DNA of 64,000 nt from Candidatus Zhuqueibacterota bacterium. GTDB lineage: Bacteria > Zhuqueibacterota > Zhuqueibacteria > Thermofontimicrobiales > Thermofontimicrobiaceae. Positions 1 through 64,000 of the stretch are shown one piece after another (positions within the stretch are counted from its first letter, which is position 1; each line of letters opens with the position of its first letter). The notes beneath the pieces are model-generated. The model was not told where the DNA came from, did no database searches, and saw nothing but the letters and a program-made list of their open reading frames with translations. A program made the translations under genes and the position numbers. Where the stretch lies: positions 605,527 through 669,526 of the forward strand of contig JBMOPW010000014.1 of the NCBI GenBank assembly GCA_049322915.1. The letters run 5' to 3'.

Positions 1-235
1 AAATCTGGCTCAAATCGAGGACCTGCTGTTCGGAGAGATTCTCTGCCACGCGCACATCGAATTTATGCGAATCATTCAGCATCAGAATAAATCCGCGTTC
101 GGCGCCGATGACCTCCATGACTCGGCTCAGGATTTTCTTCAGCAGAGGATTGATTTCCTGGAGCGTATTTATTTCCTGGCTGATTTGCGACAATGCATCT
201 AAGGGATTTTTCAATTTCTCGGTGAACCTTTCCAT
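1..235 (-). CDS. GAF-domain protein, N-terminal part (runs off the window); possibly a sigma-54-dependent regulator
   Basis: Not in the ORF track. Own translation from ATG at 235, 4 nt after the upstream stop: MERFTEKLKNPLDALSQISQEINTLQEINPLLKKILSRVMEVIGAERGFILML..., a typical GAF start (L..IL......GAERG.I.L). Confidence 0.7.
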   Translation of the reverse strand, partial: MERFTEKLKNPLDALSQISQEINTLQEINPLLKKILSRVMEVIGAERGFILMLNDSHKFDVRVAENLSEQQVLDLSQI

Positions 236-238
236 AGC

Positions 239-1234
239 TTACGCTCCCACGTCGAAGGTCGCCGGCTTGGACCGATTCCAGTTGCCATATTCGTCGACGA
301 TAGCAATGGTCCAATAATAGGAACCATTGGAGAGCGGTGATTGAATTGTATAGTGGTCGTTGCCTGAAGGAATATCACCAATCGTCATGACTTTGGTGTC
401 ATACCCCTGGTCGATGATTCGGAAAATTTCAATGGTGAACGCGAACGGGTAGGGCAGAGAGACGGAGCTCCATGTGAATGTCGGCAGCGAGCCTAATACC
501 ACTTTCCCCTGCGGCGCAACAATGAGAGGCTCTGTATCCACCACGCGGACGAGCTGGTGCGGCCCGAATTGCTGCTTTTGTCCGACGTTATCCTGCGCGA
601 GGATATGTATAGGCTTACCGATCAATTCGTGAATTGATTTGATGAGCAGGTCGGGGCAATAAAATTTGTTCTGGAACAGGCCCACGGTGGCAGTGATTTC
701 CAGCGTATCGGCAAAGGAAATATCCGGGATGAGAATTTGCACGGACTGGATATCCGCGTATCCATCCGGGTCGCTCATTGCAACCTGGCAATCGACAAGC
801 TGCGACGGTTCCGTAGGCCACCAGAGATTGATGACCCCGGTCGTCAGTTGAATGCTCTGAAGTTCCGGCAGCCCGTCCAGGTTGAATTGCACCTGTTCTG
901 TCTCGCCGGATTGAATGGCGACGTGGACTGTGTCGCTGCTGTAGCCCTCCAGCGCAGCGATCAGGCTGTAATCACCCGGGGAGACGCCGGGGAACAGGAA
1001 CGATCCGGATTGATCAGTCGCCGTTGTGTAAGCGCCGGGACCAAGGGTTAAATTGACGCTGGCGAGCGGTTTGTACGGCGCATAATAAGAATACACCGCG
1101 CCCCGGACATGTCCGAGATTTTGATATTGGCCGGATTGAGGATCCAGAGGATTGTCACGTTCCGCATTGCCAAAACATGAAAAAAATAGTAAGATGGGCA
1201 ATAACCCAACCGCACTTCGCTTCCAGCGTTTCAT
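239..1234 (-). CDS. Lipoprotein with carboxypeptidase-regulatory-like/Ig-like domains
   Basis: Lipobox FFSC, 'RDNPLDP' motif, TTATDQSGSFLFPGVSPGDYSLIAALEGY beta-sandwich pattern. Confidence 0.7.
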   Translation of the reverse strand: MKRWKRSAVGLLPILLFFSCFGNAERDNPLDPQSGQYQNLGHVRGAVYSYYAPYKPLASVNLTLGPGAYTTATDQSGSFLFPGVSPGDYSLIAALEGYSSDTVHVAIQSGETEQVQFNLDGLPELQSIQLTTGVINLWWPTEPSQLVDCQVAMSDPDGYADIQSVQILIPDISFADTLEITATVGLFQNKFYCPDLLIKSIHELIGKPIHILAQDNVGQKQQFGPHQLVRVVDTEPLIVAPQGKVVLGSLPTFTWSSVSLPYPFAFTIEIFRIIDQGYDTKVMTIGDIPSGNDHYTIQSPLSNGSYYWTIAIVDEYGNWNRSKPATFDVGA

Positions 1235-1359
1235 GGAAAAATCTGACCCTCTTTATTTATCATACCTTTTTAAAATTTCGCGACCTCACACGTATATACC
1301 CGCAGCCGCACCCAATAGCGAAATAGTAAATCCGGTTTCTCAGTCGCCGGGCAGTTCTG

Positions 1360-1929
1360 TCAGTAGAAAAGCCGAGGATTTTTAATCCGCTTTTTATCAT
1401 TGAATTCGTTTCCCTCGAACGACAGCAGCGAGCGCTTCATCACCTCGCCGCCCTGAAAACCGCCGACTGAGAAATCCGAGCGAACTGCCCGATGGCAGGG
1501 AATGATGATCGGAAAGGGATTGTTCGACAACGCATTGCCCACAGCCCGGGACGCATTCGGATGGCCTAAATGGATGGCCAGGCGCTTGTAATGGGTCACA
1601 TACCCGTACGGGATTTGAAACTCGGCGCGGAGTACCCGCTGCTGAAATTCCGGACATAAATCCAATCGCACTGAATCCAGGCTGAATTGCTGGCGTTCAC
1701 CTTCCAGAACCGAGGTGATCTGTGCGGCCATGCGATCGATTTCGGAACAGGATTTCTCGATCTCGCGGGAAAGCAATGTCCGATATATTTTTTCACTGAT
1801 TCGTACCGGGTTCGGCAGAATCACTTGCATAATTTTTGGCTCATGCTGCGCCACTGACCAGAGCAAAATGAACGTGCCAAATGGCGACTTGCCGATGTGA
1901 TATAACTTTTCGTCCTGTGTCTGCTTCAT
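1360..1929 (-). CDS. ogt: Methylated-DNA--protein-cysteine methyltransferase
   Basis: FQQRV..IPYG...Y..LA...ASRAVGNAL..NP..IIIPCHR active-site motif. Confidence 0.93.
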   Translation of the reverse strand: MKQTQDEKLYHIGKSPFGTFILLWSVAQHEPKIMQVILPNPVRISEKIYRTLLSREIEKSCSEIDRMAAQITSVLEGERQQFSLDSVRLDLCPEFQQRVLRAEFQIPYGYVTHYKRLAIHLGHPNASRAVGNALSNNPFPIIIPCHRAVRSDFSVGGFQGGEVMKRSLLSFEGNEFNDKKRIKNPRLFY

Positions 1930-2204
1930 GTCTCTGATTCACACCTGTTTCGAAATGGGAGATGGGGAGTAATTTCCTTTTGTTCTGTTCGCTTGCTCGC
2001 GTATAAATTGTCGCCATGATTCCGCTGGTTGACCGGCGCATTGCGGGGCTCCATCCGCGTTGAACAGGCTGGCCGGCATGTCGTCGCGCGATAATTGCCT
2101 CGATCATTTTCACCGCTGACCCTGCGAGGAAATGAAACGGCTGCCTGGATTCAGTCGAACGAATCGTTTGATTCATTCGGCCTCGCAAGTGATGCGCCTC
2201 AGTT

Positions 2205-2462
2205 TTATTCGCCCGAAAAGACAATGAGCCGCGCTTCGACGCCCTGAAGGAGATTTAATTTTCGAGCCATTTCTTCGTGATCCTTGCTATTGCCGACAAG
2301 TTCCAGGAAAATCAGGCCGGATTCGGTGCAATTTTCCAGGGTTCCTTCATGGAGACCCAACCGAGTTTTGATATTGCAGCCCCATGCCGTTAAAATTTGC
2401 TGCACTTTCGAGGCGGATTCCTTCCGCGCGTTGACGTTGATCAATATGACATTCTTCACCAT
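2205..2462 (-). CDS. Small ACT/NikR-C-like protein, TM1266 (iron-only hydrogenase regulator)-like family
   Basis: MVKNVILINVNARKESASKVQQILTAWGCNIKTRLGLHE...GLIFLEL pattern; start moved to the ATG at 2462. Confidence 0.65.
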   Translation of the reverse strand: MVKNVILINVNARKESASKVQQILTAWGCNIKTRLGLHEGTLENCTESGLIFLELVGNSKDHEEMARKLNLLQGVEARLIVFSGE

Positions 2463-2671
2463 AAAGAGGCCCTTTCGTTTTTGATCCGAATAACTATCGC
2501 TCACTGCCCCCGAGATTGCTCGCCCGTTCAAGTTTCCCTGAACACTTATTTTGATTTCATTGCTGAATCATGCGACGCTCTGAAAGCGTTGCTACATGTG
2601 ATGGATTCTCTCTCCCTCAAAACCGTGAATTTTGTTCACGATTTTATTGAGGCGAAATGATTAAAAGAATA

Positions 2672-2748
2672 TGAATGACCCGTTAATAGATTGGCGCCTA
2701 TATTATTATTGGGCGTACGCGTAGTGGGCGGTCGCGACCGTCCACTAC
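2672..2748. repeat. GTAG-type REP palindrome (2721-2748) with conserved ~50-bp flank; inverted copy at 56186-56261
   Basis: gtagtgggcggtcgcgaccgtccactac; the flank aligns to the reverse complement of 56214-56261. Confidence 0.8.
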
Positions 2749-2882
2749 TTTTAAATTTGAAAGAAGCCCCAATCCGTTTACATCCATCGAAGGATGCATC
2801 TTCGACATAATCCGTGCGGAACGTCCGCCATCTTTTTGGCGGATTATCAGTGTCATCCGCGTTCTATGACATGCCTGGAAAT

Positions 2883-3632
2883 TTATTTCGCTAGTTTTTC
2901 CTGCCAGAATTTCACCCATTCGGCATCGGCTCTCTCTAATCGGTTTTTTTTTAAATTTTCCCTCATCACCCGGAGGATGTCCGGGTTGTCTGACCGGAAC
3001 CAGCGCTCCATTCGCTTTTTGCCTTCCGAAGGCAGCGCCGCGACAGCGACGCTCCAGCAATAGCCCATCCCCTTGCGCAGTGCCTGGAATTCCGGGCTTT
3101 TTCTATCGGCATTGGAATGGAGAAACGATTCGGTGATCCGGTCCAGAATATCGAGGACGCGGACTGTGGAGGAGGCATCTTTCAGAAAGCGCGGCTCGCA
3201 AACAGCGGCAGCAGCAGCCCGCTGCTCCAACAGATTGCCGGCGCACCATCGCTCCATTTCATCAATCAGGTCGGACAGGTGAACATCGCCGAAGCGCTGC
3301 AACGCCATGGCCACACCTTCGCGAGTTCGCCAGCGGGGATCCGATGCCGCCAAACGCAACCGGGGTAGAACATCGAGCCGACCGTTGGCAAGCAATTTCC
3401 CCAGGCCCAGTACACCGCAGAATGCCAAAAACTCCTCCGGCGAATTGATCGGCGCCTTATCCACAGTGTAAGTCAGATATCGCAGGAAGAGCGCTTCATC
3501 GCCCAAGTCCGCGACAGCCTGGCCCAGTTCAATATTGCCTCGCGGCCCGGGCAGGCCGGATTCCCGGAGCAAGAACTCGTCCCAGTGTTGCAGTGTGGCT
3601 AATTTCTCCCTGTACATGTCAATTTTATTCAT
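2883..3632 (-). CDS. HEAT-repeat/DNA-alkylation-repair-like helical protein
   Basis: SGLPGPRGNIEL, ASDPRWRTREGVAMALQ, LRKGMGYCWSV, ENLKKNRL motifs of a conserved HEAT-like family. Confidence 0.6.
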   Translation of the reverse strand: MNKIDMYREKLATLQHWDEFLLRESGLPGPRGNIELGQAVADLGDEALFLRYLTYTVDKAPINSPEEFLAFCGVLGLGKLLANGRLDVLPRLRLAASDPRWRTREGVAMALQRFGDVHLSDLIDEMERWCAGNLLEQRAAAAAVCEPRFLKDASSTVRVLDILDRITESFLHSNADRKSPEFQALRKGMGYCWSVAVAALPSEGKKRMERWFRSDNPDILRVMRENLKKNRLERADAEWVKFWQEKLAK

Positions 3633-4522
3633 AGCTTCTCAGATGAAAATTTATAACTGAATCCAATATGCGCAGCAATGTAACTCCTGACGGCATTGAA
3701 TGCCGGCTCCCAATCATTCTCCGTGACCGCGGAGGTCAGGAAATAATCCGTGGTGCTGTTAATTGTAAAAAAGGAAGTGATGGGAAATTCAAGCCCAATC
3801 AGCAGGGACAGGCCAAAGCGCTGGCCATCATCCACTTTTGCGTACGATTTCAGGCCAATGTCAAAGGTGCGTTTCACCATCCCCAGCTTCACGCCCCCGT
3901 AGGGAGTCATTATGTGCCTCCCCGGCTGAGCCTGAGGTTTATAATACACTGCAAACGCATAAAACTGGCCACTCACTTCAGGAATGAATCGGGTTGAAAA
4001 ATTGTTCTCTGACTCTTCAGTCCTGATCTGGTCAGGTTCGCGAAATCTGGTGTAGTCGATGCTGAGACCGGCATAAATTTTCCGACCGAACACGATCTCA
4101 AATCCCAGGGAATGGGCTGAATGAAAATTATCCGCCGTTTCAATGGGAAAATAATACGGATAACCTGCCCGAGCATTCACCTGTATTTTGAGCTTCATCG
4201 CCGGAGTGCTTTTATCCGAAGGCGCTCTCTCGCCGGCAGCGATCGCTGGGACTAGACCGAATCTGGTCTGAGAAATTCCTCGTCCCAACACCCTGTCGGC
4301 GAACGGAGCATGCAACGTAACGAATTTCGCCCCGATTGTTTTCTGCTCCGATAACTCGACGTGCCCGGTCATGAATGGGTCGCGGTGCACGCTGTCCGTT
4401 GCAGACCCATTTTGAGTTTCCAGTCCGGCAACCGCCAGCCTGGCGTTAGTTTGTGCGTCCAAAAAGGCGGCAGTATTGAACATGACGAATAGGGTGAACG
4501 CGGCAAGCCTGGTCATCCCCAT
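3629..4522 (-). CDS. Outer-membrane beta-barrel protein
   Basis: Signal peptide, alternating beta strands (TPYGGVKLG, GLEFPIT), C-terminal IGFSYKF. Confidence 0.65.
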   Translation of the reverse strand: MGMTRLAAFTLFVMFNTAAFLDAQTNARLAVAGLETQNGSATDSVHRDPFMTGHVELSEQKTIGAKFVTLHAPFADRVLGRGISQTRFGLVPAIAAGERAPSDKSTPAMKLKIQVNARAGYPYYFPIETADNFHSAHSLGFEIVFGRKIYAGLSIDYTRFREPDQIRTEESENNFSTRFIPEVSGQFYAFAVYYKPQAQPGRHIMTPYGGVKLGMVKRTFDIGLKSYAKVDDGQRFGLSLLIGLEFPITSFFTINSTTDYFLTSAVTENDWEPAFNAVRSYIAAHIGFSYKFSSEKL

Positions 4523-4682
4523 GTCCTCCAGCCCATGAGACCTCCGTACGGTAACTTCGATTGAAAATCACCTGACGAGCGGGTTCTGTCCGGTGAATTC
4601 GCGAACAAACTATCATAATCTACACTATTTCCATTAAAAGTCAACAAGAAAATTGGTGTCGCCAGGTTCGTTTTTTGAGAAT

Positions 4683-4715
4683 AAAAAGCCACCCCGGGAT
4701 AATCCTGAGGTGGCT
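4683..4715 (-). terminator. Rho-independent terminator
   Basis: Minus strand agccacctcaggattatcccggggtggct followed by a T-run, downstream of the 4780-6531 gene. Confidence 0.7.
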
Positions 4716-4779
4716 GAACCAATTATATGAAGCAAAATCAATTCGGGTCAGACCTGGAATTGATTGCGTATCCTGAGTC

Positions 4780-6531
4780 CTATTTCACAAGGGACATAGT
4801 TCGGGTGTAGATGTGCTCACCGGAATTCATGCGGTACAGGTAGACGCCGCTGGACACGTGTCGGCCGGAATTATCAGTACCGTCCCATTCGACCTGATAT
4901 TCACCCTGGGTCACAGTTCGCGAAACCAGCGATTTCACTTCTTCACCCAACATGTTGTACACGTTGATGGTGATGAAGCTTTCTTTGGGGACAGCATACT
5001 TAATGATAGTCGTTGGGTTGAACGGATTGGGGTAGTTGTTGTACAAACGATACGTCTGGACCGTGGTTTCTGTGATTTCATTTTCAACGCCGGTGCCTTC
5101 ACCCTCTTCAAAAATATAAAACCAGGGATCGTCCGTAACGATGGTTCGGTCCACGCCATAGTTAAGCACCACCATCTCTTTGTGGCCGTCGCCATCCAGT
5201 TCGCCCAAATCGCCGTCCCAGAACCGGGGCGACATCTGATTGATGATGTCGGTCGAAAGATAGGTCGCCCAGTGGTTCCAAACGTCGAACGCAACGGTGA
5301 ACGTCCAGCTATTGGAATCGAGGGGATCGCCGCTGCCTTTGTATTCGATATCATAGACCTGGCCGTTGCCGGAACCGCAGATCATAATGTCCATTTTTCC
5401 ATCCTGATCCATGTCAGTTAAAATCCCGGTTCGCGCTGCCCTGCCTGTGGTGTTCATCGGATGGGTTGGATAGACAATCAGATCCACGAACGAAGCTGAA
5501 TCGACCTGGCTGACATCGGTGATGTTGCTGACGGCAAATACATGGCCCATGGCGTTGTCGTCTTTGTCGGTGGCGACGAAATACATTTCTTTGACGCCAT
5601 CGTTATTCACATCGCCGACCTGAATACCGCGCACTGTGCCGTAATCGGTATCTGCGCTCACGTGGCGAATGTACGCTTCACGGGTGAATGTTCCCGGAGC
5701 CTGGCATTCGTAGATATTGAGGGTCAATCGATCCCAGGGCGGAACGAACAATTCCAGCTTGCCGTCAGAATCCAGATCACCGGTGGCAACGCAGTACAAA
5801 CCACCGCCGTCGAAATGGTTCACGTAATTGGGATCATTGGTATCGTTGGTGATGTACCATTCGATATTCCAGTTTGGAAAATCCCAGGAATCGGTCTGGG
5901 AAATGACGTAGACAGCTTTTGGCTCGCGCATCTGGGCGATTAATTCCATGGTTCCGTCTTTGTCAATATCAATAACTTCAAATGCGAACGGAACAATGCT
6001 GTAATCATCCGCCACGTTGAAGTTCCACACAGCGCTTGGATTTACGCCGTTATCAAAGCCATACACATTCTGGCCATTGACTCCATTCCACTCGAAAACC
6101 GCGACTCGCGGGGGATTGTGGTCGACGACGTTGCCCGTCATATCCACCGGCAAGCCAACGATGATCTCCACCAGCCCATTGCCGTTCAAATCGCCAACGG
6201 TGACTGCAGACCAGTCGCGATATAGGCCATTGGGCACGGGAATGATGGGATACAGATAGACGATTTCGTAGGTGTTGTCTCCAGTCGCCTCATAGACAAC
6301 AAAATGGCAGGAGTCGCCATTTGTCGTGAGGAAAGCAAATTCGCCCTTCCCATCCTGATCAGTGTCGCCCACATATTTGACATTGGTCATTTGGCCATTG
6401 CCGCCTTCGGGCAGATCAGAAAAGCTGGCGACAAAATGGAATTTGTTATCGCCCGGGTCCTGAGCAGTCGCCATGACGGACAGCAGCAATACGATCGCAC
6501 ATGCGCTGAGCATGGTAGCAAATCTTTTCAT
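4780..6531 (-). CDS. Secreted FG-GAP/VCBS-repeat protein with T9SS type A/FlgD-Ig C-terminal domain
   Basis: Signal peptide, repeated GDxDxDGxxE motifs, NYPNPFNP...WDGTD..G..VSSGVYLY tail; RBS aaggag before ATG 6531. Confidence 0.85.
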   Translation of the reverse strand: MKRFATMLSACAIVLLLSVMATAQDPGDNKFHFVASFSDLPEGGNGQMTNVKYVGDTDQDGKGEFAFLTTNGDSCHFVVYEATGDNTYEIVYLYPIIPVPNGLYRDWSAVTVGDLNGNGLVEIIVGLPVDMTGNVVDHNPPRVAVFEWNGVNGQNVYGFDNGVNPSAVWNFNVADDYSIVPFAFEVIDIDKDGTMELIAQMREPKAVYVISQTDSWDFPNWNIEWYITNDTNDPNYVNHFDGGGLYCVATGDLDSDGKLELFVPPWDRLTLNIYECQAPGTFTREAYIRHVSADTDYGTVRGIQVGDVNNDGVKEMYFVATDKDDNAMGHVFAVSNITDVSQVDSASFVDLIVYPTHPMNTTGRAARTGILTDMDQDGKMDIMICGSGNGQVYDIEYKGSGDPLDSNSWTFTVAFDVWNHWATYLSTDIINQMSPRFWDGDLGELDGDGHKEMVVLNYGVDRTIVTDDPWFYIFEEGEGTGVENEITETTVQTYRLYNNYPNPFNPTTIIKYAVPKESFITINVYNMLGEEVKSLVSRTVTQGEYQVEWDGTDNSGRHVSSGVYLYRMNSGEHIYTRTMSLVK

Positions 6532-6585
6532 GTGTAACTCCTTTTTGTTGAATGACAAATAATAAGTGATTTAAAAAGCGAATTT

Positions 6586-6614
6586 AATATATAAAAATAT
6601 TATTCACTTGTCAA
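6586..6614 (-). promoter_or_regulatory. Sigma-70-type promoter
   Basis: TTGACA-N17-TATATT on the minus strand upstream of the FG-GAP gene. Confidence 0.65.
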
Positions 6615-6625
6615 TATAAATTATG

Positions 6626-6745
6626 GATTGTTCAAGGAAGATGACTTTTCATTCTGTATGCGTTAACCATAATCGCCGATGCCCTAATTTTATTACAACA
6701 AGCGATTCGCCTCGCAGGCAACAAACGCGGGACTCTGTGCTGCTG
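6626..6745 (+). repeat. 120-bp direct repeat, left copy (partner 14663-14782)
   Basis: Manual alignment gives 8 mismatches in 120 bp with no gaps. Confidence 0.92.
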
Positions 6746-7353
6746 CAGCGAAAGCCCTGATTGTGCAGTTCTACGGTGATGCGGGAACTGCCATCCCGCC
6801 CTTTTTAGCTGGCGTAAATGATTTTTATCGCTATGAGCAATCGTTCGTTTTCCTGTGCCCAGTTCCCAGGTGCTGTGTTCAACCACTGGTAGTAGCCATT
6901 GTGGCGCACATTTATGGCATGACATAATTTTGATAACTGAAATGCATGCCGCTGCTCATAAATAAATTGGTACTTAAAAGCAGTTGTTTCGAGAAAAAGA
7001 GCCAAGGCTTTTTTTTAAATATCCCGTTCTTCTTCAGCATCGCGCAGTCGTTTCTCGATCTGCCGCATACGCTCATCAGGTGGTTTCAGATAACCATTAC
7101 GCGGAAACGAGTGTTCGGGATCATCCTGAAATTCTTTCATCCACCGATGAAGAATATTCGGATGGATGCCAAGATTGCTTGCTACTTTCGCAATCTGATT
7201 GTCTTGTTTCAGTGCAATCTGCACAGCTTCGTGTTTGAATTCTTTGGTATAGTGTCGTCGTGTTTGTTTTTCTGACATCAGGGACACTCCTGGTTATTAT
7301 TTTTTATATATGCTCTAACTTATCTTCGTGTCCATTATAATATAGCAATTCCG
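6746..7353 (-). mobile_element. IS3-family remnant (orfA with a stop before KKA, 5' part of orfB, truncated)
   Basis: orfA MSEKQTRRHYTKEFKHEAV...VASNLGI..LHRW...ERDI*KKA; orfB KYQFI...LC.A..V...GYYQW...; IRL-like ggaattgc...aatggacac at ~7328-7353; no DDE region. Confidence 0.85.
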
Positions 7354-8243
7354 TGGATTATTGTATTGGAGGCCGGGGTTATGGATTTGAACCCTCCAGC
7401 AGTAGTACAAATTGTCGGGTAGAAAATGATATATTTAGAAAATTGCGCCATGCGTTTATTGCTGCTGCTGGTTCTAATTGCAATGTTTGGACATTCAATT
7501 ATTCTAGAAAACAACATTCTACAACACATGGGTGGACGGATTGCGTTAGCTTTTCTCATCGCTGCAATAAAGCATTGAAAGCGGATAATCAAAATACTAT
7601 TCTGCTGAATGATGTTGCTGTCAAATATGCTAATCAGGAAATCGACGTCGTCGCTAAAAATCTGCTGGTGGGCGACCTCATCGATCAGGGTGATTATCCA
7701 GGAGCCATCGAGCAGTGCCTGGCAGTAACAAAGTCATTTTCTGAAACAGAATACAATAAATACTCCCTGTACGACCTGGGTAATATTTATTGGTATTATT
7801 TAAACGATCCCAAAACCGGGGCAACGTATTACCGCCAACTCATTGCTCAATATCCTGACGATCATCTGGCAATTTCAGCGTTAGCCACTCTGGGCCAATG
7901 GGTTTCGGAAAAAAATATTAAACCCAATCCGGATCAAACCACTCCAACAGCCGAGGCGAGTCCGACCAAATTTGCTTTACTGTAAAATTATCCCAATCCC
8001 TTTAATCCCGAAACTATCATCCGCTTCGAGCTTCCAGAAGCAGCCCAATTAACCATTAAAGTGTACAACATTCTCGGCGCAGAGATCGCCACGCTGGTGA
8101 ACGAACATCTGGAAGGTGGCGCTCATGCCATTTACTGAAATGGTCAGGACAAATTTGGTAACTCAGTCGCCAACGGCGTTTAATGGGTATGAATGCGCAC
8201 GGGCGAGTTTATAGCGCAGCAGCAGGTGGTTTTGGTGCGGTAA
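7353..8243 (+). pseudogene. 5'-truncated paralog of the 11894-14338 T9SS cargo (TPR + sorting domain) with four in-frame stops in the sorting domain
   Basis: The same frame continues past the stop at 7983-7985 as [10 protein letters not shown]...Y*NGQDKFGNSVANGV*WV*MRTGEF...VVLVR*; N-terminus cut by the IS3 end. Confidence 0.88.
7689..7901 (+). repeat. 213-bp near-identical block shared with 13793-14005
   Basis: 4 mismatches in 213 bp by manual alignment; flanks clearly more diverged. Confidence 0.92.
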
Positions 8244-8635
8244 AAAAATTTTTAACATGTGATAATCATCACCTGACATTACTCTTTTTTTTTATTACAT
8301 TTACCATGACTTCAAATTGAAATCTCATCCTATGCCGTGTCAGAAGCGACACCTTTCTTAATCCTCCGCTCGTTCAACAACTACGGATGTAACCAAAAAC
8401 AGGGATGTTTGTTCAATGATAAAAAATTTTCTCAGCGCAGCGAAGCTACGATTAATAATTTTCATCGATAAATTTTCACCTTTGACTTTTTTCGCATCGA
8501 TGTTCCGCCTTCTTTTTGGTGGAAAAGTGTGGTATCCAGCTTCATTTATTGAAATATCGCGATGAAAAAAGACTGGACAAAAGTTGCTGGGTGATAACAT
8601 AACTTTCAAAAGTATTATAATGTAAGGAAAATAAT

Positions 8636-9871
8636 ATGTCGGCTCGAAAACTTCAATATGCGATGTTGTTTATACTGACGTCGATATTCGTTTCTTGTGA
8701 GGGAATTTTTAATAACGATGATTCCAAACTTACCGCCAATGCTGGTCCGGATCAGACAACTATTGTTGGCAGTTATGTAATATTGGATGCCAGCAAAAGT
8801 AACGGTAGCATTGAATGGTATGAATGGGAACAGGATGAAAAGAATCCGCAAAAAGTAAAAATTTTTTCCGGGTATGATTATTCTCGGCAACAAATCGGAT
8901 TTGTTGAAAAGGGTAGTTATAAGTTTAGATTAATTGTAAAAAGTGGAACCAAAGTCAGCGCGGCGGATGAAGCACTGGTTACAGTGAATCCCAATCCACA
9001 GAGTTTATTTGAAGATCCCAATCTGGAGATCGCAGTTCGATTTATGTTAAAATTGCCAACTGAAATCTTAACTGACGATATTCTCCTTACTTTAGATTCA
9101 TTGCGATATTTTGATATCGTAGCCGACATTTCATCGCTACAAGGCTTACAACGATGTAAAAATCTTACCTGTCTCCAAATGGATCACCAAAGCATATCGG
9201 ATATTTCTCCTGTCGCTACTTTAGCAAAACTTAGAGTATTAGATTTTGCAGAAAATCAAAAAATTAGTGATATTACACCGCTTACTAATCTAATACAATT
9301 GGAATGGATAAATCTTTCTGATAATTTAATAACTGATATATCTCCATTGGCTAATATGATAAGGTTAAAATATTTAAATTTAAGATATAATGGAAGTATA
9401 AATGATATTTCCTCTTTAAGCAATATGGTTCAATTAGAGGAATTAAAAATGGCCAATGCACTATTAACTAATCTATCCCCATTGCAAAAATTATCAAACT
9501 TAAGAACACTTTGGTTCACTAGTTGTAATATATCAGATATTTCTTATTTAAAAAATCTAAATAACCTGATAAATTTAAAAATAACTTTTGGTAATATAAA
9601 TAATTTAATGCCATTATCCAATCTAACAAAATTAGAATGGTTAGCATTAGAAAAAAATAATACTTCAGATATTTCAGCACTAAAAAATTTGCCTAATTTG
9701 GAATATGTGCGGTTGTGGGATAATCAAGTAACAAACATTAAACCATTGGTTGATAACGCCGGCGTTGGCAAGGGAGATATTGTTGCATTGAATAATAATC
9801 CTTTAGATGAAATATCAGTCAATGAGTATATCCCGGCATTACAAGCGCGTGGTGTTGCAGTTACTTGGTAA
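8636..9871 (+). CDS. Lipoprotein with PKD-like domain and internalin-type leucine-rich repeats
   Basis: Lipobox FVSC, ANAGPDQT, about nine LxxLxLxxNxIxDISPL repeats, C-cap NPL...YIPALQARGV. Confidence 0.88.
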   Translation: MSARKLQYAMLFILTSIFVSCEGIFNNDDSKLTANAGPDQTTIVGSYVILDASKSNGSIEWYEWEQDEKNPQKVKIFSGYDYSRQQIGFVEKGSYKFRLIVKSGTKVSAADEALVTVNPNPQSLFEDPNLEIAVRFMLKLPTEILTDDILLTLDSLRYFDIVADISSLQGLQRCKNLTCLQMDHQSISDISPVATLAKLRVLDFAENQKISDITPLTNLIQLEWINLSDNLITDISPLANMIRLKYLNLRYNGSINDISSLSNMVQLEELKMANALLTNLSPLQKLSNLRTLWFTSCNISDISYLKNLNNLINLKITFGNINNLMPLSNLTKLEWLALEKNNTSDISALKNLPNLEYVRLWDNQVTNIKPLVDNAGVGKGDIVALNNNPLDEISVNEYIPALQARGVAVTW

Positions 9872-10007
9872 TAGATAAAAGGGGTAGTTATTATGTTACG
9901 ATACTGGTTTTCTTACCAAACTATTTGGAGGTGTTTGAAATTTATATCTCTTGCCCCATCTTTCCAATGAATGAATTGGATGGATGGGGCAGATAAATAT
10001 AATTCTA

Positions 10008-10968
10008 ACTAAACTTTCTCAAAAACAGTTTGAAAATAACAGATTAACATGCTATATTTCAGTTAGTTAATTGGTTGAATAATTAAAAGAGCTAACTGAT
10101 ATGCTAAAAATAACTCACTTGCCGCAAATTGTGCAAAAGCACGCACGGAATTTTAAAGGAATATTTTCAAATAAAGCCCAATATCAACATTTCAAACAGT
10201 ATCTCACTGGGATCATGATTGTTGCAGATAAGACCTGTTCTGGCATTCAATCGACCTTCATTGAGCAAAAGTCTGTCAATAGTCTTGACCATTTTCTGAT
10301 TCATACGAAATGGTCTGAAGTGGAAATGAATCGAAAGCGCATCAAAGATTTACAAAATCGTCCGGAAACCACATCGCGACGTGATGGCATTGTTGCGATT
10401 GATGACACGCTATCCCATCCCGAAACTTCGGGACGGGTAAGCATATCGACGATGCGGAGTATCATTTCGATCATTCAACCGGGAAAATGGTATTAGGCCA
10501 TAATCTGGTTACTGCCCAATACAATGATTCTCATGTGAATTATCCGCTGGATTATCGTCTGTATCATCGCCAACCCGATAAAAAATTTATTACCGCCGCC
10601 TACAAAAAATTGGAGCATCGATGCGTTTTATCGAGATGCAAAACAACATTTAGGATTAGAAGCCTATCAGTTGAGAAACGCCACAGGTATCAAACGACAT
10701 TGGTACTTTGTTTTCTTAGCGTATTCGTTTTTAATGTTGAATGTGCGTCGAAGCAAATTGAACAAACGCTTAAACGCCAAATTAGCGACCATTGGCGAAT
10801 CGAGTCGTGCTCTGGCTGATGAAGTAACGATGTCCCTTATTCTATGGATTTATAAAAATTTTCAAAAAAACAAACAAGCAGATGAGGTAATTAAATGTCT
10901 GCTCGCTTAGTCCTAAATTTTATTTAAGCTTAGAAAACCTTTTATTTAAATTTTTGTGAAAGTTTAGT
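10008..10968 (+). mobile_element. IS701-family remnant with intact 18-bp terminal inverted repeats, frameshifted and internally deleted transposase
   Basis: IRs actaaactttctcaaaaa (10008-10025) and tttttgtgaaagtttagt (10951-10968); motifs F..YL.G, IDDT, GHNLVT, WSIDAFYRDAKQHLGL..YQ.R. Confidence 0.85.
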
Positions 10969-11042
10969 ATACTTTTTATTTTCAAGATGTAGCATTAAGA
11001 AATTAACTAACAGAAGTTTTAAATTAAACCAAAGGAGAGCTT

Positions 11043-11768
11043 ATGAAGCGAAGAAACAGTTATCTTTATTTCTGGGCATTCTTTTTAGTAATTATTTCTT
11101 ACTCTTCATCATTAACTGCTCAAAATTCATTTCATTTTGATGCTCAGGTTGGTGTAAATTTAAGCCATCCTATTGCTTCTTCAATAAATGATACAGAAAA
11201 AGGACAAACCTACTCAGTGCATTATATTCCCGGGTATAATTGGGCGGGAGTATTTAGCTTTAAAAGAAACAGACTTGCTGTTGGTATAGGATTATGCCAT
11301 AAAGCCATAAATTTTAATCATGTAAGAAATTTTGTTCTACCTGAATTTCCTATTAGTGCTTCTTCAGTAAAATCCGAGACAATTGCAAGATTGAATTATT
11401 TATGCCTGCCTATTTATTCTTCATTCATGTTAAATCCTGCAAAAGGGCTTTACATGAGTATTAATGCAGAATTCTGTAGGCTTGCTAATGATGTATATTA
11501 TGAAATACTAACATTGGTGAGTGGGGAACATAAAAAAATATGTTACGAGCTTCATGATTTTTTTGATCCAAATTCGATATTCCTAAACCTGGGAGTCGGC
11601 ATGCAAATTAGGGCCAACACAAAATTAGCATTTGAGATAGGTATTACTCCAGAATCTAATTACAGAAACAGGAGAGGAACAGGATCTACCAGTTATTTCA
11701 ATTTTTCGAAAAGAATTATGACATGCCGTATTACATTATTGTATGAATTATTTCGTTTCAACATCTGA
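11043..11768 (+). CDS. Outer-membrane beta-barrel (porin/PorT-like) protein
   Basis: Signal peptide, GVNLS, RLNYLCLPI, aromatic C-terminus (YELFRFNI); RBS aaggag. Confidence 0.6.
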   Translation: MKRRNSYLYFWAFFLVIISYSSSLTAQNSFHFDAQVGVNLSHPIASSINDTEKGQTYSVHYIPGYNWAGVFSFKRNRLAVGIGLCHKAINFNHVRNFVLPEFPISASSVKSETIARLNYLCLPIYSSFMLNPAKGLYMSINAEFCRLANDVYYEILTLVSGEHKKICYELHDFFDPNSIFLNLGVGMQIRANTKLAFEIGITPESNYRNRRGTGSTSYFNFSKRIMTCRITLLYELFRFNI

Positions 11769-11893
11769 TAAACGATAGTTACTGATAATTTAAATTAAAA
11801 GATTTTTAAAATTGACTAATAACAAATTACTATTGTTACAAGAATAAGCTACAAGTCACTGAATTTTAATCTGGGATTAATAAAAACAATGGA

Positions 11894-14338
11894 GTGAAAA
11901 TGAAGAAACTATCAATACAAAGTTACTGTATTTCAATTGCAACAATCTTGGTATTCGTTATTTCTGGTTTTGCTCATGATAAAACAACACCACGGGGATC
12001 TTCAGTATCGCATAGTCACCCTGCTGATTCAGCATATTGGGATGATGAGCCACCACCTGGGTATTACGATTACGATTCAAATAATGCGATGGATTATAAT
12101 GTATCAAAAGGTAGTTGGACTGTTTGGGCCTTAGATCAATGGGAGATTGCTCATAATTTAACGTTAATTTCACCATCAAATACAGCTTTCAATTGTCATG
12201 CTTATGCTTGGCTTGATGCACGTGAGAATGATTCTGGAACTTGGTGTTGGATGTCATATAGCCAAGCTTCAATATTTTGGAATGATGGGAGCTATTCAGA
12301 AGTTTGCAGTAGTTATGCAACACATGTTGTGCAGGGGGACCATTCAATGGTAATTATAAATGGTGACATTGTGAGATCAAAATGGTATAAGCTCCCTGTA
12401 TTTCAACACAGCTATAATTCACATTATTATGATTCGTCAAGCAAAGTTTTTTTACGAAAAAATCCTGAGGTGCCTTCAGATTTCACATCTATTCCACAAG
12501 GCTTAAATGATGCTAAGTCTGGCCAAATAGTACACGTCGATGCAGGTTCCGATGCTCTAACTGCAAACATAACTGTTCAAGATAATAAATTACTCCAAAT
12601 ACACAATAATGTTAGTCTTGGAAGTTATTATATTACTACTAGCGGGACAGGTCAGATAGAAGTTGATTCAGGTGTTGAATATATTCGTATTATTAGAGAT
12701 TCAGAGATAAAATATCTTTGTGGGACATTAACAAATGCTTGCAATAATGCATCATCAGGAGATCGTATTGAGATTCATGGTACGCATAGCATTAGCGATA
12801 ATGCAACAGTGTCCAGCGGAGTAACTCTCTATATTTGTTCTGGGGCTATTTTAAATTTTTCATCAGGGAAAAAACTAACCATCAATGGAACTCTTACCGC
12901 AAATGGGGTCACATTTCAGGGCAGCAGCTGGTTAGGTTTGGAATTTTCTAATGCCTCGTCGTCCAGTCAGGTTATTAATTGCACGATTACCGATGCTTCT
13001 GTTGGCATTAACATGTATAATAGTGATGTTCAGGTTTCGGGGAACACTATCGAAGACAATACTACTGGAATTCTGTTTAATAACGGCTCGGACGGATCGG
13101 GTATTGTTAATGGCAATGTTGTCCAAAATAATTCGTGCTACGGGATCAGGTGTTTATCAAATTCTGATCCGTTAATATTTTCCAGCAATGTGATAACCTC
13201 TAATGGCGATTATGGCGGGATTTATGGTGGTGTTTGTGGGGATGGTTCATCTATTTTTGATCTTGGCCGTTATTCAGACCAGGGACATAACAGTATCTAC
13301 TGGAATGCTGTGTACGAGGTAGCTACCGGTTACTCGGGGACGATCTATGCCCGCTATAACTGGTGGGGTGATTCAGATCCATCTCCGTTTTTTTATGAAC
13401 CAAATGGTGATGTAGACTGGGATTATTACTTAGCCTACGACCCCAATTATATGTTAAATAAAAGTATGGCAAGGAATTCAACGTCATCGCCTGCTGTAGT
13501 CAATGTCAATGTGTCGGACGATACCGTTGGCGTAAAAGAGTTAGATGAAGCAATCTTCTATTACCAAAATGGCAAATACGATGCCGCAGCCATGCAGTTT
13601 GAAACTATCATGAACAAATACCCGGATCATTTTTCGGGCAGACGTGCCATGGTGTTTATTTACAAATGCAACAAAAAAATGAAAACTGAGGAACAAAATA
13701 TCACACTGTTAAATAACGTATCCACCAAATACTCCAATGAAGAGATTGCTGCCGTGGCCAAAAATCTCCGAACCAGCGATCTCATCAAACAAGGTGATTA
13801 TCCAGGAGCCATCGAGCAGTGCCTGGCAGTAACAAAGTCATTTTCTGAAACAGAATACAATAAATACTCCCTGTACGACCTGGGCAATATTTATTGGTAT
13901 TATTTAAACGATCCCAAAACCGGGGAAACGTATTACCGCCAGCTCATTGCTCAATATCCTGACGATCATCTGGCAATTTCAGCGTTAGCCACTCTGGGCG
14001 AATGGCAGCCTGAGGAGCCAAAGCCAGAACAACAACCCCTGACTGACCATACTGAACATGCAACATTTTCATTGGAACAAAACTATCCCAATCCCTTCAA
14101 TCCCGAGACCACCATTCGCTATCATTTAGCTGAAGCAGCCCACGTGACCATTAAAATTTATAATTTGTTAGGAGCAGAAGTGATCACCCTGATCGAGCAA
14201 TCGCAGCCTCAGGGGAATCATGCGATTCAGTGGCATGGCCGGGATCGGTTTGGTAATACAGTGGCGAATGGCGTGTATTGGCTCCGGCTGCAGGCAGGGA
14301 ACTTTGTCGGTGAGCGGAAGCTGGTGGTAGTGCGATAG
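11894..14338 (+). CDS. Secreted multidomain protein: papain-like N-domain, right-handed beta-helix, TPR, T9SS type A/FlgD-Ig domain
   Basis: FNCHAYAW...DHS...RSKW motif, beta-helix repeats, ARYNWWG, TPR helices, NYPNPFNP tail. Confidence 0.8.
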   Translation: MKMKKLSIQSYCISIATILVFVISGFAHDKTTPRGSSVSHSHPADSAYWDDEPPPGYYDYDSNNAMDYNVSKGSWTVWALDQWEIAHNLTLISPSNTAFNCHAYAWLDARENDSGTWCWMSYSQASIFWNDGSYSEVCSSYATHVVQGDHSMVIINGDIVRSKWYKLPVFQHSYNSHYYDSSSKVFLRKNPEVPSDFTSIPQGLNDAKSGQIVHVDAGSDALTANITVQDNKLLQIHNNVSLGSYYITTSGTGQIEVDSGVEYIRIIRDSEIKYLCGTLTNACNNASSGDRIEIHGTHSISDNATVSSGVTLYICSGAILNFSSGKKLTINGTLTANGVTFQGSSWLGLEFSNASSSSQVINCTITDASVGINMYNSDVQVSGNTIEDNTTGILFNNGSDGSGIVNGNVVQNNSCYGIRCLSNSDPLIFSSNVITSNGDYGGIYGGVCGDGSSIFDLGRYSDQGHNSIYWNAVYEVATGYSGTIYARYNWWGDSDPSPFFYEPNGDVDWDYYLAYDPNYMLNKSMARNSTSSPAVVNVNVSDDTVGVKELDEAIFYYQNGKYDAAAMQFETIMNKYPDHFSGRRAMVFIYKCNKKMKTEEQNITLLNNVSTKYSNEEIAAVAKNLRTSDLIKQGDYPGAIEQCLAVTKSFSETEYNKYSLYDLGNIYWYYLNDPKTGETYYRQLIAQYPDDHLAISALATLGEWQPEEPKPEQQPLTDHTEHATFSLEQNYPNPFNPETTIRYHLAEAAHVTIKIYNLLGAEVITLIEQSQPQGNHAIQWHGRDRFGNTVANGVYWLRLQAGNFVGERKLVVVR
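13793..14005 (+). repeat. 213-bp block shared with 7689-7901
   Basis: Direct sequence comparison. Confidence 0.92.
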
Positions 14339-14380
14339 TGGAGTGTCGTTTGTTGTCTTTTGTCCGGCGTAGCATAATAA

Positions 14381-14488
14381 TTAACCCTACTACGTCATTT
14401 AGCAAGTTCTGCACAATATATTGTATGTTATGTTGTCAGAAAATACGATATATTGTGCTAATAATTCTAAGTGACGTTGTAGGGTTAA
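14381..14488. mobile_element. 108-bp MITE-like element TTAA-CCCTAC...GTAGGG-TTAA (copy 1; copy 2 at 54646-54753)
   Basis: Terminal IR ttaaccctac(t/a)acgtca; both copies are 108 bp with homologous interiors. Confidence 0.8.
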
Positions 14489-14574
14489 TAGTGAATTGCT
14501 GACAATATTTTATTGGTCTCATAAGATTCACATGTTAATAGGCCAATTAACGATTGAAATATCAAATTGCGAAA

Positions 14575-14659
14575 TACCTCACTTACGGGTGGGAAAATAG
14601 AATTATATACCAGGTTTCTCGAAGAGGCCAGGTATATTTTCCATCCTTAACTGAGGTTA
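14575..14659. repeat. Imperfect palindromic element
   Basis: tacctcacttacgggtgggaaaata ... tattttccatccttaactgaggtta, with an inner tataccagg...ccaggtata hairpin. Confidence 0.6.
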
Positions 14660-14662
14660 GAC

Positions 14663-14782
14663 GATTGTTCAAGGAAGATGACTTTTTATTCTGTATGTGC
14701 GATACATAATCGCCGATGCCCTAATTTTATTACAACAAGCGATTCACCTCGCAGGCGACAAACGCGGGACTCTGTGCTGCTG
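14663..14782 (+). repeat. 120-bp direct repeat, right copy
   Basis: See 6626-6745. Confidence 0.92.
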
Positions 14783-14937
14783 TGTTCGGCCATGAAATAC
14801 GTGTCGGTCGCCTTTTCGGGATCGGCGCGAATTGGTTTGAACTGCAAGAAAGATAGCGTGATAGCCTGTTGATATTTCAACCGGAGAAATAGCTGTAGTG
14901 ATAATAAACTAAAGCTAAATTGGTTTTCGGTTTTCAC
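14686..14937 (-). pseudogene. Possible degenerate RelE/ParE-like toxin gene; its 3' end lies in the 120-bp repeat
   Basis: C-terminal LVVIKLGHRR resembles the RelE V.VI..GHR motif; the rest is poorly conserved. Confidence 0.3.
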
Positions 14938-15008
14938 CAGTAAGTCCTCTTCTTTCCAGGAGAGGGTATTGGTGAGTTTTAAAATAAGAATCCGAAAATC
15001 ATTTTTTT

Positions 15009-15417
15009 GTATCTACTCAGGTTTCAGGTTTCAAGGTTCCCGGTTCCGGGTTAAAAAGAATTTTTGTCGCTATTCAGGCAGGTAGTCTTGCCACGAAGTC
15101 ACCAAGCCACAAAGCTACACGAAGATGTCATATTTTTCATTCATAATTTTGTGAGATTGAATTTTGTTTAAACCAAGTTCAGCATTTCTGAATCGATAAT
15201 TCAGCCTGCATTATTCATCGTATTTTTAAAGGAGGCTGGCTAACCTGAATGGTGCTCTTTTTAGAGTAAACGTATAAAAACTGAGTTTCAAAATAGCTTA
15301 GCCTTTAGCTAATTGAAAATCTGAATGTTGACTCAAATTCTGAGCAAGTTCATGAATAATTCAGGTTAGATGTATTTTTTTCTTCGTGCCTTTGAGACTT
15401 TGTGGCTGAGCAGTTAC
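15009..15417. mobile_element. ~400-bp non-coding nested element (copy 1; inverted copy 42144-42533; partial copies 56283-56325 and 63955-64000)
   Basis: Long reverse-complement match; outer ends gtatctactcag / ctgagcagttac; inner IR ctaacctgaat...attcaggttag (15240-15369). Confidence 0.85.
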
Positions 15418-15556
15418 GTTTTTTTTAAGTATACAAAAAACCTGTATTGTTCGTCGGCAATCCAGGTTTTCGAATATTGAATGACTTTGATTTTATGCCG
15501 CTCGCAACAGAGAGAGGGCGCCATGATTCAGAAATAGGCGCGAGTTGAATCTGACA

Positions 15557-17722
15557 TCAGGTATCGATGATCATGGTCAGCGAAATACGTCCTGTCTCCG
15601 GCTTCACGGACAGGACTTTCACCTTCACGTTCTGGCCGACATTGACGACGTCGATGGGGTTTTTGACGAAGCGTTTTGCCAGTTGGCTTTTATGGACCAG
15701 CCCATCGTTTTTCACGCCGATGTCCACAAACGCGCCAAAGTCCACCACGTTGCGCACAGTCCCTTCGAGGATCATGCCTTCGGTGAGGTCTTCAATTTTC
15801 AGCACATCGCGCCGGAAAATAGGCTTGGGCAATTCTTCACGCGGGTCAAGATTAGGTTTAGCGAGGCTGACGATGATGTCCTCCATGGTCGGCAGACCGG
15901 TGCCGCACTTTTCGGCTAATTTCTGCACCGTCAGCTTTTTGGAGCGAATCCGCTGCTCCAACAGCTCGCCATGTCCCTGAATCGCCGCGCTGTCTAGTTC
16001 CAGTTCAGACAGTAATTTTTCAGCGACGCCATAGGACTCCGGGTGAACCGCGGTGAAGTCGAAGAAGTTCTCCGCGCCGGGGATTCTCAAAAAACCGGCG
16101 CACTGGGTGAAGGCCATTTCGCCCATGCCCTTCACATCTTTCAACTGCGTGCGATTGTCAAATTTGCCTCGGGTATCCCTCACATCCACGATATTTTCAG
16201 CGACGCGGCTGTTGATGCCTGCCACGTATTGCAACAGGGCTTTGGAAGCGGTATTCAAATTTACGCCCACGTAATTGACGCACGATTCGACAACCTGGTC
16301 CAGCATTCTGCTCAATTTCGCCTGGTTCACATCGTGCTGATACAGGCCTACGCCGATGGACTTGGGATCGATTTTCACCAATTCGGACAGCGGGTCTAAC
16401 AAGCGCCGGGCGATGGAAATTGCGCCGCGCATGGAGACATCCAGTTCAGGGAATTCTTCCTTGGCCAGCGGCGAGGCGGAGTACACCGACGCGCCCGCTT
16501 CATTGACGATGAGGTATGAAAGATCGCTTTCATAGGCTTCGATCACTTCAATGGCCAGGCTTTCGGTTTCGCGGGAAGCTGTGCCATTGCCAATGGAAAT
16601 GATCTGCACGTTGAACGTGGCGCACAGATCCAGCAGCGTTTCTTTGGCGTCGGCCCACATATTTTGCGGGGCATGCGGGTAGATGGTCACGCCTTTCAGA
16701 AATTTCCCGGTCGGATCGATGACAGCGACTTTGGAGCCGGTTCTGAAACCGGGATCGACGCCCATGATTGTCGCGCCGTGCACCGGCGGCGACAGCAATA
16801 AATTCCGCAAATTCTTGGCAAAGATTTCGATGGCGTGCTCGTCGGCTTTTTCAGTGAGCTGGCTTCGGATTTCCCGCTCAATGGACGGCGAAATGAGCCG
16901 ATGAAAGGAATCGGCAATGGCCATTTTCAACTCAGGATGAAAGAGCGATGCGTTGTTGGTTAGATACGTCCGTTCAATCTCAGCGATGCACTGATCTTCC
17001 GGCACTTCAACATTCACTTTGAGAAATCCCTCCTTTTCCCCGCGATTGATAGCCAGCGTCTGATAGGGCTGAAATTTCGATACTGGCTGGTCGAACTCCG
17101 CATACACCTGGTAATTGCCGAGGTCCTCTGTTTTTGCTTCAGAATGAAGGATGCCATGGGTTTGAAAAATCTCCCGGATGACCTTTCGCATCTCCGCATC
17201 ATCGGAGACGTTCTCCGCGCAGATATCCCTCGCTCCGGCGAGCGCTTCATCGGCGCTGGCCACGCCCTTTTCTTCATCGACAAACGAAGCGATGAACGCC
17301 TGGTAATCTTCAATGTCCGTGACCAGTTTCATCATGGCTTCGGCCAGGGGCTCCAGTCCCTTTTCTTTGGCGATGGTGGCGCGGGTGCGTTTTTTCGGTT
17401 TGTACGGCAGATACAGGTCTTCCACCTCCTGCAGCTTGCTGGCGTCTTCAATTTTTTTTCTCAGTTCAGGCGTGAGCTTGCCCTGCTTTTCAATGGAATT
17501 GAGCACTGTATCCTTCCGGGCGTCAAGCACGCGCAGGGTGCGAATGCGGTCTTCCACGGCGCGTATCTGCTCTTCATCGAGATTGCCGGTCGCCTCTTTC
17601 CTGTACCGCGCGATGAATGGCACGGTATTTTCAGTATCCAGTAATTCGATGGTCCGTTCCACCTGGGTCGCGCGCAACCCCAGTTCTTCCGCGATTGTCT
17701 TGATATGTTTATTTTCAGCCAT
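15557..17722 (-). CDS. tex: Tex family RNA-binding transcriptional accessory protein
   Basis: TVPFIARYRKE, EDLYLPYKPK, GVDPGFRTG, EAGASVYS, DPLSELVKIDPKSIGVG, C-terminal S1 domain. Confidence 0.95.
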   Translation of the reverse strand: MAENKHIKTIAEELGLRATQVERTIELLDTENTVPFIARYRKEATGNLDEEQIRAVEDRIRTLRVLDARKDTVLNSIEKQGKLTPELRKKIEDASKLQEVEDLYLPYKPKKRTRATIAKEKGLEPLAEAMMKLVTDIEDYQAFIASFVDEEKGVASADEALAGARDICAENVSDDAEMRKVIREIFQTHGILHSEAKTEDLGNYQVYAEFDQPVSKFQPYQTLAINRGEKEGFLKVNVEVPEDQCIAEIERTYLTNNASLFHPELKMAIADSFHRLISPSIEREIRSQLTEKADEHAIEIFAKNLRNLLLSPPVHGATIMGVDPGFRTGSKVAVIDPTGKFLKGVTIYPHAPQNMWADAKETLLDLCATFNVQIISIGNGTASRETESLAIEVIEAYESDLSYLIVNEAGASVYSASPLAKEEFPELDVSMRGAISIARRLLDPLSELVKIDPKSIGVGLYQHDVNQAKLSRMLDQVVESCVNYVGVNLNTASKALLQYVAGINSRVAENIVDVRDTRGKFDNRTQLKDVKGMGEMAFTQCAGFLRIPGAENFFDFTAVHPESYGVAEKLLSELELDSAAIQGHGELLEQRIRSKKLTVQKLAEKCGTGLPTMEDIIVSLAKPNLDPREELPKPIFRRDVLKIEDLTEGMILEGTVRNVVDFGAFVDIGVKNDGLVHKSQLAKRFVKNPIDVVNVGQNVKVKVLSVKPETGRISLTMIIDT

Positions 17723-17766
17723 ATGAATGTACCTGTCTTTGCTCAATCAATTCGATTTCTCGGTTG

Positions 17767-17931
17767 AACCTAAAGTGAGTGATCAGCGAACAGCATTCAG
17801 CTATCAGCTCTCTCAAAAACAATAAATAGAAACAGTTGCAAGGTTTCATTCATTTGGTGATAGGATAATTCCATCTGACCATACTGTTTTTTTGTCGCTG
17901 AACGCTAAAAGCTATTCACTTCTTTTAGGTT
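17767..17931. repeat. Imperfect inverted-repeat element with 7-mer (cagc) repeats
   Basis: aacctaaagtgagtgatcagc...ttcagc versus gctgaacgc...ttcacttcttttaggtt. Confidence 0.55.
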
Positions 17932-18323
17932 GAAATTAATATCGCCCAAATTTAAGACTTTTTTTTAAAGTTGCAAGAAGTTTATTTTGAAATTTATCCT
18001 GGAAAATAGGACGGCTTCATGCCGGGAGTGAATGAGGATAATTGTTTGCTGTTTAACCACATGATCGCGCCGGATATTCATTCATCGCGGGCAATGGCAG
18101 GTACAGAGGCGCGGGAGGCTTTGTCTGAATTTTCAACGCCGGCTATTTGCTCCACGGAGGAATCACATGCGTTTAAAAATAGCGTGTCAGTCTCGATCCG
18201 TTTCGATGGAGATAGGCTTACCCTGAGCCAACAAAGAATGTCGCTGTGTCGCTCAATCAAATTGGGCTTCATCAATCTCCGCTCGTCTTCTATGAGCGGA
18301 GATCGATGCGCGTGTTACAGAAG

Positions 18324-19571
18324 TCATTCTTTCCCGGCCCATATCTGGCATAAATTCACGATCACATCCACAGCCTTTTGCATATCCTGAACTGAAACCC
18401 ATTCCAGTTTTGAATGGAAGTTATGGCCGCCGGTGAAAATATTCGGCGTGAGTAGTCCCTGGAAGGAGAGCCGCGAACCATCGGTTCCGCCGCGGATGAT
18501 ATTTTTCACCGGATCGATGCCGCTTCGGCGGATGGCCTCAAGGGCGTATTCCGTGACCTTTGGCGCTTCGTCCAATTTGAATTTCATATTGCGGTAGGAT
18601 TCCTGCACTTCAAATTCCAGAGTCGCCCTGGGATAGTCTGCGACTATCTTTTCAGCCATTTTTTTCAAGAAGTCCTCGTGCCGTTTCAAACCTTCCACCG
18701 TGAAATCGCGGATGAGAAATTTGATGGTTGTGGCTTCGACATTTCCGGACATACTATTGGGATGAACATAGCCCTGGCGTTTTTCTGTCGTCTCCGGTGA
18801 GAGGCTATCCGCGGGAAGCTGATCCAGCAATCGACCGGCGATTTTCAGCGAATTCACCATTTTGCCTTTGGCATAGCCAGGATGCACATTGACTCCTCTG
18901 ATGGTGACGTTGACTGAGTCCGCGCAGAAGGTTTCATCCTCCACCTCGCCCAGCGTCTCTCCGTCGATGGTGTAGGCATAGTCAGCGCCAAATTTTTTGA
19001 TGTCGAAAAATTTTGTCCCTTCGCCGACTTCCTCGTCCGGGGTAACAGCCACGCGGATTTTACCATGTTTCAATTCCGGGTGCTGCACGAGAATGTGGAG
19101 CGCATCAAAAATCTCGGCAATGCCGGCCTTGTTGTCCGCGCCGAGCAAGGTGGTCCCGTCCGAGGTGATGATGTCATTGCCGATCTGCTGGGACAGGGCA
19201 GGATTGTCATGGCTGTGAATAATCTGGGACGTGTCGCCGGTGAGAATGATGTCGCCGCCCTGATAATTCCCATGAATCGCCGGCTTGACATCTTTTCCTG
19301 AGACGTCCGGGGATGTATCCATGTGGGCGATAAGCCCGATGACCGGGACCGGCTTTTGGACATTGGATTCCAGCGTGGCCATCACATAGCCGTGTTCGTC
19401 CATGTGGGCGTCGGCCAGGCCAATTTGCTTCAACTCGTTCACCAATACGGCGCCCAGTACTTTCTGCTTTTCTGTGCTGGGGAAGGTTGTTGCGCCTTCT
19501 GCGGATTGCGTATCATAGGTGACGTAGTGGAGAAACCGTTCTGTCACGGTGTAATTCGTTTCTTTGCTCAT
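18324..19571 (-). CDS. pepT: Peptidase T (M20B tripeptidase)
   Basis: AHMDTS, LLGADNKAG, PDEEVG, YTIDG, HPGYAKG, IRGGTDG, HNFHS. Confidence 0.96.
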   Translation of the reverse strand: MSKETNYTVTERFLHYVTYDTQSAEGATTFPSTEKQKVLGAVLVNELKQIGLADAHMDEHGYVMATLESNVQKPVPVIGLIAHMDTSPDVSGKDVKPAIHGNYQGGDIILTGDTSQIIHSHDNPALSQQIGNDIITSDGTTLLGADNKAGIAEIFDALHILVQHPELKHGKIRVAVTPDEEVGEGTKFFDIKKFGADYAYTIDGETLGEVEDETFCADSVNVTIRGVNVHPGYAKGKMVNSLKIAGRLLDQLPADSLSPETTEKRQGYVHPNSMSGNVEATTIKFLIRDFTVEGLKRHEDFLKKMAEKIVADYPRATLEFEVQESYRNMKFKLDEAPKVTEYALEAIRRSGIDPVKNIIRGGTDGSRLSFQGLLTPNIFTGGHNFHSKLEWVSVQDMQKAVDVIVNLCQIWAGKE

Positions 19572-19636
19572 GAGAATAACTCCTTTTCATTATTCAGTGG
19601 GTTAAATTCGACTTCAATGCAGCGGTCGGCGGATAT

Positions 19637-20551
19637 TCATTCCGGAGGGAGCGTTGTCCCGCTCTGCATTTTTTCGGCAAACTCCTCGGCCTCGCGACGG
19701 GACAGGCCGGCGGTCAGGGCGGATGCCAGCCAGTTGGGCGACGCCGGCAGCGTGGCCAGCACTTTTTGCACAACCTGCCGTTCGAGCCGCGACAGATACA
19801 CCGAGTCTAACATATAATCTTCAAACGCTTCCCAGGTAATGGGCAGCGCGATTTTGACGATCGCAGCGATGGCTTCGGCATAGACGCGGATTTCGTGCTG
19901 GGCCGTGGGATGGAGTCGGAGTTGCAAAAAATGCAACAGATTGTGCAGATTGATTTTCCAGTACCATTCGGTATACAGAGAGACCGGCAGATGAATTCGG
20001 GCAAGCTCCCGCGCAATTTCGGCCTGCTCCATCTCTTCGTAAAGCGCAAACGACTCCTGCGCCTGGCGGGTTAAAATATCCAGCACGCGCGCCTGGAGCT
20101 CTGAGGGAACCGTCTCAGCCGATCCGCCCTGTCGATTGGTTTTGGATTGAAAACGAATCGCTTCCGGCGTTGGGGTGTAAAATTGATTGATCGCTTCGGA
20201 GTAGCGCAGCGAATATTCATTCACGCTGGCGGTGCGGTGCCGAATCCATTGCCGCGCCACGAAAATAGGCAGCTTGCAATGAAATTTGAATTCGACCATT
20301 TCGAACGGCGTGGTGTGCTGATGCCGCATCAGATAGCGGATCAGGCTCCGATCCTGTTGCACTTGTTTTGTCCCTTTGCCATAGGACACGCGCGCCGCCT
20401 GGACAATGGATTCGTCCGTGCCCATGTAATCGATGAGCCGGATAAAACCGTGATCCAGGCAGGGATATTCCTGACCCAGGATGGCATTGAGCCGCGGATT
20501 TTCTTTTCGTTCCATCATTTGATTGGCGCTCCCTGTTTGTTTTTGGAGCAT
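19637..20551 (-). CDS. thyX: FAD-dependent thymidylate synthase
   Basis: AARVSY, HTTPFE, RQWIRHRTASVNEYSLRY ThyX motif, AQHEIR. Confidence 0.96.
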   Translation of the reverse strand: MLQKQTGSANQMMERKENPRLNAILGQEYPCLDHGFIRLIDYMGTDESIVQAARVSYGKGTKQVQQDRSLIRYLMRHQHTTPFEMVEFKFHCKLPIFVARQWIRHRTASVNEYSLRYSEAINQFYTPTPEAIRFQSKTNRQGGSAETVPSELQARVLDILTRQAQESFALYEEMEQAEIARELARIHLPVSLYTEWYWKINLHNLLHFLQLRLHPTAQHEIRVYAEAIAAIVKIALPITWEAFEDYMLDSVYLSRLERQVVQKVLATLPASPNWLASALTAGLSRREAEEFAEKMQSGTTLPPE

Positions 20552-20577
20552 TAATATAGAAAAAACTCAGGTAAGAG

Positions 20578-22221
20578 TCAATTTATTTTATAGAAAAACG
20601 TATCTTCGTTGTTGATGTAATTATCGAAAATGCGATAGGATCGAATCAGCCGAACATTGCTCAGATAGTCAGGCATTTTCTTGCGCAGCCGGTCCAGTTC
20701 ATTTTTATCCTGCAAAATGAGGAAGCGGGGCTTCTGCTGCAAGAAGCGGTGCCGTTCAGTTTCCTCCCTGAAACGGATGTTGACGGCTTTGATGCTCAGT
20801 TCTGTGGCAACGAGCGGGGCAATATCCCCGGCAATCACGCGATCCTGTTTCGGCGCGAGCATGATGGTTTGCTCAATGTCCTTCATCGCCGAGTGATACG
20901 AATATCGGATGCCGGCGTGATAATGCCCAATCTGAAAAATATTCAGACCGAGCATGAGTCCCAATAGACCAAAGGCGATTCGGCCCGGTCGTTGAATTTT
21001 CGGGAGGAAACTGAGCAGCAGGATGGCTGCCAGCGAAACCAGCGGCAGAAAGCAACTCAGGTAATAATGGCCGTCGCGCATCAGTCGGAATATACCGAAA
21101 CCGATTTGCAGACCGGCGACCAGGGCGGTGACGAGCAATAGCAACTGGTGTTGCCGGCGTTGCAGTAAATACTCCCCTCGAATCAGCCTGGCTAAAAAGA
21201 GGCTGGCGAGACCGAAAATGACAGGCGTCAGAATCAGCGAAAAACGCGGCGGGGAATAGGCGAAGAAACCTAAAAACAGGAATGCGCACAACGCCCAGCC
21301 GGCGAAGAATTGTTCTGCAAAAGTGATCGGCTTGTTCCTGACCCGGTTGAGCAGAATGAGTCCGGCGTGGAAAAGAGCCAACGTGTAGGTCACTGGCATG
21401 AACTGAAATAGCTTTAAATTAACGAGATAACGGCCGTAGTTCTCTAAAATCCGGGCAGGAGAAAAACTGAACTTCGCCGCGACATTCAATTGGGTGAAGT
21501 AGCGCCAATCGGCCTGGTGCGGAAGCACCCAGACAAGAAAGCTGATTACGGCCAACAGCGCCACGGCGACCAATAGCAGAAGCAGGTGCTTTATTTTCGA
21601 GCGCCGGGGTTGGGTCGTTGAAAAAATAGCGAGCAAAAAGAGCGGACTGAAAAAGAGGATGGTCGGCTTCACAAAAAAGCCGGCGACAAAGAACAGGGCA
21701 GACACAAGAAGCCAGACGAGTCTGGTTTTTCTTTGGTAGAGAAAAAGGAAAAGCGTGATCGCCATTAAAAACAAAACCAGTAGATTTTCAATCAGCGCCA
21801 GGCGATTGTAGATGATGAAAAAGTAATTGCTGGCGCCAAGCGCGAGCGCCATCCACGCGGCCTGCCGATTCGCCGGGCGGAGCAGAATCCAAAGCAGGAG
21901 CAGGGAGCACAGCCCGTAAGCAATGCCTCCGAGGCGAAGGGCGGTGAGGCTCTTTCCGAACATTTTCAAAATCACATATTGAAAAACGGAGAAGATCGGG
22001 ACATTGGAGATAGGATTGTAATCGTCGGGTAGAAACCATTGGCCGAATAGCGCCTTGTTCACGGCGTTGTGGGCGTATGTCCCTTCATCCACATAAAAAA
22101 CGCCGGAGCGGGAAATATCCCCGGCCGGGGCGTCGCCGGCGAGATGCGGGTAGCGAAACAAAAATGCAGCCAGGAGAATGAGCAGCAGCGGGATGAGGCT
22201 ATTTTTTACATGGATGGTCAT
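20578..22221 (-). CDS. GT-C fold (ArnT/PMT-like) membrane glycosyltransferase
   Basis: Early DE motif (VDEGTY), many transmembrane helices, adjacent GT2. Confidence 0.75.
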   Translation of the reverse strand: MTIHVKNSLIPLLLILLAAFLFRYPHLAGDAPAGDISRSGVFYVDEGTYAHNAVNKALFGQWFLPDDYNPISNVPIFSVFQYVILKMFGKSLTALRLGGIAYGLCSLLLLWILLRPANRQAAWMALALGASNYFFIIYNRLALIENLLVLFLMAITLFLFLYQRKTRLVWLLVSALFFVAGFFVKPTILFFSPLFLLAIFSTTQPRRSKIKHLLLLLVAVALLAVISFLVWVLPHQADWRYFTQLNVAAKFSFSPARILENYGRYLVNLKLFQFMPVTYTLALFHAGLILLNRVRNKPITFAEQFFAGWALCAFLFLGFFAYSPPRFSLILTPVIFGLASLFLARLIRGEYLLQRRQHQLLLLVTALVAGLQIGFGIFRLMRDGHYYLSCFLPLVSLAAILLLSFLPKIQRPGRIAFGLLGLMLGLNIFQIGHYHAGIRYSYHSAMKDIEQTIMLAPKQDRVIAGDIAPLVATELSIKAVNIRFREETERHRFLQQKPRFLILQDKNELDRLRKKMPDYLSNVRLIRSYRIFDNYINNEDTFFYKIN

Positions 22222-22253
22222 GGTTTTTTCAATGTCTCCGCCGGAACGAAATT

Positions 22254-22967
22254 TTAATCGACAAAGCGGTACTTTATCAGCGTCCAGACAGCCGGGAAGA
22301 AATCCTTCCAGGAAATTTTCTTGCCCTCTTCGTAGCTGCGGCCATAATAGGTGATGGGCACTTCCACCACCCGCAGCTTTGATTTGAAAACTTTGGCGGT
22401 CAATTCCGGCTCCAGATCAAAATGGTTCGAGCGAATGGTCATACTTTTGAAGAACTCGCTGCGAAAGAGTTTGTAGCCGCATTCCATGTCGGTCAGAATT
22501 GTGTTGTACAGAAGATTCGAGATGATGTTCAATATTTTATTGGCGACCAGATTCCAAAAGTAGAACGCGCGGTGCGCCCCGGTGAACCGGGAGCCATACA
22601 CGACATCGGCCTGGTCCGAGAGAAGCGGCGCCAACAGATTGGGGTATTCTTCCGGCTGATACTCCAGGTCCGCGTCCTGAATGATGACATAATCGCCGGA
22701 AACGTGAGGCTGCGCCGTTCGGACGGCCGCGCCCTTGCCCAGGGTGCGGTCGTGATAAAATGTCAGAATGTTTGGTCGATTGAGTTCATGCAGAAATTGC
22801 TGGGTGCCATCGGTGGAAAAATCGTCCACGATGATGATTTCGGTGTGATAGGGCAGAGCCAGAATTCGATCCACGATGCGAGGAAGCGTTTCCCGTTCAT
22901 TGAGTACCGGAATGATGACAGAAATTTTGAAGGCCGGCGAATGTGAACGTGGTTTCGAAGGGTTCAT
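22254..22967 (-). CDS. GT2 glycosyltransferase (polyprenol-phosphate sugar synthase-like)
   Basis: SVIIPVLNE, VDDFSTDGT, GKGAA, QDADLEY, VYGSRF. Confidence 0.92.
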   Translation of the reverse strand: MNPSKPRSHSPAFKISVIIPVLNERETLPRIVDRILALPYHTEIIIVDDFSTDGTQQFLHELNRPNILTFYHDRTLGKGAAVRTAQPHVSGDYVIIQDADLEYQPEEYPNLLAPLLSDQADVVYGSRFTGAHRAFYFWNLVANKILNIISNLLYNTILTDMECGYKLFRSEFFKSMTIRSNHFDLEPELTAKVFKSKLRVVEVPITYYGRSYEEGKKISWKDFFPAVWTLIKYRFVD

Positions 22968-23011
22968 CAGGTCTGTGCGTGACTAATTTTTAATTCAATG
23001 GAATTTAGTGT

Positions 23012-23668
23012 CTACAGATGAAAGGCAGCTCCGGTGAAAATGTAACTGAAAAATTTGACGAATGGATTTAGAATAAGTTGAATCACCGGTATCCGGGTGA
23101 CAAAACCGAATACGATGAGGACGATTAAAATTGTTGGGCCGTAATGCAGATATGGACTCAGTTTCAATTCATATTTCTGAGGAAAAAGGCCCATGATGAT
23201 TTTCGATCCGTCCAGCGGCGGAATGGGCAGAAAATTGAACACAGCCAGTACAATGTTGATCACCAGGCCATAGGCTAACATATATTTCACCAGCCCGGCC
23301 GCGTCGAGGTCATAGTAATAGAGGCCGTCAACGCCGGCGATGCGGCAGGCGATTCCGAAGAGCAGGGCGAGGCTGAGATTCATCATTGGCCCGGCCAGTG
23401 AAATCCACAGCATGTCGCGATGGGGATTCTTCAATAACGCAGGATTGACCGGCACTGGTTTCGCCCAGCCAATCTGGACGATGAAAAGCATGGCCGTCCC
23501 TAAAATATCCAGGTGCGCCAGAGGATTCAGCGTCAATCGTCCCATACTTTTGGCGGTGGAGTCGCCCAATCGGTTCGCGACAAACGCATGGGCATATTCA
23601 TGAAGCGTCAACGCCAGCAAAATAGGAATGGCGCTGATGAGATAGAATTTCACAATATTGGGATCCAC
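23012..23668 (-). CDS. Site-2 protease (M50)
   Basis: HEYAH, AGP, FNFLPIPPLDG. Confidence 0.93.
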   Translation of the reverse strand: MDPNIVKFYLISAIPILLALTLHEYAHAFVANRLGDSTAKSMGRLTLNPLAHLDILGTAMLFIVQIGWAKPVPVNPALLKNPHRDMLWISLAGPMMNLSLALLFGIACRIAGVDGLYYYDLDAAGLVKYMLAYGLVINIVLAVFNFLPIPPLDGSKIIMGLFPQKYELKLSPYLHYGPTILIVLIVFGFVTRIPVIQLILNPFVKFFSYIFTGAAFHL

Positions 23669-23693
23669 AGGTTGCTCCTGGATTACTGATAGG

Positions 23694-25490
23694 TTACTCT
23701 TTTACAATGGCAAATTTTTTCATATCGATGGTATCGCCCACACGCAGCAGAGCGAGATACACGCCGCTGCTGACAGGGTCGCCGTTCTGATTCCGGCCAT
23801 CCCATTCAAAGATGCGGTAATTGTAGCTTGGCGGATCAAACTCGGTTTGGGTCATAAGTCGTCCGTCCGAAGAGAAGATGGCGATTTGCCCGGCCTTTTC
23901 CTCGGTCACAACATAAGTGATAGTCAGCGAGCGATTTTCATTCAATAAAAAAGGACTGGGATAAATGTTCTCGATAAAATTTTTATTCTGATCTCCATCG
24001 ATAACGTAGGGCGGGTAAAACTGGATGATTTCGTGATTGTTATCGGCATCGGTGACGACCGCCCGGGCGAACCAATTCTCCTGATCCTCGACGTTCAGCC
24101 GGATGCCAATGTGATTGTTCAATTTGACGAGGTTATTATCAATGAAAAAATTGGGATCATCGAGATGGTCCTCCGAAAGCGCCACGATGTTAATGGCAAA
24201 TGAGGCGAAATCTGTCTTGAGATAGTTCGCGTCCGGAATTTCAAAATTCGTGATGATCAAGCCAATCGCATGTTTGGAAAAAGGGTCATCCAGCGAGTAA
24301 TGAATCGACGAGAGCTTTCGCATCTGCTCATCGAGATTTATATTCTGATTCTGGAACAGTAGGTCTTTTTCACAGTTGACTTCCGGGTAGGTATTCCCCT
24401 CGGCATAGTAGTGGAGCGTGTCTGCCCGGCTACCGGTGAGATAATTCCACAAACCGTACTCCTTCAACTCCGTTTGAAAATTAGTCTCTCTGTAAAGCAG
24501 CGCCTGCTGGATGGATGTGAACGCGGTCTGTTCGGGAATAGATTCCCAGACATTCCGGATGAAATCAGTATTATATTTTTTGACAATCATGTGCAGCCAG
24601 ATGGAATTGGCGTATTCATAATTGTTATTGGTGAAGTAAAACGGGTAGTTGATATCTTTGAAAAAACTGTCCAGATAATAAAGGTAATCATTGACGTTGT
24701 CGTAGGCATAATCTTCCATCCAGGTCGAGCACATTTCCATAAAAAAAGCATCATTGTCACGATACCGATAACCGACCTGCACGACGTGGAAATATTCGTG
24801 CGCTGCGGTCACGGCCAGCGCCTGCATAGGGGCGGTCGGAACATGGCGGTAATCATTGTCGATTTCAATGTAGCACGAATAGGCGCCCGGTTTTCCAGGG
24901 ACGGATTGCTCCAGCCAGGTGATTCCGTAATCCGACATGTTGATGATGTAAACATCGAATTGGTTGCCGGTGCCGCCGGAGTCGGCCGGGGGCGAATTGA
25001 AGCCCAACTGATTCACAATGAGGTCGTGAGCGTAATCGAAATAGCCAGCGGCGCTGTCCACAAAATCCGGGACGCCATTTTTATTGGCGTCGGCCGGATC
25101 GACGGCGCCATAGGCCAGTGGTTCGGTTGTGTAGTGGATGCAAAATTGACCGCCGGGGCTGATGTAGCTTTTCGGCAGGACCGGCCGCGACATATACCCG
25201 GACAATGTGGTTTGCGCGGTTATACTCAGTTTGTCCCAATTGGCTTTGATCTCCTGAATCAATCGCGTGCCGCCGCGATAGGGCATTGCGGCTGGTTCAG
25301 CCTGGAATGTCTGTGGCAGCCGCGATGGATCGAACAGGCTGAGGGCGCTGTAGACAAGGTAATTTTCGTGTGTCAATTCGCCGCGCGCGTAGGCCGAGCT
25401 GATGGTCGACTGCATATCCTGACTGTGGGCTGAATGGATGAACAGAAATAATATGATCCAACTGCTGCTGAATTTGAAAATGCGTTTCAA
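23694..25490 (-). CDS. Secreted zinc metalloprotease (MXAN_6640-like) with FlgD-Ig/T9SS-type tail
   Basis: IEIDND, TAAHEYFHVVQ, E...TWMED, WDGRN..G..VSSGVY. Confidence 0.8.
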   Translation of the reverse strand: MKRIFKFSSSWIILFLFIHSAHSQDMQSTISSAYARGELTHENYLVYSALSLFDPSRLPQTFQAEPAAMPYRGGTRLIQEIKANWDKLSITAQTTLSGYMSRPVLPKSYISPGGQFCIHYTTEPLAYGAVDPADANKNGVPDFVDSAAGYFDYAHDLIVNQLGFNSPPADSGGTGNQFDVYIINMSDYGITWLEQSVPGKPGAYSCYIEIDNDYRHVPTAPMQALAVTAAHEYFHVVQVGYRYRDNDAFFMEMCSTWMEDYAYDNVNDYLYYLDSFFKDINYPFYFTNNNYEYANSIWLHMIVKKYNTDFIRNVWESIPEQTAFTSIQQALLYRETNFQTELKEYGLWNYLTGSRADTLHYYAEGNTYPEVNCEKDLLFQNQNINLDEQMRKLSSIHYSLDDPFSKHAIGLIITNFEIPDANYLKTDFASFAINIVALSEDHLDDPNFFIDNNLVKLNNHIGIRLNVEDQENWFARAVVTDADNNHEIIQFYPPYVIDGDQNKNFIENIYPSPFLLNENRSLTITYVVTEEKAGQIAIFSSDGRLMTQTEFDPPSYNYRIFEWDGRNQNGDPVSSGVYLALLRVGDTIDMKKFAIVKE

Positions 25491-25493
25491 CGT

Positions 25494-26807
25494 CTATTTT
25501 CTCCTGAAAACGAGGGTCAAAGGAATTCCGAAAAATCCGAATTGCTCTCTGAGTTTATTCTCCAGAAAGGCGCGATAGTTGGCTTTAATGAGCTCCGGCC
25601 GACTGCAGAAAAATGCGAAGACCGGCGGTTTGGTTTTGATTTGCGTGCAATATTTGATTTTAATTTCCTTGCCTGAAACAGAGGCCGGCGGCGTTTTCGC
25701 GATGATCGGTTCAAAATACTCATTGAGTTCGCTGGTGGCAATTTTCCTGGATCGCTCTTCGTGAATCGATATGGCGATTTCTATCACTCTGAAAATGCGC
25801 TGCCGGGTCATGGCGGAAATGAAGATGATTGGCAAATAGCTGATATAGGGCAATTCACTCTTTATGTTCCGCTCATATTCCATGGCAGTGCGCGTGTCCT
25901 TTTCAATCAGATCCCATTTATTTATAGCAAGTAAAATCGCTTTTTTGAACCGAACCGCCTCTTCGATGACTTTCTTATCCTGATCGGTCACGCCTTCTAT
26001 GGCGTCGATGATCACCACAGCCACATCGCAGCGCTGAATCGAAGAAATGCTGCGCACCGTGCTGAAATACTCCACCGCTTCCTTCACCTTGGATCGCCTC
26101 CGCAACCCGGCGGTATCGATGAGCAGTAACTTCCTGCCGTAATAGAAAAATTCGGTGTCGATGGAGTCGCGCGTCGTGCCCGGAATATCCGTCACAATCA
26201 GTTTCTCCTCGCCCAAAATGGCGTTCACAAAAGAGGACTTGCCGACATTGGGTTTGCCTACCACAGCGATTTTGATTTCCGCGGCGGTCGGCTCCTCTTT
26301 GTCCACGGTCTTGGGGAAAAATTGGATGACATGGTCGAGAAAATCGCCGATGTTCCTGCCGCCGATGGCAGAGATGGGAATCGGGGTTCCCAATCCCAAT
26401 TGGTAAAACTCGCCCAGATCCAGTTCGCGGAATTCATTGTCCACCTTGTTCACGCCCAGCACAATGGGCTTTTCAGCACGGATCAAAATTCTCGCAATCT
26501 CCGCGTCCAGGGCTGTGACGCCGACTGTCACATCCGCGACCATGACAATGACATGGGCCTCGGCGATGGCCTGGTGCACCTGACTCAACACGGCCTGCTG
26601 AATGAGATTTTCGGTCTCCGGCAGATAGCCGCCTGTGTCAATCAGGTTGAAACTGACATTGTTCCATTCAGCGTCGGCATATTTTCGGTCGCGTGTGACG
26701 CCCGGCTGATCGTCCACAATGGCTTCCCGTTTTCGAATGATGCGATTGAACAGAGTGGACTTCCCGACATTGGGGCGTCCGATAATTGCGAGGATTGGTT
26801 TTTTCAT
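25494..26807 (-). CDS. der: Ribosome biogenesis GTPase Der (EngA)
   Basis: Two GTPase domains (GRPNVGKS; GKPNVGKS, DTAG) plus KH-like tail. Confidence 0.97.
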   Translation of the reverse strand: MKKPILAIIGRPNVGKSTLFNRIIRKREAIVDDQPGVTRDRKYADAEWNNVSFNLIDTGGYLPETENLIQQAVLSQVHQAIAEAHVIVMVADVTVGVTALDAEIARILIRAEKPIVLGVNKVDNEFRELDLGEFYQLGLGTPIPISAIGGRNIGDFLDHVIQFFPKTVDKEEPTAAEIKIAVVGKPNVGKSSFVNAILGEEKLIVTDIPGTTRDSIDTEFFYYGRKLLLIDTAGLRRRSKVKEAVEYFSTVRSISSIQRCDVAVVIIDAIEGVTDQDKKVIEEAVRFKKAILLAINKWDLIEKDTRTAMEYERNIKSELPYISYLPIIFISAMTRQRIFRVIEIAISIHEERSRKIATSELNEYFEPIIAKTPPASVSGKEIKIKYCTQIKTKPPVFAFFCSRPELIKANYRAFLENKLREQFGFFGIPLTLVFRRK

Positions 26808-26964
26808 GACACTCTCAGTTCTGTTCCGGCTATATTGTTTTCGTCGAATGACAAAACTGTCCTTTAAGTAGAAATCGAGTATGGACTGCGTCTAAGGCAG
26901 TCCCGAACATTTACAACTAAAGTATCAATTTGAATCTGGTTGAACTCAGTACCGGCGCATGGCG

Positions 26965-28245
26965 TCAGCCGATCTTTTCCAGCAATTCGAGGAAATCATC
27001 CGCGACGATCTCCACTTTCGAGTTCAATTTATGCTCCAAATCGGAGACGGTCCAGTCGTCCAGAAAAAGCCCATCGAAATTCAAACAATTGGCCGGCAGC
27101 ACGATGATGTCCCGGGGCGGGACCAGGCTGAGTTGCTTGAAAATATCCTGCCCGCTGAGCAGGCCGGTGACGGTGACGCTGGGTCCGTAAAATTCATTCG
27201 TGATCGTTGCCACTGAAATCGATAGGCCCCCGATTCGGGCCAAAGCCGGTTCGACCCATTGCTTTATCACCGGTGTCGCCGATAGGGCGCTGACCAGCAC
27301 CATCGACAGGGGGCGTGTTATTCTATGCGGGAATAGCGGTATTTGTTCCTTCACCCGATCAATGAACGCGCGGGTCATTCCCACTCCGTTTTCTATTTGC
27401 GCAAAATCTTCGTAGCGTTCAGCCCCCGGCAATTCGATATTGGCTTTGAGATAGAATTCGTCAGCGAGATAAACAATATAATCATCGCATTTCGTTTTGA
27501 ACGAATTGGCGATAGGCTCGATGGCATGAATCAGCGCAGCAGAGTAGCTTTCAGTCACCGGCCGCAACGGATAGAGTCCATCCCGATGTCGGGTGAGACC
27601 CAGCGGGACGATAGCGATCGTGCGCAGATTCGGGTGAAACGCGGCCAGATCATGAATCGTTTTCGTCAGAAGATCGCCGTCATTAATGCCGGGGCAGAGC
27701 ACAATTTGTGCGTGAATTTCGATATGGTTCTCAACGAGGAACTGAATCTTGTCCAAAAGCCGATCGTCGTTTTTCAGCCCCAGCATGAGCTTCCGTGTGG
27801 CCAGATCGGTGCTGTGAACGGAGATGTACAGCGGCGACAACCTTTGCCCGACGATGCGAGCCAGATCTTTTTTGCTGACATTGGTCATCGTGACGTAATT
27901 GCCATACAGGAACGAGAGTCGGAAATCTTCATCCTTGAAGTAGAGCGCCGGGCGCAGATCGGGCGGATTCTGATCCACAAAACAAAAGATGCAGGAATTG
28001 CCGCAACTGCGATACCTGGTCTCTTCAAAAATTATTCCCAGCGGGTCGTCGAAGTCCTTTTCAATCTCGAAAATCCATGGCTCGCCCTGTCGCACGATTT
28101 CGATCTCCAGTTCTTCTTCAGCGCTGTGAAACTGATAATCGATGATATCCCGGCAGGGGAATCCGTTGATTTTAAGCACGTCGTCGTCGATGAGCAGACC
28201 GGCGTCTTCGGCCAGACTATCTATTTCAAAATCAATTATTTTCAT
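26965..28245 (-). CDS. DUF512 radical-SAM-like Fe-S protein with N-terminal PDZ-like domain
   Basis: CGNSCIFCFVDQ, KDEDFRLSFL.GNY, PLYISVH, QIENGVG; usual neighbour of der. Confidence 0.9.
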   Translation of the reverse strand: MKIIDFEIDSLAEDAGLLIDDDVLKINGFPCRDIIDYQFHSAEEELEIEIVRQGEPWIFEIEKDFDDPLGIIFEETRYRSCGNSCIFCFVDQNPPDLRPALYFKDEDFRLSFLYGNYVTMTNVSKKDLARIVGQRLSPLYISVHSTDLATRKLMLGLKNDDRLLDKIQFLVENHIEIHAQIVLCPGINDGDLLTKTIHDLAAFHPNLRTIAIVPLGLTRHRDGLYPLRPVTESYSAALIHAIEPIANSFKTKCDDYIVYLADEFYLKANIELPGAERYEDFAQIENGVGMTRAFIDRVKEQIPLFPHRITRPLSMVLVSALSATPVIKQWVEPALARIGGLSISVATITNEFYGPSVTVTGLLSGQDIFKQLSLVPPRDIIVLPANCLNFDGLFLDDWTVSDLEHKLNSKVEIVADDFLELLEKIG

Positions 28246-28317
28246 GAAAATTCCGCAGCAGAAAAATAGGTTCGATCAGCAAGGAAACGGATGATGTCAT
28301 CCGTCGGATCAATAAAC

Positions 28318-28347
28318 AAAAATCCCGGCGGACAATTGCCGGGATTA
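28318..28347 (-). terminator. Rho-independent terminator after the envelope operon
   Basis: aatcccggc...gccgggatt hairpin followed by a T-run on the minus strand. Confidence 0.7.
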
Positions 28348-28498
28348 AAGCCAACTCAGTAACGCCAGGCATGTTCACCAGCACCGCTGGAACTTGCGCA
28401 GGGCGCTGGAAATCCTGTTCTCGCTCATTATGTTGCTTTGAAATCCTGAGTCATAGTCTGTTCTAACCGCGGGTCAAAGACGCGCAACTTCAACCCGG

Positions 28499-29239
28499 TT
28501 ACTTGTTTGCATCTCGCTCTAAATTCCATTTGACCCAATCGTCCTGGGTGTCTATGGCCGAGTTAATTTTGGATTGGTAATACTTCCCATCCTGCCGCAC
28601 TTCAATCTGATAGCCAGCCACAATCCGCACCCATTGATCCAGGGATACCTGGAACGGTCCGGGAACCTGAGTCGGACCCGGCACTTCGTGTGGCGGCTGA
28701 TAGATTTTTTGCTCCTTTGGCGCTGCTGAATCTTTGTGGGCTGAGGTCAATGGCCCGACATCGACGGCGCCCTCGTAAACCAGGACTTTCGTGCTGGAGT
28801 CCGCATCGACCCGGTAAATAGTACCGCGGATGGAGCAGACTGCGGTCGGAGTTCGCATTTCGAACGAGCTCTTCTTTTTGAGCGTCTTGATATTCGCCCA
28901 GACCCGGCCGGTTGTCACTTCAGAATTGAGGTTGGTCAAATTGGTTTTGCTCAGGATGATCGATGAATTTTCCCCAATACGGATCAGACTTTTATCATTC
29001 AGTTTAATTTCGCAGCGGGATTCAGCTCGAGTCATGATCTGGTCGCCATTAAAGACCGGTTGATAAAGCTTTGCATTGACCCATTCTTGCTGGTCGGCGT
29101 GGAGGATGGTGACATCGCCTTCATCGCCCAGAATGAAAGTTATTTTTCCCAATGAATCCTGTTGAGATGCGACATTTCCTGTGATGAGCAGGGTCAGTAG
29201 CAGCAGACTTACGGCTTTGAAAATAGGTGTGGTTTTCAT
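28499..29239 (-). CDS. Secreted FecR-domain protein
   Basis: Signal peptide; GDQI.T...S..EI...D.S.IRIGENS; TPTAVCSIRGT; VYEGAV. Confidence 0.85.
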   Translation of the reverse strand: MKTTPIFKAVSLLLLTLLITGNVASQQDSLGKITFILGDEGDVTILHADQQEWVNAKLYQPVFNGDQIMTRAESRCEIKLNDKSLIRIGENSSIILSKTNLTNLNSEVTTGRVWANIKTLKKKSSFEMRTPTAVCSIRGTIYRVDADSSTKVLVYEGAVDVGPLTSAHKDSAAPKEQKIYQPPHEVPGPTQVPGPFQVSLDQWVRIVAGYQIEVRQDGKYYQSKINSAIDTQDDWVKWNLERDANK

Positions 29240-29273
29240 AGTTCACTCCCCACGTTTGGCAGATCACTGTTAA

Positions 29274-30299
29274 TTATTTCGACAACGTGTCGGTTGAATT
29301 GCTGAAGAATTTGACAATATCGCCTCTCTCGATTCGCTTCCCCAAAAGAACTTTTGCGCGGGATACTTTATCACCGATGAAACCGGTGACCCTGATCCTG
29401 GCTTTCACCTTCGCTATATTCAGCGCGGCATCTGTGGCAATGTCAACAGAATCCGTCTGTGAAACTATCGGTTCATACACATCGAATAATTGTCCGGCCT
29501 GCACACCAGCGCCGATTCCAGGTGTGAAATAGACCAGTGTATCGGCCAGGGCTTGCACGACCTTTCCGTTCCAATCAATTTTCCCCACATGTGCGACGAT
29601 GCCAATGGAGATTTCATTCACTGCTTTTCGGATCGCTGTCCCTAAAATCGTCTGGTCAAATTCAAACATATTTGTAAAGTCGATCTCTTTTGTCTCGAAT
29701 CCGAAACCTGGCTTTATCTCCGTCGTGGTCACGTCATCGGCCTGCAGAATTTCCCCGCTGGATGAATTGATCAGTTTGTAATGGATACGCGTGTTGGCAA
29801 TGGTTGCCTTCAGCGCCAGTCCCCATTTGTTTTTTTCATTATCAAATTTGTGCGCGCCGGTCTCCTGGTTGGCTTCAAGAATTTTTCCAATGATCAGTGT
29901 TTCCGCGCCCAGCAGCTTTCCAATGGCCGGCGCTGTGGTCTCGGTGATTACGCCGGATTGGCCGATCGCTTGCTCCTGAAGTATCTGCTCCAATCGGGAT
30001 CGCTCCACCACGATGAATCGATCCGAGCGTACCAATTGTGTGACCAGCATGTCGGCGACAGCGCTGCCGATTTTTTCACTGCCATGTTCGGAGACATTTT
30101 CAAAGTCGAACACAGCGATTGTTTTTTTCAGTCCGGAATACGGGCTGAATTCCGGCCCCCGGACTATGGTATCAGTTCGAAACCGCGTGAGTTCCGGGAT
30201 GCCGGCGCAGCCAAAATTCAGTAATGCCGCAAAAAAAAAGAATGAAAGAACGAAGCGAGCTTTTCCCCAGGTGAGCGCTGAGAAACGCTTGGGTGCCAT
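29274..30299 (-). CDS. CsgG/HfaB-family lipoprotein with FlgT-C-like tail
   Basis: Lipobox FGC, IAVFDFEN, F.VVER..L..IL.EQ, IGKLLGA, G...GV..G..F.VY. Confidence 0.85.
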   Translation of the reverse strand: MAPKRFSALTWGKARFVLSFFFFAALLNFGCAGIPELTRFRTDTIVRGPEFSPYSGLKKTIAVFDFENVSEHGSEKIGSAVADMLVTQLVRSDRFIVVERSRLEQILQEQAIGQSGVITETTAPAIGKLLGAETLIIGKILEANQETGAHKFDNEKNKWGLALKATIANTRIHYKLINSSSGEILQADDVTTTEIKPGFGFETKEIDFTNMFEFDQTILGTAIRKAVNEISIGIVAHVGKIDWNGKVVQALADTLVYFTPGIGAGVQAGQLFDVYEPIVSQTDSVDIATDAALNIAKVKARIRVTGFIGDKVSRAKVLLGKRIERGDIVKFFSNSTDTLSK

Positions 30300-30428
30300 T
30301 TTTTCCCTCCGAATGGAACACACGAACAATGACTTTTTTCAAGCAGGTGCGAATAAACAGCAGAGGAACCCGTATCGCGCGACGGATTCCTCATGCGTTA
30401 TTCCTGGAACATACCTGTGTACCAATGA

Positions 30429-31370
30429 CTACTTCAGTCGAACCATATTGCCGGCTTCAAAGCCGCTGCCGCTACGAACGACGCAACGGGACGCTTTGCC
30501 GTTTCCAACATTATTGTCCGTCACGCCAATTTCACCGATCTTCGTGTCCTCAGATCCCAGGGAAAGCCCTGTATCCGGATCGATGAGTTCTTCGCCCTTC
30601 GAATATATGGCGAAGACATCGCCGACATGGACGCCGGCTTCAGCGCCGGAATTGATGATGACGGTCGTCCCTGTGACTTTGATGATTTTTGCCTGCCAGG
30701 GCATGGATTTCATCTGAGAGTCAATTTTGTCCATGATTTCTTCGACTGCTTTTCGGGTCGCTTTTCCGACAACAGATTCATCGAATTCATTCTGATTTTT
30801 GAAGCCCAATTTATTGGTGTCAATTTTGAGTCCGCGCTTGGTCTCTTCCTTGCGCACATTTTCCGCGGCAATGATTTCGCCGGTCGTTGTATTGGTGAAT
30901 CGAACGTCGATCCCAACCGATGCGGTCGATGATTCCACGCCAAAGCCCAGACCTTTCTGCTTGAGATTGATGCCGGTGTCGCCCTTCTTGTAGCCAAATT
31001 CAGTGACAGCGCCGATGATGGCCAATTCGACGCCCAGCAGCTTGCCAACTTCAGCGGCAGTCTGGGGTGTGACGGCGCCGGTTTGACCCAGATTTTGTTC
31101 CTTCATAATCTGTTCCAGCGCGGTTCGCTCCATCACCCGATATTTGCCGGATTTCACCAGTTCGGTGGTCAGCATGTCAGCCATGCCCTGGCCAACCGGC
31201 TGGCCGGTCCACCAGCGATAATGGTGGTCAGTTTTATCTTCAAATTCGAACACAGCCACTCGTTTCTTCAGACGCTGCATCTGGTCGGCGTCCTGCGAAA
31301 AAACATCGGACTGGATCAACAAGCCGACGCCTATAATCACAACTAATAGCATCATTATTTTTCGAAACAT
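30429..31370 (-). CDS. CsgG/HfaB-family protein with FlgT-C-like tail
   Basis: RVAVFEFE, YRVMER..L..IM.EQ, VGKLLGV, INSGAEAGVHVGD.F...GEELIDPDTG..LG; RBS ggaggt. Confidence 0.88.
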   Translation of the reverse strand: MFRKIMMLLVVIIGVGLLIQSDVFSQDADQMQRLKKRVAVFEFEDKTDHHYRWWTGQPVGQGMADMLTTELVKSGKYRVMERTALEQIMKEQNLGQTGAVTPQTAAEVGKLLGVELAIIGAVTEFGYKKGDTGINLKQKGLGFGVESSTASVGIDVRFTNTTTGEIIAAENVRKEETKRGLKIDTNKLGFKNQNEFDESVVGKATRKAVEEIMDKIDSQMKSMPWQAKIIKVTGTTVIINSGAEAGVHVGDVFAIYSKGEELIDPDTGLSLGSEDTKIGEIGVTDNNVGNGKASRCVVRSGSGFEAGNMVRLK

Positions 31371-31409
31371 GGGTACACCTCCAACTTGATAACGGATCGT
31401 CACGGTTGA

Positions 31410-32621
31410 CTATTCAATTTTATTGGATAATTGTAAGGTTATTTTATTCATGGACAGACCTAAAATTTTGACACTGTATTTTTCCAGATCTTTCTTTTCC
31501 AGTTCGCGGGCCAACTGATTGGCATTCCCGGTAATTTTAATATCCAGTTCAGCCAGATCGCCGGCAACCTTTCGGCTGTAAATGTCTTTCACGCCACGAA
31601 CCATGTATTTGATGGTATTTTTGAATTCATCCAGTTGCGAAAATGATTGAACTCCCTGGACAACAACTTTGACGGTAGTTGCCTGATAAAACTCATCGCG
31701 CCATTTTTTCGTGATTTTATTGATGAGCTCCGTGGCCATTTTGTCCGTCGCTTTTTTAATGGCTTCGGTACCGCCGGTAATCTCGTCAATGTGCGGATAG
31801 GCGGCGTGCTGGCTGCCGGTAGCGATCACCGTGGCTACATCGGCCTTAATCACGCGCGCGGTGACATTTGCCTGACACGATTTCATCCCGCCGAGGTTCA
31901 CCCCGGTCGCGACTTTGGCAATGGCCTTTCCGGTGACAATCACTTCTGCGCCCAGCGTTTTTGCAATGGCAGCAGCCATCTGATTGTTCCCCTGCAAAAT
32001 AGCCAGGGCCTGATCCTGCTCCAGATTTTGCCTGACAGTGGCCGGATCAACGCACTCAAACCCATTTTCGATGAATTTATTGAGCAATGTATTTTCCGAG
32101 ATGGTCATATCGACCGAGAGGAAATGGTAGCGATCGTACGAATGGCCGATATTCTGCTCGTCCATCATGAACATTACGCGGGGGTTGCCCATCCGCGAAA
32201 GCAGATTCTGCACAGATTCCCAATCATTTTTCAGGTTGGACATTTCCAGTTCGGCGTCAACCGTCACTTCGTAGGTGGCCTCGCCGGTCTGCGCCTCCCT
32301 GGCAACAGTGTATTTGCGAACATAGCCATTGGACCAGGTGAGAATATTATCCTCGACAACCATGGCATTCTCGACCAGAGTCGAAGACTGGACAAACGTG
32401 CCCAGGCTCTGTTCCACGGCATTTCGCAGGGCGTCGTCGATGGCCTGGTCGCGAGCGAGCGCTTTATCATTGCCGAAGATAGTGGCCACTCCCTGGCTCG
32501 TCACCATCATGGTCGTTTGCTGGGCAATTCCTGAAATTGAAAACAGAGAAAAAGCCAGAAGAGCGACCAGCGCTCCAGTTATAATTTTAGCTGATTGTTT
32601 CAATTTTTTTCCCTCATTCAT
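31410..32621 (-). CDS. FlgT N-terminal-domain protein
   Basis: G.A......ARDQAIDDALRNAVEQ.LG..V.S.T.VEN motif, followed by TolB-N/CsgG-like and small alpha/beta domains. Confidence 0.75.
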   Translation of the reverse strand: MNEGKKLKQSAKIITGALVALLAFSLFSISGIAQQTTMMVTSQGVATIFGNDKALARDQAIDDALRNAVEQSLGTFVQSSTLVENAMVVEDNILTWSNGYVRKYTVAREAQTGEATYEVTVDAELEMSNLKNDWESVQNLLSRMGNPRVMFMMDEQNIGHSYDRYHFLSVDMTISENTLLNKFIENGFECVDPATVRQNLEQDQALAILQGNNQMAAAIAKTLGAEVIVTGKAIAKVATGVNLGGMKSCQANVTARVIKADVATVIATGSQHAAYPHIDEITGGTEAIKKATDKMATELINKITKKWRDEFYQATTVKVVVQGVQSFSQLDEFKNTIKYMVRGVKDIYSRKVAGDLAELDIKITGNANQLARELEKKDLEKYSVKILGLSMNKITLQLSNKIE

Positions 32622-32844
32622 TTTAATTCAATGTATTGACTGAAGCAAAACCCAATTTACAGGGAAAGAGCAACTGCACGTGAGTTGCGACATGCAGCGG
32701 TTGGAGAGGACGAAAAAAAACGGGTTCGAGGACCCGTCTGACCCGTTTGTACCGTTGAGCGTTCAATAATTTTGAAGAATAAGAATTCAATCGGGTTTTA
32801 CTGGCCCCCCTCATCCAGTGTGTCGCTATGTCATTTTAAAATAT

Positions 32845-32877
32845 AAAAAAGAAGGACCGGGCAATCCCCGGTCCTTC
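32845..32877 (-). terminator. Intra-operon terminator-like hairpin
   Basis: gaaggaccggggattgcccggtccttc followed by a T-run on the minus strand. Confidence 0.65.
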
Positions 32878-32886
32878 AAAATTCGA

Positions 32887-34056
32887 TTAAAAGGTGATCC
32901 TCAAAGCGTTCTGGAAATCGCGAATCGCCAGGAGGGCATCCGCGCCGGACATGGTATCATTCAGTTTGAATGCGCCTGAAATCTTGTCCGCCTTCATGAT
33001 GCCACGATCTACCATGAGCGCCATGGCATTGTAAGCGAAGTGAGTACCGGACACATCCGGGAAACGAGATTGTTCACCGATATATTTGGTAGCCAGATCT
33101 TCATCGCCAGTGACGACGATCATGATGCCCTGCATCACCTGAGCGTAGTTGGCGCGAGTGATGGACTGATCCGGTTTGAAGGTGTGATCCGGATAAGGCT
33201 CTAACCCGGCAACTTCTGCGGCGAGAATTTCTTTAACCCAATTTTCAGCCCAGTGACCCTGGATATCCGTTGCAGCCGCCATTTGCGTCACTTTGGTTGC
33301 TTCCATTTTGGTTGGATCATCCGGGGCGCGGAAGCCTGTGTCGTAGGTTTTGGGGCGCTTTTTCTCAATGAGCGTCATGAGCTTCAACTCTTCCATGAGC
33401 AGCACAGCCAGATCAGCCCTATCGATTTGCGGGATGAGCGCAATCTTCGCGCCGACTTTGGTGCCGGGTTTGGCGCGTTCGATTTTTTGCACCAGTTCCC
33501 ATTCGTTATTTGCTTCTTCGGAATAGGGGCCTTTCAACTCGACAACCTTCCGAAATGCATCGACTGCTTTGCCAAAGTCAAAACCTTCTTTGTAGGTAAT
33601 GCCCAGGTAATACCAGGCTTTGCTGCTGTTGGGATCGATTTTAATGGCGCGCTCAAATGATCGCGCTGCCTTTTCCACCCAGTCTTCGCCTTTCCGCTCC
33701 ATGGTAATGACGCGCCCTTTGATAATGTGGGCGTCAATAGATTTATCATTTTTGCTGATGCCTTTGTCGGCAAATTCATAGGCCTTTGCAAAATCTCCCT
33801 GCTTGGCATAGACCAGGGCCATGCCGGAGAAGGCCAATCCGAATTCCGGATTAAGGGCTTTGGCGCGATTGAATTCGTTGAAGGCAGCGGTCATGTCGCC
33901 GCGATCAAAAAGCCTCATGCCCTGATTGAAATGGTTTTCCGGTGTATCCAGAACCGATTCTTCTTTAATCGCTTTGGTGCCGCAGCCGACGACGGTCAGC
34001 ATAAACAGCGCCAGCACGAGTGCACCAAAAATACGAAACTTATATTTCATCATCAC
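32887..34056 (-). CDS. TPR-repeat lipoprotein with C-terminal SLH domains
   Basis: Lipobox VVGC, several TPRs, TDIQGHWAE...YPDHTFKPDQSITRA and FPDV...H.AY SLH motifs. Confidence 0.85.
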   Translation of the reverse strand: MMMKYKFRIFGALVLALFMLTVVGCGTKAIKEESVLDTPENHFNQGMRLFDRGDMTAAFNEFNRAKALNPEFGLAFSGMALVYAKQGDFAKAYEFADKGISKNDKSIDAHIIKGRVITMERKGEDWVEKAARSFERAIKIDPNSSKAWYYLGITYKEGFDFGKAVDAFRKVVELKGPYSEEANNEWELVQKIERAKPGTKVGAKIALIPQIDRADLAVLLMEELKLMTLIEKKRPKTYDTGFRAPDDPTKMEATKVTQMAAATDIQGHWAENWVKEILAAEVAGLEPYPDHTFKPDQSITRANYAQVMQGIMIVVTGDEDLATKYIGEQSRFPDVSGTHFAYNAMALMVDRGIMKADKISGAFKLNDTMSGADALLAIRDFQNALRITF

Positions 34057-34111
34057 AGATCTCCTTTTTCATGTGATTTTACAGAAGTCAGATTATTTGA
34101 CTATTCCCGGA

Positions 34112-35023
34112 TTAATTCAAAATGAACATCACTTTGCACTTATCCAGAAAATTTTGATTGGCCGCAGCCTGATGAATCATGGAAGCGTCGGCAGCAGAGA
34201 TGACAACATCTGTTTTATTGGCGCCGCTGGCGCGCAACGCTTTGACAACAAGCGGATTGTTGGTTACGCGGTCATTTTGCCTGGCTCGCATTAAGTCTTT
34301 ATCATAACCAACCATGCCAATCTCAACGGCCCATTCGCGACTTACGAATTTTGAACCATAAATCTCATTGCCCGCTTCATCGACAATTTTCGGGGCCATT
34401 GCCGGTCGGATGCCCAAACCCTTGCAGTCGATGATCAGGCCTGTGTACGTCCCTCCGGACATGGCAGGCTCTGTTCCACCGCTCTGCTGTAAGTTAACGC
34501 CGCCAGGAACCGGTTTACCATGCGGCCAGGGCTGACCGCAGGTGGGACACACCATCTGGCCGCCAGTCATAAATTGACCGCCGCCAAACTGGCCGGGCAG
34601 CAATGCATCCAAAACCTGTCCGGTCAAGGGGACTTCGACAACCACTTCCACTGAGCCATCGGATAAATAGCGGGGGCCTTCGACTTCTTTGAAATTGCGC
34701 AGGGTTCCCTCGACTTTCACTTTGATGAAGTCGCTTTCAACCATGGAGTTTTGAACCGTGGTTTCTGAATTGAGGTAAACGCCCTTGATGGTCTCAATGA
34801 GATTTCTCCATGCATCGGCTTTTGCCGCGCGAATGGCATTGGCTCGCTGAGCAGCCGGCGGAAGATTTGGTGGGGGAGCACCAATGCCGGTGGCGCGAAT
34901 CGTTTGAGTCGACCAGTTGACCGATTGATTATCTCCGACGCTTTGCACGTACTGAGCCTGTGCCAGAAACGCAACGCTCAGGACCAGCGCGAGAGTTATT
35001 CCAATAATACGTGAACCTTTCAT
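34112..35023 (-). CDS. LPP20/FlgP-like exported protein
   Basis: VNW....I.A.G.G, A.RAAKADA.RNL.E.IKGV, YTGLIID..G....PAM.P.I. Confidence 0.75.
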   Translation of the reverse strand: MKGSRIIGITLALVLSVAFLAQAQYVQSVGDNQSVNWSTQTIRATGIGAPPPNLPPAAQRANAIRAAKADAWRNLIETIKGVYLNSETTVQNSMVESDFIKVKVEGTLRNFKEVEGPRYLSDGSVEVVVEVPLTGQVLDALLPGQFGGGQFMTGGQMVCPTCGQPWPHGKPVPGGVNLQQSGGTEPAMSGGTYTGLIIDCKGLGIRPAMAPKIVDEAGNEIYGSKFVSREWAVEIGMVGYDKDLMRARQNDRVTNNPLVVKALRASGANKTDVVISAADASMIHQAAANQNFLDKCKVMFILN

Positions 35024-35204
35024 GTTAGGCTCCTTGTTTTTCGTTAAAAAGTTTTTGTGCTACAATCTCTGACAATTAATCGTTTACTTTGTTAATTTTA
35101 CTTTTTTCCCCCTGGCTAAAAAAATCATCTCGATTGTCGGAAACAAATTTATAAGAATTGTAATATTGAACAGTGACTCTAGTCACATGGATAGAAAAAA
35201 AAAG

Positions 35205-35277
35205 AGCGAATGACGGGGGTCGAACCCGCGACAACTGGCTTGGGAAGCCAGCGCTCTACCAACTGAGCTACATTCGC
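35205..35277 (-). tRNA. tRNA-Gly(CCC)
   Basis: gcgaatgtagctcagttggtagagcgctggcttCCCaagccagttgtcgcgggttcgacccccgtcattcgct folds as a cloverleaf; CCA not encoded. Confidence 0.96.
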
Positions 35278-35764
35278 CTTTGCAAATCATAAAGTTATCT
35301 GACATATTAACGTAGTATAAATTAAGCTTTTTTTGTTCAAAGTCAAGCAAAATTTTTATCCGTTAAATTAATTTAATCATTGATTCAATATGTTTTACTG
35401 AACAAAATTCAGATAGTTATTTGATGCAACATGAAATGTTTTCCTGACTTCTGACGAGCCGATTCAGTCAGCTCTCACTTGCGATGATGTAATTCAGCGC
35501 CGATGGTTTCTCTCCGCTGTGTTTCAGCCTAACCGGATCGGGCTAACTTTTCACGACAGAACTGACCATGAAGCTATGCCATTGCCAGTTCGGCGGCGTT
35601 GATTCGCCTGTCATGAAACGCCGGCTGCATTGTCATCGTGTCAAGCGCGGCTGACAGATTTGCATCGCGGATGGGTCACGATTTGGCGCGCCAGGTATGA
35701 ATCGGAGAGCTTAACTGCTTAACTTTAAATGGCTAATCATCTCCAAATGCCGCGGCGGCCGGCT

Positions 35765-35781
35765 CTGGCATATTGTTTGCC
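35765..35781 (+). promoter_or_regulatory. Sigma-54 (-24/-12) promoter-like site upstream of clpB
   Basis: CTGGCATATTGTTTGCC has GG-N10-GC spacing, about 50 nt before the ATG. Confidence 0.55.
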
Positions 35782-35829
35782 ATCGTAAGAGTTTGTGTTA
35801 TCATTAAAATAGAAAAGGAGAAGCCAAAG

Positions 35830-38463
35830 ATGACATTTGAAAAATTTACAATAAAAGCTCAGGAAACAGTCCGACAGGCGCAGCAATTGGCCGAGCAAAA
35901 TAATCATCAGCAGATTGAGTTGGAACATCTGATAAAGGCGTTGCTGGATGATGGCGAAGGTGTGCCTCAGATCGTGCTCAAAAAGATCGGCGTCAATGTC
36001 GCCAGCGTACAGAATATGATCCAGGATGCCATTCAGCGATTGCCGCGCGTGTCAGGCGCCGGCGCGATAGGCAATGTGTACATTTCAGCGAGAGTGAATG
36101 CGGTATTCAATGCTGCAATGAATGAAATGCGCCAGTTGAAGGATGAGTTCATCAGCACCGAACATTTGCTTCTGGCAATTCTGAATGAAAAAGGGAATCC
36201 TCTGGTGGATTTTCTGAAAAAGCAGGGATTGACCAAAGAGGCCATTTACGATGTGCTGAAAGAAGTGCGTGGCACGCAGCGAATCACCGATCAGAATCCG
36301 GAGGACAAATACCAGGCGCTGCAGCGGTTCGGCAAAGACCTGACGGAACTGGCGCGACAGGAAAAGCTGGACCCGGTCATCGGCCGGGATGATGAAATCC
36401 GACGCTCCATTCAGGTGCTATCGCGTCGGACAAAGAACAATCCGGTGCTGGTCGGCGATCCAGGCGTTGGCAAAACCGCTATCATCGAAGGCATTGCCCA
36501 GCGAATTGCCCACGAAGATGTGCCGGATGGATTGAAAAACAAGCAGGTGATTCAGTTGGATCTGGGCGCCTTGATCGCCGGAGCAAAGTATCGCGGAGAG
36601 TTCGAAGACCGGCTCAAGGCGGTGCTCAAAGAAATCCAGGAATCCGATGGGAAAATTATTCTCTTTATCGATGAATTGCATACGATCGTCGGCGCCGGAG
36701 CCGCTGAAGGCGCTGTGGATGCCGGCAATATGCTCAAGCCTATGCTTGCGCGCGGCGAGCTACGGTTGATTGGCGCCACCACACTGGATGAGTACCGAAA
36801 ATATATTGAGAAAGATAAAGCGCTGGAGCGACGATTTCAGCCGGTTATGGTCGAAGAACCGTCGGTTGAAGATACCATTTCGATTCTGCGCGGATTGAAA
36901 GAGCGGTACGAAGTCCATCACGGCGTGCGAATTTCGGATGCCGCCATTGTGAGCGCGGCCATGCTTTCGCATCGCTATATCAGCGAGCGGTTTTTGCCGG
37001 ACAAAGCCATTGACCTGATGGATGAAGCTGCGGCAAAGCTGCGCACTGAAATTGATTCCATGCCGGAAGAGATCGACGAGGTTGAGCGAAGGATCAAACA
37101 ATTGGAAATTGAACAGGTCGCGCTGAAAAAAGAGAAAGATGCTGTATCCAAAGATCGCCTGACTCTGTTGCGCGAGGAATTGGCCAATCTGAAAGAGCGG
37201 AGCGACCAGCTCAAAGTCAAATGGCAGACTGAGAAGGAGCGCATTTCAGCCATCCGGACGACCAAGGAGGAGATCGAGCGGGTTCGCATCGAGGCTGAAA
37301 AAAGCGAGCGGGAAGGCGATTACAACCGCGCGGCTGAATTGAAATATGGGCGCATGAACAAGCTCAATGCAGACCTGGAAAAACTGAACGCGGAATTGAA
37401 AGCCATTCAGGAAAATGGCTCGCTGCTGAAGGAAGAAGTCGGCGAGGACGATATCGCTGAAATTGTGTCCCGCTGGACCGGCATTCCGGTCAGTAAAATG
37501 CTGGAGACCGAGAAACAGAAGATTTTAAAAATGGCCGATCGCCTCAGAGAGCGCGTGGTTGGACAGGATGAAGCGATTGAAGCGGTGTCCTTTGCAGTGC
37601 GGCGTGCCCGCGCCGGCATGGGCGAAGAGGGACGGCCAATTGGCTCGTTTATTTTTCTGGGCCCCACCGGCGTCGGCAAGACTGAACTGGCCAGGACTGT
37701 GGCGGAATTCATGTTCGATGACGAAGACGCCATTGTCCGGATCGACATGTCGGAATACATGGAACAATTCAGCGTTTCCAGGCTCATCGGCGCTCCGCCG
37801 GGCTATGTGGGATACGACGAGGGCGGCCAGTTGACCGAAGCGGTCCGGCGGCATCCCTACTCCGTCATTCTGCTGGATGAAATCGAAAAAGCCCATCCGG
37901 ATGTGTTCAATATTCTGCTCCAGGTGCTGGATGATGGTCGCTTGACCGACAGCAAAGGCCATATTGTGAACTTCAAAAATACGATCATCATCATGACATC
38001 CAATCTGGGCGCTGACCGAATTCTGGAGCAATTTCAATCGATGACTTCGGATAACGGCGGCCGGATCTATTCGCAGATCAAGCAGGAAGTGCTGGCGCTG
38101 TTGAAAAAGCGATTACGGCCGGAATTCATGAATCGCATCGATGAGGTCATTGTTTTTCATCCGCTGACGAAAGAGAATATTCGCTCGATTGTGGATATCC
38201 TGTTCGAGCGCCATGTCCGCAGCGCGCTGGTCAAGCAGGGAATGGACGCCACGTTGACGGACAGCGCCAAAGATTATCTCACCCGCGCCGGCTATGATCC
38301 GGGATTCGGAGCGCGGCCTCTGAAACGACTGATGCAGCGGGAACTGGTGAATGAAATTTCAACCCACATTCTGGAAGGCGCTTTTCAAAAAGGAGACCGA
38401 TTTGAAATTGATGTCGTGAATGAGGCATTGACCATGAAAAAAATTAGCCAAGGAGAAAATTGA
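35830..38463 (+). CDS. clpB: ATP-dependent chaperone ClpB
   Basis: Clp-N domain, two AAA+ modules ([16 protein letters not shown]), long M-domain coiled coil; RBS aaggag before ATG 35830. Confidence 0.96.
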
Positions 38464-38787
38464 GTGAAGCACGCATTGCCGAAATCGTTTGATGAATTGA
38501 TTCAACACGCTGAACTGCCGATCGTCGTTGATTTTTGGGCGCCCTGGTGCGGACCGTGCAAAATGGTTTCGCCTGCGCTGGAGCGACTTGCCCGGGAATT
38601 CAAAGGCAAACTGACGGTAATCAAAATCAACACCGATGAAAAGCCGCACATCGCCGGCCGCTACCAGATTCAGGGAATTCCCACAATTATGATGTTTCGC
38701 AATGGGAATCCGGTCATGCGGCTCGTCGGCGCATTGCCTTACGAGTCGATCAAAAAAGAAGTGGAAAAGAATCTGTATGCCAACTGA
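38464..38787 (+). CDS. trxA: Thioredoxin
   Basis: DFWAPWCGPC, GIPT. Confidence 0.95.
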   Translation: MKHALPKSFDELIQHAELPIVVDFWAPWCGPCKMVSPALERLAREFKGKLTVIKINTDEKPHIAGRYQIQGIPTIMMFRNGNPVMRLVGALPYESIKKEVEKNLYAN

Positions 38788-38933
38788 TTGGGAGATGAAT
38801 TTTTTGGCGCGAGTTCGAATCAGCCCGGTCAGTAAAGAAAGATAGGGGTGACGTGGTGTTGGGTAAAACGGATCAGACACAGATTGCTCTGTGTCTGATC
38901 GTTATTTTTACTCGTTTATATTTCGCGAATCAG

Positions 38934-41792
38934 TTAACACGAAAAGGTCCGCAGAAAGGTATGAAAATCGATTTCATCGGCGTTCAATCCGAACCGGTAG
39001 ATGAAATGGCTGGCCAGCCACGAAGAGACAATGGCCTGCAGATAGTTTTGCGGCACGCGTTTCATCACTTTGTCCATGCCGATTTCCTTCACCAGGGTCG
39101 GCGGACAATGCTGTTCAATCACCGCTTTGAAAAGCGTCTTATCTTTCCACAGGTCAGAATTATGGATTGAATCCGTGACTTTGTTGATTTTGTCGCTCAA
39201 CTGGTCGGAGAGGATGGCCATGGGAATTTTGGTCTTGCTGTTTTCATTCCACAATACTTCAAACTCCATCCGCGCATTTTCCTTGATAAAATTCACAACG
39301 TCGGCCACATAACTTTTCCGGAATTCAGGAGTTATTCCATCTCTGACGACCATGTTTTCATTATATTCCGCGTCGGTCAAAGCCAATGACGCGAGCACTT
39401 CCAGCGAAGACGAGGTGACTCCGCCTTTGTTGGCCGAGGCATCTTTGAAAATGATGACGCCCTTACTCTCCAGGGCCAGGCGCGCCTGCTGGGTTAAAAA
39501 CAGGTTAGCGCCCTCGACAACGTATTTGAATCGGGGCACTCCATTTTCATCCAGCAGTTCCTTCCAGTTTTGAATGTTGATCGATTTGGGCCGACCGCCG
39601 CAGGGCACGAATAAATCGGCTTTCAAAATCGGATTCAAATGGAACGTGTTCCGGAAATTCAATCCATTGGCGACGAGCGAACCGTTGGGAAGCTTCACAT
39701 CCCTGTCATTGATGTGCACAAAGAATCCGTTCTTGGAGAGCTTCTGGGTATTGAACTTCTCAACCATTACTCTGGCTTTTGCCAGGCGCGTTAATTCCGT
39801 TCGGTCAATTCCGGCCGGATCGTACAGCACGCCGCTGCCATCGATGATGCAAATGGTTTTGTCTTTTGAAATTAAAATTTCATTGCTGCCGAGATCGCCA
39901 TCCGGACCGCCGGTCTGGACTTTGGTGATGTTCTCTTCGTTTATCCCCAATTTCCTCAGAATGCCGATGACATATTCGTGCACCGAATTGGTCGTCATGC
40001 CGTACAGGTCGTGCGGAATACCGCCTTCGGATAAAGGTTTTCCGGTCGAGAACGATTTCCAGAATTTATAACCGCGTTCGTGAGCGCGATTTGCAGCCCA
40101 ACTCATCACCTCTGCTGTGCCTTCATCCGGGCCCAGGAACAGAATTTCTTCCTTGCCGATGTAATCCTTCACAGATTCATTGGGCAGAATCACATCCAGC
40201 AGCCCATCGACATATTTTTCAAAGGCGACATGCCCCCTGTCCTGATATTCCAGATTCAACAGAATTGTGCCTTTGGAACCGCCTTCCGGAATGTCTTTAT
40301 TTTTCTTCTGTTGGGTGAACGCCAGATTGTAGTTTTCATCGAAGATGGAATCGGAGTTCTGGTCATAATTCTCGGCATCGCGCGAGTGAACGATGCGAAC
40401 GCCGCCGCGGGCGATATCCCGGAATCGGACATGGAAGCCGCGGAATTCTTTTCCCAGCACCATGAAGATGCCGTAGGGATTCTCCTTGTATTCAATCGAA
40501 TCCAGGAATTTGGTGGGATCCAGTCGGAACGCCAGGGATGTTTTGTTCTTCTTGTAAAAATTCGTTTTGAGCACGACGTTGTTGAACAGCAGGAAAAACT
40601 CCAGCACCGCGCGGTCAATTTCCAGAGGAATTTTGCTGAAATCAAACGTGAATTCTTCCTGTGGCGCCTGGCCATTGATGGCGAACCGTTTGGCAAAATG
40701 CAGGTACAATTTTTTTACAACGTCGGGATGATTGTGGATGGTCTGGGCGATTCTGCCTTCTGTGTAAGAATCTTTCACCAGCCGCGTGCGAAGGTTGTTC
40801 AAAATGTCCAGCAAGTCCGGCCGATCTTTGAGCACGGTGGTCAACGCCATGTATTCCATGCTGAAGCTGCTGAGAAATTGATGGGTGAATTTCCAGGCGC
40901 TGGCTGCATAAAAAGCCTCGTGCACCGAGAGTTGGTTGCTTCGGATCAGAGGAGAAAGATCATTTTCCGGATTGATGTAAATTAAACTGATATCGGTGAC
41001 GAGATCGTCCACATGGGGTCTGGCGGTTTCGGCGTCCAGATAGATGGAGATGACCAATCGGCCATTGGAAAACGGTTCGGCGTATTTATGCTTGCTCACC
41101 AGTCCATAAAAATTAATGATATCCGAGATGCCGGAAATGAAACGATAGCTTCCGGCATGGGGAATGGAAACCATGATTCTCAATTCATCGCGCACGTTAT
41201 CGGTGATTGTGATGTAAGGCTGCTTCCAGTTGATGGAATCCCGGACGATTTTTTGATAACGCTGAATGGCTTCTTTCGTGGTCATTTCCAAAAACTGCTT
41301 GTCAGCAATTTTATCGATGTCCGTCTCCATCGGATCTGCGTTGGGCAGTGCATAATCCGGCTTTTGAACAAAGTAGCTTCGAAAATGGGATTCCAGGTCC
41401 AGGCCCGGGGTACGATAGCTCTGCAGCCGGTAGGCCGGGAATACATTTTCTAAACGTCGCTCTATTTCAATGGCCTTCTCGTGATCATCGTTGATCATAT
41501 ACGTGGCAGAGTCCTGATTTTCACCGACAAAATCCACATCCAGTTCTTTGCTGCCCCGATTGATTGCAACGATTTCCGCAGCCATAATGGATTCGACATG
41601 TTTCGCAATCATTTCAACCGAGGTGGTCTGAAAATAGTAACGCACCATCCCAATTTTGCAGCAGAAATTATACAGTCCATTTCGCACCCTCTCCGGTGTG
41701 AAATTTTTATTTTGAAGAATTATCTCTTCAATTTTTTTGAGACTCGCGATTGATAAGCCCGTCTGTTTCGAGGCTTCCTGAAAGACATCCAT
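38934..41792 (-). CDS. Large NAD-specific glutamate dehydrogenase, fungal Gdh2/GDH-3-like
   Basis: FRGFHVRFRDIARGG.R, QQKKNKDIPEGGSKG, GPDEGTA, GGIPHD.YGMT, QTGGPDGDLGSNEIL, PCGGRP, EGANLF, KDASANKGGVTSSSLEVL. Confidence 0.9.
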   Translation of the reverse strand: MDVFQEASKQTGLSIASLKKIEEIILQNKNFTPERVRNGLYNFCCKIGMVRYYFQTTSVEMIAKHVESIMAAEIVAINRGSKELDVDFVGENQDSATYMINDDHEKAIEIERRLENVFPAYRLQSYRTPGLDLESHFRSYFVQKPDYALPNADPMETDIDKIADKQFLEMTTKEAIQRYQKIVRDSINWKQPYITITDNVRDELRIMVSIPHAGSYRFISGISDIINFYGLVSKHKYAEPFSNGRLVISIYLDAETARPHVDDLVTDISLIYINPENDLSPLIRSNQLSVHEAFYAASAWKFTHQFLSSFSMEYMALTTVLKDRPDLLDILNNLRTRLVKDSYTEGRIAQTIHNHPDVVKKLYLHFAKRFAINGQAPQEEFTFDFSKIPLEIDRAVLEFFLLFNNVVLKTNFYKKNKTSLAFRLDPTKFLDSIEYKENPYGIFMVLGKEFRGFHVRFRDIARGGVRIVHSRDAENYDQNSDSIFDENYNLAFTQQKKNKDIPEGGSKGTILLNLEYQDRGHVAFEKYVDGLLDVILPNESVKDYIGKEEILFLGPDEGTAEVMSWAANRAHERGYKFWKSFSTGKPLSEGGIPHDLYGMTTNSVHEYVIGILRKLGINEENITKVQTGGPDGDLGSNEILISKDKTICIIDGSGVLYDPAGIDRTELTRLAKARVMVEKFNTQKLSKNGFFVHINDRDVKLPNGSLVANGLNFRNTFHLNPILKADLFVPCGGRPKSINIQNWKELLDENGVPRFKYVVEGANLFLTQQARLALESKGVIIFKDASANKGGVTSSSLEVLASLALTDAEYNENMVVRDGITPEFRKSYVADVVNFIKENARMEFEVLWNENSKTKIPMAILSDQLSDKINKVTDSIHNSDLWKDKTLFKAVIEQHCPPTLVKEIGMDKVMKRVPQNYLQAIVSSWLASHFIYRFGLNADEIDFHTFLRTFSC

Positions 41793-42143
41793 AGCATTTC
41801 TCCATCATTTATACTTTGTGTACTTTTCAGATCATTCATCTGACCTGGAAAGATAATATTGTGACCGAATATAATTAAAATATAATATAGTTTCAAGAAA
41901 AATTTAAATGAAAGAATAAAATTATAGAATGAAAATGATCAGTGTAATTATTCCGGCCTGGCAATCCATCGCGCAGCGTCCGAAATATGATAGCAGAGTC
42001 GCCGTGCGGGTGGCGGAAGCATGACCTCACCTGTCCGAAGAGTTGATCAGCGACTTCATCCCAGTTTGCACGCCCGGGTTAACCTTATTATCTGACAAAT
42101 AATTTTCTGACCTTTTTGGGCAGAAAATTTTAATACTTTTTTT

Positions 42144-42533
42144 GTAACTGCACAGCCACCAAGTCTCAAAGGCGCGAAGAAAAAAATACATCTAACCTGA
42201 ATTATTCATGAACTGGCTCAGAATTTGAGTCAACATTCAGATTTTCAATTAGCTAAAGGCTAAGCTATTTTGAAACTCAGTTTTTTTACATTTATTCTAA
42301 AAAGAGCACCATTCAGGTTAGCCAGCCTCCTTTAAAAATACTATGAATAATGCAGGCTAAATTATCGATTCAGAAAAGCTGAACGTGGTTTAAAAGATGA
42401 ATTGCATAAAATAAGAACGAATAAAATGACATCTTCGTGCAACGCTGTGGCTTCGTGATTTCGCGGCAAGACTACATGCCTGAATAGCGACGAAAATATA
42501 TTTTAACCCTGAACCGGGAACCTGAGTAGATAC
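42144..42533. mobile_element. ~400-bp nested element, copy 2 (inverted relative to 15009-15417)
   Basis: Reverse-complement match along nearly the full length. Confidence 0.85.
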
Positions 42534-42541
42534 CTTTTTTT

Positions 42542-42690
42542 AATAGAACACGGATAATCCACCAAACAAACGGCGGACGTACCGCACTGATGACACAGAT
42601 TTATCCATATAAAGAATCCGCGAAGATCAGCGTCATCCGCGTCATCAGCGTTCTATTTCTTTTTTGGTTCCGGCTCGTCCTGGTTAGGGA
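42542..42690. repeat. Palindromic element (aatagaacacggat...atcagcgttctatt) plus adjacent ggttccggc...ggttagg motif
   Basis: Inverted ends and 9-mer atc(c/a)gcgtc repeats. Confidence 0.55.
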
Positions 42691-42691
42691 A

Positions 42692-44164
42692 CTACATAAC
42701 TTTCAGCCCACGGCTTTCATAGATTTTTATCCATTTGTTGACGCACTCTGCCAGAGTATTGCCCAATTCCCGGCCGCTGCCGTGTATGGGCCGGAATTCC
42801 TCGGCAAGTTCGGAATATCCTTTGCGGTCCAACCATGTCGAAAAATAGTCGTTATCCGAATATAACTGGATTTTGCTCGGGTGAATTGTCTTGAGCACAT
42901 TGAGCAGGTCGTAGAGATTGTAGATTTTTGTATCTTCGATCAACAGCGGCGTGAACTCCATGCGTAAAATTTCGCGCCGCGTGTGGCGCTTTAAAATCGT
43001 AATCAGCCGTTTGCCTTTATCGTACCGCGGCCTCAGTTTATCACCCAGCTCCCGAAAGCCGTGCATGTACAGCCAGGTTGAAAACCAGTCCTTGCGACCG
43101 TACCGCTCCAGTATCCCTCGCAATTTCTCCGCCTCGGGCGTATCGCTATCGGCTGTGACCACGAGGTTGTAGAGTTCTTCAATATTACGGACGCGATACT
43201 GGCATTCACCGTCGACGTCCCGAATCAGAAAATCGCCCATCCCGGTGAAGTCGTGGATGTAATTTTTCAGCGTCTGCAAGCTGCCTGAATCGCCTTTGGG
43301 CATGATGAACGCGATATCTTTCAGGCTGTTGCCCTCCTCAGCCTTGGAGGCGATGATGACCGGAATGCGCTGGTAATATTTCTGCACCAGGTCGAACAGG
43401 TCTCTGCCTGCGTCGCTCTTCAGACGATCACCGATGGGAAAATACATGTCCGTGATCAGACAGACGACGTCATCGCCCCGGCCGCGCGCTGTAAAATTAC
43501 GGTCTTCAATTTCGGACTCGCTGGAGACGCCGAAGAGGAACTGCAGGGTTTCTTCGTAGGTGCGCGTAGTCATCACATCAGCGCGCTGGCCAATGATGTT
43601 GTAGAGCACCGGCAGAAACTGGGAGAACCATCGCGGCTCATCATCAACGATGAGAAAAATGTACCGTTTAACTTTGGAATACTTTTCGATATTCAGCCGG
43701 TCTTCGGCGCAACGGACGGCTGATGGCAGAATCTGCGATGGCGTGATCTCCGAATTGTCCACGGCAAGAACCAGGTCGGCTTTGGCCGTATAGGGAAATT
43801 TTTGACGGGCGACTGCCGGGGGAGAGCAATGGATTTTACTGTTGGACGAAAGCAGCACGAGGAGTATGTCCGAATTGTTCTTTCGCAGTTCCGATTCATT
43901 CACAAAATTCAGGGCAATGTCATCGCAAATGCAGACGACCGGGCCGCTGGCTGTATAGTGATTCGCCTCAGCCGGATTGGAGAGGATATCGATATTCACC
44001 CAGGGCATGCTGCTTTTGAGCGCGCGGCTCGCCTGGCGGATGTGTTCATCGGCTGAAAAGATGGCCACGCTGGCAATTTTGACCGGATTGATGATTCGGG
44101 GGATAAATTTAAATTCCCTGTGTTTGCCCGTTGCGCGGGTCTTTCGGCTTTGGCTGTAATTCAT
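42692..44164 (-). CDS. Receiver-like + duplicated helical (DUF5752-like) domain protein, equivalent to the N-half of GDH-associated PEP-synthase-like proteins
   Basis: IVDDEP, TYEE, LITDMYFP, G.GDF..RD, and two FSTWL...G..EL....RP repeats. Confidence 0.65.
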   Translation of the reverse strand: MNYSQSRKTRATGKHREFKFIPRIINPVKIASVAIFSADEHIRQASRALKSSMPWVNIDILSNPAEANHYTASGPVVCICDDIALNFVNESELRKNNSDILLVLLSSNSKIHCSPPAVARQKFPYTAKADLVLAVDNSEITPSQILPSAVRCAEDRLNIEKYSKVKRYIFLIVDDEPRWFSQFLPVLYNIIGQRADVMTTRTYEETLQFLFGVSSESEIEDRNFTARGRGDDVVCLITDMYFPIGDRLKSDAGRDLFDLVQKYYQRIPVIIASKAEEGNSLKDIAFIMPKGDSGSLQTLKNYIHDFTGMGDFLIRDVDGECQYRVRNIEELYNLVVTADSDTPEAEKLRGILERYGRKDWFSTWLYMHGFRELGDKLRPRYDKGKRLITILKRHTRREILRMEFTPLLIEDTKIYNLYDLLNVLKTIHPSKIQLYSDNDYFSTWLDRKGYSELAEEFRPIHGSGRELGNTLAECVNKWIKIYESRGLKVM

Positions 44165-44179
44165 AGTATTGGTTGTCTG

Positions 44180-45835
44180 TTATTGCGAAACAATGACACA
44201 GCGCTGGTGGACCGAATCGGCGTAAATGGACACCGGCTGTGGAAATTTCAACACATAGACCGCATCATCAGCGGATGACGGCGTGAAAAACCAGGGGTCC
44301 AGGCTGTCTTCAATCGGTGAAATGAAACCGTAAATGACATTATTGCTCATCAGGTTGGTCAAAAAATGGGTGCCCTGCGTGCCGTACATCCGGGTCTGTT
44401 GTCGTTTCTGCTCCTCATCGAAACCACCCTGAATCATGTATAAAAAATGGCTGCCGTAGATACCGCCGGTCGGATCGCTGGCCTCTTTCTGCGGTTCTGC
44501 CCGGCCGGAGATATCGACGCCGTATTCGAACAATGCCACTGCTCCGGCCACATCGCGGTACTCCACCTGAATGCCCCAGTTGCGATTGCTGCTGCCCAGA
44601 CGGCCGGGAGCGATGAGCACATAGCCCTGGCCCTGGCGCTGTAATTCCTGGTTGATGGCGGCGATTTTTTTCAGGACTGCGTCGTGCTCTCGCTGCGAAT
44701 AAATGAACGGCGACACGGTCACCGCGTAATTCACCCCGGTTTTGATGCCGTGTCCCTGAAAATTGGAAATGGACAGGTACTGATGGTTGAAGTTCTCAGG
44801 GAAGGTGATGGCCTCAAATTTCAACACAGGCAATTGCGTCAATTGGACCACATGAAATTGCCCGCTCAGTCCGCTTTCGCTGGTCTCGGTCAGATTGAAT
44901 ACAAATTCGATTTGATAATGGGCGGTGATTTTGGCCGAGATGATATCCAGAATGGTGCACAAACCGCTTTTAAAACCGAAACGGTCCTGCTGAATCAGAT
45001 TTTCCAGGGTGATCATGTTTTTCTGCTCGCCCACCAGCGAGGCAAAGCGCCGATGAGAAAACCGCACGTGCAGTTTTTTCATGGTCTCCAATTCTTCGCC
45101 GGAGAGATGCGCGTTTTTGGACATATCGATGGCGTAAAAGACCGACTGATCGTTCTCCAAAAGCTCCAGCGAAATGGGATTGCGGATGGTCACCATGGAC
45201 TTGACCGGGAAATCGTCCAGCACGGTGGCATACCCATGTCCCAGCGCGATGCGGGCGAATCCCTCATCCGGATTTTGATTTTTCAAGGCGTACGGGAAAA
45301 ACGAATTGGCCACGCCGGAGACCAGGGGATAATAGATAGGACCGGCATCGGAATTGTCGAACAACCCCGGGATGGGATTGATGACGATGGCCATTTTTTC
45401 GCGGCTGTCCGGTGGTTGTTTTTTGAGGAAATCAGAGTAAATGAATTCAATCGCCTGAATGAACTGGTGGAATCGCGTGGCAGCATCCGGGTGATTGTTC
45501 GGGAGCATGTAGGATGTGTTTTCGCCGGCATGAACAGAGCCGCCGCCCTCCTGGGTTGTAATCGCTTCATTCGTCGCCGAAGATCGCACGCTGATGGGAA
45601 TATTGCCCAATTGCTCCAGGAGGCCGGACAGAATTTCCAGTTCTTCGCCGGTAAATCTGCGGTCGTTCATTAAATAGTGGTCGAAGAAAACAGTGGTGAG
45701 TACGCGAGTGGGCAATTTGTGCGCGGCCGGGATATTGCATTCGTTGATCTTTACAAGCCCTTCGCCTTTTCCACCCATGGATCCGGCGCCGTAAATTTTA
45801 ACGTCGCCAATTTTTTCAACAACTTTTATGCTCAT
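44180..45835 (-). CDS. PEP/pyruvate-binding (PPDK-N ATP-grasp) domain protein lacking His-swivel and PEP-utilising domains
   Basis: GSMGGKG.GL, VRSS, YMLPN, EKMA, YYP.VSGVA.S, PGRLGS, GTHF..N. Confidence 0.75.
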   Translation of the reverse strand: MSIKVVEKIGDVKIYGAGSMGGKGEGLVKINECNIPAAHKLPTRVLTTVFFDHYLMNDRRFTGEELEILSGLLEQLGNIPISVRSSATNEAITTQEGGGSVHAGENTSYMLPNNHPDAATRFHQFIQAIEFIYSDFLKKQPPDSREKMAIVINPIPGLFDNSDAGPIYYPLVSGVANSFFPYALKNQNPDEGFARIALGHGYATVLDDFPVKSMVTIRNPISLELLENDQSVFYAIDMSKNAHLSGEELETMKKLHVRFSHRRFASLVGEQKNMITLENLIQQDRFGFKSGLCTILDIISAKITAHYQIEFVFNLTETSESGLSGQFHVVQLTQLPVLKFEAITFPENFNHQYLSISNFQGHGIKTGVNYAVTVSPFIYSQREHDAVLKKIAAINQELQRQGQGYVLIAPGRLGSSNRNWGIQVEYRDVAGAVALFEYGVDISGRAEPQKEASDPTGGIYGSHFLYMIQGGFDEEQKRQQTRMYGTQGTHFLTNLMSNNVIYGFISPIEDSLDPWFFTPSSADDAVYVLKFPQPVSIYADSVHQRCVIVSQ

Positions 45836-45998
45836 GAATTGTTGAACACCTTCAATCCCAAAATGTTCTTTTTGAAGTCGCCGTTCCCACAACAGCGATG
45901 TCGAGGCAGAGACACATTTGCACATTCCAATCACATGAGGCAGAAAGTCGACCTCACGGGATGGAATTTCCCGATTGAATCAGTGACACATTAAAATG

Positions 45999-46032
45999 AA
46001 AAGAGTGCGATGCTGAGAATGCATCGCACTCT
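45999..46032 (-). terminator. Terminator-like hairpin after the FMN glutamate-synthase-domain gene
   Basis: agagtgcgatgc attctca gcatcgcactct followed by TTT on the minus strand. Confidence 0.65.
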
Positions 46033-46058
46033 GTTTTGATGTTGCCAAATTTGGTGTG

Positions 46059-47636
46059 TTAGCTGGCCAGAATTTGCTCGACTTCGTCGCGATCGGCATC
46101 CATGATATAGGTGATGCCGCTGATTTCAGCCGATTCCGCCGTCAACGCAGCGATATCGTTTCGGTCGATATGGGCCAGGGAGAACTTCCGGTTGCCGCAC
46201 ATCAATTGACGCAGGCCCTGGGCCAGGCGTTCGAAATAAGTGTACAACCCAATCGCGCCGGTGGGCAATTCTTTAAAAGTGTCGTTGCCCAGTTCGCGTT
46301 TCAGATCGGTTGCCGTCACGAACACTTCTTCGATATTCGAGCCGAATCGCTCCACATAAACGGGCAGCATGCCTTCATTGATTCGCTTCCCAATTGTCTT
46401 GCCAACCATCGCCGCAGCCAATGGCCCTCGCGCCATGCCGATCAGTTTGGCATAGGGCGCCAAAAGCGCCAGGCCTTTGAACATTTGATCTTCGAACGTA
46501 AATCCACCGGCCGGCGCTATTGCCGGGACATAGTCTCCATTCTGCGCCAATTGATGAACGTAATCATAGAGCAGCGAATGGAGTTCCACCGCCGGAACGC
46601 CCCATTCGTTCATCATCCGCCACGGGCTCATGCCGGTGCCGCCGCCGGCGCCGTCCACGGTGAGCAGATCGATTTTAGCTTTGGAGGCATATTTCACCGC
46701 GCGGGCCAAATCGGCCGGGCGATAGGCGCCTGTTTTCAGGAACACATATTTCGCGCCGGCGTCGCGCAGTTCCTGCACCCGTTCCATGAAGCTCTCTTCC
46801 GAAACCATGCCAACTCGCGAATGGCGCTCGAATTCCTTGAATGCCCCGGCTTCGAAGGCTTTGATCACGTTTTCGTCCATTGGATCCGGCAGCACGATGT
46901 AGCCGCGTTTTCTGAGGAGTTGCGCTTTGGCTAAATTTTTGATTTTCACTTCGCCGCCGATGTCTTTGGCGCCCTGGCCCCATTTCAATTCGACAGCTTC
47001 GACGCCCAATTCCCGAATAGCGTATTCCTGAGCGCCCAGCCGGGTGTCTTCCACGTTGGCCTGGCACACGATGACGCCGTAGCCATCCCGCTGCCATTTC
47101 TGGAACATTTTCACGCGACGCGCCAGCTCCGGAGATTTTTTCACTCTCCCGTTCACGATTTCGGATTCAGCATCCATACCCACAACATTTTCACCAATGG
47201 TGAGACCGGTGCCGGCCAGCGCTGTTCCAATGGCCAGACCTTCCCAGTTATTCAATGCAACATTGGTCGAACCCAGACCGGGAATCATGATCGGCAGTTT
47301 GAATTTCAATTTGCCAATGCGGGATTCCAGATTCACATTGGGGAAAATTGCTATGTCGCTATCCGCCTTAATTCCATGTGCGCCAACTGCCGTGCCCAGA
47401 ATTGTAAAATGAGAATAATCGACCGGGTAATTTTTTTCCGATGCGGTGGTGATGATGCCAAATGGCTGTGGGTAAATGACTTCATGTCCGCGATAGGCTG
47501 ATTTGCCAATTTCGCACATTCCAACGCAACCATCGATGCAGGTTACACACATACCGCTGAACGGGCTGATAGAATCTTCGGTTCTATTCTTTGTTAAAGT
47601 CGCCGCAGAACGATTTAAACTGGTTAAAGATGGCAT
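46059..47636 (-). CDS. Stand-alone FMN-binding glutamate synthase family protein with N-terminal Cys4 motif
   Basis: ELKWGQGAK.IGG, TVDGAGGGTG.SP, AGG, GMAR; N-terminal CVTCIDGCVGMC; no amidotransferase domain. Confidence 0.88.
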   Translation of the reverse strand: MPSLTSLNRSAATLTKNRTEDSISPFSGMCVTCIDGCVGMCEIGKSAYRGHEVIYPQPFGIITTASEKNYPVDYSHFTILGTAVGAHGIKADSDIAIFPNVNLESRIGKLKFKLPIMIPGLGSTNVALNNWEGLAIGTALAGTGLTIGENVVGMDAESEIVNGRVKKSPELARRVKMFQKWQRDGYGVIVCQANVEDTRLGAQEYAIRELGVEAVELKWGQGAKDIGGEVKIKNLAKAQLLRKRGYIVLPDPMDENVIKAFEAGAFKEFERHSRVGMVSEESFMERVQELRDAGAKYVFLKTGAYRPADLARAVKYASKAKIDLLTVDGAGGGTGMSPWRMMNEWGVPAVELHSLLYDYVHQLAQNGDYVPAIAPAGGFTFEDQMFKGLALLAPYAKLIGMARGPLAAAMVGKTIGKRINEGMLPVYVERFGSNIEEVFVTATDLKRELGNDTFKELPTGAIGLYTYFERLAQGLRQLMCGNRKFSLAHIDRNDIAALTAESAEISGITYIMDADRDEVEQILAS

Positions 47637-47692
47637 TGCAAATCTCCTTAATTATTCCAAAATTAAATTCTGATTTCTTCGTTAATTACAGG

Positions 47693-48391
47693 TTATCTGC
47701 TGTGTTTCGGGATTCGTCCGGAAGCCTGTTCGCAGGCCACGCAGGGATCCATGTAACACATCATATTGTCAAAATACTCCACGCAGGGCGGTTCCAGATT
47801 GGAGCAGGCGTTGCAGATCGCGCCATCCGACTGGAAATTCGGGCCGATACACCGCATCTGGCAGGCGGGACAAATGTACATGCAACCGCCGCAGAGACGG
47901 CATTCTTCGGAGCGAATATCGAACGGCGTGGTGATGTGGCGATTGTGTCCGCGTCCGACGAATCCGATGGCTTTGCCCATCATCTGCTCGGCGCACATAC
48001 GCACACAAAGGCCGCAGTTGATGCAATCTTCGTATTCCTGTTTGAAACGCACCTGGTGCACACCGTGCTTCGAGGCCAGGTCCTGAATCACTTTAGAGCC
48101 GGGACATGTGGCCAAATGAAGTTCAATGACCATTTTCCTGGCGTCCAGGACCCGCTGGGAATTGGTGAAAACTTTCAGCCCCTCGGTGGCCGGATAGGTG
48201 CAGGAACTCACAATTTTGGTGGAGGCGCCACTGGCTATTTCCACAACGCACAACCGGCATGCGCCGTAGGGGCTCAGACCGTCGTGATAACACAATGTGG
48301 GAATGTGGAACCCATATAAATTAGCGGCCTCAAGCAAGGTGGTCCCTTCCTCTACCTGCACATCGAGACCATTCATTGTTAAATTAATCAT
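47693..48391 (-). CDS. HydA-N/NuoG-N-like polyferredoxin ([2Fe-2S] + 2x[4Fe-4S] + Cys-rich tail), no catalytic domain
   Basis: IPTLC...GACRLC...SC; CINCGLC...C; CRLCGGC...CP; extra Cys tail. Confidence 0.88.
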   Translation of the reverse strand: MINLTMNGLDVQVEEGTTLLEAANLYGFHIPTLCYHDGLSPYGACRLCVVEIASGASTKIVSSCTYPATEGLKVFTNSQRVLDARKMVIELHLATCPGSKVIQDLASKHGVHQVRFKQEYEDCINCGLCVRMCAEQMMGKAIGFVGRGHNRHITTPFDIRSEECRLCGGCMYICPACQMRCIGPNFQSDGAICNACSNLEPPCVEYFDNMMCYMDPCVACEQASGRIPKHSR

Positions 48392-48425
48392 GGATTGCTC
48401 CCTTATTTCAGTTCAGATGATTTAA

Positions 48426-48640
48426 TACCTATGATTCTAAAATGAAGTTTTTAAACGCCAATCGTCAAATGCCAAAAAAATTTCAATAATCAAAAAGATA
48501 CATTCGAAACTCAAACACAAGCTGATTTCATGCAGGAAGCGAACATCCGTTTGAAAATTGAAATTTGGTCATTGTCAGTTATTTGTGATTTAAAAATAAA
48601 TTTTTGGAATTTGCAGAATTTCATTTTAGAAATTCAGGTA
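48426..48640. repeat. Intra-operon inverted-repeat element with 7-mer AT-rich repeats
   Basis: tacctatgattctaaaatgaa ... ttcattttagaaattcaggta. Confidence 0.6.
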
Positions 48641-48663
48641 ATACATCAACATCTATCGTTTCA

Positions 48664-51600
48664 TTATTCCTGCTTCAGCAACGCCACTTCCAGCTCGCAG
48701 CGCAGACAGCGTTGGGCTTCCTTCATGGCCATTTCCTTGCTGTACACTTGCTCGACTTCTGCGAAGTTCTGAACACGATCTTTCAGAGGCAATTTGTCAG
48801 GAACCACCATGGGATAATCGACCGGGTCGGCGTCGATATCGAACGCCACGTCGGCCGGTTTATGTATTCTCCAGGGATAAACTCGCTCTCCCTTTGTCAG
48901 AAATTGATCGATGGATTCGGCAATATGCTGCCCCGCAGCGACCGCTTTGATGACGGTGGCAGGCCCGGTGGTGACATCGCCGCCGGCGAAAACATTGGGT
49001 ATACTTGTCTGGCCGGTCTTGCTGATTTTGATTGTGCCATCTTCCCATGTTTCCACCTCCAGCCCGGCGAACAATTGCTCCACGTCGGCAAATTCACCAA
49101 TGGCCGGGATGATGATATCCGCGTCCAGCATGAATTCGGAGCCTTTGCGCGGAATGGGCTTGCGTCGGCCATCTTTTCCAAAGATGTCCAGATCCATGCG
49201 GATGCACTGAATGCCGGTCACCTTTTGTCCATCGCCTAAAATCTGAACCGGCGCGGATAAAATTTCCAGCCTGGCGCCTTCTTCAATGCCGTCGTCAATT
49301 TCATCTTTGAATGCCGGCATCTCTTCCCTGGTTCGGCGGTAGACGATTGTCACGTTTCTGGCGCCCATGCGGATGCAGGTTCTGGCTGCATCGACGGCTG
49401 TATTGCCGCCGCCAACCACCACAACGCGCATGTCTTTGATATACGGCTTTTTGCCGATTTTAATATCGCGCAGAAAATCCACGCCCTGGTAAACGCCAAG
49501 CAGATTCTCGCCGTCGACGCCGAGCGAACGGTCACCGTACATTCCCACGGCCACGAAAAATGCGTCGTAGCCATCATTCATCAGGGTTTTGAAAGGAATG
49601 TCCACGCCAATTTTTGTATTTAATTTGATGTCAACGCCCATGTCTTTGATCGCATCGATTTCCCGTTGCAGGACGGAATTGGGCAGCCGACTCGCCGGGA
49701 TGGCTTCGGCCATCATGCCGCCGGCCACTTCATGGGCTTCAAAGACAGTGACCTGGTAACCCAACCGCGCCAGGAAATAAGCAGCGCTCAAACCGGCCGG
49801 GCCTCCGCCAATGACGCCGATATGATGAGGCAGTTTGGTCTTGGGAATCGGTATTTTGGGGAATTGTCCTTTTTCAGTGAGATGATCGCCGGCAAATCGC
49901 TTCAGCGCGCGGATGGCCACCGGCCCGTCGATCTGATTGCGCCGGCACTTAAACTGACAGGGATGGTCGCACACGCGGCCGCACACGGATGGGAATGGAT
50001 TGGTGTTGAGAATTTCCAGCAGGGCGTCCTCAAACCGGCCCGCGGCCGTGTACGCAATGTATGCCGGAGCGTTTGTCCCGGCCGGACAGCTATTTTGACA
50101 GGGTGAAATGTAGAGATTGCGGCACACGCTGGCGGAGCATTTCTTCTCGACGATGTGCTCGATATATTCATGTCGGAAATAGCGCAGCGTGCTCAGCACC
50201 GGATTGGACGCCGTCTGTCCCAGGCCGCACTGAGTGGTATCCGCCACCACATGAGCCAGTTCCTCTAACAGCGCCAGTTTTTCCAGCGTGCCGCGGCCTT
50301 CGGTAATATCGGTGACCAGTTCCAGCATTCGCTGAATGCCCTTGCGACAGGTGAAACATTTGCCGCACGATTCATCAAGCAGGAATGTGAGAAAATACCT
50401 GGCGACGTCCACCATGCAGGTGTCTTCGTCCATCACCACCATACCGCCTGAGCCCATGATGGAGCCGGCTTCGGCCAATTTTTCGTAATCCACCGGCAGG
50501 TTGAGCATTTCAATGGGCAGGCAGCCGCCGGAAGGTCCGCCGGTCTGCACGGCCTTAAATTTTTTGCCGCCGGGAATGCCGCCGCCGATATTGAAAATGA
50601 TGTCGCCCAGCGGAATGCCCATCGGCACTTCGACCAGACCGGTGTTATTTATCTTGCCAACCAGCGAGAAAATTTTAGTGCCTTTGCTCTTTTCAGTGCC
50701 CAGACTGGCGAACCATTCGGCGCCGCGAGTGATGATATTGGGCACGTTGGCCCAGGTCTCGACATTGTTGATGTTGGTCGGCTGGCCCCAGAGTCCGCGC
50801 TGAATGGGATAGGGTGGACGCTGTTTCGGCTCGCCCACACGTCCCTGAATCGACGCCAGGAGCGCCGTCTCTTCGCCGCAGACAAACGCGCCGGCGCCGC
50901 GCACTACTTTAAGTCGGAACGAAAATCCGCTCCCCAAAATATCATCGCCCAGCAAGCCGTATTCTTCCGCCTGTTTGATGGCCAGATTGACGCGCTTCAC
51001 GGCCAGAGGATATTCATCGCGGACGTAAACGTATCCCTCCGACGCGCCGATGGCATAGGCGCCAATGATCATGCCTTCCAGAACTGCATGGGGATCGGAT
51101 TCCAGAATGCTCCGATCCATGAACGCGCCGGGGTCGCCTTCATCGGCGTTGCACACCACATATTTTTCGGAACCGCGCGATTTGCGGCACAACTCCCATT
51201 TTAACCCGGTGGGGAAACCGGCGCCGCCACGGCCCCGAAGTCCAGAGGCCTTGATGGCTGCGATGAGTTCATCCGGTTTAAATTCGGTGAGCGCTTTGGC
51301 TAATGCGTCGTATCCGCCAAAGGCAATATATTCATCGATGATCTCGGGATCGATGCGCCCCCGATTTTTTAACACAATCAGTCGCTGATGTTTGAAGAAC
51401 TCGATATCGTTCATGGTGGGAACAGGTTCTTCTTTCTCAGGTGGGACATACATGAATTCTTTGACAGGCCGGCCTTTTTTGAAATGTTCTTCGACAAGAT
51501 GAGGTATGTTCTCCACTTTAAGTTGCTGATAAAAGATTCCTTCCGGTTGGACCACAACGATGGGTCCCCGCTCGCAAAATCCATTGCAGCCCGTGGTAAT

Positions 51601-51729
51601 CACCTGGATTTCGTTGTGAAGCCCCTGTTTCTGCAACTCCTGTTCTAACGCTGCTTTAATTTTGAAGGAACCATTGGAAACACAACCTGTACCGGCGCAA
51701 ACCAATAAATGTGCTCGATATTGTTTCAA
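48664..51729 (-). CDS. HydB/NuoF-type NADH-FMN subunit fused to a GltD/NfnB-like FAD-NADPH domain
   Basis: CAGTGC/GCNGFC, GRGGAGFPTG, NADEGDPG, GAFVCGEE, ESCGKC..C...CGLG, then PCQNSCP, CGRVC..PC...C, GGGPAG, GGGNTA, YRR. Confidence 0.92.
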   Translation of the reverse strand: MKQYRAHLLVCAGTGCVSNGSFKIKAALEQELQKQGLHNEIQVITTGCNGFCERGPIVVVQPEGIFYQQLKVENIPHLVEEHFKKGRPVKEFMYVPPEKEEPVPTMNDIEFFKHQRLIVLKNRGRIDPEIIDEYIAFGGYDALAKALTEFKPDELIAAIKASGLRGRGGAGFPTGLKWELCRKSRGSEKYVVCNADEGDPGAFMDRSILESDPHAVLEGMIIGAYAIGASEGYVYVRDEYPLAVKRVNLAIKQAEEYGLLGDDILGSGFSFRLKVVRGAGAFVCGEETALLASIQGRVGEPKQRPPYPIQRGLWGQPTNINNVETWANVPNIITRGAEWFASLGTEKSKGTKIFSLVGKINNTGLVEVPMGIPLGDIIFNIGGGIPGGKKFKAVQTGGPSGGCLPIEMLNLPVDYEKLAEAGSIMGSGGMVVMDEDTCMVDVARYFLTFLLDESCGKCFTCRKGIQRMLELVTDITEGRGTLEKLALLEELAHVVADTTQCGLGQTASNPVLSTLRYFRHEYIEHIVEKKCSASVCRNLYISPCQNSCPAGTNAPAYIAYTAAGRFEDALLEILNTNPFPSVCGRVCDHPCQFKCRRNQIDGPVAIRALKRFAGDHLTEKGQFPKIPIPKTKLPHHIGVIGGGPAGLSAAYFLARLGYQVTVFEAHEVAGGMMAEAIPASRLPNSVLQREIDAIKDMGVDIKLNTKIGVDIPFKTLMNDGYDAFFVAVGMYGDRSLGVDGENLLGVYQGVDFLRDIKIGKKPYIKDMRVVVVGGGNTAVDAARTCIRMGARNVTIVYRRTREEMPAFKDEIDDGIEEGARLEILSAPVQILGDGQKVTGIQCIRMDLDIFGKDGRRKPIPRKGSEFMLDADIIIPAIGEFADVEQLFAGLEVETWEDGTIKISKTGQTSIPNVFAGGDVTTGPATVIKAVAAGQHIAESIDQFLTKGERVYPWRIHKPADVAFDIDADPVDYPMVVPDKLPLKDRVQNFAEVEQVYSKEMAMKEAQRCLRCELEVALLKQE

Positions 51730-51761
51730 GTTATTCTCCCTGTTAATATGAGGTTAGGTCG

Positions 51762-52145
51762 CTAAAAGGTTCGCTCACTTCCTATCGCCAAGGCGTATTT
51801 GGTGACAATGTTGCCGCCCAAAATATGTTCGCTCAAGATGGTTTTAATTTTTTCGCGGGTCAACTCCACGTATTTGACCGGCGGTTTGCCGGGAATTTCC
51901 ACCGTCACCATCGGTTCCTTGCTGCACAGTCCGGCGCAGCCTGATGTGGTGACAATGACATCCGTGATATGGCGCGATTCAAGTTCACCCATCAATGCTT
52001 CCATAATATCGCGAGCCCCGGAGGCAATGCCACACGTTCCCATGTGCACAATCACTTTCGCTCTCCCCGCTCCTTCACGAAGCACGACAGTTCCCCGGGC
52101 TTTTTCCCGGATGTTTTTCAAATCTTCAAGGGTGAGTTTAGGCAT
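51762..52145 (-). CDS. HydD/HndB-like thioredoxin-fold ferredoxin subunit
   Basis: VHMGTCGIASGA...SGCAGLC..EP.V.V. Confidence 0.88.
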   Translation of the reverse strand: MPKLTLEDLKNIREKARGTVVLREGAGRAKVIVHMGTCGIASGARDIMEALMGELESRHITDVIVTTSGCAGLCSKEPMVTVEIPGKPPVKYVELTREKIKTILSEHILGGNIVTKYALAIGSERTF

Positions 52146-52210
52146 AGTGTATTCCTTTTCAATTATGATACATTAAATGGAATTATCTAAACAAGCACGT
52201 GTGACATGAC

Positions 52211-52693
52211 CTACTCGGCTTTTTCCTTCGCTCCATTATGATTGCTGTATTGATCCAGAATGGCATTGACCTTCTGGGGTCGGGTATTGCCGTGATAGGT
52301 TTCGTCGACCACAACGATGGGACCCAGGGCGCAGGCGCCGAGACAGTTGACTGTCTTCAACGTGAATAACCGGTCGTCTGTGGTTTCGCCGGCCACAATG
52401 TCCAATTTCTTTTCCACCTTTTCGAGAACCCGATGTGCTCCGCGAACATGACATGCGGTTCCCAGACATACCTGCACCAGGTGCTTCCCCCGCGGCGTGA
52501 GGCTGAAGGAATTGTAAAACGAAGCGATGCCGAAAAGATCGATCAGGGGTATTTCCATTTTTTCCGAGATGTAGCGGAGTGAATCCTCAGGCAGGTAATT
52601 GTAAACTGCCTGAACATCCTGTAAAATAGCAATAATCCCGGAACGGTTTTTCCCATTTCGTTCTAAAATCTCGGCGATTGTCTCTTGTTCCAT
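52211..52693 (-). CDS. HydC/NuoE-like [2Fe-2S] subunit
   Basis: ILQDVQ..YNYLP, VCLGTACH..GA, NCLGACALGP. Confidence 0.92.
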   Translation of the reverse strand: MEQETIAEILERNGKNRSGIIAILQDVQAVYNYLPEDSLRYISEKMEIPLIDLFGIASFYNSFSLTPRGKHLVQVCLGTACHVRGAHRVLEKVEKKLDIVAGETTDDRLFTLKTVNCLGACALGPIVVVDETYHGNTRPQKVNAILDQYSNHNGAKEKAE

Positions 52694-53529
52694 ACGTTCA
52701 CTCCAGATTAAATTTGTATTTTATCTCAGTTACAATTTGCCAAAATAATCCAGCGAAGTGCGCGCTCCCCATTGCTTTTAACTGGCTGTATTTTCGACAC
52801 AGGCGGCAGTGCTCCTTCAATTCGCGCCGGGGAACGAATCTGAATTTCGCAGGGAGGTCACATCGATGGCCGTCGTCACGTCTCCGGCGCAGGAATCCAA
52901 ATGACCTTGCCGGCCAAATTCAGCAATTCTGGCCCGTGGGCCCAATGCTGAAGATGCATCCTTGCAATGCGCATTTTGCTGGAATATATCACATCTTCAA
53001 CAATGTATTTGGCCATAGATTTTCCCTCGTACATCTAATTGAGTTTCAGATCTCAAAAAAAACTGGTAAAATCATGTTTATCATGAGAAATATCGGATAA
53101 GACTGAACTGATGGAGAATTGGTAATATGAAGTGTGAAGCGCGAAATGGTAGCATAACACTGCTGGAATGATGAGCCTCTGCGGCGTGCACCCACGTGAG
53201 TCATTAAGTTTGTTAAAGACGCTAATACCAGATCTGTTGGGCATCATACTTGATTCAGTTCGATTATCGTTGGGTGAGGGTCGCAATCTTAACAGAATCA
53301 GATTGTATATTCAACAAATATTTATCTTAAACAAGAGTTGATTTTCGGGAGTGAATCGATTTTTCAAAATCAGCGCACCCCATCGGATTTTGGTAATGGC
53401 TGAATTTGCTTGTTCAAATTATGAATTTATTCTGTCTGGTAAAAGAATATTAGTTGAATTGGAGGCTCAACATACAAAATTATTTTCAAAGATGCAATAA
53501 CTATTTCGCTTGAAAAAAGAATTTCAACA

Positions 53530-54054
53530 TCATTTACTTTTTTGGAAAGCGCTCAGATCGACTTCGTGCCAGCCTTCGGCAAACGGCAATGGAGAAGGAC
53601 ACCAGAGAAGAATATTATAGCGGTTGGAAATTTTCTGTTGTAACTGCTGAAAGTGTTCGAAGCTGTTATCCGTATCAAATTCGTTTTTATCAAAATTTCG
53701 AATGAGCGGCTGAATGTACTTGATGTCGAAGATGATGTAACTGCCGTGGTCGACTCCAAAGATCACTTTGTTCCCTGTCGTTTCCACATCCCAGAACTGC
53801 ACCCTTTCCGCATCAAAATCATAGGTGCCCGGCCCGTCGCTGAGGCGGACCAATCCGACAAGTTCTCCGCAACCATTCGGAAATAAATGCTGGCTCAGCA
53901 GTTGAGCGGCAAGCTCCGGGGCGCTGAGGAAGTCGATGCCCGACGCTTCGATCGAGTTGGCCAGTTTCAAATAAGTCGGATCAATGATGATGAGAAAACC
54001 GGTTTCAGAAAAAATTTTCATAGAAACCTCCAAATTTATTGGACTGCTTTCCAT
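53530..54054 (-). CDS. Hypothetical protein
   Basis: 174-aa ORF with plausible composition; a second ATG at 54021 has a ggagg RBS; no recognised motif. Confidence 0.55.
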   Translation of the reverse strand: MESSPINLEVSMKIFSETGFLIIIDPTYLKLANSIEASGIDFLSAPELAAQLLSQHLFPNGCGELVGLVRLSDGPGTYDFDAERVQFWDVETTGNKVIFGVDHGSYIIFDIKYIQPLIRNFDKNEFDTDNSFEHFQQLQQKISNRYNILLWCPSPLPFAEGWHEVDLSAFQKSK

Positions 54055-54260
54055 GTTTTAGTGTATCTGTAACGATGGACTGGATGTTTTAACGGTCAAT
54101 CGCAGGCTCGCATCGCACAGGCAGATAGCCTGATGATTGTCTGCAACGGCTCTCTGCAAACAGCACCCATTTCAATGGACGGAGTTGCCTGGTATTTCCC
54201 CATTGATGCCGCCCGGCGCTTCGATACAATAGGGAGTCCCAGTGACTTGTGAATTTAAAG

Positions 54261-54835
54261 AGTGTCTGTCCGAAAACACCTGAATTTGCTATGGGGCTGA
54301 TATTTTCAAACTTCATTACTTTAGACCTCATTCCCTAATACCCTCCTTTACCCTGCCGGCAAGAAGGGGAACATCTGTACACCCTCTCCTTCCAGGCTCA
54401 TCCTTGCCCATATCTTTTCTAACGCAGAGGTCGCATAGACCGCAGAGGTGCGCAGAGTTTTGGTGTTGAAAAAAAGCTGTTTGCAAACTTATGAAACCAG
54501 GTATTTTCCTGGTTATTTTGGTCTTCTGTTGCTTTTGATGAACATGATTTTCATTGTTTGATTGAAAATTTTAAAATCGCTCAGGTCAATTTAAAGCTGG
54601 TCATTTCTCTGCGCCCTTCGCGACCTCTGCATTTCATTTGATTTGTTAACCCTACTACGTCACATAGATTTTTTATCGTTGTATATTGTATTTTTGATAG
54701 ATGAAAAACTCAACATATTGTGATAAATTTACTAAATGACGTTGTAGGGTTAATATCCCCCAACTTATGGGTAAGGATTAGCCTTTAGGACAGGGTTGGG
54801 GTGATGTCAATAATAGCAGTTTTCGGACAGACTCT
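54261..54835. mobile_element. ~575-bp non-autonomous element with 17-bp terminal IRs, containing nested smaller elements
   Basis: agtgtctgtccgaaaac (54261-54277) and gttttcggacagactct (54819-54835), 16/17 match; no ORF inside. Confidence 0.7.
54646..54753. mobile_element. 108-bp TTAA-CCCT MITE-like element, copy 2
   Basis: See 14381-14488. Confidence 0.8.
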
Positions 54836-54846
54836 AAATAGCGAGG

Positions 54847-56046
54847 TTAATCGACGATATCATATTTCACAATCTGACCGATACTGGTTGTCATGTTCGG
54901 CCAGATTTTCCGGCCGGGATACACGGAAGTGTGGATCCCGGTTCGCACGCCGTCGCCAATGGCGGTGCCGAACTTCCTGAGCCGCGTATCAACGAGTGCG
55001 CCTTTGACGGCGGAGCGCACATTCGCCCCGTCGTGGCGCACATTCGCCGAGATGAACCCTGCTCCCAGATTGACTCTCTCGCCGATCACGGAATCGCCCA
55101 CATAGCTGAGATGGCAGATGTTGGTCCTGTCAAAAATGACGGAGTTTTTTATTTCCACACTGTGCCCGATGACGCAGTGGTCGCCGATAGAGGTGCAGCC
55201 CCGAATGTAGCAATTGGGCCCGATGCGGCAGTCCGAGCCGATGAACACCGGGCCTTCGATATACGCCCCGGACTTGACGATGGTATTCGCACCGATGCGC
55301 ACAGTTCCCCTGAGCATCACGTTCGCCTCCACCTGTCCCAGGATGCTGCTTTCGGTCTCGCGCTTCATAAAAAATTCCTGGGAGTTGAGCAATTCCCAGG
55401 GATAGCCGTTCGCCAGCCAGAAGCCGGTGAGCGGCTCGACAAAAAACGGCTCTTTCCTGGCGCAGTCGAGTATGGAACTGGTGATTTCGATCTCGCCGCG
55501 TTCGCTGAGCGGTGTGGTTTTGATGTATTCGAAAAACGCCTTGTCGAACATGTAACAGCCGACGTTCGTGAGATTGCCGATGAATTGTTTCGGCTTTTCC
55601 ACGAGGTTCAACACGCGGTTTTGCTCGTCCACCTGGTACACGCCATACTGGGATGGATCTTCTTCAAAGCGAACCAGGGCAGCGTATTTGAATTTGACCA
55701 GCTTTTTCATATCCTCGTGCGCGTAAATATCATCACCGTTCAGAGCGATGAAGCGGTCTTTGATGAAAGGCTCAGTCTGCAGAATGGCATGGCCGGTTCC
55801 CAATTGCTCCTTCTGCTCGCAATAGGTGATTTTTATCGAACGCCACTGGCTGCCCAATCGCTCTTTGATCATCTCCTGCCGATAGCCGACAATCAAAATG
55901 ACCTCATCGACGAGCCCCTCCAGATTTTCCAGATTGTACTCGATAATGGTTTTATTCCCGATGGCCAACAGCGGCTTGGGTCGGGTGAGCGTGAGCGGAT
56001 AGGTACGCGTACTTTTCCCCGCCACTAACATCACTGCCTGCATCAT
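54847..56046 (-). CDS. Archaeal-type bifunctional sugar-1-phosphate nucleotidylyltransferase/acetyltransferase (GlmU-like)
   Basis: LVAGKSTR..PLT..RPKPL, LSERGEIE, YPWELL, hexapeptide repeats, HLSYVGDS, AN.RHD, RKFG..IGD. Confidence 0.85.
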   Translation of the reverse strand: MMQAVMLVAGKSTRTYPLTLTRPKPLLAIGNKTIIEYNLENLEGLVDEVILIVGYRQEMIKERLGSQWRSIKITYCEQKEQLGTGHAILQTEPFIKDRFIALNGDDIYAHEDMKKLVKFKYAALVRFEEDPSQYGVYQVDEQNRVLNLVEKPKQFIGNLTNVGCYMFDKAFFEYIKTTPLSERGEIEITSSILDCARKEPFFVEPLTGFWLANGYPWELLNSQEFFMKRETESSILGQVEANVMLRGTVRIGANTIVKSGAYIEGPVFIGSDCRIGPNCYIRGCTSIGDHCVIGHSVEIKNSVIFDRTNICHLSYVGDSVIGERVNLGAGFISANVRHDGANVRSAVKGALVDTRLRKFGTAIGDGVRTGIHTSVYPGRKIWPNMTTSIGQIVKYDIVD

Positions 56047-56185
56047 ACGTGCTCCTCTTTCGCGTTATAATTTTCTATTCATGAAATTGTAAAGGACAGA
56101 CCATACTGAAGCAATGCGCTGGTTTAAAATTGTACCAACACCACGATGTATCGTTGTGTTCAAAAATTGATACTTTTATGTTTAT

Positions 56186-56261
56186 GTAGTGGACGGTCGC
56201 GACCGTTCACTACGCGCATGTCCAATAATAATGAAGGCGCAAAATATTAACTGGTCATTCA
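56186..56261. repeat. GTAG-type REP palindrome with conserved flank, copy 2
   Basis: gtagtggacggtcgcgaccgttcactac; see 2672-2748. Confidence 0.8.
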
Positions 56262-56429
56262 AATTACAAATGAAATGATTCTAACCTTGAACCCGGAACT
56301 CGAACCAGCCAACCTGGGTAGATACAAAAATACAAGAAAAATTATCAGAGTCAAGTCTATTTTCAGTTATGTTGAAAAATTCACCTTGACTTTCAAAAAA
56401 TATTTTTTTAGTATACTCTCGATTAGCGC

Positions 56430-57305
56430 ATGGAGGAAAAGATGAAATGGACATCCCGCATTTTTGTGTGTTGGCTCACCATTCTGGTTGGTTCAGGATT
56501 GGCACAGACAACTGAGCCGGATGAACGGGGATACATTGTTCAGGTCGGGCAGTCAGTTGAAAATTTTGAAGTGAAGCTCATCGATGGACAGGTGAAGAAA
56601 TTATCGGAGTTCAACGCGCCGGTGCTGGTGCTCAATTTCTTCGCATCATGGTGTGTGGTCTGCCGCAATGAAATTCCCCATCTTGAAAAGGAAGTCTGGC
56701 AGGCCATGAAGGAAAAAGGGCTGGTCATCCTCGGCGTCGATTACAAAGAAGCGCCGGCTGTCGCGGATAAATTTGCGAAGGAGATGCACATCACCTATCC
56801 GGTGGCGCTGGACACCACTGGCTCGATTTTCGAGCGATTCGCGCGGGGCGGCGTCACCCGAAATATTGTGCTGGACAGGAATTGCACCATCATCTTTCTG
56901 ACGCGGTTGTTCGACCCGGCGGAATTCAACGCCATGAAAAAAACGATCGGATTGGAATTGCAGAAAAATCCGCAATCGACACTCACCCCACCGGAGGTTC
57001 GGGAAAAGATGGATTCGCTATATTTAACCGATCTGGCAAAATCGGGGAAACGGATTGCGCTGGAATACCAGGGCGCGCATCCGCTTCATCTGGAAGGATC
57101 GATCAACGCCGTCGGCTGGAGAAAAATGGACGTGGGGATTTCATTGTTCAAAGGCGATGTCGTTTCCAGGCATTACGACAAAAAGACCCGGACGCTGCGC
57201 ATTGGCTACCGCCATTTCAGCGGCGTGCGCATCGCCATTTTACCCATGACGTCGTTCTCTGTGCCCAAGGGCATTGAGAGGATTGTGATTTTCGATGAAA
57301 AGTGA
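56430..57305 (+). CDS. Exported TlpA/AhpC-TSA redoxin with ~100-aa C-terminal extension
   Basis: Signal peptide, NFFASWCVVCRNEIP, GVTRN. Confidence 0.85.
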   Translation: MEEKMKWTSRIFVCWLTILVGSGLAQTTEPDERGYIVQVGQSVENFEVKLIDGQVKKLSEFNAPVLVLNFFASWCVVCRNEIPHLEKEVWQAMKEKGLVILGVDYKEAPAVADKFAKEMHITYPVALDTTGSIFERFARGGVTRNIVLDRNCTIIFLTRLFDPAEFNAMKKTIGLELQKNPQSTLTPPEVREKMDSLYLTDLAKSGKRIALEYQGAHPLHLEGSINAVGWRKMDVGISLFKGDVVSRHYDKKTRTLRIGYRHFSGVRIAILPMTSFSVPKGIERIVIFDEK

Positions 57306-57433
57306 GGGGCGTATCCGATCTCCGATTGAGTAAAATCAAACCCGGGACGTTGCGCCCAACAATACCTTTCCGCGCTGACCTGAAGCACACCTGATTGAAT
57401 GCCTGACCGGGCCATGAATCGATCTGCCGGGAA

Positions 57434-57904
57434 TTAATACCGCAATGTCGCTTTGCACCGCTGGGATTTCAGCAGCAGATCGAGTCCGGACAGAATATGC
57501 GTCACAACGATATCCGCTGCAGCAATGGCTCTGGCGGCGCAACCCTCGCCTTCGATCACAGCGATGCCCACGCGCGCCGTCTCCAGCATGCCGCGATCGT
57601 TGTTGCCATTGCCAATCGCCGCAACCGTGCGCCGACCCAGGCCGGCCACGTATTGAGTTTTTTGCACGTCCTCATTGCCTTCGGATAAAATGTGGAGCTG
57701 CACCGGCAGATCGGCGAGCTGCGAGGCTGCCCGTCCAAATGTGTCAGCGGTGATGACGTGCACCGTGGCCAGATTCGCCAACTGCATCAACCGCTCTTTC
57801 ACTCCGTCGATTAAAAAGCCATCAATGGCCAGTGTGCCATTGTAATCTGAAACGATGTGCGCAAGCTCCGTATCGCCAAAGCCGGGGATAGTTATTTTTA
57901 TCAT
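57434..57904 (-). CDS. HAD-family hydrolase (soluble P-type-ATPase-like)
   Basis: DYNGTLA.DG, TADTFG, GNGNND..ML, ATLR. Confidence 0.88.
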   Translation of the reverse strand: MIKITIPGFGDTELAHIVSDYNGTLAIDGFLIDGVKERLMQLANLATVHVITADTFGRAASQLADLPVQLHILSEGNEDVQKTQYVAGLGRRTVAAIGNGNNDRGMLETARVGIAVIEGEGCAARAIAAADIVVTHILSGLDLLLKSQRCKATLRY

Positions 57905-58159
57905 TGGACACACCCTTAATTTTTCTTCCATCATTTCACAAACTGCCCGATTGAATCGCTCCTAATTTACAATGCATTGCTGCCAATTTCAAGGAGAAAA
58001 TTCAGCGCGGCATTGCCTGGCCGAAATTTCACCCGTTGAAAAAATGGATTTGAGAGAATGGCTCAGGCTTGCCTCCGGGCCAGAACGATGGCATGAGTGT
58101 GCTTCATGCAGAGTTACTTTGCCATGAGATGAGAATTTTTCCCGGGTCGGCGCATATTT

Positions 58160-58192
58160 ATACTTGACTATTATGGTAGAGTATGGTATATT
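58160..58192 (+). promoter_or_regulatory. Sigma-70 promoter overlapped by an IscR type-1-like operator
   Basis: TTGACT-N17-TATATT; ATACTTGACTATTATGGTAGAGTAT resembles ATASYYGACTRwwwYAGTCRRSTAT. Confidence 0.65.
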
Positions 58193-58225
58193 GGGTCGCT
58201 TCCAACCAAAGAGGAGTGACATCCA

Positions 58226-58669
58226 TTGAAATTATCAGCCAGAGGAAATTACGGAATGCGCGCTGCGTTCGAGTTAGCGCGGCACTACGGCAAAGGGCCC
58301 TTGCCGGTGAAATTGATTTCAGAGCGGCAGGATATCCCGCTCAAGTACCTGGAACAATTGCTGTTTCAGTTGAAGAAAGGCGGGATTATCAAGAGCGTCC
58401 GCGGTCCGGCCGGCGGATATGTGCTGACGCGCAGTCCTGATAATTTCAGCATCGGCGATGTAATAAAAATATTGGAAGGACCGCTGCACATGTCTGGCTG
58501 CGTGGTGAGTGGAGACGGACGCCATTGTCAGCGTTATGAAAGCTGCGTTTCGAAAATACTTTGGTCGAAAATTGAAAAGAGAATTGATCTCGTCCTGAGC
58601 GAGATTTCACTCGAGGATCTATCTGCATTTGGTGAAGAGAGTGCTTCTGAACCGAAGTTCCAGGATTGA
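58226..58669 (+). CDS. Rrf2-family regulator (IscR/CymR-like, three Cys)
   Basis: YLEQL...L...G...SVRG..GGY.L; C-x8-C-x5-C. Confidence 0.92.
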   Translation: MKLSARGNYGMRAAFELARHYGKGPLPVKLISERQDIPLKYLEQLLFQLKKGGIIKSVRGPAGGYVLTRSPDNFSIGDVIKILEGPLHMSGCVVSGDGRHCQRYESCVSKILWSKIEKRIDLVLSEISLEDLSAFGEESASEPKFQD

Positions 58670-58766
58670 TCCGTGAGGCAAATGCTTCGATTGAGCCAAA
58701 TGGCGCGCGTATTTGATTCGAAATAATGTAAGTCAATTGATGATAAAGGTGAAAAGGAGTCGGTAA

Positions 58767-59921
58767 ATGAGAAAAGTGTATTTTGACCACAGTGCAACTA
58801 CAGCCGTGGACCCAGAGGTTGTGGAGGCGATGATCCCGTTCATGAGTGAAAAATTTGGGAATCCATCCAGCATTCATTCATTCGGGCGGGAAGTGAAAGT
58901 TGCGCTGGAGGAAGCCCGCGAAACAATTGCAGGCTTTTTGAATGTGCGCGCCGCAGATATTTATTTCAACAGTGGGGGCACTGAATCCGACAACATGGCA
59001 ATTCAAGGTACGGCCTATCAACTGAAATCCAAAGGAAAGCATATCATCACCTCCAAAGTGGAGCACCATGCTGTGCTTCATACCTGCCAGGCGCTGGAAA
59101 ACGAGGGGTTCGAGGTGACGTACCTCGCGCCTGATAAATACGGAATGATTCATGCAGAATCGGTCGCCGAGGCGATTCGGAAGGATACGATTTTAATTTC
59201 AATCATGCACGCCAATAACGAAGTCGGCACGGTGAATCCCATCGAAAAAATTGGTGGAATCGCCCGTCAACATGACATATTATTCCACTGCGACGCGGTT
59301 CAATCTTTCGGAAAAATTCCAATCGATCTGTCCAGGCTGCCGATTGATCTTCTCTCAGCTTCCGGCCACAAAATCTATGGGCCGAAAGGCGTCGGGATTT
59401 TGTACATCAAAAAAGGCGTGCGGTTGGAGAAGCTCATGTTTGGCGGCGAGCACGAACGAAGCCGACGCCCGGGAACGGAGAACATCCCCGGCATCATTGG
59501 CCTGGCAAAAGCGGTGGAGATGCGTCGTGCACGGATGAAAACCGATTCGAAACATGTGAAGAAGCTGCGCGATATGCTTTATGAAAAAATTATGGAAAAG
59601 CTGCCGCGCGTCTTTCTCAATGGGCATACAGAAGAGCGATTGTACAGTCATCTGAATGTTTCATTTCAGGGAATCGAAGGCGAAGCCTTGCTATTGAGCC
59701 TGGATTTGAAAGGTGTGGCTGCATCGAGCGGTTCTGCCTGCACATCAGGCAGTATCGATCCGTCGCATGTATTGTCCGCCATGGGCATAAAACCGGAATT
59801 GGCCCAGTCGTCCATCCGATTCACCCTGGGGAAAGACAACAGCCAGGAGGATGTGGAATACACGATGGAGGTCCTGCCGGAAATCGTACAGCGGCTGAGA
59901 AGCATGTCCCCCATTGAATAA
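58767..59921 (+). CDS. iscS: Cysteine desulfurase (group I, IscS/NifS)
   Basis: YFDHSATT, GNPSS.H, SGHKIYGPKG, SSGSACTS. Confidence 0.93.
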   Translation: MRKVYFDHSATTAVDPEVVEAMIPFMSEKFGNPSSIHSFGREVKVALEEARETIAGFLNVRAADIYFNSGGTESDNMAIQGTAYQLKSKGKHIITSKVEHHAVLHTCQALENEGFEVTYLAPDKYGMIHAESVAEAIRKDTILISIMHANNEVGTVNPIEKIGGIARQHDILFHCDAVQSFGKIPIDLSRLPIDLLSASGHKIYGPKGVGILYIKKGVRLEKLMFGGEHERSRRPGTENIPGIIGLAKAVEMRRARMKTDSKHVKKLRDMLYEKIMEKLPRVFLNGHTEERLYSHLNVSFQGIEGEALLLSLDLKGVAASSGSACTSGSIDPSHVLSAMGIKPELAQSSIRFTLGKDNSQEDVEYTMEVLPEIVQRLRSMSPIE

Positions 59922-60049
59922 TTTTGCAGAACACCCCAAAATCTGAAATAAAAAAAGGAGTGCATCGCCCTGGTGCGATATACTGCGATGCATAGGGCAT
60001 CGCACGCCTCCGGTCAGGCAGCCATGATTGATCAAAGATTGAGTGTGTT

Positions 60050-61207
60050 GTGAATAAAACGGTAGCAGTCGCCATGAGCGGCGGCGTGGATAGCTCGGTC
60101 GCCGCGGCATTGTTGAAAGACCAGGGCTATCGGGTCATCGGATTGACCATGCATCTGTGGGATTACAGCGGCGTGGGCGGCAATGTATTTCACGAGAGCA
60201 GTTGCTGCTCCGTGGAGACGATGAACGATGCGCGCTCGGTTTGCGTTGCGCTGGGGATTCCGCATTACGTCATTGATGTCCGCGATGAATTTGAACGCGA
60301 TGTGATCTCCAATTTTGGCGACGAATATCTTCGGGGACGCACGCCGAATCCCTGTGTCTTGTGCAATTCAAAAATTAAATGGCAGGCGCTGCTCAGCAAG
60401 GCTGTTGAATTGGAATGCGACTATTTTTCCACCGGCCATTACGCTCGCGTTCAGTACAATGAAGCCACCGGCCGCTATCTCCTCCGGCGCGGCGCGGATG
60501 CTGCCAAAGACCAGGCCTATGCGCTGTGGGGACTCACCCAGGCCCAGTTGCGACGGACGATTTTTCCGTTGGGTGAAATGACCAAAACAGAAGTCCGCCA
60601 ATACGCAGCCGGTTTGAATCTCAAAACCAAAAACAAGCAGGAGAGCCAGGAAATTTGCTTTGTCCCGGACAATAACTACGCGCGATTCCTGACCGAGAAA
60701 TATCCGCAGCAGGTCGCTGCCATCGGCCTGGGTGAGATTGTGGACGTTCATGGGGATGTGAAAGGGTCTCATCGGGGATACCCATTTTACACCATTGGTC
60801 AGCGTAAAGGGCTGGGAATTGCGCTGGGCAGGCCCGTGTACGTGACGCGCATCGAAGCCGGGTCGAATCGCATTGTCATCGGCGATAAAGAACATTTGAA
60901 CAGCGCCGGTCTCATCGCCGGCCGGGCTAACTGGATCGCCATCGAAACGCTCACCCGGCCGATGCACGTGGAAGCGCAGATTCGTTACAATGACCCGGGG
61001 AAAAATGCCACCATCGTGCCGCAGGAAGATGGTCGGGTGAAGGTGAATTTCGATACGTTTCACAGCGCCGTGACGCCGGGTCAGTCCGTGGTATTCTTTC
61101 AGGATGATGTCGTCATTGGAGGTGGAATAATCGAGAGCAGTTTCAATAGTGAAAAGAATAAGAATCCGGAGGAAACTGATGAAAACAACGTGGGAACAAT
61201 TCTTTGA
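60050..61207 (+). CDS. mnmA: tRNA 2-thiouridylase MnmA
   Basis: AMSGGVDSS, TPNPCVLCN, TGHYA, KDQ.Y, SQEICF, TIGQRKG, TPGQ. Confidence 0.96.
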   Translation: MNKTVAVAMSGGVDSSVAAALLKDQGYRVIGLTMHLWDYSGVGGNVFHESSCCSVETMNDARSVCVALGIPHYVIDVRDEFERDVISNFGDEYLRGRTPNPCVLCNSKIKWQALLSKAVELECDYFSTGHYARVQYNEATGRYLLRRGADAAKDQAYALWGLTQAQLRRTIFPLGEMTKTEVRQYAAGLNLKTKNKQESQEICFVPDNNYARFLTEKYPQQVAAIGLGEIVDVHGDVKGSHRGYPFYTIGQRKGLGIALGRPVYVTRIEAGSNRIVIGDKEHLNSAGLIAGRANWIAIETLTRPMHVEAQIRYNDPGKNATIVPQEDGRVKVNFDTFHSAVTPGQSVVFFQDDVVIGGGIIESSFNSEKNKNPEETDENNVGTIL

Positions 61208-61961
61208 CGCACATGCGCCGTTATACGAAGGTAATATTTTCACAAAGAACACCGTGGCTGAGGTGGATTTTCTGCTTGAAGAATTGCGCCTGGCGCCGGG
61301 GAGCGCCATCCTCGATGTGGGTTGCGGCACCGGTCGCCACACAATAGAGTTGGCGAAGCGCGGTTATGCCATGACCGGATTGGATCTATCGTCGGGAATG
61401 CTCGCCCAGGCGGCGGAATCAGCCAGAAAAGCCCGTGTCCATGTGGACTGGGTGCGTTCGAACGCGACTCAATTTGCTCTCCATCGGAAGTTCGATGCTG
61501 CAATCTGTCTCTGCGAAGGTTCTTTTGGACTTCTCAGTCAGAGCGATGATCCGATCGATCAGCCACTATCCATTCTGTGCAATATTTCCTGCAGCCTGAA
61601 ACCGCAGGCTAAAGCGATTATGACGGTTCTCAACGCGGCGTCGTTAATCCGCAAGTACCAGAACAAGGATGTGGCAGAGGGGCGATTTGATCCTTTCACC
61701 CTGGTCGAATCGAATGTCATGCCGCCGCGGGAGGATTTACCCGGGGTGCCGGTCCGCGAGCGGGCGTTTGTCCCGACGGAGTTGCATCTGCTCTATCATC
61801 TGGCTGGCATGTCTGTCCTCGCCATGTGGGGAGGTACCGCCGGCAACTGGGGACGACGGTCGCTGGATCTGGATGAGATTGAGATTATGGTCGTGGCCCG
61901 TCAGAAGTCCGAGCCTTTGGATGTGGGCCGCGTCGGACGGCTGCGAAATTCAGAAGTTTGA
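61179..61961 (+). CDS. Class I SAM-dependent methyltransferase
   Basis: ILDVGCGTGRH, G.DLS..ML; RBS ggagg before ATG 61179. Confidence 0.88.
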   Translation: MKTTWEQFFDAHAPLYEGNIFTKNTVAEVDFLLEELRLAPGSAILDVGCGTGRHTIELAKRGYAMTGLDLSSGMLAQAAESARKARVHVDWVRSNATQFALHRKFDAAICLCEGSFGLLSQSDDPIDQPLSILCNISCSLKPQAKAIMTVLNAASLIRKYQNKDVAEGRFDPFTLVESNVMPPREDLPGVPVRERAFVPTELHLLYHLAGMSVLAMWGGTAGNWGRRSLDLDEIEIMVVARQKSEPLDVGRVGRLRNSEV

Positions 61962-62063
61962 AATCAGACAAAAAGCTGACTCCGGCTAGCATTTCGGTTG
62001 CGGTCAGGAGGTCGCCGGACAAAATCGATTGCAGGGTATGGTTGTAAAAATCAGGAACAGGCT

Positions 62064-62885
62064 ATGGAAACGCGTAAAGTTACAGCACCAATTATCACGG
62101 CGATGAAAGCGCAGGGCGAAAAGATCGCGGCGCTCACGGCGTACGATTATCTCTTCGCTTTATTCCTGGACGATGCCGGTATCGATTTGATTTTGGTCGG
62201 TGATTCCGGAGCCATGGTGTTTTCCGGCTATGAATCCACCATCCCCATCACCATGGATGAAATGCTCTATCATACCCGAGCCGCCAGTCGCGGCGTGAAG
62301 CGCGCGCTGCTTGTGGCGGATATGCCCTTTCTGTCGTACCAGGTGAGTTCCGAGGAAGCGCTGCGCAACGCCGGCCGATTCATCAAAGAAGGAGGCGCCG
62401 AATCTGTGAAAATGGAAGGCGGTCTGCCCATTGCCGAGACGGTGGCGCGGGTGGTCAATGCCGGCATTCCGGTGATGGGCCATCTCGGATTGACGCCCCA
62501 ATCCATCCATAAATTCGGTGGCTACAAGGTACAGGTTCGCACCGATGAGGAAGTCGAAAAGTTGATCGCCGATGCCCTGGCGTTGCAACAAGCCGGTGCG
62601 TTTTCGATTGTGCTGGAAAAAATCCCGGCTTTGGCAGCCAAGCAGGTGACCGAGAAGCTGCGTGTGCCCACTGTGGGCATTGGCGCCGGGCCCTTCTGCG
62701 ATGGACAAATACTCGTCACCCATGATTTGTTGGGCCTGTTTGAAAAATTCCGGCCGAAATTCGTCCGAGCGTACAAGGAATTAGGTCATGAAATACGCGA
62801 GGCATGCGCCATGTATGCCGAAGATGTGAAGCAGGGAAAATTCCCCAATGAAGAAGAAAGCTACTGGATTAAACCGACCGAGTGA
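62064..62885 (+). CDS. panB: 3-methyl-2-oxobutanoate hydroxymethyltransferase
   Basis: LTAYD, LVGDS, ADMPF.SY, VKMEGG, GHLGLTPQS, GIGAG..CDGQ.LV. Confidence 0.97.
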   Translation: METRKVTAPIITAMKAQGEKIAALTAYDYLFALFLDDAGIDLILVGDSGAMVFSGYESTIPITMDEMLYHTRAASRGVKRALLVADMPFLSYQVSSEEALRNAGRFIKEGGAESVKMEGGLPIAETVARVVNAGIPVMGHLGLTPQSIHKFGGYKVQVRTDEEVEKLIADALALQQAGAFSIVLEKIPALAAKQVTEKLRVPTVGIGAGPFCDGQILVTHDLLGLFEKFRPKFVRAYKELGHEIREACAMYAEDVKQGKFPNEEESYWIKPTE

Positions 62886-62888
62886 ACC

Positions 62889-63767
62889 ATGAAAATCATT
62901 AATTCAATTTCTGAAATGCAGCGGTTAGCGGACACGTTGCACCAGGACGGGAAGATCATTGGCCTTGTGCCAACCATGGGCTACCTTCACGAAGGCCATT
63001 TGAGTCTGGTCCGCGAAGCGAAGCAGCGCTGCGATGTGGCGGTCATGAGCATTTTTGTCAATCCCACTCAGTTTTCGCCGCACGAAGATCTGGAAGCGTA
63101 TCCGCGGGACATGGATCGGGATGTGGAGCTTGCGAAAACCGTCGGGTGCGATATCGTCTTTCACCCGCAATCCAGCGAGATTTATCCGGAAGGGTATTTG
63201 ACTTACGTTCAGGTGGAGAAAATTACCAGGCTGTTGTGCGGCAAGTCACGTCCCACTCATTTTCGCGGCGTGACCACCATTGTGGCCAAGCTGTTCAATA
63301 TCGTGAAGCCTCATATTGCGGTGTTTGGTCAGAAAGACGCGCAGCAAGCTCTGGTGATTCGGCGAATGGTCGATGATCTGAATTTTGACATCGAAATCGT
63401 GGTGGCGCCCATCGTTCGGGAGCGCGATGGTCTGGCCATGAGCTCCCGCAATACCTATTTGTCGGCTGGCCAGAGAAACCAGGCCGTGGCGCTGAGCCAG
63501 GCGCTTTTCATTGCCAAAGAGGAAATCGAGGAAGGCGAACGCGATTCGGCTGCGCTTAAAAAAATCATTCGAAACCGACTGAGTCAACTGCCGGAAGGTG
63601 AAATCGATTACATCGAGATCGTCGATACCGGAAATCTGAGACCGGTCAAAAAGCTATCCGGTGAAGTGCTGGTTGCGCTGGCCGTGAAAATAGGCAAGAC
63701 GCGATTGATAGACAATTTTATTATCGAGGTAGAAAACACAGGAACGAACCACCGGACAATTCGTTAA
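62889..63767 (+). CDS. panC: Pantoate--beta-alanine ligase
   Basis: VPTMGYLHEGH, FVNPTQF, RP.HF.GV, FGQKD, GLAMSSRN, RLIDN. Confidence 0.97.
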   Translation: MKIINSISEMQRLADTLHQDGKIIGLVPTMGYLHEGHLSLVREAKQRCDVAVMSIFVNPTQFSPHEDLEAYPRDMDRDVELAKTVGCDIVFHPQSSEIYPEGYLTYVQVEKITRLLCGKSRPTHFRGVTTIVAKLFNIVKPHIAVFGQKDAQQALVIRRMVDDLNFDIEIVVAPIVRERDGLAMSSRNTYLSAGQRNQAVALSQALFIAKEEIEEGERDSAALKKIIRNRLSQLPEGEIDYIEIVDTGNLRPVKKLSGEVLVALAVKIGKTRLIDNFIIEVENTGTNHRTIR

Positions 63768-63954
63768 ATCCATTTGAACAATCCTGGCGTCTAAAGAATG
63801 GCGTCGCGGTGATTCAGGAATTGCTCAGCCTGGTTACTTCAGGAGGGAACAGGTTCGTTCCCTGGCGCATTGCGACAGCGGAAAATTTTTTCATCGGTTA
63901 CGAGACGTGAATTCCCTCAAAAAAAATATTGACTTTTATCAAAAATATTTCTTT

Positions 63955-64000
63955 ATTTAGCCTGCATTATTTATAATATTTTTAAAGGAGGCTGGCTAAC
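63955..64000 (+). repeat. Partial third copy of the interior of the ~400-bp element (runs off the window)
   Basis: atttagcctgcattatt...tttttaaaggaggctggctaac matches about 15199-15244. Confidence 0.75.

Follow-up and report, generated by a model that had tools for sequence, protein, structure and literature searches.

Results

Five co-oriented genes closed by a hairpin

The window, a 64,000-nucleotide stretch of DNA from Candidatus Zhuqueibacterota bacterium, holds five co-oriented genes on its minus strand. The first (52211..52693) encodes a 160-aa NuoE/HoxE-like, or BfuC/HydC-like, [2Fe-2S] subunit (PF01257, E 3e-49); NuoE/HoxE NCBIfam models also match it, with scores under their cut-offs. 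It is followed by the gene for a small thioredoxin-like [2Fe-2S] ferredoxin of 127 aa ("HydD-like," 51762..52145; NF041612, E 1e-11), which reaches 24.4 bits against PF01257, where the cut-off is 24.8, and has a homologue in only two (L008 and L075) of the best 80 related loci. The third gene (48664..51729, TTG start) encodes a 1,021-aa NuoF::GltD fusion with, from N to C terminus, the Pfam domains 2Fe-2S, Complex1_51K, NADH_4Fe-4S, Fer4_20, and Pyr_redox_2. Downstream lie the genes for a 232-aa short BfuA-type, WorA-like Fe-S subunit (47693..48391; Fer2_4 and Fer4_7) and, after a gap of 56 nt, for a 525-aa FMN TIM-barrel protein (46059..47636; PF01645, E 1.5e-12), the presumed site of a third substrate. 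An intrinsic-terminator-like hairpin on the same strand (46002..46032; 12-bp stem with 7 GC pairs, T-rich tail) begins 26 nt past the stop of the FMN gene and closes the operon. The five genes and terminator of a preliminary description of this DNA are thus in place.

That description did not mention a 272-nt AT-rich spacer (48392..48663) that lies between the genes for NuoF::GltD and the Fe-S protein. Within it lies a sigma-70-like element (TTGGCG-16-TAGAAT, 48461-48434, minus strand), and a spacer with such a promoter-like element counts against a single complex in the window. No sigma-54 promoter-like site was found upstream of the NuoE gene in the window.

A domain swap at the NuoF C terminus

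The 232-aa Fe-S protein carries a [2Fe-2S] motif and two [4Fe-4S] motifs, and its C-terminal tail is rich in Cys, with invariant C181, C193, C196, C203, and C212; inspection by eye revealed no His-ligated cluster motif in it. Pfam gives only Fer2_4 and a 4Fe-4S dicluster, in agreement with the earlier view of a polyferredoxin lacking an H-cluster or pterin domain. The best solved match of a profile built from 26 relatives was WorA (9mqx_A, E 1e-47).

Residues 1 to 530 of the 1,021-aa fusion form a BfuB/NuoF core, whose best solved relative is the BfuB of the bifurcating NiFe-HydABCSL (7t2r_B, E 4e-239), followed by 7q4v_B, 9mqx_B, and 9n5u_B (HydB, WorB, and NfnB). Residues 531 to 1021 form a GltD/NfnL-type FAD and 2x[4Fe-4S] NAD(P)H module, closest among solved proteins to the NADPH-binding NfnL-like domain of NfnA (9bov_A, residues 102 to 567, E 1e-114) and then to 9n5u_A, 8oh5_C, and 4ylf_B. 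The FMN protein had been called the only catalytic partner of the complex, a claim that does not hold, as the GltD/NfnL part of the fusion provides an NAD(P)H site of its own.

Across 60 relatives and the window, the C-terminal part of NuoF is a ferredoxin-type dicluster tail or a GltD module, never both. The fusion occurs in about 60% of relatives; all 35 fused relatives and the window lack the CxxCxxCxxxC tail and have a ∼500-aa GltD module there, and 24 of the 60 relatives have no GltD/NfnL module. Tails of 66 to 84 aa with two CxxCxxCxxxC motifs were seen in 24 of 25 NuoF proteins scored as unfused, the 25th (L047) being a fused form split by a frame change. According to excerpts of PMC11829005, the tail clusters B3 and B4 of solved Bfu enzymes pass low-potential electrons to ferredoxin. 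Since the GltD module stands in for this ferredoxin-docking domain in the window, a point absent from the preliminary description, NADP(H) is a likelier low-potential partner than ferredoxin, and NAD(P)H probably takes the place of ferredoxin in the window's enzyme. On a quick NuoF tree, fused and unfused forms are intermixed. The window NuoF groups with a same-genome paralogue that adjoins HdrA-like genes (SH-aLRT 97); core modules are thus swapped between enzymes, which counts against the reading proposed below.

A barrel with GltB-type motifs

PF01645 is the sole Pfam family that matches the FMN barrel, and it does so over residues 277 to 350 only (74 of 369 model positions); NCBIfam models gave no match. 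The N-terminal CxxCxxxCxxxC reported earlier is present as C30-x2-C33-x3-C37-x3-C41 and is invariant across 30 of 30 aligned relatives. Also as reported, the [3Fe-4S] Cys motif (C-x5-C-x4-C-P in the canonical GltB of the same phylum) is missing. Aligned by eye with that GltB, KWGQGAK224 with R244 at +20 corresponds to QGAKPGEGG with an Arg at +20, and ERHS and GGGTGMSP correspond to PPHHD and DGGTGASP; these barrel motifs too are invariant in the 30 relatives.

The likeness to GltB is distant. Neither phmmer nor the 30-sequence barrel profile found a solved GltS at an E of ≤1, and in an hhalign comparison with 12 GltB sequences, canonical or archaeal, only residues 319 to 397 aligned, with a probability of 37%. 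An AF2 model of the barrel (pLDDT 80.5, pTM 0.85) matched mandelate dehydrogenase, IDI-2, and lactate oxidases at Z 23 to 24 and IMPDH at Z 22 to 23; Azospirillum GltS scored below these (Z 18.4), yet it aligned over the most residues (351). The earlier assignment as a GltB FMN domain is upheld by PF01645 and the retained QGAK...R motif and weakened by the distance, the 74-residue match, and the failure of the profile to find a solved GltS; by these sequence criteria the barrel is a distant relative of the GltB synthase domain. Its nearest protein outside the family is P0212, an 800-aa FrhB-fused barrel (30% identity over residues 28 to 509, E 4e-47), an architecture predicted in print to be an F420-dependent glutamate synthase (excerpts of PMC3448663).

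Conserved gene order in many phyla

Relatives of the FMN protein, at 67 to 86% identity, are encoded in at least 596 species' genomes from many phyla; 596 of 602 pattern matches in the species-genome search encoded a relative, and the 80 best loci were retained. In 74 of these 80 the FMN gene is immediately preceded by the Fe-S gene, and the other 6 begin no more than 300 nt from a contig end, so that all 74 loci with upstream DNA carry it. NuoF is present upstream of the Fe-S gene in 65 of the best 80 loci and NuoE upstream of NuoF in 57, and gene order is fixed in the 65. Synteny of the FMN family with hydBC-like genes was thus recovered, with the genes overlapping or nearly so: the gap from NuoF to the Fe-S gene has a median of −4 nt (≤60 nt in 62 of 65 loci), against which the 272-nt spacer of the window is an outlier, and that from the Fe-S gene to the FMN gene a median of 26 nt (≤60 nt in 62 of 74). 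The barrel is the best conserved protein of the set. We found no paper in the literature that describes such a flavoenzyme, which is apparently a very widespread, undescribed iron-sulfur flavoenzyme of anaerobes.

Flanking genes and a census of GltB

A glutamate dehydrogenase (GDH) had been described as adjacent to the operon. A large NAD-specific-type GDH is present outside the operon (38934..41792, minus strand; 952 aa; ELFV_dehydrog, GDH_2nd, Bac_GDH_CD, and GDH2_N), but it lies 4.3 kb off, with two genes between. Conventional GDH genes occur in 10 of the best 80 loci, in differently named phyla and at varying positions (Pfam was checked for one of the ten). In a scan of 105 flanking proteins of 117 selected, NrpR was directly 3' of the FMN gene in two Smithella loci and glutamine synthetase was upstream of the operon in one locus. 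Pairs of a His kinase and a sigma-54 activator stand beside many loci.

A recurrent accessory neighbour is represented by a divergent PPDK_N-like (ATP-grasp) protein (44180..45934, minus strand), recognised by BLAST kinship. It has no Pfam match of its own, is 25% identical (E 3e-26) to a PF01326 protein directly 3' of the FMN gene in locus L012, and is possibly regulatory; PF01326 proteins stand beside the operon in 10 of the best 80 loci. A 490-aa protein (42692..44164, minus strand), with no significant Pfam match, is related by BLAST to the non-PPDK part of PPDK_N fusions that bear a receiver domain. BLAST matched both it and p584 within fused ORFs of L058 and L067, the latter carrying Response_reg and PPDK_N.

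No GXGXG or GATase_2 gene was found near the operon. Genome-wide, PF00310 was not found and GXGXG occurred only in one giant ORF on a different contig, as the earlier claim of no nearby amidotransferase or GXGXG partner would have it. Among 113 genomes of the phylum that were ≥90% complete (19 carriers and 94 non-carriers of the FMN protein), a canonical GltB of ∼1,500 aa was encoded by 4 of 19 carriers and 54 of 94 non-carriers (53 of 93 after leaving out G115, a genome flagged as unpublished), a comparison confounded by relatedness, as carriers cluster in a few families. No other PF01645 protein was present in 8 of the 19 carriers. For glutamate or 2-oxoglutarate as the substrate there are thus the GDH, NrpR, glutamine synthetase, and sigma-54 neighbours, the QGAK...R motif, and the fewer GltB proteins in carriers; against it stand the distance of the barrel from GltB and the other folds that outscore GltS.

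Discussion

Proposed enzyme and alternatives

From these comparisons we infer the physical assembly, substrate, nucleotide specificity, and energetic coupling of the enzyme. It is very probable that the products form one complex with the FMN barrel as catalytic subunit, a single soluble iron-sulfur flavoenzyme on the Bfu (HydABC-type) plan; synteny, with WorA and BfuB as best solved relatives, strongly supports the earlier placement of the FMN protein in a conserved Hyd/Nuo-type (Bfu-like) complex. The NuoE-like and NuoF-like subunits would make up an NADH-binding FMN/[4Fe-4S]/[2Fe-2S] core, and the short WorA-like Fe-S subunit would connect it to the separate barrel, which would have its own [4Fe-4S]-type site at the N-terminal Cys4 and would reduce or oxidise a small substrate. 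With a GltD/NfnL-type FAD module instead of the NuoF ferredoxin tail, the third redox partner would be NAD(P)(H), not ferredoxin.

Whether the barrel acts on glutamate/2-oxoglutarate (2-OG) we regard as evenly balanced. Its likeliest reaction would be the reductive amination of 2-OG with free ammonium, without glutamine, or the reverse oxidation of glutamate. This glutamine-independent reading draws on the GDH, NrpR, glutamine synthetase, and sigma-54 neighbours, PF01645, QGAK...R, the census, and the FrhB-fused relative; neither an ammonia tunnel nor a glutaminase is present, which counts against it. By potential, NADH would be the middle donor, 2-OG/glutamate the high acceptor, and NADP+ the low acceptor (ferredoxin in unfused relatives), giving a putative 2 NADH + NADP+ + 2-OG + NH4+ <-> 2 NAD+ + NADPH + Glu. 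A coupled stoichiometry of this kind, bifurcating or confurcating, is rather doubtful, and a high-potential third substrate fits poorly with the characterised Bfu enzymes, in which, in the excerpts considered here, the third substrate is the middle-potential partner. The whole, a Type-2 Bfu-like complex coupling glutamine-independent 2-OG/NH4+/glutamate redox chemistry to NADH and NADP(H), is a tentative proposal that falls somewhat short of an even chance. If true, it would mean that the NADH-handling core of hydrogenase-type bifurcating enzymes has been wired to a glutamate synthase-like active site.

The same complex may act on another small molecule, such as a 2-oxo or 2-imino acid, an alpha-hydroxy acid (2-hydroxyglutarate or lactate), or an enoate, in which case the nitrogen-related neighbours would reflect regulation or a common metabolite pool and not the substrate. 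The top-Z folds are alpha-hydroxy-acid dehydrogenases and oxidases, IDI-2, and IMPDH, the sequence likeness to GltB does not extend beyond the FMN-binding half and a handful of motifs, 70 of the best 80 loci have no GDH nearby, and the majority of flanking genes are unconnected to nitrogen metabolism. We nevertheless consider another substrate rather less likely, as PF01645 is the only family match, the GltB-type QGAK...R, HS, and GGTG motifs are retained and invariant, 60% of loci carry a fused partner of the GltD type, and GDH, NrpR, and glutamine synthetase recur beside the operon whereas pathway genes for another substrate do not. An uncoupled, linear NAD(P)H- and ammonia-dependent glutamate synthase or dehydrogenase, without bifurcation, is improbable: a whole bifurcating-type BfuBC core seems costly when a one-subunit GDH does the same reaction, every locus has an N-terminal 2Fe-2S domain plus either the ferredoxin tail or the GltD module, and unfused forms retain the ferredoxin-docking tail. 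In such an enzyme NADH at NuoF, NADPH at GltD, or both would supply electrons that reach the barrel by way of the Fe-S chain, and the Bfu-like core would be an electron-input module only. Such a chain is favoured by thermodynamics, since NAD(P)H alone has sufficient reducing power for the amination of 2-OG, and by the FrhB-fused relative, which suggests that barrels of this subclass need no more than a simple two-electron donor. The GltD-to-GltB chain of classical GltS is likewise linear (excerpts of PMC8097209).

A transhydrogenase of the Nfn/Stn kind (NADH/NADPH, with ferredoxin optional), in which the barrel would act on no small molecule and be an electron store, second flavin site, or regulatory subunit, would account for the presence in the window of all NfnABC part types (BfuC, BfuB, a BfuA N-terminal domain, and an NfnL-like module) and for a GltD part nearest the NfnA of solved NfnABC enzymes. 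This is very unlikely, given that the barrel is kept in the 24 of 60 relatives without an NfnL/GltD module, is better conserved than any other protein of the set, and has invariant active-site-like motifs, and that fused forms lack the ferredoxin tail needed for Nfn activity. Lastly, the promoter-like element in the 272-nt spacer and the use of the nearest NuoF paralogue in another gene cluster would suit two neighbouring but separate enzymes, a NuoE/2Fe-2S/NuoF::GltD oxidoreductase beside an Fe-S/FMN-barrel pair transcribed from a promoter of its own. The overlap of the same junction in relatives, the order fixed in 65 loci, and the homology of the Fe-S protein to BfuA, whose solved relatives bind BfuB, make such a division highly improbable.

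Comparison with known systems

The proposed Type-2 Bfu-like complex resembles WorABCSL (PDB 9mqx), the tungsten aldehyde oxidoreductase-Bfu of Acetomicrobium mobile. This is a "Type 2" Bfu enzyme in the scheme proposed by Schut et al. (2022, PMC9304861), and its WorA brings in an extra catalytic module (excerpts of PMC12318220). Both have a core of BfuC and BfuB together with a short BfuA (232 aa in the window, 247 aa in WorA) that has no A3 cluster and exchanges electrons with a separate catalytic module; among solved proteins the Fe-S protein matches WorA best, and WorB is one of the top matches for NuoF. They differ in that the catalytic module is tungstopterin WorSL in one and an FMN barrel with Cys4 in the other, and in that the window BfuB has a GltD/NfnL module instead of the ferredoxin-type B3/B4 tail. 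The Fe-S tail in the window is Cys-rich, whereas that of WorA is a zinc finger and helix adaptor in the excerpts of PMC12318220.

NfnABC/Stn, a Bfu-type NADH-dependent ferredoxin:NADP+ oxidoreductase (PDB 9bov, 9n5u, and 8oh5), shares the BfuBC core and the NfnL/GltD-type FAD and 2x[4Fe-4S] NADPH module. There, however, the module lies within BfuA and feeds the core via the A clusters, and BfuB retains its ferredoxin tail (excerpts of PMC11829005); in the window it replaces the tail at the BfuB C terminus, and the FMN barrel is an extra subunit. The GltS/GOGAT alpha-beta protomer likewise combines a GltD-type NAD(P)H/FAD/2x[4Fe-4S] module with a PF01645 FMN barrel, and the window barrel keeps its QGAK...R, H-x, and GGTG motifs and aligns with the Azospirillum synthase domain over 351 residues. 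Unlike GltS, it has an N-terminal Cys4 instead of glutaminase, central, and GXGXG domains or a [3Fe-4S] motif; a NuoEF core and BfuA come between GltD and the barrel, and 24 of 60 relatives lack GltD. P0212, the FrhB-fused predicted F420-dependent glutamate synthase, has a barrel of the same subclass with a Cys-rich motif at the same place, but it is a single polypeptide with F420H2 as input, where the window's enzyme would receive its input through NuoEF and BfuA.

Gene organization of the operon

Five consecutive ORFs lie on the minus strand at 46059-52693 of the window. The first encodes a 160-aa thioredoxin-like [2Fe-2S] protein of the NuoE/HoxE/HydC type (PF01257, E 3e-49, positions 1-144 of 145), and the second a small 127-aa [2Fe-2S] ferredoxin-like protein that falls slightly below the PF01257 cut-off and matches NF041612 at E 1e-11. 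The third, at 48664-51729, encodes a 1021-aa fusion (NuoF::GltD) in which an N-terminal [2Fe-2S] domain and the NuoF FMN/NADH and [4Fe-4S] domains are followed, from residue 531 onward, by a GltD part with a two-cluster Fer4_20 domain and FAD/NAD(P)H Rossmann domains. Next comes a 232-aa Fe-S protein that combines a 2Fe-2S with a 4Fe-4S dicluster domain (47693-48391). The last gene, at 46059-47636, encodes a 525-aa FMN protein whose sole family match is PF01645, the glutamate synthase FMN domain (E 1.5e-12, residues 277-350). A hairpin with a 12-bp stem and a T-rich tail lies 26 nt past the stop codon of this gene.

The preliminary description had given these five genes, their domains and the closing hairpin correctly. 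The gene run is not unbroken, however, since an AT-rich spacer of 272 nt (48392-48663), containing a sigma-70-like element, splits NuoF::GltD from the Fe-S gene. Nor is the FMN protein the only catalytic partner, as had been claimed, because the fused GltD module provides a catalytic NAD(P)H site of its own. The length of the spacer is an outlier, as the same junction overlaps in relatives, and the spacer may mark the site at which a different NuoE/2Fe-2S/NuoF module was recombined into the operon. No sigma-54 promoter was found upstream of NuoE when the window was searched for TGGCAC-N5-TTGCW with up to 2 mismatches; this pattern matched the window 23 times, fewer than the mean of 36 in shuffled sequence.

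In the main clade of relatives, the NuoE-like ORF is ∼290 to 310 aa long and carries a C-terminal zinc-ribbon-like extension (for example, L010:4116-5054 and L016:5481-6350, in two of the related loci), while the 160-aa NuoE of the window has a separate small 2Fe-2S gene next to it instead of that extension. Separately, G+C content falls to 0.34-0.40 at window positions ∼8000-14000, compared to ∼0.50 elsewhere in the window, and this stretch may be a foreign island.

Conservation and synteny

When prokaryotes were scanned with a single genome for each species, 602 pattern matches were obtained, 596 of which encode a relative of the FMN protein, so that relatives occur in at least 596 species-level genomes. 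We kept the best 80 of these 596 loci, among which identity to the window FMN protein is 67-86%. Protein identity over the gene set is ∼70-86%, and conservation at this level suggests that the reaction is a central one for anaerobes of sediments and the subsurface. The record titles of the carriers among the best 80 loci name KSB1, Zixibacteria, Planctomycetota, Acidobacteriota, Aminicenantes, Bacteroidota, Ignavibacteriota and Latescibacterota, as well as Bacillota (Syntrophomonadaceae, Dethiobacter), Smithella, Scalindua and Thermoplasmata-type archaea.

The FMN-protein family had been expected to be syntenic with Hyd/Nuo-type genes, and the synteny search bore this out. The Fe-S gene lies directly upstream of the FMN gene, on the same strand, in 74 of the best 80 loci, and the remaining six start less than 300 nt from a contig end. 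Further upstream, 65 of the 80 have NuoF before the Fe-S gene, and 57 have NuoE before NuoF. Junctions are tight, with a median of -4 nt between NuoF and the Fe-S gene (≤60 nt in 62 of 65) and of 26 nt between the Fe-S and FMN genes (≤60 nt in 62 of 74). Gene order of this regularity indicates that the operon is a conserved unit, not a chance neighborhood, and synteny and homology are what suggest that the barrel and the Fe-S subunit bind each other.

At 50% clustering, the FMN family comprises about a dozen full-length representatives plus fragments, and an exhaustive profile search found 254 representatives at E ≤ 1e-30 out of 1.84 billion. Judged by these searches, the family forms a compact group in sequence space that does not grade into GltB.

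The Bfu-type electron core

Compared against solved structures, the NuoF part has its best match in the BfuB subunit of the bifurcating NiFe-HydABCSL (7t2r_B, E 4e-239, residues 3-539), followed by FeFe-HydB, WorB and NfnB. A profile built from 26 Fe-S proteins best matched WorA of WorABCSL (9mqx_A, 247 aa, E 1e-47), followed by the N-terminal parts of bifurcating HydA proteins. As described in the sections of PMC12318220 drawn on here, WorA is a short BfuA without cluster A3 whose C-terminal end recruits a separate catalytic module; by the classification in PMC9304861, as far as its consulted sections go, a Bfu enzyme built in this way counts as "Type 2".

Invariant cysteines in the Fe-S protein account for one [2Fe-2S] cluster (Cys 34, 45, 48 and 64) and two [4Fe-4S] clusters (at 123-133 and 164-174). 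Inspection by eye revealed no His-ligated (His-x3-Cys-type) motif between the 2Fe-2S and dicluster parts. The protein ends in a Cys-rich tail with invariant residues 181, 193, 196, 203 and 212, together with a CVAC motif in most relatives, and this tail may bind a metal or a cluster at an A5-like place.

The window's own genome encodes four further NuoE/NuoF/Fe-S sets. The nearest of these, on contig C36 (L087:2668-10342), includes a 602-aa BfuB that is 71% identical to the window NuoF part, and its gene order is NuoE, BfuB, short Fe-S protein, HdrA-like flavoprotein, MvhD and HdrB/C-like CCG protein. The NuoE of this set carries an N-terminal response-regulator receiver domain. In a quick tree, the window NuoF groups with the C36 paralogue and with L008 and L075 (SH-aLRT 97), the only two of the 80 loci to share the small 2Fe-2S gene with the window. 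Given that the window NuoF groups with a paralogue from an HdrA-type cluster, the core is modular and must have passed from one enzyme to another.

Exchange of the ferredoxin tail and the GltD module

Sixty relatives with a long NuoF match were sorted into 25 called unfused and 35 fused, according to whether the GltD module is present at the C terminus of NuoF. Of the former, 24 end in a tail of 66-84 aa with two CxxCxxCxxxC motifs, which Pfam confirmed as a ferredoxin-type dicluster in the unfused example L016; in L047, the 25th, a frame change splits what is a fused form. No CxxCxxCxxxC motif occurs in any of the 35 fused relatives or in the window protein, all of which have a GltD module of ∼500 aa at exactly the place of the tail. 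Fused and unfused forms are interspersed across the quick NuoF tree, implying that the swap happened repeatedly.

In solved Bfu enzymes, the tail of BfuB, which holds clusters B3 and B4, receives low-potential electrons from the mobile cluster of NuoE and hands them on to ferredoxin (PMC11829005, in the portion used here). The best solved match of the window GltD part is the NADPH-oxidizing NfnL-like domain of NfnA from NfnABC/Stn (9bov_A residues 102-567, E 1e-114). The low-potential partner would then be ferredoxin in the unfused complexes and NAD(P)(H) in the fused ones, including that of the window. The clean swap of ferredoxin tail and GltD module amounts to a natural experiment from which one could learn what determines the low-potential partner of a Bfu enzyme.

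The FMN barrel

The FMN protein contains six cysteines in all (C30, C33, C37, C41, C191 and C480), four of which form the N-terminal motif C30-x2-C33-x3-C37-x3-C41. The [3Fe-4S] ligand motif C-x5-C-x4-C-P is absent from it and present in both the canonical GltB of the phylum and an archaeal-type protein. Both the presence of the N-terminal Cys4 and the loss of the C-terminal [3Fe-4S] motif had been noted in the preliminary description, and both hold. So does the statement that no amidotransferase or GXGXG subunit is encoded nearby: neither gene was found in the operon or the window. In the window's own genome (96% complete), PF00310 was not found, and PF01493 (GXGXG) occurs only in a giant ORF on contig C20.

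That ORF (L089:4412-13078, plus strand, 2888 aa) lies outside the window and is the genome's only GOGAT-like gene. Its domain order is unusual, running from FAD_binding_4 (GlcD-like) through a 4Fe-4S dicluster and the Glu_synthase FMN domain to GATase_6 and GXGXG, and frames of ∼2800-3300 aa with the same Pfam signature occur in at least 12 further genomes from the phylum. No further copy of the barrel was found in the genome by tblastn, which returned the window copy only; a candidate second copy on contig C39, with a weak PF01645 match, proved to be IMPDH.

In sequence, the FMN protein is distant from GltB. Its PF01645 match scores 47.8 bits against a cut-off of 20.4 and covers model positions 185-257 of 369 only. 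Neither phmmer nor the family profile matched a solved GltS at E ≤ 1, and hhalign against 12 GltB proteins of the phylum aligned residues 319-397 only (72 columns, 37% probability). An AlphaFold2 model built with 30 relatives is confident (pLDDT 80.5, pTM 0.85), with weak regions at the Cys4 N terminus, residues 53-69 and loops 222-228 and 331-345. Judged by this model, the protein is an FMN-type TIM barrel. Among ∼48,000 solved representatives, the best fold Z scores were to mandelate dehydrogenase (24.3) and IDI-2 (24.0), then to lactate and mandelate oxidases (∼23.5) and IMPDH/GMP reductase (22-23), and Foldseek returned the same families. The Azospirillum GltS synthase domain scored Z 18.4, yet it aligned over more residues than any other (351; residues 19-509 of the model with 782-1189 of the chain).

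Compared by eye with the canonical GltB L091, the barrel has KWGQGAK224 with R244 at exactly +20, paralleling QGAKPGEGG with an Arg at +20, while ERHS parallels PPHHD and GGGTGMSP parallels DGGTGASP. The GltB-specific motifs, including K224 and R244, are invariant in the 30 relatives. In GltS, the Lys and Arg of the QGAK...R loop contact 2-oxoglutarate.

The closest protein outside the family, found by exhaustive profile search, is P0212, an 800-aa protein in which Fer4 and FrhB_FdhB_N/C domains (an FrhB-type F420 module) are fused to a barrel of the same subclass; this barrel is 30% identical over residues 28-509 and has a Cys-rich motif at the matching place. An FrhB-barrel architecture of this kind has been predicted to be an F420-dependent glutamate synthase (PMC3448663, in the part consulted). 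Longer fused forms of the barrel, of 920-2625 aa, were not found by a word-indexed search, which is weak evidence on this point.

Neighboring genes and genome census

To find recurrent neighbors, the ORFs of the 80 best loci were clustered. A conventional GDH of ∼430 aa lies beside the operon in 10 of the 80 loci, from differently named phyla (Pfam confirmed for L020), upstream or downstream and on either strand; in the window, a large NAD-GDH-type gene lies 4.3 kb downstream. A regulator cluster occurs in 39 of the 80 loci. Pfam scans of 39 of its 78 members identified His kinases, in many cases with GAF, together with sigma-54 NtrC-type activators, further receiver proteins and PPDK_N proteins. 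Beyond these clusters, 117 nearest flanking genes were selected and 105 scanned. In two Smithella loci (L018:9677-10762 and L024:1544-2605), the gene immediately after the FMN gene encodes an NrpR-type nitrogen repressor, and in one Aminicenantales locus (L066:2778-4184) the gene immediately before the operon encodes a glutamine synthetase; the other scanned genes of the 105 formed no pattern.

The PPDK_N-type (ATP-grasp) proteins are 600-1100 aa long, often fused to a receiver domain, and lie beside the operon in 10 of the 80 loci (L007, L012, L038, L043, L046, L052, L058, L067, L077 and L079); several of their genes begin within a few bases of the FMN stop codon. The window has a split and very divergent version on the minus strand at 42692-45934, encoded by p584 (44180-45934) and p490 (42692-44164). 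p584 is a divergent member, 25% identical to the protein of L012 (E 3e-26) and with no solved relative at E ≤ 1, and p490 corresponds to the half of the fused forms that p584 does not cover.

In a census of 113 genomes of the phylum that are at least 90% complete, tallied by hand, 19 carried the FMN protein when the protein was used as query, and the same 19 have the 185-303 Pfam signature. In two of these carriers, identity is as low as 48-49%. In one carrier the FMN gene contains a single in-frame TAG (G034:C23:120444-122018), which could reflect a sequencing error, a pseudogene or recoding. A canonical GltB of ∼1500 aa is present in 4 of the 19 carriers, compared to 54 of the 94 non-carriers (53 of 93 without G115, a non-carrier with a large GltB-like frame that is flagged as unpublished). 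No other PF01645 protein was found at E ≤ 1e-6 in 8 of the 19 carriers and 22 of the 94 non-carriers. This trend fits GOGAT displacement and is suggestive only, because the carriers cluster in few families.

Proposed mechanism and alternatives

From the observed parts, their order and conservation, the domain swap and the homologies, we infer an assembly, a substrate, a nucleotide preference and a coupling that would work as follows. NADH would bind at the NuoF FMN, and the WorA-like subunit would connect that core with the barrel, which holds the Cys4 cluster and a further FMN. The second exit would be the GltD module in fused complexes and the ferredoxin tail in unfused ones. NADH would serve as the middle donor, the barrel substrate as the high-potential acceptor and NADP+ or ferredoxin as the low-potential acceptor; the reverse, a glutamate oxidation pulled by NADPH or reduced ferredoxin, would also be possible. 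Such a complex might be an electron-bifurcating "glutamate synthase" independent of glutamine and ATP, which splits NADH oxidation at the Bfu core between an exergonic 2-oxoglutarate amination by free NH4+ and the uphill reduction of NADP+ (ferredoxin if unfused), or which runs in reverse. We put this complete reading forward as a tentative one that may well prove wrong.

An uncoupled, linear transfer of electrons through the same subunits is a serious rival. The standard potential of the 2-oxoglutarate + NH4+/glutamate couple lies near -0.13 V, and NADPH lies at about -0.37 V. Under cell conditions, NADH lies at about -0.28 V and ferredoxin at about -0.5 V (PMC9304861 and PMC12318220, in the sections used here). 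We place NADH as the middle donor because these potentials let the bifurcating scheme use all three sites sensibly. Another serious rival is that the barrel acts on a different substrate; its nearest folds belong to other enzyme families, while the neighbors of the operon, going by their annotation, point to glutamate and nitrogen metabolism.

If the operon does encode a bifurcating glutamate synthase, energy-starved anaerobes could assimilate ammonium while banking low-potential reductant, and the complex would stand in for GOGAT in many lineages. If the substrate is glutamate/2-oxoglutarate, the complex would form a new redox-coupled node between carbon, nitrogen and the pyridine-nucleotide/ferredoxin pools, and the Bfu family would gain a third substrate of high potential. 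The central reaction suggested by the conservation of the operon would be one that metabolic reconstructions now overlook or mislabel, for instance as a bifurcating hydrogenase, NuoEFG or glutamate synthase.

Comparison with known systems

The portions of the full-text literature covered contained no account of a GltB-like subunit in a Bfu/NuoEF complex. The words "glutamate", "GltB" and "GltD" do not occur in the main text of the main Bfu survey (PMC9304861), which also tabulates 1,558 BfuB clusters.

Known glutamate synthases differ from the window system in several respects. GltB and Fd-GltS have [3Fe-4S] ligands, a glutamine amidotransferase and GXGXG, whereas the window FMN protein and operon lack all three; the spacing of QGAK and the Arg at +20 is nevertheless kept. 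The archaeal-type stand-alone GltB domain 2, of which the 493-aa L101 from the same phylum is an example, has an N-terminal 2x[4Fe-4S] ferredoxin domain, a C-terminal cluster motif and separate glutaminase and GXGXG genes, in contrast to the single Cys4 motif and missing C-terminal motif of the window protein.

In the consulted sections of PMC9304861 (Schut et al. 2022), the Bfu family is defined as enzymes in which a third substrate reduces NAD+ and ferredoxin in a coupled, bifurcating manner, and a Type 2 BfuA has neither an A3 nor an A5 cluster and is accompanied by one or more extra catalytic subunits. Set against the domains of that definition, the window BfuB (NuoF::GltD) has the Nuo51 FMN-binding domain (IPR011538; PF01512 E 1e-47) and the Nuo51 4Fe-4S domain (IPR019575; PF10589 E 2e-29), and its SLBB region (IPR019554) matches PF10531 at E 1.4e-4 and 22.1 bits, below the cut-off of 27, and aligns with solved BfuB. 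BfuC has the NuoE-type thioredoxin-like [2Fe-2S] domain (IPR002023), and BfuA, the Fe-S protein, has 2Fe-2S (Fer2_4) and 4Fe-4S (Fer4_7) ferredoxin-type domains. The required ferredoxin-type domain IPR017896 of BfuB, its C-terminal B3/B4 tail, is present in the 24 unfused relatives but not in the window protein, where Pfam and motif searches (rather than InterPro/PROSITE profiles) found no Fer4-type match or CxxCxxCxxxC past residue 525, that region being taken up by the Fer4_20 of GltD. NfnABC/Stn has its NfnL-like NADPH module within BfuA and the ferredoxin-binding B3/B4 tail on BfuB, whereas in the window the module sits on BfuB and the tail is absent. Characterized Bfu enzymes use the third substrate as the middle-potential partner, while in the scheme proposed here it would be the high-potential one. 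Given that its BfuB lacks the ferredoxin-type domain, we regard the window operon as a variation on the Bfu plan and not as an ordinary family member, while its unfused relatives, by their domains, fit the definition.
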